From a virus (Duplodnaviria > Heunggongvirae > Uroviricota > Caudoviricetes): DNA of 28,635 nucleotides. The DNA is taken from positions 1 through 28,635 of IMG/VR virus record IMGVR_UViG_3300037418_000775, one strand, 5' to 3'. The position numbers and the translations under genes were made by a program. Below the pieces are notes generated by a model, which did no database searches, was not told where the DNA came from, and was given only the letters and a program-made list of their open reading frames with translations. Positions 1 through 28,635 of this stretch are shown here, piece after piece; within the stretch, counting starts at the first letter, position 1, and each line of letters opens with the position of its first letter.

Positions 1-289
1 CATGGTCGCCTTTCTTGCAAAGCGGACAAACTTCACCCACAGTACCGACTTGTGCGCCGCACTCGCACGGACGAAAGCCTGTTCTGATTCGCCGCTTGGC
101 TTTGCAGGCACACAATATGCGGCTGTTTGGCAATTCTGTTTTACTCTCACCATCCACTTTACTCTCACCATCCACGGCTACGATAGCCTCGATGGTATCC
201 AGGATACGTTGATCTCGATCCTGAGCGTGCTCCCCGGGCTGGCGAGGGGAGGCAAGAGCCTCCCTGATGCGGCCAATCCTATTATCCAT
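1..289 (-). CDS. Cys-rich (putative Zn-finger) protein, truncated at window edge; not in ORF track
   Basis: ATG at 289 overlaps the stop of 282..689; open frame to base 1: MDNRIGRIREAL...LCACKAK...PCECGAQ...VCPLCKKGDH. Confidence 0.7.
   Translation of the reverse strand, partial: MDNRIGRIREALASPRQPGEHAQDRDQRILDTIEAIVAVDGESKVDGESKTELPNSRILCACKAKRRIRTGFRPCECGAQVGTVGEVCPLCKKGDH
140..175. repeat. Exact 18-bp tandem duplication TTTACTCTCACCATCCAC x2 (in-frame VDGESK x2)
   Basis: Copies read directly at 140-157 and 158-175. Confidence 0.95.
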
Positions 290-689
290 TGAACCGCCTC
301 GTTTCCTCACGCAACTCAGAGGCCATAGCCTCGATCTCGGAATAGTCCTTAGGAGCGGCTTTGAGATAGACTTTCTCATGCCGCTTGAAGATCAAGACCT
401 GGTAGTCCGAAGGCCACGCCTTCTCGTCGCTCTTGGTGTAGACCATGTAGCAGTTCTGCTTGTACTCCCGCATGAAACACGCGCCTACCACCAGGTCCGA
501 GAAGGGGACCAGACGCATGGTGTCATCCAGGCTACTCTGTACGGCTTGTTGCGGCGTGTGGGTGAGGATTTTACCGCCGTCTTGCTTAGGGACAGACTCC
601 GCCCTCGGCTTAGCCGTTGTTGCCTTGGTCTCTTGACCTGGTAGGCCGGACATCTGTCCGCCTACGAAGTTGAACTCGTTTTGTTTCAT
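282..689 (-). CDS. Hypothetical protein with N-terminal NExNFVGG tag (copy 1)
   Basis: 135 aa, SD GAGGAG, ATGA overlap with upstream gene; starts MKQNEFNFVGGQMSGLP. Confidence 0.85.
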   Translation of the reverse strand: MKQNEFNFVGGQMSGLPGQETKATTAKPRAESVPKQDGGKILTHTPQQAVQSSLDDTMRLVPFSDLVVGACFMREYKQNCYMVYTKSDEKAWPSDYQVLIFKRHEKVYLKAAPKDYSEIEAMASELREETRRFNG

Positions 690-853
690 GCTTTCTCCTC
701 GGGGTGATCATGTAAGTCAAGGTCACTTACGAAGAACGCTGCTCCTCCCTCGTTCTTGACGAGGTACTTGCCATAATTGGCCGAAGCCCGCTGCCTGTCG
801 CGTCCGATGACTGTGACCTTTTGCCAGCCATGGAACGGCATATAAACATACAT
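686..853 (-). CDS. Small hypothetical protein (55 aa); not in ORF track
   Basis: SD AGGAGG; MYVYMPFHGWQKVTVIGRD...HPEEKA*; stop overlaps next ATG (ATGA). Confidence 0.7.
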   Translation of the reverse strand: MYVYMPFHGWQKVTVIGRDRQRASANYGKYLVKNEGGAAFFVSDLDLHDHPEEKA

Positions 854-865
854 TCCCTATACCTC

Positions 866-991
866 CTAGAGATAGTGCCCCGGGTCGTGCCGCTTAGCGC
901 GGTCATACTCCGGGGTCCTGAATTGAATGGCGATTACCCAGACGACCCAGGCCAGCAACGGGCCGAAGGCGATGGCCAGGAACTCTATCAC
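866..991 (-). CDS. Small membrane protein (41 aa); not in ORF track
   Basis: GTG overlaps upstream TGA; MIEFLAIAFGPLLAWVVWVIAIQF is one hydrophobic helix; fills the gap exactly. Confidence 0.6.
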   Translation of the reverse strand: MIEFLAIAFGPLLAWVVWVIAIQFRTPEYDRAKRHDPGHYL

Positions 992-1938
992 GACGCCGTA
1001 GCCTCTGCGATGATCTCGGCCAGAGTGTCGGCCTCGTCTTCCGGGTTCTTGGTCTTGTCACCACGGGCCTTGGCTTTCTTCTCAGCCGTCTTCATCACGG
1101 GTTCCTCGGCGCGAATTGTTGCCGGGTGGCTGACGGCGACCTTGATCTCACACCCCATTCCGATAGCATCGGCATCGGACTTGAATACGTCCGCCGTGGT
1201 TCTCAGCATCTTTAGGGTTACAGGTGCCGCTTTCGCCGCGTCATAGGCCATCTTAGCCTCAGCCAGCCCTAAGTCTGTCGCAGCACGGATAGCCTTGATA
1301 GCCTTGATAGGTTCGGAGCAGCAGGTAGTCGTAGAGATGACGACCTCGACCTCTTCGGTCTCACCAACTTCGTCGTCGTCGCGGGCAATCTTGGACTTGA
1401 CCAGGTAGTTGCGAAGCAGGCCCGAGATGTTGCTGTACTCGGCCTCCTTCGAGATGAACTCCTCCTTGTCTTCGACGGTCTCTTCCTCGGCATCCACGTC
1501 TTCAGCCATGAGCGCCACCATATCGGTATCGCCCAGGCTGTCCAGGATACCCTCGATGAGGAAGTCCTCGCTATCCACGCCCTCCGTAGAGGGGGCGATG
1601 ATAGCGGCCAACTTTGCCTCTGCGATCTGACCCTCGGCCATGTCACGCAGTTTATTGAACAACTGTCCCTGCGTGAGGAAGGCGATGCGCTTATTGAACC
1701 AGCGCCCCACCACACCGGAGACAGGCTCATCAATGGGACCGCCGTTCTGATCCGCCACCTTCGGGGATGCAGTAAGCAGACCCAAGGCTTTGAGAGGCAG
1801 GGTAGTATTGCCCTGGATTGCTAACGAGATATCTCGAATCTCGTCCGACATGAACTCCTGCTCCCGATTGCTGTAGAGCATGGACGGGTAGAAGAACTCG
1901 TACGTGTCAGGGCATACGATGATGAATGGAGTGGTCAT
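988..1938 (-). CDS. Acidic protein with ribosomal L7/L12 C-terminal (ClpS-like fold) domain
   Basis: IKAIKAIRAATDLGLAEAKMAYDAAKAAPVTLK...GCEIKV resembles the bL12 CTD pattern (IKxxRxxTxLGLxEAK...APxxxK); SD GGAGG; alternative start 1851. Confidence 0.7.
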   Translation of the reverse strand: MTTPFIIVCPDTYEFFYPSMLYSNREQEFMSDEIRDISLAIQGNTTLPLKALGLLTASPKVADQNGGPIDEPVSGVVGRWFNKRIAFLTQGQLFNKLRDMAEGQIAEAKLAAIIAPSTEGVDSEDFLIEGILDSLGDTDMVALMAEDVDAEEETVEDKEEFISKEAEYSNISGLLRNYLVKSKIARDDDEVGETEEVEVVISTTTCCSEPIKAIKAIRAATDLGLAEAKMAYDAAKAAPVTLKMLRTTADVFKSDADAIGMGCEIKVAVSHPATIRAEEPVMKTAEKKAKARGDKTKNPEDEADTLAEIIAEATAS

Positions 1939-2241
1939 TTATTGTACCTCCGGCTTGTCGCTGACGACGGACATCTCTTCGTTGCGCCCACACTCCGGGC
2001 ACTTCAGGAAGAAGCGGACTTTGTTGTTGAGATTGAGGGTGACTCGGTGGGACTTGGCCTGGTATACCAGCGCAGTCCAACCGAGCATGAACAACCAGAC
2101 TAGGTCCATGAGTCGCGGCTCCTGGCCCAGAATACGCCCCCACACAAGGCAGAGGAAGACGACGATAGTCAGCACCTTCGCAAAGGCGCATTGAACCTCG
2201 TCGTCTTTCCAGTACACTAAGAATGCTTTCAGATATTTCAT
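1939..2241 (-). CDS. Membrane protein (2 TM) with C-terminal CPEC motif
   Basis: Two hydrophobic segments; CPECG; ATGA overlap with upstream gene. Confidence 0.75.
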   Translation of the reverse strand: MKYLKAFLVYWKDDEVQCAFAKVLTIVVFLCLVWGRILGQEPRLMDLVWLFMLGWTALVYQAKSHRVTLNLNNKVRFFLKCPECGRNEEMSVVSDKPEVQ

Positions 2242-2945
2242 ACCCCCGCTCCTTTCACAGCAAAGCCTTTGGGAATGTCAAGCCGTTCTTTCTGACGGCG
2301 TAGGATTCTATCCACCCCGAAGCCGTCCAGGTTGTCGTCGTCCATCAGGTCAGACGGGAAGGCCAGGAACCGTAGCCCCTGCGCCGGACCATCCACCACC
2401 TGCACCGCATACAGCGGACACAACCCGACCGTGATGGTGTGTCCGGGCTGGTGTTCGACTACCCGGACACGATGGGTGAACGGTTCGAGGAACGGCACCG
2501 CACCGATCTTCGAACTCACCGGGGCTGAGGGAAGACCGGGAATGATACTCGCCAGGAACTCCGGGCTGTTGTTCTTGGTGATGTACTCATCCCGTAACGT
2601 GGTACGCATGATGAGCCACAGTTCGTCGCCCACTTTGAAGCGGCGTTCGATGCCCGTGCCTGCTTCCCACAGAAAGCCCTTGGGGTGCAACTCAACGGGT
2701 CGCCCCATCATGTCCGTCATCAGGACGGTGGACATGGGATTGATTGGCTCGCGTTTGTCGCGTTCCGTACGAACAACCCCAATGCTCGGTACTACCCCGC
2801 CACGATCCCGAACCCGGAACACCCGGGATGATGACCCGCCATTCTTACTCGGAGTGGGGGTAGAGGAAGGGGTGGACGTGGCGGGCAAGCCCGCCATCGA
2901 TCCACCCACGAAGTTCTGTTCGTTCTTCTCTTCTTTGTCTGTCAT
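2238..2945 (-). CDS. Hypothetical protein with N-terminal NExNFVGG tag (copy 2)
   Basis: 235 aa, SD GGAGG; MTDKEEKNEQNFVGGSMAGLP then S/T/P linker; immediately downstream of the vWA gene. Confidence 0.85.
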   Translation of the reverse strand: MTDKEEKNEQNFVGGSMAGLPATSTPSSTPTPSKNGGSSSRVFRVRDRGGVVPSIGVVRTERDKREPINPMSTVLMTDMMGRPVELHPKGFLWEAGTGIERRFKVGDELWLIMRTTLRDEYITKNNSPEFLASIIPGLPSAPVSSKIGAVPFLEPFTHRVRVVEHQPGHTITVGLCPLYAVQVVDGPAQGLRFLAFPSDLMDDDNLDGFGVDRILRRQKERLDIPKGFAVKGAGV

Positions 2946-2951
2946 TGTTGT

Positions 2952-4940
2952 TTACCTCCGGCCTCTGACTTTGCTAGAGACCATACGTTTCAAGTGATGG
3001 CCGAGCACGGGACCAACCGTGTCGTCCGTCACCTTATCAGCAAAGCGATCCCCGACGTAGCGTTTTGCCACCCGAGCATCCACTCCGAGGGTCAGGACGA
3101 CCATCTCGATCCCCTTACCCTTCATGTACTTGATGGCCTCGTCCGTACCGTGGTCGGTGAACTGCCCATCGGTGAGCACGATACACAGACGGCGGTCTAC
3201 GTTCAAGTCCTTCATCTGGTTAGCGATCTGGATGAACGCATCGGCGTTCTCGGTCCCGCCGTCTACGTTGCCCGTAAGGTCCGTCATAATGTACTGCTTC
3301 TTCTCCTGTGACAGCGGCTCTTTGAAGCCCTTGACGACGGTGAAGTTGTCATCGAAACGGAAGATACCGAGTTTCACCTCACGGTACTTAGCGATGGCCT
3401 CGGTGAGTGCCACGCAAAGCCTCGTTGCGAACGTCCACTTGGCACCGTACTTGCCGCTGTTCTCGTGGCCTGATGACCACGGCTGATAGATGCGCTCGTA
3501 GTACGCGGCACGACGCCCTGACGACGCCTTACCCGGGACCTCAATGCGCTCGCCCAATCCACCGAAGGCTTCGGGGGCAGGACGCACGTCCTCTTCGAAC
3601 GACTGCATCGAACCCGACGCATCCACCAACAGCGCCACCGCATAGGACAACTGCCCATGCTGATCCGGTTTCGAGTACACTCGGTCGCTGTCCGTGATCT
3701 CCGCACGGATGAGCGAACGGCTGTGCAACTTGCCGGACTTGTAGCCGGGTGACCGGGTAGCAATCTCGTTCTCGCGGAGATACTTACGGGTTTGCTTCAC
3801 GATGGGGCCAATCATGTTCGAGGCCGACATACGAACCAGCGACCATGCAGGCCCTTGATACGGGGCCTTCTTCTTGGTGGTCGGGGGGCTAAAGCCAGCA
3901 CCACCGCCGCCGTTGTTGAACGAGGACTCCGGTTCTCCCGGTGTGCCTTTATCGTACTCGTCTTGGAGTTCGGTGATTGGCGGGGGCCCGCCCTTGCCAC
4001 CCTTGCCGTCGTCTTTGTCCTTACCGTCCTTACCATCGCCGTCGCCCTTGCCGTCGTCCTTGTCCGGTTTGTCCTTACTCTTACCGGAACCGGAACCACC
4101 GGAGCCAGAGCCTTCACCTTCTCCCTCGCCTTCGCCGTCACCGTCGCCGTCACCGTTCTTCGGTTGCTCGGGTGGCTCGTAGTATTCTTCGCGGAACTTG
4201 ACGAACGAGGGAACCAGCGAGGAGAACCGTTCCATGAGTTGGTCAACCGATGATGCACGGCGCAGGTCTTGAACTGCGTCCACCGTGAGTTCATCCCACG
4301 GCATATCTTCCGGCAGGTCTTCGCCCGTGATTGCACCGGATACCAGGCCACGGACTGCGGTCTTGACGCGCTCCCAATATAGGGACTTACCGTCTGCCGT
4401 CAGCGACCCGGGAGGGGACACGTTCTTCAGCATCTCACGGTCTTTGTCCCATTGGTTCTTGCGCCACCCACCGTCCACGCGGGGCAGGTAGGTCTTGTCC
4501 AAGTTCTGGTACTCACCGCGCATGATGCTTTCCATGCGCTCGTCTTCAGCGGCTTCGATGATACTGAAGACGTTGCCCGGATGGATGGCCTTACCCGTCT
4601 TCGAGACCTTGTCTGCCGCAGTTGCTACCCGGCCACAATGTTGCTTGATGTTGTACCGGGACTGCGAGTTGTGAGCGTGGCCGATCTCATGGAAGATGAG
4701 ACCGGGCGCGGCTTGCGGCGGCAGGTCGAGCAACTGCTGACGGTTGTACGTCAGGATGCCCTTCTTGTCACCCCTCGGCGGCTGATAGGTGAAGGCTTCA
4801 CCCGGTCTCATTTCGATGTTGAGTTGCAGGCCGATCATCTCCGTGATGTTGGCCAGAGTTTCAACCGAGAGACGCTTCTCGGTGAAGAGATTGGCCGCTT
4901 CGAGCGACCGAGTTACTGAGTCCAGATCAGTACTTGCCAC
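2952..4940 (-). CDS. CobT/NorD-like vWA protein with N-terminal HExxH putative metallopeptidase domain and G/D/K-rich linker
   Basis: HEIGH (4677-4691) then AEDERME; GDGDGEGEGEGSGS linker; MIDAS elements DASGSM, GGTE, LTDG; adjacent to AAA gene. Confidence 0.85.
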   Translation of the reverse strand: MASTDLDSVTRSLEAANLFTEKRLSVETLANITEMIGLQLNIEMRPGEAFTYQPPRGDKKGILTYNRQQLLDLPPQAAPGLIFHEIGHAHNSQSRYNIKQHCGRVATAADKVSKTGKAIHPGNVFSIIEAAEDERMESIMRGEYQNLDKTYLPRVDGGWRKNQWDKDREMLKNVSPPGSLTADGKSLYWERVKTAVRGLVSGAITGEDLPEDMPWDELTVDAVQDLRRASSVDQLMERFSSLVPSFVKFREEYYEPPEQPKNGDGDGDGEGEGEGEGSGSGGSGSGKSKDKPDKDDGKGDGDGKDGKDKDDGKGGKGGPPPITELQDEYDKGTPGEPESSFNNGGGGAGFSPPTTKKKAPYQGPAWSLVRMSASNMIGPIVKQTRKYLRENEIATRSPGYKSGKLHSRSLIRAEITDSDRVYSKPDQHGQLSYAVALLVDASGSMQSFEEDVRPAPEAFGGLGERIEVPGKASSGRRAAYYERIYQPWSSGHENSGKYGAKWTFATRLCVALTEAIAKYREVKLGIFRFDDNFTVVKGFKEPLSQEKKQYIMTDLTGNVDGGTENADAFIQIANQMKDLNVDRRLCIVLTDGQFTDHGTDEAIKYMKGKGIEMVVLTLGVDARVAKRYVGDRFADKVTDDTVGPVLGHHLKRMVSSKVRGRR

Positions 4941-5187
4941 GATTGATTGCCTCCTTGATCTCCTGCTTCTGCGATTCGGTCAGCGGGTTAATCTTAACCG
5001 CGCCCTGTGCTTTGGCAGCGGCAAGCGCACAGGTTATACAGATGATAACCGTATCGTTCGGGGAGGTGGCCTGAATCTCCCGGGAAGAAGGGGCAACCAT
5101 AACAGGTGCCCCACACTCACTACAGGAGTCCGGGGCTGCCCCCGGGATATTTGCTACCGGACCACAGACGATTGCTTGGTTAGCCAT
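4927..5187 (-). CDS. Small Zn-finger protein between AAA and vWA genes
   Basis: CSECG...CITC; overlaps both neighbours. Confidence 0.75.
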   Translation of the reverse strand: MANQAIVCGPVANIPGAAPDSCSECGAPVMVAPSSREIQATSPNDTVIICITCALAAAKAQGAVKINPLTESQKQEIKEAINRGKY

Positions 5188-6383
5188 TAGAAGCGGGTCC
5201 CGACGAGAGCAGTAACAGCGTCGGTTTCCGCCTTGTCGCCCAGGTTGGCGACGGTGTTGATCACGCAGATTTCGACAGCGCGCTTCACGCTGAACTCCAT
5301 CTCCGTGATGAGTTTGCTGATCTTGACCAGATCACGGGTGGACACGGAGTACACGATGTTCTCCGGGTCTTTCTTCTTCCGAGCCCGGACTTCCGAAGCG
5401 AACCGGACCAGGTTCTTGATGACGTTCTTGTCGAGCGTCGGGAAGTTCGAGGCGAGAATCTTGGCCTCTTTCGCCTCGTCCGGGTAGTCCACGTTGAACA
5501 CGTAGGGCCGCCCCAACTGCGCCAGGTTGAGTTCGTTCGTTCCGGCGTAGGAGGTCGGGTTCATCGTGCCCACCCAGCGGAAGTTCTTGTGGCGCGGGAT
5601 GACCTCGCCGTTGTTGTTGGTGAGTACCAGGTCAGCCCCGGCCTCGTTGATCATCTGGTACACCATCAGCGGGCCCGCTTTGAGGGCATTGATTTCGTCT
5701 GCCAGATAGATGAGGCCGTCACGTACTGCACGGGCCAGCGGGCCGTACTCGTACCCGATGGAGCCGTCCGCACGTTTCACCATCTTGCCGAGGATGTCTT
5801 CCACTTCGGTGTGCGCGTCGTGACCCATACGGATGACGCCCCATCCGAGTTCTTCGCCGTAGTGATAGACTTCGGCAGTCTTACCGACGCCAGCCTCACC
5901 GACGAACAGCAAGGGAATCTCCCCTGCCGCGAAGATGCGGGCTCGTTCCGCCATCTCATCGGAGCCGTCAATGTACTTGAACTTGAGTTTCGGGGACAGC
6001 ACATGGGGCGGTACCATTCGCTCCAGACCGAAGAAGTGGTCCTTATCGGTCTTGAACTTACCTGCCGTGGCGACGGTCGCGGTCTTGCCGCTACCCGTAC
6101 TGCTCGCCGTGGATACGGAACTGTCCGCCTTGGCGATGGTTTCGGACAGCGCCTGTTTGAAGGCGTTGACCGCGCTCGATACGATGGTGGCCTTGTTGTT
6201 CTTCACCATCTCCGGCGTATATCCAGCGGCCTTCATAATCGCCACCCAACGCTCTTGGACTGCGGCGATCTGAGCGGGGCCCAGACTCTTGCTGGACATG
6301 GCCTTGATGTAGGGTTCGGGGAAGTACCACTTCTCGCCACCTACCTCGATGGTTACGAGAGTGTTTCCTGCGGTTCTGCTCAT
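5187..6383 (-). CDS. MoxR-class AAA+ ATPase (CbbQ/NirQ/CobS-like)
   Basis: Walker A GEAGVGKT, Walker B YLADEIN, sensor GTMNP, C-terminal STRDL; SD GGAGG. Confidence 0.9.
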   Translation of the reverse strand: MSRTAGNTLVTIEVGGEKWYFPEPYIKAMSSKSLGPAQIAAVQERWVAIMKAAGYTPEMVKNNKATIVSSAVNAFKQALSETIAKADSSVSTASSTGSGKTATVATAGKFKTDKDHFFGLERMVPPHVLSPKLKFKYIDGSDEMAERARIFAAGEIPLLFVGEAGVGKTAEVYHYGEELGWGVIRMGHDAHTEVEDILGKMVKRADGSIGYEYGPLARAVRDGLIYLADEINALKAGPLMVYQMINEAGADLVLTNNNGEVIPRHKNFRWVGTMNPTSYAGTNELNLAQLGRPYVFNVDYPDEAKEAKILASNFPTLDKNVIKNLVRFASEVRARKKKDPENIVYSVSTRDLVKISKLITEMEFSVKRAVEICVINTVANLGDKAETDAVTALVGTRF

Positions 6384-6465
6384 TAAGTTGGGTCCTCCAT
6401 GTAGTTAAGTGTTAGTAAACAGCGAATGGGGCCAGCCAGCCCCTGAGCGTCCGTACTACCAAAGT

Positions 6466-6495
6466 AGGTTAGCACGTTCCTTCCTCTTGCGTCAA
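6466..6495 (-). promoter_or_regulatory. Possible sigma70-like promoter for the AAA/vWA unit, with degenerate operator
   Basis: Minus strand TTGACG-N18-TAACCT; overlaps CTACC-AAAGTA-GGTTA at 6456-6471. Confidence 0.45.
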
Positions 6496-7271
6496 TCACC
6501 CCCTTTCATAGCCGTGGCTACGATACTGTCAAGTTCGTCGCAGTACTCGCCATCGGCTTCGTCCTCTGATTCGCACTTGTGGGCACAGAGAACTGCTTGG
6601 GTTGAGAATACCGTATTGCACGAGAAGCAGTAGGGGTGTGTGGATTGTAAGTGGGTGTCTCTGTCCTCTCTAGTTGTAAATGTCACGTAGCCACCGGAGC
6701 CGTTGACCGTGCATACTGCACAGATCAGTGAGGGGTCCGGTGGCAGTTTATCCTCAGTAGCCTCTTCCGCATCAGGGTCGCCATATTCGAGTACCGACCA
6801 CCCGTCGCCGGACAGAATATCCCGGACGGCATCCAACAAGTCCGAAGCCCGGTACCAAGTAGTCTGATAAGGAGGGTGGCCGTCTACGTCCTTCTGAACG
6901 GCCTCGACCAACTTAGTCAGTTGCGCCACCATCCACTCTTTTGTGATCTCCGGCTCTGCAGGGATAGACCCGATAATCTCTTCTACCAGGTCAGGCTCGG
7001 CTTCACCGAGAGCCTCTTGGGCTTCGGTGGTGAACGCCACGGTCGCGTCTTCACCCTCCTTACTCGCTGAGAAGTGCCGCTTGTAGTGCTCACTCCCGTC
7101 CGGCTTACGCAGGCCGAGTTTCACCGCGCGAATCTTAACCGCGTTCTCGGTGCGGGCAAACATCTTTGCCACCACCGGGATAGCGGCTTCACCCATCGAA
7201 GCATACTGACCACGCAGGCTAGAATCCTCGGAAGGGGTCCAGGCTCTAAAGCCCTTCTTCGTGAATCCCAT
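6492..7271 (-). CDS. Putative DNA-binding protein (N-terminal HTH/Myb-like, C-terminal Zn fingers)
   Basis: WTPSEDSSLRGQY...IPVVAKMFARTENAVKIRAVKLGL; CAVC...HLQSTH; CFSC...CAHKC. Confidence 0.65.
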   Translation of the reverse strand: MGFTKKGFRAWTPSEDSSLRGQYASMGEAAIPVVAKMFARTENAVKIRAVKLGLRKPDGSEHYKRHFSASKEGEDATVAFTTEAQEALGEAEPDLVEEIIGSIPAEPEITKEWMVAQLTKLVEAVQKDVDGHPPYQTTWYRASDLLDAVRDILSGDGWSVLEYGDPDAEEATEDKLPPDPSLICAVCTVNGSGGYVTFTTREDRDTHLQSTHPYCFSCNTVFSTQAVLCAHKCESEDEADGEYCDELDSIVATAMKGGD

Positions 7272-7273
7272 GA

Positions 7274-7648
7274 CTAATTCTCCTCTCGTCGTGCTTCTTG
7301 TATGGCTTGTTCGACAGCATCGTCGAACACGTCACCGACATTCTCCATAACCTCACGCACTACCCGGTCAAAGTGCGTTCCAGGAATGCCGTGCGCCTCA
7401 AGAGTATACCCCTCGGAAACCTTCGAGGAAAGCAGTCTGTCGTAGACGCCGTCTGCCTGCTCTTTGAACGGGCCGCCATAATAGACCTTGCGATTCCGGT
7501 GAAGACGGTTCGGCTCTAAACTGCCGCGTCTGCCCCACTCCCCGACGACCTGCTCATGGGAGGGTGGGAACGACCATTGAGTGATGCGGTACTCCTTATC
7601 ATGCTTCCCCTCGGTGAAGTACAGCATGACCTCGCGGACCTTGCCCAT
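7274..7648 (-). CDS. Stand-alone WGR-domain protein
   Basis: LYFTEGKHDKEY...EWGRRG...YDRLLSSKVSEGY fits the WGR pattern. Confidence 0.8.
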   Translation of the reverse strand: MGKVREVMLYFTEGKHDKEYRITQWSFPPSHEQVVGEWGRRGSLEPNRLHRNRKVYYGGPFKEQADGVYDRLLSSKVSEGYTLEAHGIPGTHFDRVVREVMENVGDVFDDAVEQAIQEARREEN

Positions 7649-7649
7649 G

Positions 7650-7862
7650 CTACGTGTCCCCCGTTTGGTCGTTTGCGCGGCGTTTGGGTGTGGAAATATC
7701 GCCCGTGCTAGAGGGCAGACTGTCCCCTCCGCTAGGCGGCTTACGAAGATTGATAAAACTCTGGAGCATATTTAGTTCGGCGCTGGCCATGCACCGTATC
7801 TTGGCGGCAAAGAAATCCCACGTTTCTTTATCCACCGTCCCATCCCTCGCTCCGGCTGTCAT
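7650..7862 (-). CDS. Hypothetical protein
   Basis: Likely start ATG 7862 overlapping the upstream TGA; track gives 7880. Confidence 0.6.
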   Translation of the reverse strand: MTAGARDGTVDKETWDFFAAKIRCMASAELNMLQSFINLRKPPSGGDSLPSSTGDISTPKRRANDQTGDT

Positions 7863-7978
7863 TTCCACACCACCATACACAGACAGACCATGATGAACAA
7901 CACGAGCAGGGCTATGGATTCATGGCCCGGTGTGTCCGTGCTGTCCTGGTACTCTTCCCATTCGTCAGTCGGTTTCAT
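7859..7978 (-). CDS. Small membrane protein (39 aa); not in ORF track
   Basis: MKPTDEWEEY...SIALLVLFIMVCLCMVVWK*; overlaps both neighbours. Confidence 0.6.
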   Translation of the reverse strand: MKPTDEWEEYQDSTDTPGHESIALLVLFIMVCLCMVVWK

Positions 7979-8450
7979 TCAGCGCCTCCTCAATGGCAGC
8001 ATCCGAGGCCGCTTCACGGACCTCGGCTTCGAGTACAGCATCGGCTACGACCGATTCGATCTTCTCTTCAGGGATAGGCGGGTGGCCTCGGTACGAGCAC
8101 TCGTGGCAGATGGCCACCAACTTCTGTGCGGGTACCTCCCAATGCCACACAGTATGACGATACCAAAGTGAGGCATTACACCAAGCACAGTCAGGCTGTG
8201 TGAGCAACGGCTTAGTGTCCAGTACGATCTCCCATCCGTCCCGGCGCTGATTCAGTTTGAGCAACTGAGCCTCACGCTTCTCGTAAGTGATAGCGTTCAT
8301 GGCCTGACCACGGTTCGAGTGAACCTTGAACACCGGACTACGCATCGGGATATTCGTAGCCCACTCAGGCATCGCTACCTGTTTGCCTCGGGTCTTGCCG
8401 GGTGTACTACCAGGCAAGCCAGGTGGTGGTGGCGGAAGTTTGTAACTCAC
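7965..8450 (-). CDS. Zn-finger protein with Pro-rich N-terminus
   Basis: GTG start after GAGGAAAGC overlapping upstream TGA; CAWC...CHEC; acidic tail. Confidence 0.65.
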   Translation of the reverse strand: MSYKLPPPPPGLPGSTPGKTRGKQVAMPEWATNIPMRSPVFKVHSNRGQAMNAITYEKREAQLLKLNQRRDGWEIVLDTKPLLTQPDCAWCNASLWYRHTVWHWEVPAQKLVAICHECSYRGHPPIPEEKIESVVADAVLEAEVREAASDAAIEEALNETD

Positions 8451-8599
8451 GCTTTCCTCGCTTTCAGATAGCCACGTTGTTCCCACTTGACTCTGGCAGT
8501 ATGGTAGGCGATGACCATACTCGAACCGTTGGCCTTGGCCCGATTCGCTTTGGCGTTGCAGAGTCCGAACAGTCGGGCTCTGCGATGCTCAATGTTCAC
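8447..8599 (-). CDS. Small basic protein (50 aa)
   Basis: GTGA overlap with 8596..8946; distal part of track ORF 8447..8674. Confidence 0.55.
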   Translation of the reverse strand: MNIEHRRARLFGLCNAKANRAKANGSSMVIAYHTARVKWEQRGYLKARKA

Positions 8600-8946
8600 G
8601 CCACCGCACACTTGTTGACGAAGGCCTCGGGAACGTCCGACCCTGGTGGCATGACCCGGTAGTACGTATGCCACACCAGATCACCGTTGTGGTGAAGCGT
8701 GGTGCCAACGAACGTCCACAGACCAGAAGGTACCGCGTGACCTGTGGCGACGATAAGGAACTCCAGGATACGTTCGTTCGCCTCGACCTTCTGCGTGGGC
8801 TCAACCTCGATGTAGACTACGAGATTGTTATGCTGGCTGGCCACGCTGAGGACACGGGCCCCTGGCCCGACAGCAATGCGGTCCTGTATGATCTCGGTGA
8901 ATCCCTTGCTCAGGTCGAGCAGCGTGAACTTGTGAACGGTTCTCAT
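8596..8946 (-). CDS. Conserved phage protein of unknown function
   Basis: Pattern GARVLSV..Q...V...R..F.IVATGH......FVGT....G.LVWH is familiar from many phage genomes. Confidence 0.7.
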   Translation of the reverse strand: MRTVHKFTLLDLSKGFTEIIQDRIAVGPGARVLSVASQHNNLVVYIEVEPTQKVEANERILEFLIVATGHAVPSGLWTFVGTTLHHNGDLVWHTYYRVMPPGSDVPEAFVNKCAVA

Positions 8947-9434
8947 TCGTCGTCCTCAGGGTCCTCAGGCTCAGACTCGGTGTCATTGGCCAACTTACGC
9001 AACTTCGTAGCGAACCACGTAAGCGTCTTATTGCGCTGTTCACGAACGGCCCTGTCGGTGTCATTGATGGTACCGTCTGCACCGCATCGCATCCCCTCGC
9101 ACTCCTCGGCCAAATCCAGGAGCGGCGTCTTCTCCATCAGGTCGTCGCCTTCGCCACCCGGCTTGAACGTGGTGATCCGAATCTCGACGCACTCAATGTC
9201 CTTGGCCGGGTAGGAAGCGAGGCATCTCTCGATGAGTTCCTCGGCCTTCTCGTAGGCCTCAGTCCAGGTAGCGGGCGGCGTGTAGCCGTCAGCGGTACCG
9301 GGCCACATCCCGACCGACATACGTGCCGCGTTCATCGGGTCCCCCTTGACCTGGAAGGTGGCCTTAACGTAGAACGTCCCCGGTTGTTTGCTGTTGCTGT
9401 ACTTCAGCGTTTTTCTGAGATAGTGCTTACCCAT
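8943..9434 (-). CDS. Hypothetical protein
   Basis: Likely start MGKHYLRK at 9434 (SD GAAGGA), overlapping the upstream stop. Confidence 0.7.
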   Translation of the reverse strand: MGKHYLRKTLKYSNSKQPGTFYVKATFQVKGDPMNAARMSVGMWPGTADGYTPPATWTEAYEKAEELIERCLASYPAKDIECVEIRITTFKPGGEGDDLMEKTPLLDLAEECEGMRCGADGTINDTDRAVREQRNKTLTWFATKLRKLANDTESEPEDPEDDE

Positions 9435-9711
9435 TCGGGTCCTTCTCAGAAGTGACGGTGACGGCCATGATGGACGGTTCCACCCCCCATGCCCGGTTGA
9501 CCAGGCGATTGAAACTCTTGCTCGCATGGCCCGGCCGCACTTGAGTAACGCCGTGGTTATCGGTCTCGTCGCCCTCTTCGGGGTCGGGACCAAACTCGAC
9601 TACGGCGAAGAAGGGCAGGCCGTTGTCCTCGCACAGTTTCGCCAAACGCAGCAACTCCGGGGCGATCTTCTCGTCGTAGAACTGCTCGGCGTTCTCGCAA
9701 TAGGTACTCAT
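9427..9711 (-). CDS. Hypothetical phage protein
   Basis: 94 aa; YDEKIAPELLRLAKLCEDNGLPF; ATGA coupling. Confidence 0.75.
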   Translation of the reverse strand: MSTYCENAEQFYDEKIAPELLRLAKLCEDNGLPFFAVVEFGPDPEEGDETDNHGVTQVRPGHASKSFNRLVNRAWGVEPSIMAVTVTSEKDPNG

Positions 9712-10259
9712 TTCCCCTCCACTTCTGCGGCGATAGATTCTTCCAGAGCCTTATCGTTCTGGTGGATACGCTCGATGATGGGCTGGATGATCTTCCAGTC
9801 CTCACGGTGCATCAAACGGCACCGCCCGAAGCACGGGAGGCCGTTGATAGCCGTAGCCATCGGGGCATCCATGTCCAGGTAGGCAAAGATGAACGCGAGA
9901 TTCTCTCGCAGTTCATCGGGGTGGAACGGGTCCAGTCCCCCGAACATGATGGGCATGAAGTGCAAGCCTACATCCTCGGCCCGCATCATGTCGCTGTGGT
10001 ACACTTGGTTCGCCTTGTACTTGTTGACGAACTCCAGAATCTCGGCCTTGTCCATGCGGCGAAGCGGCGGACATGATGCACGGTCACGCTTCTCAACCGG
10101 GATGGGGGCGAACTCCCCCTCCTTGACTCGTTCGGTGCCCTGGTAGAAACCACGGCCCTTACGCGGCGAACTATCGCTCAAGTTCGCGGCCTTCGTGGTG
10201 GGCTGTTGCTGTGTCACGCCGGATACATCCCCTCCGACGAAGTTGTTCTCGTTAGGCAT
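9708..10259 (-). CDS. Hypothetical protein with N-terminal NExNFVGG tag (copy 3)
   Basis: Likely start ATG 10259 (MPNENNFVGGDVSGV), overlapping the stop of 10252..10548 and preceded by GGAG; 183 aa. Confidence 0.8.
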   Translation of the reverse strand: MPNENNFVGGDVSGVTQQQPTTKAANLSDSSPRKGRGFYQGTERVKEGEFAPIPVEKRDRASCPPLRRMDKAEILEFVNKYKANQVYHSDMMRAEDVGLHFMPIMFGGLDPFHPDELRENLAFIFAYLDMDAPMATAINGLPCFGRCRLMHREDWKIIQPIIERIHQNDKALEESIAAEVEGK

Positions 10260-10548
10260 TTGCCAGGTACTCCCATTCTTCGGTGTCAAGGTTGTGATAG
10301 ATGACGTAGCCGTCGTTCCAGAGCGTGAGGTACCCGTTCTGCGACAGGTTGCGCTCATAGTCCGAGACCGCCGCTTCTAGCGCGGCAGAGCGGTCCTCCG
10401 GGTTGTACTGTTCAACCTGCGGATTCACGTCCAGAAGGTCGCAGGCATCCTGGACGAACATCTCATTCAGTTCCTCCACGGTACGATTGGCCGAACCTTC
10501 TCGGATTCGGACAATCTTTGCCTCACACCGGGTATCCAGGTCAGACAT
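10252..10548 (-). CDS. Acidic hypothetical protein
   Basis: 98 aa; SD AAGGAG; coupled to neighbours. Confidence 0.75.
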   Translation of the reverse strand: MSDLDTRCEAKIVRIREGSANRTVEELNEMFVQDACDLLDVNPQVEQYNPEDRSAALEAAVSDYERNLSQNGYLTLWNDGYVIYHNLDTEEWEYLANA

Positions 10549-11066
10549 TACAGGTACTCCTTACGGGGGATCAATTCGTATCCCCCAAGCGTTGAGCAAA
10601 CAGCGTGGCCGTCGCGGTCCTCCCAAACGGCCTCCAACGTGCCGTAGTCCACACCCATTTGAGTGAACCGTACTACGGCATCCATCGGGATAGGCCTTCC
10701 GAGCAACTCCTTCATGAGGGTTGCAACCGTTAGGGACTCATGCCACTTACGCTCACGGGGCTCAACGTGGCCATACAGCAGAACTGCCGATGCCTGGTGA
10801 ACCAGATGCGAGGCAGGTACTCCTGGAAACCCGATGGTCACCCCGGAATGGACACAGGAGCAGATTAACCGCACCTCCCGATCCGTATGGATGACACGAG
10901 CGTTACGGTGCTCCTCCCCGTTACGGTCGGTGTATATAACGTCGTCGTGCTGCGGCGTTTGGGTGTTCTTTTTACCGCTGTCTGCATCACCTATTCCACC
11001 CTCGGCTATGCCGTGAGCGATGACTGCTGATGTAAAGGCACCGATAGCCCGGTGTACTGTACCCAT
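10548..11066 (-). CDS. Hypothetical protein
   Basis: 172 aa; SD AAGGAG. Confidence 0.7.
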   Translation of the reverse strand: MGTVHRAIGAFTSAVIAHGIAEGGIGDADSGKKNTQTPQHDDVIYTDRNGEEHRNARVIHTDREVRLICSCVHSGVTIGFPGVPASHLVHQASAVLLYGHVEPRERKWHESLTVATLMKELLGRPIPMDAVVRFTQMGVDYGTLEAVWEDRDGHAVCSTLGGYELIPRKEYL

Positions 11067-11133
11067 AGGTACTCCTTCTCAAGCCGTAATGATTGGCTTG
11101 CTCAATGAGGCCCCGAGTGATGTGACGTGGTAG

Positions 11134-11295
11134 TTAGGCGTGAATCCGAATAGACTGTCGCCGCATGAACGTACCCTTGTGCTTGATCACCTCGGCTATC
11201 TTACAGCCGGGATGCTTACGCTCAAGCATCGCCTTACAATGTGATGCACTAACCATGATGATGCCGTTGAACGCACCGTACATCTTCTTGCTCAT
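11134..11295 (-). CDS. Small basic protein (53 aa); not in ORF track
   Basis: SD AGGAGG; MSKKMYGAFNGIIMVSASHCKAMLERKHPG...IRIHA*. Confidence 0.7.
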   Translation of the reverse strand: MSKKMYGAFNGIIMVSASHCKAMLERKHPGCKIAEVIKHKGTFMRRQSIRIHA

Positions 11296-11329
11296 GGGAC
11301 CTCCTATGATTAAACATGGGACCTCATTG

Positions 11330-11880
11330 AGTAAGCCAACCCGTTAGGTTGACATACGTTGAGTTCAGACTAGTCGGATAGACTGGCCGCTCCGGCAACA
11401 CTTGAGCCAAGTCGCTTACCCTACCCAACAATGCTCTGATAGCATGGCCAATGGATAGGCCGGGTAGTGCTTACATGGGTCATCTCAAGCGCGTCCCTTG
11501 CACGGTAGCCACAGCCCCCATGTCACCATGGATGCCGCGTCCCCTTGACGCCCTCTCAACGTAGTGGATCATCCGACGCATCACGGGTCGCCGTGATCGT
11601 ATCGGAGCCACCCCAAACATCTAGCAGGGACTAGCCTAAGCCTGACCGGGTATCACACCGCGCAGTCAGGTCTATGGGACCTCCCCGCAACTTGCGAGGG
11701 GGTCCTCAATGTCACGTTTTTACGTAACGGGTCGGCGCATCACCGCCCTTTTGCTAGTTTCCTAGATGCCTGTATTCAGTTTTGACAATCGTCGTATGTC
11801 TGTGGGCTGTGACGGCCAACTGCCATCTCCCACGGATACTGACACACACTCGAACCCTCCGACCCGTAAGCCGGAGGGCT
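11330..11880 (-). ncRNA. Candidate large structured non-coding RNA or leader
   Basis: No ORF of 60 aa or more on the minus (transcribed) strand; about 10 hairpins, two closing GNRA loops on the minus strand. Confidence 0.45.
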
Positions 11881-11885
11881 CTGAT

Positions 11886-12158
11886 TTATGTCAGGCTGAC
11901 CCAGAAAGTCTTGGTCGTGAACCCGAAAATGGGGTCGCGGCCAAGCCCAACCAAGTGTTTGTCCTTGGTCAGGTACAACCCGCTGTGGTCCTTGACCCCT
12001 GCCTTGCAGGTATCCGGGTCACCACAGGAGTTGAACACCAAAGAGAGGCCTTCTGCCAGCCCCTCCATGTGGTCCCATGAGTGTGGAACGTCCTGACGGT
12101 GACGCTCCGCTATCTCGTCCAACTCACTCCTAACCACGGCGACCGTCGCGGTGGTCAC
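11886..12158 (-). CDS. Hypothetical protein (start uncertain)
   Basis: Track ORF; may start at a TTG behind AGGAG. Confidence 0.6.
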   Translation of the reverse strand: MTTATVAVVRSELDEIAERHRQDVPHSWDHMEGLAEGLSLVFNSCGDPDTCKAGVKDHSGLYLTKDKHLVGLGRDPIFGFTTKTFWVSLT

Positions 12159-12252
12159 GGAGCGAAAACTTGCGGCGACGTGGCCGCTTGGCCTTATCCC
12201 GCTTATTGCGAGGGCGACTATCTAGCAAGCCGTCCTGGTAGTCATCGTGCAT
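12130..12252 (-). CDS. Small Arg/Lys-rich peptide (40 aa)
   Basis: MHDDYQDGLLDSRPRNKRDKAKRPRRRKFSLRDHRDGRRG*; purine-rich SD-like sequence upstream. Confidence 0.5.
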   Translation of the reverse strand: MHDDYQDGLLDSRPRNKRDKAKRPRRRKFSLRDHRDGRRG

Positions 12253-12285
12253 ATACTGCCCTTTCTCGACAGGATGCAGAGTAAC

Positions 12286-12318
12286 AAAAAGCCCCACGGA
12301 CACCAACTGTCCGCAGGG
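12286..12318 (-). terminator. Intrinsic terminator 2 of tandem pair
   Basis: Minus: CCCTGCGGACA-GTTGG-TGTCCGTGGGG-C-TTTTT. Confidence 0.75.
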
Positions 12319-12322
12319 TATG

Positions 12323-12355
12323 AAAAAGCCCCCGACCCCCGAAGGGGCCGAGGGC
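12323..12355 (-). terminator. Intrinsic terminator 1 of tandem pair (UUCG loop)
   Basis: Minus: GCCCTCGGCCCC-TTCG-GGGGTCGGGGGC-TTTTT. Confidence 0.9.
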
Positions 12356-12379
12356 GTCCTGGCTATCTCTGAGCCCGGA

Positions 12380-12751
12380 CTACTTGGTCGCGGCCATCTT
12401 GTCACCGATCATCTTGGCGACTTGAGCCTTGGTGAACCCCAGGTCCAGGAGGTCCTTCGCCTCATCGGCAAGTGACTTCGTGGCTACGGTCTGAGCCGTC
12501 TTGGTTTGAGCCTTGCCGGAACCAGCGGCAGGCTTGTAGTTCTCGACGTTGCTCTTGACTTCGTGAGCAACTTGCTTCGAAGCCTCGGTGAGCGGTGCCT
12601 TGTAGCACTTCAGGTCCCAATCGAACCGGAACCCGTTACCGCGAAGCACGTCCTTGACGGCTTTCGGCAAGTACCCATCGGGGAGAACGAACTGGTAATC
12701 CTTACCCAGGACTTTGTCAGTAGCAAGGGTAACGTTCTTCGCAAAGGCCAT
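12380..12751 (-). CDS. First gene of leftward arm; probable immediate-early protein
   Basis: 123 aa; KDVLRGNGFRFDWDLKCY resembles small K-D-x-L-K..GF-R-W-D nucleic-acid-binding modules; followed by two terminators. Confidence 0.75.
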   Translation of the reverse strand: MAFAKNVTLATDKVLGKDYQFVLPDGYLPKAVKDVLRGNGFRFDWDLKCYKAPLTEASKQVAHEVKSNVENYKPAAGSGKAQTKTAQTVATKSLADEAKDLLDLGFTKAQVAKMIGDKMAATK

Positions 12752-13497
12752 GATAAACTATCTCCCGGTATCTCTCGGTGTACCGTGAACCGTGGGGCGA
12801 ACTGCCCAGCATCAGCATGCCACGTTAACGCTAATGGACGGGTACGACAAAAGTCACAAGGCACGACCAGAATGGGTCGTGACGTGCAAAAAGATACGAT
12901 GAAATAAGGCTGTTTTTGAATTGTCAAGATTGTGTAAAGACGAATTGGATGGTGGGTATTGGCCTGGTAGTTTCGAGGATTGGACTGTTAGGCGTGCCTT
13001 ATTGTAAAGAGTCTTTACACTTTGTCGGGCAAAGTCCGGGTAGTTAAGCCTTGTCCGGGTAGTGCGAACGCTGGTATCCTAGCGTAGCGGCACCTAGATT
13101 GGGTTGTGAGGCTGTTCCTGCCTGACCAGAGTCCCAGATACTCTAAAACGTTGACGGAGGCCTTAGAGAGGCTTAAAACGCGTTAATTTGCGAAACGCCT
13201 GGGTCCGTGGAAGGTTGACCTGGTACTCGGATACCAGGACAAATGCAGAAAAATGGCGTTTTTTGCACGTTATAGTTACCGGGGGGCACGTTGCGGACTC
13301 AACCCCCCCAACACCCAACCTTAAGGCGCACCAAGGGATACCCCACAGGCGATCCTGGGTACTACCAGGTCATTGAGAGTGAGGGCGGCGTCAGTCCTGG
13401 GATCAGTCTATCAGTCAGTCTGGGGTCAGTAGGGGGGGGCTAGTTGAGCAGGCAGGGGGACCCTATTGACTTTTACTACCTATAAGGGTAGGATAGG
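12752..13497. promoter_or_regulatory. Divergent intergenic control region (possible origin or genome terminus)
   Basis: No convincing gene; strand switch; several inverted and direct repeats and a G8 run. Confidence 0.6.
13466..13494 (+). promoter_or_regulatory. sigma70-like promoter with palindromic operator (site 1)
   Basis: TTGACT-N17-TAGGAT containing CTACC-TATAAG-GGTAG (13476-13491). Confidence 0.8.
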
Positions 13498-13503
13498 GTG
13501 GTC

Positions 13504-14202
13504 ATGGAGGGCCCGAAGAAGATGATGAAGATGAAGACCCCCAAGCGGGTCGAGGCCGAGGCGAAACTGGAGGCCTGGGAGATATATAAGAACGCCGTTG
13601 CCTTCTATAAAGAGGACCTCCTGAAGAAGAAGGAGGAACTGCAGGCCTCAGCAGAGGCGATGGCGATAGGGAAGCACCTCATTGGGGAGGACCCGCCTTT
13701 CCCCGTAGGGGCTTTTAAGCCCGTCGAACCTTTTAAGGTCGGGGAGTTGGTGCGCTTTCGCCGCGCCCCGGGGGAGTCCATGGTGATTAGCGCGGTGGAA
13801 GGGCGGTACTATGAGGTGCAGAACCTCTATGACCCCAACCAGCGTCAGGCCGCACGGCATGAGGACCTGGAGTACGACCCGAAGGGGTTCTTCATCGGGG
13901 AGCAGGTCATCGTCGGGGCGGATACGTCCTTTCCTCAGGAGGGTATCTTCAAAGGGTATTCTACTGTGGAGCATACCCAGGTCTATGCCCGGGTCTATAT
14001 CGTAAGCCCCGTCAACCCGCATCATGTGCTGGTGCCTGTGTCGGAACTGCGCTTGTTAAAGCCGCGCTCGTCGTGGCTGGGGCCGACCGACTACACCATG
14101 ACCGGGAGGCCCTCGGAGAGCCTGAAGGCCGCTGTATCAGCCGCTGTGCAGGGCATCCCCATCGACCTCATTGATGAGATTCTGACGGAGTTAGTAAAAT
14201 GA
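13504..14202 (+). CDS. Hypothetical protein with two SH3/KOW-like repeats
   Basis: FKVGELVRF and FFIGEQVIV segments; ATG 13504 (track GTG 13498). Confidence 0.7.
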   Translation: MEGPKKMMKMKTPKRVEAEAKLEAWEIYKNAVAFYKEDLLKKKEELQASAEAMAIGKHLIGEDPPFPVGAFKPVEPFKVGELVRFRRAPGESMVISAVEGRYYEVQNLYDPNQRQAARHEDLEYDPKGFFIGEQVIVGADTSFPQEGIFKGYSTVEHTQVYARVYIVSPVNPHHVLVPVSELRLLKPRSSWLGPTDYTMTGRPSESLKAAVSAAVQGIPIDLIDEILTELVK

Positions 14203-14567
14203 GCGACCTCACCAACGGAGCCGGGGGGCCCACGAATAAGCAGTTGGGGATACTACCTGGACAGCGCATCCTTTGGTGGAAGTACGATGATGCCAACGAC
14301 TTCGTACCCATGGCCGGGGTCTACGTGAAGGAGAGCGATGCGTTTACCGACGCCTGTTACGTGGATTTGGATGAGGGGAACCCCTATGGAAAGGGCCTCC
14401 TCCACGTTTGGTGCTCTCACGTCGAACTGCACCCCGAGGAACTGGAGAAGATGGCCGCCTTGGCCATCGCGGAGGGCAAGGCCACCCGCCAGGTTGAGGC
14501 CTCGCTGGAGGGGGCTACGGTCGAGGGGCTCCTGTCAGCGATCATCGCGAGTCTAGAGGAGGACTAA
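14199..14567 (+). CDS. Hypothetical protein
   Basis: 122 aa; ATGA overlap. Confidence 0.75.
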   Translation: MSDLTNGAGGPTNKQLGILPGQRILWWKYDDANDFVPMAGVYVKESDAFTDACYVDLDEGNPYGKGLLHVWCSHVELHPEELEKMAALAIAEGKATRQVEASLEGATVEGLLSAIIASLEED

Positions 14568-14579
14568 TTTTGGGAGCCC

Positions 14580-14608
14580 TTGCACACCCCTACCCTTTAT
14601 GGTAGTAT
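14580..14608 (+). promoter_or_regulatory. sigma70-like promoter with palindromic operator (site 2)
   Basis: TTGCAC-N17-TAGTAT containing CTACC-CTTTAT-GGTAG (14590-14605). Confidence 0.8.
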
Positions 14609-14615
14609 GCGAGGT

Positions 14616-14801
14616 ATGACAATAGCATTATGGATAGTAGGTGGATTGGTCGTCTTTACCATACTACTTGGTTGGAGCGGGGCCTGGACTTCGGAGTTCC
14701 TGCAGGACGAACTGCAGAACACCCCCGGCGAGGCGTGGCCTGAGGCCAAAGGCTTCCGCGATACTATGACCGAGATTCGGACGATCTTCAGTCGGTCATG
14801 A
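14616..14801 (+). CDS. Small membrane protein
   Basis: MTIALWIVGGLVVFTILLGW; ATG 7 nt after the -10 box. Confidence 0.7.
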   Translation: MTIALWIVGGLVVFTILLGWSGAWTSEFLQDELQNTPGEAWPEAKGFRDTMTEIRTIFSRS

Positions 14802-15118
14802 GCGACCTCCTCGTCCCTGAACAATGGGAGATTCACTTCCGGGTGGGCTACCCGCTCGGGGCGACGGTGCAGCCCGCCCCGTGCGGTCACTACCTGGTCA
14901 TCCCGATCACCGACTTCCTGTATTCTGACGGCGATGACCCGTACGAGGTCGTGCATTTCTGTCTGGGTGGGAACTACGGGCCGTGTGCTTACGTCTACGT
15001 ACTCACCCCCACGGAGGTAACCATGACCACTACTCCGCAAGGGGCCCTGAACTCGGTCATCATCAAAGGGTACTACACCTACGACGACCCGCTCGACGCG
15101 GCCCTCGAAGGAGTTTGA
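14798..15118 (+). CDS. Hypothetical protein
   Basis: 106 aa; ATGA overlap. Confidence 0.7.
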   Translation: MSDLLVPEQWEIHFRVGYPLGATVQPAPCGHYLVIPITDFLYSDGDDPYEVVHFCLGGNYGPCAYVYVLTPTEVTMTTTPQGALNSVIIKGYYTYDDPLDAALEGV

Positions 15119-15144
15119 CATGGCACTACCGAATATGGTAGTAT
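15115..15144 (+). promoter_or_regulatory. sigma70-like promoter with palindromic operator (site 3)
   Basis: TTGACA-N18-TAGTAT containing ACTACC-GAATAT-GGTAGT (15125-15142). Confidence 0.8.
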
Positions 15145-15151
15145 AGATCAT

Positions 15152-15228
15152 GCGCTTGTGGTGGAATTGGCAGACACGGCGACCTGATTGAGGGTCGAGA
15201 ATTGCGGGTTCGAATCCCGCCAAGTGAA
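15152..15228 (+). tRNA. tRNA-like gene (Leu-like D arm) with non-canonical anticodon arm; possibly pseudo-tRNA
   Basis: CGCTTG/CAAGTG acceptor stem with G:A at 1:72; D arm GTG-GAATTGGCAGA-CAC; T arm GCGGG-TTCGAAT-CCCGC; CGACC/GGTCG stem with 8-nt loop TGATTGAG; no CCA. Confidence 0.65.
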
Positions 15229-15509
15229 AAAGCGACTATGGAGGTGGCGTCCCATAGTGCTTCACACAGCCCTGGCTAGGGCAGTCGCCGCCTGCTATAG
15301 TAGGCCATGCGATGTAAGTCCGCCCCGTTCTCACAGACGTGCTGTGAGCGTAAGCCGAGGGGGGCGTAACACCCCTCGAACAGTATGATAGGGGGCTGGT
15401 CCCGACTTCCACAAAGACGGTTAGGTTTTACCGAAGCCGCCTCGGGGCTCTTGAATTAGATTTTCAAGCCTGGACACGGATGTCCGGGCTTTTACCACAG
15501 GAGGTAAGA

Positions 15510-15719
15510 ATGGGAGAGCAAGTTAAGCCGGATGGGATGACGATGTTCCATAACCCGGTAGTCACCATACCTGAAGCAGAGTACGAGCAACTGAAGGCCA
15601 TCAAAGAGCGGGCCGAAGGCTTAGCCACGTCCATGTCTGTGAACTCCGAGGATTGTAAGACCAAGCGTCGTCTTGGGCACTACGTTCTGACGGGCGACCT
15701 GACTTACGATGAGTGTTGA
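15510..15719 (+). CDS. Hypothetical protein
   Basis: Likely start MGEQVK behind AGGAGGT. Confidence 0.65.
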   Translation: MGEQVKPDGMTMFHNPVVTIPEAEYEQLKAIKERAEGLATSMSVNSEDCKTKRRLGHYVLTGDLTYDEC

Positions 15720-16032
15720 CGGAGGAGGGACGTGGTTCGATAGCCGACCCTTCAAGTCGGCTCCCTCACCCTCAGAGATTAACACGGGTCTGGGTAGGCC
15801 ACCATCGTTCAAGCACGACCCATATACAACCCTGTGGAACGGTAACCCTGATCCAATCTACGGGCCTGGTAGTTCGCCGCCTCCTACCGTCAAGATTGAA
15901 ATCATCCCTCCTCGCATCCGGCCTATCAACCCCGAGGAGTTATCCCCCGGGCCTGACGTGTCGGCCCTGGACGAGGCCATCCAGCAGATTGAGTTGGAAG
16001 AACTCATAGACGAAGTTCTCGGGGAAGATTGA
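15709..16032 (+). CDS. Pro-rich hypothetical protein with acidic tail
   Basis: 107 aa; overlaps upstream gene. Confidence 0.6.
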   Translation: MSVDGGGTWFDSRPFKSAPSPSEINTGLGRPPSFKHDPYTTLWNGNPDPIYGPGSSPPPTVKIEIIPPRIRPINPEELSPGPDVSALDEAIQQIELEELIDEVLGED

Positions 16033-16057
16033 CAGCCACTACCAACTTTGGTAGTAT
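16029..16057 (+). promoter_or_regulatory. sigma70-like promoter with palindromic operator (site 4)
   Basis: TTGACA-N17-TAGTAT containing ACTACC-AACTTT-GGTAGT (16038-16055). Confidence 0.85.
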
Positions 16058-16063
16058 CAACGG

Positions 16064-16306
16064 GTGAAGACCCTCCTAACCCTAGTCGTAGTGGCGACCC
16101 TGCTGATGCTCTCGGCACGGGTCGCTTATGCTTTCAGGGTTTCTCGTACTCACGGGCTCGGTCTTCTCTATCACAACTGCCCCCGGGATTGCCAGCGCGA
16201 CCCGGACCTCACGGTCACAAACAATAGTGACAAGGAAGTCTATCTGAAGATCAACGGCCACGCCGTTCGGCTCAGACCCCATCAAGATATGGAGATTCAA
16301 CTTTGA
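16064..16306 (+). CDS. Small protein with N-terminal signal/TM helix
   Basis: MKTLLTLVVVATLLMLSARVAYA; GTG 6 nt after the -10 box. Confidence 0.7.
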   Translation: MKTLLTLVVVATLLMLSARVAYAFRVSRTHGLGLLYHNCPRDCQRDPDLTVTNNSDKEVYLKINGHAVRLRPHQDMEIQL

Positions 16307-16830
16307 CCGAAGAACCGGATCGGATGATGTGCGAGATGTGCGGCGAACAGCCGTGCCGCCGCTCTGATCAAGAATACCGCGAGTCCCATCCCGACGACCC
16401 CTGGATGGTGTTGTGCGACGAGTGCGACACGAAATGCAAAGGCAAGGTCCCGGCCCGTAAAGGGTTCGGGGTGAAGGAAGAGTTCGGGCCGAAGGCCACG
16501 GACGCCCGCCTTGAGTACTTCGTCTACGAACTCAAACTGGATACTGCCGTGTACCTGCGGCTGGAGAAGAAGAAGGTCCCGGCCCCCTACGATTGGGTGA
16601 ACGCCCTCTCTGACGAGTCCATTCGATGCCTCGCCAAAGAGTGCGCCGAGATCAAGACGACCTACGGGCCACGCATCTACAGCCGTCGTGGCTACCAGGC
16701 CAGCAAGGACGCCATCAACCGTTACAAGACTATTTGCGGAACCTACGCCGCCATGGCGTCGGTCGGGCAGTTCATTGGACACAAGCCGGAAAGCGTCAAG
16801 GAGGACGCCGTAGATGCAAGTCAAGCCTAA
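16303..16830 (+). CDS. Zn-finger protein
   Basis: CEMC...C...CDEC; TTGA overlap. Confidence 0.7.
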   Translation: MTEEPDRMMCEMCGEQPCRRSDQEYRESHPDDPWMVLCDECDTKCKGKVPARKGFGVKEEFGPKATDARLEYFVYELKLDTAVYLRLEKKKVPAPYDWVNALSDESIRCLAKECAEIKTTYGPRIYSRRGYQASKDAINRYKTICGTYAAMASVGQFIGHKPESVKEDAVDASQA

Positions 16831-17062
16831 GTTCTTCGCCTTCTCAGATATCCGGGTGGACCCCACGACCTGCCGGGTCTGTGCCACCCCGACCACCCGG
16901 GCGATGCAAGTAACCTTCATTCGGGAGGTCCCTTCCAGCGAAATGTACGCAGACCTGGAGATTCCATCGGTAAAGTTTGACATTCCGCTGTGCGAAGATG
17001 ACTTCTCCATGGATATCGCCCGCCAATGCGCGGTAGAACAGGTGCAAAACGATGCAAAATGA
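16814..17062 (+). CDS. Small Cys-containing protein
   Basis: CRVC...PLCEDD. Confidence 0.65.
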   Translation: MQVKPKFFAFSDIRVDPTTCRVCATPTTRAMQVTFIREVPSSEMYADLEIPSVKFDIPLCEDDFSMDIARQCAVEQVQNDAK

Positions 17063-17516
17063 TAGCAAAACGGCTGTAAAGTTCTCGTTTGAGGACTTTA
17101 ACCAGGCCGTCCGCAAGGTTCGAGAACGGATGGCCCCCAAGGTCACAACCCCGACCTCGGACATGGACTACCTGGTCAGCCTGATGGATACGGGACTCTC
17201 TCTGGAGACTCCCGAGGCGAAGGACGTGATCATCGCGCTCTTGGCCATCGAAGCGGCCAAGGCGGCACACACCATCGCAGACATGACCCTCTACTTCTCA
17301 GTCATTCGGGATGAGGTAGGTTCCAGGTCGGTGTATGACCAGGACTATCAGTCCATGTTGTCCTTCCTGGAGATGATCGCAGGCCGTGCCGCCCTGTCTC
17401 GGGAGAGCAAGGGATCAGCCCTGAGGCGGCTTGTGGAAGTCACCTTGAAGAAGCACTTTAAGGAGGAAGGCAGTGGAGCAGTTGAGCCTGATCACGGTCC
17501 CCCCTCCGACGAGTGA
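17052..17516 (+). CDS. Helical hypothetical protein
   Basis: 154 aa; overlaps upstream gene. Confidence 0.7.
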   Translation: MQNDSKTAVKFSFEDFNQAVRKVRERMAPKVTTPTSDMDYLVSLMDTGLSLETPEAKDVIIALLAIEAAKAAHTIADMTLYFSVIRDEVGSRSVYDQDYQSMLSFLEMIAGRAALSRESKGSALRRLVEVTLKKHFKEEGSGAVEPDHGPPSDE

Positions 17517-17646
17517 GGTTTCCTACCGGGCCAGATACGAGAAAGCCAAACTTACCCCGTGGGACAAGTGTCCCGAGTGTGGTAAGCATCGCCTCCTCGG
17601 GTCCTGGTGTAAGAACATCTTCCACTCCTTGAAGGCCTACCAATGA
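17473..17646 (+). CDS. Small Zn-ribbon protein (57 aa); not in ORF track
   Basis: GTG behind AGGAGG; ...WDKCPECGKHRLLGSWCKNIFH...*; ATGA overlap with next gene. Confidence 0.6.
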   Translation: MEQLSLITVPPPTSEVSYRARYEKAKLTPWDKCPECGKHRLLGSWCKNIFHSLKAYQ

Positions 17647-17909
17647 TGACAGAAGATACATTTGACGCGCTGAAGCCGTTTCCAGACGGACGGTTTTGGT
17701 ATGACGTTCCGCCCGCCGAGGCAATCAAACTGTACCCAGAAGGCATACCGAAAGAGTGTGCGCCATTGAACGACGACGGTGAGCCGTGCCCGTGGCCCTA
17801 CGACCCCGAGCAGTTAGGCGGCGCACCGATGGGGCAGTATCATTGTCCGTATTGCGGACTAATGAGCCTTGCGGGCGTGAAGCACTTGGACGCGAGGGTG
17901 CTGTCGTGA
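17643..17909 (+). CDS. Small Cys-rich protein
   Basis: ECAP...PCPWP...YHCPYCG. Confidence 0.7.
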   Translation: MMTEDTFDALKPFPDGRFWYDVPPAEAIKLYPEGIPKECAPLNDDGEPCPWPYDPEQLGGAPMGQYHCPYCGLMSLAGVKHLDARVLS

Positions 17910-18121
17910 ATGAGAGCAAAGCGACGATGCGTGACCCGAAGCGAATTGACGCTGTACTTGCCAAGGTGCGCGAGGTGTGGGAACGCTACCCGGATATGCG
18001 GCTGTCGCAGTTAATCGTTAACGCTTGCCGCACGAACGAAGCGGTCCCCGGCGTGTTCTACACCGAGGACAGCAAGTTACAGGAGGGATTAGAGTGGCTA
18101 CTGAGCCTCGGCAAAGCATAA
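17906..18121 (+). CDS. Conserved small phage protein (MRDPKRID family pattern)
   Basis: MRDPKRIDAVLAKVREVWERYPDMRLSQLIVN; start GTG 17906 or ATG 17927. Confidence 0.75.
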   Translation: MNESKATMRDPKRIDAVLAKVREVWERYPDMRLSQLIVNACRTNEAVPGVFYTEDSKLQEGLEWLLSLGKA

Positions 18122-18240
18122 CCTCATTTTGTTGCCCGTGCGGAGCCGCTACTGTCGTCGTGCAAAAACAAACGGTTCCAGGTCATTGGGCACCCGTGCG
18201 CGTTTGCTCGAATCCTACTACTACAGGATGCTGGCGATGA
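18094..18240 (+). CDS. Small Zn-ribbon-like protein (48 aa)
   Basis: GTG behind AGGAGG; CCPCG...VCSNP...GCW. Confidence 0.5.
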   Translation: MATEPRQSITSFCCPCGAATVVVQKQTVPGHWAPVRVCSNPTTTGCWR

Positions 18241-18250
18241 AGGACGATCA

Positions 18251-18463
18251 ATGTCTGTAATCCCACCTGGGTACTCCTGGCGGGTGTGCCGGGTCTGTAA
18301 GAAGCCCTTCGCCGCGAAGCGACGAGATGCTCAGACCTGTGGACCAACCTGCCGCTGGAGGAAGTCCTATTCCTTCTACTTCCGAACTGGACGGAGGTAC
18401 AACCCAACAAAGAATCTCCCTTGGTACCAGGCCAAGAAACTATCTGATGGGAATGATACATAA
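18251..18463 (+). CDS. Zn-finger basic protein
   Basis: CRVCKKPFAAKRRDAQTCGPTCR. Confidence 0.75.
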   Translation: MSVIPPGYSWRVCRVCKKPFAAKRRDAQTCGPTCRWRKSYSFYFRTGRRYNPTKNLPWYQAKKLSDGNDT

Positions 18464-18464
18464 T

Positions 18465-18719
18465 ATGAATGAGAAGAAAACCGACCAACCCAACCCCTCT
18501 GGCCTGGTAGTTGCACCAATTCCGCAAGGACCCGTAGATGGCAAACTGGAGTGCCCGTTCTGTAATAAGCAGATTGAAGACGCTCGTTCTTCGGACGGCG
18601 TCACGTATCACAAGTGTGAGGCTGACTCAGGTGAGAAAGTCGCCATGCTCAACGGCCACGCCATCAAAGGCCTGTCCGCCTACCACAAAGCCAATGTACC
18701 CCGAGGTGCTAGTCAGTAG
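18465..18719 (+). CDS. Zn-finger protein
   Basis: CPFC...YHKC; start uncertain (18453 or 18465). Confidence 0.65.
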   Translation: MNEKKTDQPNPSGLVVAPIPQGPVDGKLECPFCNKQIEDARSSDGVTYHKCEADSGEKVAMLNGHAIKGLSAYHKANVPRGASQ

Positions 18720-18870
18720 CATCAAGCCCTACATCGCTCGGGGGTGGATTGTCGTAGACAAGACCCCTCGCGGGTACTTGCTCAAGACCCCTACCGAAAA
18801 CGGGTGGTCCTTCGTCCACACCGTTATATCAGAAGCAGCAATAGAATTAGGAGAATTATGTTTACAATAA
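18694..18870 (+). CDS. Small hypothetical protein
   Basis: Distal part of track ORF 18538..18870; fills the gap. Confidence 0.5.
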   Translation: MYPEVLVSSIKPYIARGWIVVDKTPRGYLLKTPTENGWSFVHTVISEAAIELGELCLQ

Positions 18871-19073
18871 ATCATCAAGAACCCCCAAAGAGTGAGGGGC
18901 TATGGCAAGTAGAATGGGTTCACTGTAACTTTGAACGTATGGAAGTAACCTTCGGCCCAGCATCTAGTAATGGGTCCCAGAAGATAACTTCTGGCCTAGT
19001 ATACGTTATGAATGAGAACGGTAAAACCGTTGCCAAATACGACCTGAGTTATAATAAAGGCAAAATTAAATAG
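18858..19073 (+). CDS. Small phage protein
   Basis: SD AGGAG; C-terminal VYVMNENGKTVAKY motif. Confidence 0.7.
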   Translation: MFTINHQEPPKSEGLWQVEWVHCNFERMEVTFGPASSNGSQKITSGLVYVMNENGKTVAKYDLSYNKGKIK

Positions 19074-19410
19074 CAGGTGTGCAGGGCGTCACCCCCAGAG
19101 AGAATCTGGTAGGGGACGTAGAGGCTGCGTAGATCGATCCGCGTCTCGTGCCTGTGCTTTCCCGCCCTCTTTTCTCCCGATTGGGTGGGCCGCTCAATGA
19201 GGCTCGCGGTTATGAGCCTCTGCCCTTTTCAGGCTGTGTCACGGTAGCCAAGACCTGACCGCAGTTAAATGGCTAAGCCTCTGCTCTTGAGCAGAGGTGT
19301 GCCTGGCTGGTCTGCGATATCAAAGACTGAGCATAATTCAATCGTCAGCCACCCAGGGGCCCGCAAATCCCCGGCAGGGTGGCTTCTTTATATCCCAAGA
19401 AAGGTAAGAA
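19074..19410 (+). ncRNA. Candidate structured RNA or leader upstream of the packaging operon
   Basis: Gene gap with stems GAGGCTC/GAGCCTC (19199-19220), CCTCTGCTC/GAGCAGAGG (19278-19297) and others. Confidence 0.35.
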
Positions 19411-19416
19411 TGGACT

Positions 19417-19584
19417 GTGTACGACCCCGAGAAAGAACTGCTCTGCTCGTTCTGTGTGAAGATCGTGCCGAAGCCGCACGACTGTGAGGTTTCGAAGCGC
19501 ATGGCTGAGAACCCCATCGAACTCGATGCAACGTACATCTACTCGGACGCTATACCCACGCGCTCGATGTCCATTCGCAAGTAG
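19417..19584 (+). CDS. Small Zn-finger protein (55 aa); not in ORF track
   Basis: MYDPEKELLCSFCVKIVPKPHDCEV...RK*; ends 2 nt before the next ATG. Confidence 0.6.
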   Translation: MYDPEKELLCSFCVKIVPKPHDCEVSKRMAENPIELDATYIYSDAIPTRSMSIRK

Positions 19585-19586
19585 CG

Positions 19587-20348
19587 ATGGCCCAATGTCT
19601 CGAATGTATAGCCGAGACCGGGTCGTCCAAAGAGTTTAAGACACTCGTAACTCACCTCCCGAAGCACGTCCTCTCTGTTGAGGACTACCGGGCCAAGTAT
19701 GGTGAGGATGTCGAGGTCGGCTACGTCATCGCCCCGAAGACGAAGACCGTAGCCTCACCGCCTCCTACGGCGGACGACATTCTCAACGCATTGGAGATGC
19801 CAGTACTCGACCCGAACGAGGTCGTTACGACTTCCCTCGATGCTTCAGAGAAGAAGTTCTTTGAACAGCGGTATGCCTTTCTCATGCGGTCTGCCGAAGA
19901 CGACCGCGCCCTCGAAAGCCAGATTCGTGACATCGTCATGGGTGAGATTACCCTCATGCGGTATCAGAAGGAACTGGCCAAGATCACCGGGTCCCTCGGG
20001 ACTTCGGCTGGTCTGAAGAGGCTTCCTGATGCCAAGGCCATCCAGACGCTCATCAAAGAGTTACGGACTCAGAACCTGGCTGATATCAAATCTCTCAACC
20101 TGACTCGTGAGCAGAAACAGGCTCAGCGTAAGTCAGTTGAGACTACCCCGTCACGCCTACTCTCTCGGTACGCGCAGTTTATAGCCGCGCTGACACCGGA
20201 GCAACTCGCCCGCCAACGCGAGGACGAGTTAGAGGCGGCGGCCCGATTCCAAGTAAATTTACGCAGACTCCTCGACCTGGTACCACAAGATGCTATCCTT
20301 GCCGAGGAGAGCGTGGGAGAGGACGACGAGGACGAGGATGCTGAGTAG
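19587..20348 (+). CDS. Probable terminase small subunit with Ros/MucR-like Zn-finger N-terminus
   Basis: Directly upstream of and overlapping terL; CLEC...FKTLVTHLPKH...EDYRAKYG; helical body and acidic tail. Confidence 0.55.
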   Translation: MAQCLECIAETGSSKEFKTLVTHLPKHVLSVEDYRAKYGEDVEVGYVIAPKTKTVASPPPTADDILNALEMPVLDPNEVVTTSLDASEKKFFEQRYAFLMRSAEDDRALESQIRDIVMGEITLMRYQKELAKITGSLGTSAGLKRLPDAKAIQTLIKELRTQNLADIKSLNLTREQKQAQRKSVETTPSRLLSRYAQFIAALTPEQLARQREDELEAAARFQVNLRRLLDLVPQDAILAEESVGEDDEDEDAE

Positions 20349-22203
20349 CACTCACTTCTGGATTCCACGTATCACCCTGCCTCCTGGTATCAATGTCCCT
20401 GAGGTCATGGTGCCGGACGTGGTGGATGCCGCCAAGGACGATATCCTGGTGGCCGATGCGATCTTCCTCCCGAACTCAGGTGAACTCTTCCCGTTTCAAC
20501 GGGTAACCATGAAGGGCCTCGCGGATCACAAGGTCTGCTTCATTCAGGGCTGTCGTGGTAGTTCTAAATCCTGGGTCGTTGCTCGCTACCTCTTAGTCGA
20601 GGCGCTTCGCAACAAGATCAAGATTGTCTGTACGGGACCGACCTTCCGTCAGGCCATGATCCCCTTCCAGTACATCCTGGAGTTCATCGAAGAAAACTCA
20701 GGTACGGAACTGGCCTGCGACCTCGGTCGTGAGATTGAATCAATCACGACGGGTGGCTCTAAGGGTGAGGCAGTCATCAAGTTCCGCAACGGGTCAGTCA
20801 TCAAGGCTCTCCCGATGGGTAACGGTGCTCGACTGCGTGGTGAACGCGCCGACATCCTGGTCTGTGATGAGTTCTTTCTCATGGAGAAGACGATGTATAA
20901 ATCTCACATCGTCCCCTTCCTACTCGGTCACAAGCCCCTGACTTCCATCGGGCCGAAGTTGATTATGTCAACCTCGGCTGAGTACGAAGACTCGTATGCC
21001 TACAACGTCTTTACCCGGATGGTACTGCCGAACATCGAGCGCGAGAACAGGCTCGTGGCGGCGGACCCGGACTACCAGCGCAAGTATATAGCGTTCGACT
21101 GGAACATCCTGGACCTGAAGGCCCAGCGGCTCCCGAACGGTACGGTTTACAAGATCGACCGCGACGTGATGTCCATCCTCCTTGAGGGTGCTGACGAGAA
21201 CGAGAGGCAGCAGGTTCTCTTCAACCGTTGGATTGGGTTGAGCGGGCAGTTCATGCCCACCAACCTCATCGAGAAGATGCAGCGCAAGGACATCAAGATT
21301 GAGCACGAGGCTCAGCCCGACTGTGCGTACAGTCTGGCCATTGACGTTGCTACCACGCCAGAAGGCGACCACTTCGTCATTCACGTCTTGAAGTTCCTGG
21401 GTGACCGCAAGTGCGCCATCGTTAACACCTACATGGATAAGGGCCTTTCGGCTGATGAGATGGCCTGGTACATTCATCAATTCAATCAGAAGTTCCGACC
21501 GGAATGGATTGTTATGGACAAGGGCGGAGGCGGCCTATTTGTGTCGCAGAGCCTCTCAAAGCGTAAACTCATCTTCCAGAACGGCAGCGAGAAGAAGATT
21601 GATATCCCCATCCTAGAGCACGACGAGACTCGTGCGATAGATGGCGACAAGAAGTTGATCCTCACTCGCCCCATGGACGATAAGGTCCGGGCCTCGTTCG
21701 CGGGTGACCGGGTACGCGGTGGTGAGCATATCTCCTCTGAAGACGTGTTCCTTGACCTCCTTTATAATGGCATCCGTCAGACCCTCTCCAAGGTGGACGA
21801 TAGGGGCAAGTGCCTGACCTTCCATATCCCTGAAGAGGCCGGAGACCAAGGCGACGAGTTCGACCGTTCCGAGATCAAGATTCTCTCAGATATCAGAGAC
21901 TCGATTCATCAGTTGAAGTTCCTCACGCTCAAGTACAACGTACTGGCTGACGGAACTAAAGAGATTGCGCGTAGCAAGGTTAACAAGGTTCCCCTGTTCA
22001 CCTGGAAGAGTCAGAACAAGGACGGTGCGTCCGCGTTCTGCTACGGCTACATCGCCTACAATCTTCACTACCGTGACGCACGAGGCATGGAGAGTATCCA
22101 AGGCCTGCCCCGGGTCAATCCGATCCGGTACGACGACTTCAAGCGGTTTGAGCATCTGCCTGAGGACCCGTCCCAATCCGTCAACCTCTTCAAACCTAGA
22201 TAG
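20338..22203 (+). CDS. terL: Terminase large subunit
   Basis: Walker A-like GCRGSSKS, RGERADILVCDE Walker B, RNase H-like nuclease AIDVA...MDKGGGG...KDGA; likely start 20338 behind GAGG. Confidence 0.9.
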   Translation: MLSSTHFWIPRITLPPGINVPEVMVPDVVDAAKDDILVADAIFLPNSGELFPFQRVTMKGLADHKVCFIQGCRGSSKSWVVARYLLVEALRNKIKIVCTGPTFRQAMIPFQYILEFIEENSGTELACDLGREIESITTGGSKGEAVIKFRNGSVIKALPMGNGARLRGERADILVCDEFFLMEKTMYKSHIVPFLLGHKPLTSIGPKLIMSTSAEYEDSYAYNVFTRMVLPNIERENRLVAADPDYQRKYIAFDWNILDLKAQRLPNGTVYKIDRDVMSILLEGADENERQQVLFNRWIGLSGQFMPTNLIEKMQRKDIKIEHEAQPDCAYSLAIDVATTPEGDHFVIHVLKFLGDRKCAIVNTYMDKGLSADEMAWYIHQFNQKFRPEWIVMDKGGGGLFVSQSLSKRKLIFQNGSEKKIDIPILEHDETRAIDGDKKLILTRPMDDKVRASFAGDRVRGGEHISSEDVFLDLLYNGIRQTLSKVDDRGKCLTFHIPEEAGDQGDEFDRSEIKILSDIRDSIHQLKFLTLKYNVLADGTKEIARSKVNKVPLFTWKSQNKDGASAFCYGYIAYNLHYRDARGMESIQGLPRVNPIRYDDFKRFEHLPEDPSQSVNLFKPR

Positions 22204-22211
22204 AAAGGCAG

Positions 22212-23966
22212 GTGGGCCCTCTGGCTCGTCCTAGAAAGACTACCGCGTCAAAGGCTGGTCCTAAACTCCCCGAGACTGTGCTCCCCACGCTCGGGTCGGC
22301 CCCAATCCCTTTGGTCGCCAATGCGGTGCCCTCCTCGCTGGACCCTAACAAGTTCCGCAAGGCCTTCTCTGCTGCGTTCATCGGGAATCGCAACCCGATG
22401 TGGGATGACGAGACTGAACTGGCCACGATGGCCGCCGTCAACCCGGCGTCCCTTGCGTCAGTAGAGCGGGCACTCTCGTTCTCAGCCCTCCCGTTCAGCG
22501 GGGGGTCTGGAATCAATCCTCGCTTCGCCAAGAAGTACCCGGTGGCGGACCTCAACATTCCGCGTGACCCGGTAGCGGTTCTCCAGGTAGCATACAAGTA
22601 CTGCTATGAGAACCCCTTCGTGGCAAAGGCGCTCCGCGTCAAGACAGACTTCCTTTGTAAGGACTTCCATCATCAGACTCATAACGAGACCGTCAAAGAG
22701 TTCTACGATGACCGCGCGATTGACCTACGCCTGAGAACGGTCCTGCCGAAGATCGGCTGGAACCTATTCGGTGTCGGTGTATGCCCCATCTGGTGGGGCG
22801 GGGAAGAAGGCGGACAGATTCAGTTCATCAAGGTTCTGGACCCGCGCACCTGTCATATCATCCATCCCTTCGGGAAGCCCAAACTCTTCCTGAAGATTGA
22901 CCAAAGCATGATCGATGCCGTTCGAGACCCGATGGGCTCGAAAGACATCGCAAACAAGATTCAGTACGACTCGATGCCCCGGTATTGGATTGACCAGATC
23001 GAGGCACACCTTGCGAAGGGTGGAATCGGCCAAGGGCTGATCGAACTCCAAGAAGGGTCGTACACCGTCGTAGAAAACTCCTACGCCCCGATGAGCCGCT
23101 CTGTAGGCTCTCTGGATGGGATTCCGCTTCAGCCTGCGTTTGACGCACTTCAGCGGTATCGGCTCCTTGCCGCTGGCGATTTCGCTATCGCCTGGAACGT
23201 CAAGAACATGATCACCCTCATCTCCGAGGGCGACCCTAAACTTGAAGGCAAAGACTACAAGCCGATGGACGACACCCGTATGGCGCTGCTGGAGGCCAAG
23301 TTCGGCGCTCCCGACCAATCGCTTCAGGTCGTCTGTGATCCTACGACTCAAATAAGGTATGTCGTTCCGCCGATTGAGGTCTTCGACCCCAAGAAGTATA
23401 TGCAGGTGGAGAAAGAGATCAAAGAAGTTCTCAACCTCCCGTCCTTCATGTGGCAGAACGATGGCAAAGGCACCTACGGTGCCGCGATGGCCGAGATCAA
23501 GATGCTCCGTGAGGAGATCGACGCTGTACGCGTCATGCTCCAGGAGCAGTTCTTCCGCCCGCTCTACAAGCGCCTTCGAAAGGGCGCGGGTCGTAGTCCT
23601 GGTTTCAAGGAGAAAGATATCGTTCTCCCCACGTTCGACAACAACAGTCTGCGTGACGACGCTATCTGGCTCTCAGCAATGGCCGACCTCTACAGTCGTG
23701 GCGTACTCTCAGCGGAAACGCTGGCAGATACCTTCGGCCTGAACTTCGAGTACGAAGTTCAGCAGAAGAAAGACGAGCACGAAGACCTCGGCAACACCTC
23801 GACCGGACAACCCGGCGAGCCCATGAACAACACGCCAATGCGCCCCCTGTACGAACCGTCACAGGGCAATCTGAACCCTGTTCGCGAGAAGGGTGGCAAC
23901 GAAGCCAGTCCTGGTAGTGAACCGAGTTCTGGAACCGCTCGGAATCCAAGAAAGAGCGGGAAATAA
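22212..23966 (+). CDS. Portal protein
   Basis: 584 aa between terL and the protease; YENPFVAKALRVKTDF; helical content; disordered tail. Confidence 0.8.
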   Translation: MGPLARPRKTTASKAGPKLPETVLPTLGSAPIPLVANAVPSSLDPNKFRKAFSAAFIGNRNPMWDDETELATMAAVNPASLASVERALSFSALPFSGGSGINPRFAKKYPVADLNIPRDPVAVLQVAYKYCYENPFVAKALRVKTDFLCKDFHHQTHNETVKEFYDDRAIDLRLRTVLPKIGWNLFGVGVCPIWWGGEEGGQIQFIKVLDPRTCHIIHPFGKPKLFLKIDQSMIDAVRDPMGSKDIANKIQYDSMPRYWIDQIEAHLAKGGIGQGLIELQEGSYTVVENSYAPMSRSVGSLDGIPLQPAFDALQRYRLLAAGDFAIAWNVKNMITLISEGDPKLEGKDYKPMDDTRMALLEAKFGAPDQSLQVVCDPTTQIRYVVPPIEVFDPKKYMQVEKEIKEVLNLPSFMWQNDGKGTYGAAMAEIKMLREEIDAVRVMLQEQFFRPLYKRLRKGAGRSPGFKEKDIVLPTFDNNSLRDDAIWLSAMADLYSRGVLSAETLADTFGLNFEYEVQQKKDEHEDLGNTSTGQPGEPMNNTPMRPLYEPSQGNLNPVREKGGNEASPGSEPSSGTARNPRKSGK

Positions 23967-23985
23967 ACAATAAAGGACCTGGTAC

Positions 23986-25641
23986 ATGGCTAAGAACCTA
24001 GCGTCGGTGAAGATGTACTCTTCGCCCGCCGCCAAGCCCCGTGTTACCCCTCCGGCACCTGATTCTACCTACTTTTATACTGCGGGACGTATCCTCAGTT
24101 ACTTCCCTCAGATTAACCGTAACGGAATCACGTTCTTCCGTGAGGACTGCAAGGCCCTTGCGAATACTCTTCTCGCTTCGACGGCAGACATCCAACACGT
24201 CAAACCCGGCTACCCGGTCGCTGACCCTCTCAAGGTCACGCTGAAGAACACCATCTTCAGCGCCATCAGCGCCGTAGAGGAGCACGAGGAAGGCATTGAC
24301 ATTGTCTGCAAAGCCGAGCGCGAAGTCGCAAAGGCGATGGGCTTCACCGAAGAGGACTTCGGTCCCGGTGGTAAGTTTGGGTCGTACTCACAAGAGTGTG
24401 ACTACAATCCTGCGGAGTCCGCGTGGATCGTCGTTGACAAGAACGAGCCCACGAAGATTCTCAAAGAGGTCGCCTACGCGGACGGCCTCGCGATGGGCTT
24501 CAAGATATCTCACGTCGGTGCAGACGGAGACTGGAAGTATCATCTCGTAGACGGCAACCCCGTCTACGTCCGCATCAAGCCTCTGGCTTTCTCGGGAGTC
24601 GGTCACGTTATCACTCCCGCAGACGAATCGGCGGAGATTTATAAACTCGCCGCTTCGCTCGACAGTTGTCGGCAGTTAGCGGGTTTCTACCCGGGCATGG
24701 ATGACATTGGCCCGATCCCGCATGACATGGTTGCAGGAGCAGGCCCTTCGGCTGACCTCCAGCCCTTCGCGTTTGACTTCCTTGAGCATCCCGACCTGCG
24801 AACTGCATCTCTGGATAAGTTCTCTGATAAAGACCAGGAAGACGCCAAGGCGCCCGACGATCATTTTGCGGCTGTTTACTCAGATTTTGACTACGGCAAT
24901 ACCACGGACGGTAAGCCAACTTCTTCTAAGAAGCGCCTATTCCGCATCAAAGACGATAAAGGCAACCTCGACCGTAAACGGTTGGTGGTTGCGTATCATG
25001 GCCTCGCTGGCCTACGCGGCAACGTCCATCTCGCCCAGAATCTGCCTTCGGCAGTCCGTGCTCATGCCCTTGACCTGGTACGTCAGGGTCTCAAGCAAAC
25101 CAAACCCAAAACAAGTAAGGAGACTTCCTCACAAGTGGAACTCAATCAAGAAATTGAGGCTCTGAAGGCCAAAGAGAAAGAACTCTCGGGTGCCAAGGAT
25201 GCGGCTGAGAAAGAACTCGCCACTCTCAAGAGCCAGATCAAAGACCTTGAGGACGCGCAGGCAAAGGCGCTGTCCGCAAAGGACGAAGAGATCAAAGCCC
25301 TCAAGGACGAGGTCGCAGGCTACCAGGCCAAGGAATTGGCCGCTAAGCGCCTGAGCGAACTCGAAGCCGTCCTTCCGTATTCGGATGAAGAGAAGAAAGC
25401 CGAGTCGTTTGGTGAGTTCACCAAGTCGCTGGCTTCGCTCACCGATGACGGTATGAAGATTGCGATCCTGACGCGCCAACTGGAAGCGTCGAAGAAGACC
25501 GCAGTCGCAGCCAAAGAAGTATCGAGCGCAAATGGTGGCAAGGTAGTAACCGACCCCACGGGCGTGTTCGATGTTGCTAAGGCCGTCGCCTCAGTCGAAG
25601 GCGAAGACAAACCGAAAACCGCCGTCGGTTTTCTCATCTAA
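23986..25641 (+). CDS. Prohead protease-scaffold fusion
   Basis: N-terminal INRNG...IQH...SYSQEC...FSGVGHVITPAD protease pattern; C-terminal E/K/A coiled coil. Confidence 0.8.
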   Translation: MAKNLASVKMYSSPAAKPRVTPPAPDSTYFYTAGRILSYFPQINRNGITFFREDCKALANTLLASTADIQHVKPGYPVADPLKVTLKNTIFSAISAVEEHEEGIDIVCKAEREVAKAMGFTEEDFGPGGKFGSYSQECDYNPAESAWIVVDKNEPTKILKEVAYADGLAMGFKISHVGADGDWKYHLVDGNPVYVRIKPLAFSGVGHVITPADESAEIYKLAASLDSCRQLAGFYPGMDDIGPIPHDMVAGAGPSADLQPFAFDFLEHPDLRTASLDKFSDKDQEDAKAPDDHFAAVYSDFDYGNTTDGKPTSSKKRLFRIKDDKGNLDRKRLVVAYHGLAGLRGNVHLAQNLPSAVRAHALDLVRQGLKQTKPKTSKETSSQVELNQEIEALKAKEKELSGAKDAAEKELATLKSQIKDLEDAQAKALSAKDEEIKALKDEVAGYQAKELAAKRLSELEAVLPYSDEEKKAESFGEFTKSLASLTDDGMKIAILTRQLEASKKTAVAAKEVSSANGGKVVTDPTGVFDVAKAVASVEGEDKPKTAVGFLI

Positions 25642-25661
25642 TTAAGGAGCACTCACAGTAA

Positions 25662-26213
25662 ATGCTTTCTCCTCTCGCAGGATTTATTGAGCGCGAGATT
25701 CTCGGTATCTTCAAAGTCAACGCCGCGATGGCCTCTGGTATCGCCGTTGGTATTGATGCTACCGACACCACGCCGCTCAGCCCGTCGCCCTACGGCAACT
25801 CGTTCGGTAGCGTTGTCGCCGCGAGCCCGGTAGTGTCCGGCACCGCCGACACGGGAACGGGCGCGCTCACCGCTCTCAAACTTGGCCGCGAAATCGGCTA
25901 TCTGTTGCAGCCCGTGACCGCGACTGGCCCGTCCATCCTGTCGGTCCTGTCGCAAGTCTATGACGAGTCTATCGCGGAGGGTAACACCGCCGCCGTTCTG
26001 CTCGCCAAGGCTGGTGCGATGATCGCCACGGATCAGTTCCAGACCTCCGGTGCCCAGGCCATCAAGTTCGATGGCACGGTAGCACTCGGTACCGCGTGTT
26101 CTATCGTGAGCGGTGTGACCCAGGTTCAGACCGGGTTGCAAGCCACTCGCAGCATCTTCCTCGGAAAGATCGTTCAGCGTCGTCTGCCGCTGGGCGTCTT
26201 CCAGATCGTCTAA
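25662..26213 (+). CDS. Probable head decoration/cement protein
   Basis: 183 aa, G/A/T/S-rich, between scaffold and MCP. Confidence 0.6.
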   Translation: MLSPLAGFIEREILGIFKVNAAMASGIAVGIDATDTTPLSPSPYGNSFGSVVAASPVVSGTADTGTGALTALKLGREIGYLLQPVTATGPSILSVLSQVYDESIAEGNTAAVLLAKAGAMIATDQFQTSGAQAIKFDGTVALGTACSIVSGVTQVQTGLQATRSIFLGKIVQRRLPLGVFQIV

Positions 26214-26231
26214 GGAGCGAACTCACAACAA

Positions 26232-27428
26232 ATGAGTCTGATCAATGAATTTATGCGGGGCAACGGCCCGGAGGCTTCGCTTGATATTGCGAAGTTCCGG
26301 TCGTTCGCTGCCGCAGAACTCGCGAAGGTCCACGGTCGTTCGCCCGAGGAAGCCGCTAAGGCACTCTCCGAGCGCAACAAACTCGTTTCGTCCATCGCGG
26401 GCGTAACCCAACTCAACGCAGTTGAGGGCGACTATGAATACCTCAACGTCATGCGGGACCTCACGGCACTCGACTTCATGGAAGTCCGAGACCTGCCCAT
26501 CGGTACGATTCCGATCTACCGTACCCGCACGAAAAACCCGGTTGGCTTCCACCTCGGTGGTTTGGCTGGCGCGGGTGCAACGCACTACTACGCCACCAGC
26601 GACACGGTGACGAACATTCAGCCGTTCACGATCCAGACCGATGAGGTCATGGTTCCGAACCTGAACGTCATCTATGATATGGAGCGTCTGCAACAGCGCC
26701 GTGAAGGCCTGGAGTGGCTCGCCCGTGCGAAGACGCTGGCCATCGAAGTGGCGGCGTTCAATACCGTTCTTGGTGCGACGGACGTGGTCAACACCGACCC
26801 CGCCGCGCAGATTGCGACCTACGCCTCTGGCGGTGGTTCGTTCTCGGGCAAGAACGTGTACGTTCTGGACCCGGGTGTGCAGACCTCGTCTGTGCCCACG
26901 GTGAACTTCTACGACCTCAGCACCGAAGATGGTCTGACGAAGAAGGTCTTCCAGACGCTGAACACGCACTCGATGCAGATTCAGCGCAAACTCGTCAAGA
27001 TGTACGTTCCGGCAGGTGCGGCTTCTGGTCACAGCCCGGTTTGGGAAACGATCCAGAATATGTCCACCCCGGTCTCGCTCGTGACGGGTACGGGCGTCAA
27101 CACCGACCAACGTAAGGCGGTTCCGTCTGAAATGTGGTCGGAGTTCCAGAAGATGGACTTCCGTGGCTCTATCAAGATCAACTGGCTTGGTATTGACATC
27201 GAGATTGAACGTCTGAACTGGATGCCGAATGGCTACTGCTTCCTCACCACGGACCAGCCTGCGGCTATCATGTGGAAGCGCCTGTCGCTCGCCACGGGTA
27301 ACCAGGTTGAGGGCTCGCTGGAAGTGCCGGAGAACGCGTACTACAGCCGTCGCTCGGAAGCCGAGCAGATCGCTATGATTCGCCCGGACTTCTGCCTGCG
27401 TAACTTCGTCGTGCTGAAAGTTCAGTAA
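26232..27428 (+). CDS. Major capsid protein
   Basis: 398 aa; canonical position; strong SD; followed by a hairpin. Confidence 0.8.
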   Translation: MSLINEFMRGNGPEASLDIAKFRSFAAAELAKVHGRSPEEAAKALSERNKLVSSIAGVTQLNAVEGDYEYLNVMRDLTALDFMEVRDLPIGTIPIYRTRTKNPVGFHLGGLAGAGATHYYATSDTVTNIQPFTIQTDEVMVPNLNVIYDMERLQQRREGLEWLARAKTLAIEVAAFNTVLGATDVVNTDPAAQIATYASGGGSFSGKNVYVLDPGVQTSSVPTVNFYDLSTEDGLTKKVFQTLNTHSMQIQRKLVKMYVPAGAASGHSPVWETIQNMSTPVSLVTGTGVNTDQRKAVPSEMWSEFQKMDFRGSIKINWLGIDIEIERLNWMPNGYCFLTTDQPAAIMWKRLSLATGNQVEGSLEVPENAYYSRRSEAEQIAMIRPDFCLRNFVVLKVQ

Positions 27429-27450
27429 GACCTGGTAGCAAGAGACCAAT

Positions 27451-27480
27451 AGAGGGAGGCCTAACAGCCTCCCTCTTCTC
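27451..27480 (+). terminator. Stem-loop after MCP (terminator or stabiliser)
   Basis: AGAGGGAGGC-CTAACA-GCCTCCCTCT, perfect 10 bp; weak U tract. Confidence 0.6.
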
Positions 27481-27502
27481 AATATGAAAGGACAGATGTT
27501 CA

Positions 27503-27970
27503 ATGGCAAACGAAACGATTCTCAGTTTTAGATTTAAGCGTCCTGGTGGAATGGCTCTATCGGGCCTGGGACGGTTCAATCCCTCGATGACGACCAAGTA
27601 CAAACAGGTCCCGGGTGTGATTGGACGATTCCCGTATGTGGATTATGACTTCGATGAGGTCTTCGAAATCAAACTTCAGTCCGAGCGTCCGCGACCTCTT
27701 CCGGCGTTCCTGAAGTCGGCTGACTTCGATGACGAGATGCGTAGGGCGTATATTCTCAAACAGGTGGAAGGCGTACAGGCCGCCCACGACGCGAACAACT
27801 TGGTTCGCGATGAGATAGAGTACTATGCTTCGACGGGCCTCATTGAGAAAGTGGGAGACACGTTCCTCGACAACGTGGTTGATGAGGCGCTGGCTGCGGC
27901 TGCGCCGACCGTCGAAGACCCGGTAGCAAATAAGACGGCAGAGCCCGTCGTGGCTACCCGCAAGAAATAA
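27503..27970 (+). CDS. Hypothetical virion-module protein
   Basis: 155 aa directly after MCP. Confidence 0.7.
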   Translation: MANETILSFRFKRPGGMALSGLGRFNPSMTTKYKQVPGVIGRFPYVDYDFDEVFEIKLQSERPRPLPAFLKSADFDDEMRRAYILKQVEGVQAAHDANNLVRDEIEYYASTGLIEKVGDTFLDNVVDEALAAAAPTVEDPVANKTAEPVVATRKK

Positions 27971-27986
27971 CTAAAGGAGTAGCCGC

Positions 27987-28635
27987 ATGGCCAATATCTT
28001 CTCGCATCCTCAGTATGTGCCGTCTGGAAATTGGACCGTGGTCGGTTACAACCTCTATAAGTCCGCCGCTGTCTCTGGGGCACCGAACTACTTCGGGCCC
28101 TGGAGCGCGGTGTCGGGCTATTCGAACTACACGAGCAACCTGGATATCTTTGACCCGACCGGGTCCTATTGGGACCTCTATCGGGTAGAGCCGATTGTCA
28201 GCATTAACGGCCAGACGGCTACCATGCCAATGTCCCGCCCGTTCAAGGCTTCTGACCCGCTCTACGATGTCCAGATAAGCGCGCTGCTCGACCATTTCCG
28301 CACGAATCTGATAGACGACGTGCCTATTCCGCAGATGGAGACCACGGACCCCACCGAGGGTACAGGCGCGGCCATCATGCCGTTCATCACGAACGCCTCC
28401 GCCGATAGGTTCAATCTGTCATTCATGCCGAACGCTAACCCCGTCAAGATCGTAGGGGAAGACCTGCTTGTGTGGCAGGGTAGCGACAAGGGTCATGCTG
28501 CGCCGTTGTCTGCCTACTCGGACTTCTATGCTGATGACGCGGGTGGGTTTGTGCAGTTCAAGACGGCCCCCTCGACCAACGACTACCTCAAAGTTCAGTA
28601 CAAGATGGTCAAGTACACGAACGATGAGTGCCGTA
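27987..28635 (+). CDS. Probable head-tail adaptor/structural protein, truncated; not in ORF track
   Basis: SD AAGGAG; open to window end: MANIFSHPQYVPSGNWTVVGYNLYKS...KYTNDECR. Confidence 0.7.
   Translation, partial: MANIFSHPQYVPSGNWTVVGYNLYKSAAVSGAPNYFGPWSAVSGYSNYTSNLDIFDPTGSYWDLYRVEPIVSINGQTATMPMSRPFKASDPLYDVQISALLDHFRTNLIDDVPIPQMETTDPTEGTGAAIMPFITNASADRFNLSFMPNANPVKIVGEDLLVWQGSDKGHAAPLSAYSDFYADDAGGFVQFKTAPSTNDYLKVQYKMVKYTNDECR

Follow-up and report, generated by a model that had tools for sequence, protein, structure and literature searches.

What does a short peptide do when it stands at the N-termini of three small phage proteins that otherwise look nothing alike? The question is raised by the window (the whole stretch of 28,635 nucleotides analysed here) of a 92,635-bp uncultured phage record, in which an initial annotation had pointed to a common N-terminal tag, NExNFVGGx[MV][SA]G[LV], and had proposed that it routes different cargo proteins to one machine.

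Three phage proteins with dissimilar bodies carry one N-terminal tag

Six-frame regex scans of the window and of the whole record returned exactly three copies of this 13-residue motif, all of them at the N-termini of minus-strand genes, so the tag stands as annotated. Copy 1 (NEFNFVGGQMSGL, residues 4-16, 642-680) belongs to P0001 (282-689, 135 aa), copy 2 (NEQNFVGGSMAGL, residues 8-20, 2886-2924) to P0002 (2238-2945, 235 aa) and copy 3 (NENNFVGGDVSGV, residues 3-15, 10215-10253) to P0003 (9708-10259, 183 aa), and the three proteins begin with MKQ-NEFNFVGGQMSGLP, MTDKEEK-NEQNFVGGSMAGLP and MP-NENNFVGGDVSGVT, respectively. The tagged start codons are supported by independent gene calls in near-identical metagenome contigs (135 aa for P0001, 134 in one contig; 235 for P0002; 183 for P0003), by a Shine-Dalgarno-like sequence upstream of each start and, in the third gene, by the overlap of the start with the stop of the upstream gene (ATGCCTAA). 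A profile HMM of the tag, which the annotation had suggested running against the rest of the genome, found N-terminal copies only, on these three unrelated bodies (81, 69 and 56 bits; next best match 6 bits). Additionally, when 1.84 billion protein representatives were searched exhaustively with hmmsearch (E <= 1e-10), the phage's own three proteins alone were returned, and no N-terminal copy was found elsewhere in these representatives or in three contig collections, bar one distant orthologue. The motif is far beyond chance and lies outside every named family; the initial annotation had not recognised one either.

Pairwise BLASTP among P0001, P0002 and P0003 gave alignments confined to the tag and the linker, in keeping with the dissimilar bodies described before, and as judged by sequence comparison the three bodies are unrelated. 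P0001, whose body is that of an orphan small phage protein, has no Pfam, PHROG or NCBIfam match; an atlas search with this body gave leads only. The homologue search for P0003 was empty everywhere, and P0002 has an orthologue, P0006, at the same position in a relative. Tag and body are joined by linkers that are P/T/K/Q-rich in P0001 (residues 17-40, 570-641, ending PKQDGGK), S/T/P-rich in P0002 (residues 21-44, 2814-2885) and Q/T/S-rich in P0003 (residues 16-38, 10146-10214, ending SPRKGRG), all three on the minus strand. The S/T/P/Q-rich linker described before is present, is about 20 residues long and leads into a basic/Gly patch, but its conservation is loose.

A CobT-like HExxH-vWA protein lies in the same gene arm

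The three tagged genes share one strand and one leftward arm with a MoxR-like ATPase and with a vWA protein, P0005. The ATPase (5187-6383, minus strand) is of the MoxR/CobS-like AAA+ type according to Pfam and PHROG profiles (AAA_5, 4e-11; CbbQ_C, 2e-9; phrog_249, 5e-43), and a MoxR-clade AAA+ ATPase beside a vWA protein is the arrangement by which a MoxR-vWA pair is recognised. An 86-aa CxxC...CxxC protein (4927-5187, minus strand) is encoded between the ATPase and P0005; it had no family match in profile searches, and its cysteine pattern suggests a zinc ribbon. P0002 starts 6 nt past the stop of P0005, and this adjacency, which concerns one of the three tagged genes only, recurs in the relative (contigs L002, L087 and L088).

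P0005 (2952-4940, minus strand, 662 aa) is a divergent CobT-like protein in which a HEIGH-containing N-domain is joined to a C-terminal vWA domain by an acidic, low-complexity Gly/Asp/Lys linker. The HEIGH motif (residues 84-88, 4677-4691) is followed by an E/D-rich helix, IIEAAEDERME, and the MIDAS of the vWA domain, made up of DASGS (residues 440-444, 3609-3623), T563 and D591, is complete (D440xSxS...T563...D591), with every residue invariant in the relative; the matches of P0005 to Pfam VWA_2 and VWA fell just under the cut-off. An anchor is provided by SSU5_049, the CobT of phage SSU5 (domains PF06213 and PF11775), with which P0005 gave a BLASTP E value of 4e-7 across the pre-vWA region and whose N-domain is Pfam CobT, its HEVAH being aligned with the HEIGH of P0005. 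P0005 thus shows significant homology to SSU5 CobT but has diverged beyond what Pfam CobT detects: it has no CobT or CobT_C Pfam match of its own, its N-domain has no Pfam, NCBIfam or PDB sequence match, and its link to the CobT N-domain is a motif-level alignment at 19-26% identity. An AlphaFold2 single-sequence model of the N-domain was unusable (pLDDT 44). In this regard, a homologue in phage hairong has SEIAK where P0005 has HExxH, so catalysis is not universal in the CobT-like family.

The tag is predicted to occupy the HExxH groove of P0005

Co-folding of the tag with the vWA protein, which the initial annotation had proposed among several checks, placed the peptide in the HExxH groove. 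The complex of P0005 with the P0002 tag (copy 2) reached a median ipSAE of 0.68, and the best of three controls, which were unrelated natural proteins and not scrambled or other disordered peptides, reached 0.01; in a calibration run without the metal ions that were included in our job, 58 of 80 solved complexes and 2 of 110 mismatched pairs reached the mark for this score. The prediction consisted of one job of three runs with alignments of 2 and 4 rows; one of the three runs scored 0.02, contact agreement was at least 27% and the pLDDT of the partner was at least 29 and at most 50. In the model the tag makes contact through residues 5, 7-20 and 22, which nearly coincide with the conserved core, with residues 49-53, 81-99 (including H84, E85 and H88) and 126-136 of P0005, and the lowest expected error lies between F12, V13 and G14 of the tag and E85 and H88 of P0005. 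Binding of the tag in the HExxH groove is thus a proposition supported by the model only, and for docking or cleavage the model offers support and not proof. Many solved structures show extended peptides bound in zincin-like grooves, and the high score may therefore reflect likeness to a zincin groove in general. Even so qualified, the prediction, together with the motifs and the gene adjacency, makes P0005, a putative protease-like protein, the likeliest partner of the tag.

Taken with the gene arrangement, the model leads us to propose that the tag core, E-x-N-F-V-G-G-x-M/V-x-G-L/V, serves for docking to the HExxH N-domain of P0005 and probably also for cleavage by it, a reading that we consider to have an even chance of being right. 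On this reading P0001, P0002 and P0003 would be clients that the tag addresses to P0005. The tag would lie extended in the groove alongside the HExxH helix, with some 20 residues of flexible linker to hold the folded client body clear of P0005, and the client would either be clipped near F-V-G-G or be held for remodelling by the vWA/MoxR pair. Beyond the docking pose itself, it is by inference that we speak of client cleavage and the exact bond cut, of the part played by the ATPase and of the biological consequences. With respect to the portable tag and common machine that had been envisaged, the protease and AAA+/vWA options gain from the docking model, and portability across phages gains no support, the tag being found only in this lineage and in one orthologue in a relative.

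Capsid targeting and other linear motifs as alternatives

The tag could instead be a capsid-targeting sequence that binds the interior of the procapsid (scaffold, major capsid protein or portal), so that the tagged proteins would be packaged and injected with the DNA. The precedent is the capsid-targeting sequence (CTS) of phage T4 (PMC3012670 and PMC7697877), carried by internal proteins IPI-III, Alt and others: a short N-terminal peptide on otherwise unrelated small phage proteins, here with a flexible linker behind it. A head module is likewise present in this genome, at about 20.3-27.4 kb, but the tagged genes sit outside it in the leftward non-structural arm, and the head proteins have no detectable relatives. 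The T4 CTS is removed by the phage prohead protease gp21 at a terminal L/I-x-E and acts inside the prohead core; in the present phage no L/I-x-E site follows any of the three tags, no gp21 homologue was detected, and searches of the genome for prohead proteases of families PF03420 (gp21-like, S77; the control search was also matchless) and PF04586 (S78) gave no match. Furthermore, the complex prediction names a specific alternative partner, the CobT-like HExxH-vWA protein P0005, and we regard capsid targeting as unlikely.

A similarly small probability attaches to the tag being a short linear motif for a host hub or another phage hub, for example a degron or adaptor site recognised by a host AAA+ protease or chaperone, or a site on a host enzyme to which all three proteins would have to find their way. 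Linear motifs typically look like this, with a short invariant stretch placed in a disordered N-terminus and a linker behind it, and the lineage-specific occurrence of the tag would be expected if it were tuned to one host; however, it is not known to match the clamp-binding, N-degron or ClpX N-motifs, and a phage-encoded partner, P0005, already has the support of the model.

Sequence comparison points to selection on the peptide

The V-G-G codons are unlike in all four known copies (the phage's own three and that of P0006), differing at the third positions of V, G and G, and the residues are invariant, which for the three copies is what the initial annotation had described. P0006, the sole distant orthologue found, is 46-48% identical to P0002, and by part the identity is 62% in the tag core, 21% in the linker and 46% in the body; the only natural variant of P0002 seen, A22V, is located in the linker. 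Since the codons differ and the tag of the orthologue is better kept than its linker, these comparisons indicate that selection acts on the tag peptide and not on DNA or RNA, in agreement with the earlier proposal. The same data bear on the suggestion that the tag has no common protein partner and is a relic of a 5'-end duplication by recombination, or else an RNA-level translational operator. All three copies do lie in one arm of one genome and AAC-TTC-GT is identical in all copies, but AAC and TTC are the preferred codons of this high-GC3 genome, the spacing between start codon and motif ranges from 6 to 21 nt, and both the variable third positions and the constraint that evidently continues in the orthologue's tag argue for the peptide, so we consider this explanation improbable. 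That the tag is a double-glycine leader, cut after GG by a C39 peptidase exporter as in bacteriocins, is hardly credible: the GG does stand 10-15 residues into the protein and position -4 is hydrophobic, but conservation runs five residues past it (x-M/V-x-G-L/V), the Glu stands at -7 instead of the -8 of the consensus, whose upstream Leu positions are also missing, the would-be leaders are as short as 10 residues, the cargo proteins are of 120-220 aa, and the genome has no C39 peptidase (PF03412), a family matched in 7 of 14 control genomes, so this analogy drawn by the initial annotation is not supported.

Relation to known systems

Many phages encode CobS/CobT-like (MoxR/vWA) pairs, among them cyanophages, SSU5-like phage-plasmids and jumbo phages, and annotations commonly list the two genes as auxiliary genes of cobalamin synthesis. 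To our knowledge, MoxR-vWA and phage CobS/CobT pairs have no known substrate, nor has a client or recognition motif been put forward for them. MoxR-vWA pairs in which the vWA protein has an N-terminal metallopeptidase domain have been noted in group 2.2 jumbo phages, and the processing of virion proteins was suggested as their role (Iyer et al. 2021, PMC7824862). The present pair resembles these and SSU5_050/SSU5_049 in that an AAA_5/CbbQ_C ATPase adjoins a protein with a HExxH N-domain, an acidic linker and a complete-MIDAS vWA domain. It differs from known CobS/CobT-type pairs in the zinc-ribbon-like gene between the ATPase and vWA genes, and in the three co-encoded proteins whose shared peptide fills the HExxH groove according to the model; in SSU5, whose CobT has an intact HEVAH, no comparable N-terminal peptide common to its proteins was found. 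We tentatively suggest, as a possibility that is still doubtful, that phage CobS/CobT pairs are tag-directed MoxR/zincin-vWA processing machines, and that this phage shows the first client set, with a lineage-specific tag fitting the HExxH groove. If so, the first candidate clients would have been named for a widespread phage machine, together with a small, portable peptide by which cargo could be sent to it, and the docking prediction turns CobS/CobT-like pairs of "function unknown" into a directly testable system. Should the docking reading fail, the tag would still be a clean case of a lineage-specific phage linear motif under selection.

Two further likenesses concern the peptide itself. 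In family 1 encapsulins, C-terminal cargo peptides bind the HK97-fold shell encoded beside the cargo, and the phage tag resembles such cargo-loading peptides as a short Gly/hydrophobic peptide with a flexible linker on diverse cargo. It differs in being N-terminal, and 16-26 kb separate the tagged genes from the putative capsid gene (26232-27428), which is on the opposite strand. The ENF cytokine peptides of insects, of about 23-25 residues with one disulphide, are cut from the C-terminus of their precursors. Their pattern, ENF-x-GG-C-x-x-G-Y/F (PMC2978622), is strikingly like NFVGGxxxG[LV] at the level of the string; the phage tags are N-terminal and have no cysteine, and we judged the likeness to be one of chance.

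An N-terminal tag shared by three phage proteins

The initial annotation had proposed that three otherwise unrelated proteins carry the same N-terminal peptide tag, and our translations of the corresponding genes, all on the (-) strand, agreed with it: the products start with MKQ-NEFNFVGGQMSGLP (282-689), MTDKEEK-NEQNFVGGSMAGLP (2238-2945; protein P0002) and MP-NENNFVGGDVSGVT (9708-10259; protein P0003). Regular expressions applied to all six frames found the tag, NExNFVGGx[MV][SA]G[LV], exactly three times in the window and exactly three times in the whole genome, an IMG/VR record of 92,635 bp that is classified as linear with a completeness of about 90%. A tag HMM run on the six-frame translation of this genome, a check that had been named beforehand, returned only these N-terminal copies (81, 69 and 56 bits), with a runner-up at 6 bits and no degenerate fourth tag. 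The N-terminal position of the tag is supported by the identical lengths assigned to the tagged genes when genes were called independently on near-identical metagenome contigs, by a Shine-Dalgarno-like sequence 5' of each of the three starts and by the overlap of the 9708-10259 start with the stop of the upstream gene, as ATGCCTAA. Furthermore, BLASTP among the three proteins gave alignments covering nothing beyond the tag and some of the linker that follows it, indicating that they are not simple paralogues and bearing out the earlier remark that their bodies show no similarity. These bodies had no match in Pfam, PHROGs or NCBIfam and gave weak leads only in the Atlas, e.g. small phage beta-barrels; no homologue was found for P0003, and the AlphaFold2 model of P0002 (pLDDT 32) was too poor for a fold search.

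Predicted docking of the tag on a CobT-like protein

All three tagged genes lie within a leftward arm of about 12.7 kb that runs down to position 1. The same arm encodes a MoxR/CobS-like AAA+ ATPase (5187-6383; AAA_5 and CbbQ_C, phrog_249 at 5e-43), an 86-aa CxxC...CxxC protein (4927-5187) and P0005, a divergent CobT-like protein of 662 aa (2952-4940), whose stop is followed after 6 nt by the start of 2238-2945, an adjacency kept in a distant relative of the phage. Residues 84-88 of P0005 read HEIGH and are followed by an acidic helix, IIEAAEDERME, and then by a Gly/Asp/Lys low-complexity linker; at its C-terminus P0005 carries a vWA domain whose MIDAS is complete (D440xSxS...T563...D591), with no change at these residues in the relative. 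BLASTP shows a significant similarity (E 4e-7) between P0005 and the CobT of phage SSU5, in which the N-domain is Pfam CobT and HEVAH stands at the position aligned with HEIGH, and the homologue of phage hairong has a degenerate SEIAK at the HExxH position. This motif comparison (window 2952-4940, (-) strand, against L089:5129-7474 and L090:3433-5511) suggests that the CobT N-domain of phage proteins may be peptidase-like or peptide-binding and active in some lineages only. In jumbo phages, MoxR-vWA pairs have been noted in which the vWA protein bears a metallopeptidase domain at its N-terminus, and a role in virion assembly and processing has been proposed for them (PMC7824862). Additionally, the MIDAS of vWA domains has been described as a binder of extended peptides (PMC7159879).

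The complex was predicted with full-length P0005 (two-row alignment), Mg and Zn against residues 1-42 of P0002, for which the tag alignment had four rows, the known tags; both alignments are thin. The runs gave ipSAE values of 0.77, 0.02 and 0.68 (median 0.68), the second of them having failed, and the best of three controls, which were folded natural proteins and not scrambled tags, reached 0.01. The calibration mark for ipSAE is reached by 58 of 80 solved complexes compared with 2 of 110 mismatched pairs, metals lying outside this calibration. Contact agreement between runs was at least 27% and partner pLDDT was 29-50. The predicted contacts on P0002 were residues 5, 7-20 and 22, which is almost exactly the conserved tag core, and those on P0005 were residues 49-53 (a strand in an AlphaFold2 model of residues 1-262 that, at pLDDT 44, was too poor for a fold search), 81-99 (including H84, E85 and H88) and 126-136 (acidic helix). 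The lowest expected errors were those of F12, V13 and G14 against E85 and H88, an arrangement that we take to be the geometry of a substrate in a zincin groove; many solved structures show an extended peptide bound in a groove of this type. Neither Pfam, NCBIfam and PDB sequence searches nor the AlphaFold2 model confirmed the fold of the P0005 N-domain. The model of the complex supports, short of proof, binding of the tag to P0005, and the earlier proposal that the tag routes cargo to a common machine gains from it in one part, the co-fold with the vWA protein, through predicted docking on the HExxH domain. The invariant Glu of the tag might still be a ligand of the vWA MIDAS, an idea that we do not put forward because the predicted site of the tag is the HExxH domain.

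Possible function of the tag and alternative explanations

We propose that the tag could be the motif by which three co-expressed clients dock at, and are probably cleaved by, the HExxH domain of P0005, the CobT-like vWA protein, a reading that we hold to be evenly balanced. P0005 would act on these clients together with the MoxR ATPase, by processing or remodelling; cleavage near F-V-G-G, the part played by the ATPase and the biological consequence are inferred. N-terminal addressing or processing peptides common to several proteins are an already known kind of feature; this tag motif, the predicted partner and the apparent confinement of the tag to a single uncultured lineage are new. When N-termini were compared all against all, the triad of tagged genes was recovered in this genome and no comparable shared motif emerged in SSU5, so that the extension to SSU5 failed and a general rule for CobT-bearing phages is not supported. 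With such a tag, the function of phage CobS/CobT-like pairs becomes directly testable.

That the tag directs its proteins to the capsid, as in the T4 internal proteins, seems unlikely to us; this reading is disfavoured by the gene position, by the lack of an L/I-x-E site at the tags and by the lack of a recognisable prohead protease. The tag might also serve as a linear motif recognised by a hub of the host, a reading to which we attach the same low probability.

The invariant residues V, G and G of the tag are encoded by differing codons in the three copies (GTA/GTG/GTC, GGC/GGT/GGA and GGA/GGA/GGG), which agrees with the conservation at the peptide level noted in the initial annotation, and the bases that do not vary (AAC, TTC) are the codons that this high-GC3 genome prefers. 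The P0002 body had a single homologue in 5.8 billion protein clusters, P0006 (46-48% identity), which comes from short metagenome contigs of the more distant relative and starts with MSKDKD-SESNFVGGAMVGV, the codons again being different. Tag retention in a homologue was another check named beforehand, and P0006 retains the tag core at 62% identity to P0002, compared with 21% in the linker and 46% in the body. Within the lineage, the sole variant seen was A22V, in the P0002 linker. As judged from these sequences, selection acts on the tag peptide. A relic of duplication or an RNA element, which we consider distinctly improbable, is at odds with both the codon variation between copies and the difference in identity between tag core and linker. 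Lastly, a double-glycine export leader, one of the precedents first put forward, is hardly credible, given that the genome has no C39 peptidase.

Distribution of the tag and of the phage

The strict tag DNA pattern had no match in viral_contigs. A relaxed pattern matched 9 times in viral_contigs, 44 in metagenome_contigs and 30 in genome_contigs, and none of these matches in the three collections was an N-terminal tag, all being motifs inside unrelated proteins or tiny ORFs. Profile searches found no tag outside the phage's own proteins in 1.84 billion representatives (one extra match was a repeat-protein artefact) and, word-indexed, none beyond the same three proteins in 5.8 billion clusters. 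This absence is weak evidence, because L002, a contig of the relative, is missing from the contig collections and motifs this short give low scores. The tag belongs to no known family, as had been anticipated, and in the sequences searched the tag appears just in this lineage, including P0006 of the relative. Among the relaxed matches, five IMG/VR contigs (L003, L004, L006, L009 and L011) had an identical short frame, ...LYSTATC-ESNFVGGDVQGFF..., probably from a conserved element that is non-coding or read in another frame and is unrelated to the tag.

Neither the phage records nor IMG/VR yielded a close relative of the phage. Megablast and tblastn against phage records gave no match for the gene arm, P0002 or P0005, and a related-locus search found nothing with the vWA protein, the vWA alignment or the ATPase as query. 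In the head module (19587-27428, (+) strand) the large terminase matches phrog_2 (7e-29), and the other proteins, among them a putative portal (22212-23966), a 551-aa coiled-coil protein, a 183-aa protein and a putative capsid protein (26232-27428), fell in no PHROG or Pfam family. This phage is very divergent.

Other features of the genome

Several further (-) strand genes of the arm were noted. A 316-aa acidic protein (988-1938), with an N-terminus, TPFIIVCPDTYEF, conserved in L002, matches the ribosomal L7/L12 C-terminal domain at 26.8 bits (Pfam cut-off 25.9). Between its gene and 2238-2945 lies a hydrophobic ORF of 100 aa (1939-2241), which is missing from L002, where the two flanking genes abut. 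The longest ORF at 7965-8486 (173 aa) is extended at the N-terminus by a Pro-rich stretch, PPPPPGLPGSTPGKTRGK, reminiscent of the tag linkers; this ORF was not matched by the tag HMM, and on sister contigs its called start lies about 38 codons later, giving 135 aa. The gene 8596-8946 encodes a DUF7352 protein (Pfam 5e-15; phrog_3848). Finally, a 136-bp direct repeat (97.8% identity) occurs at window 1-136 and at genome 91420-91556, about 1.1 kb from the right end. The repeat does not amount to a terminal overlap and may have arisen in assembly or represent a dispersed regulatory repeat.
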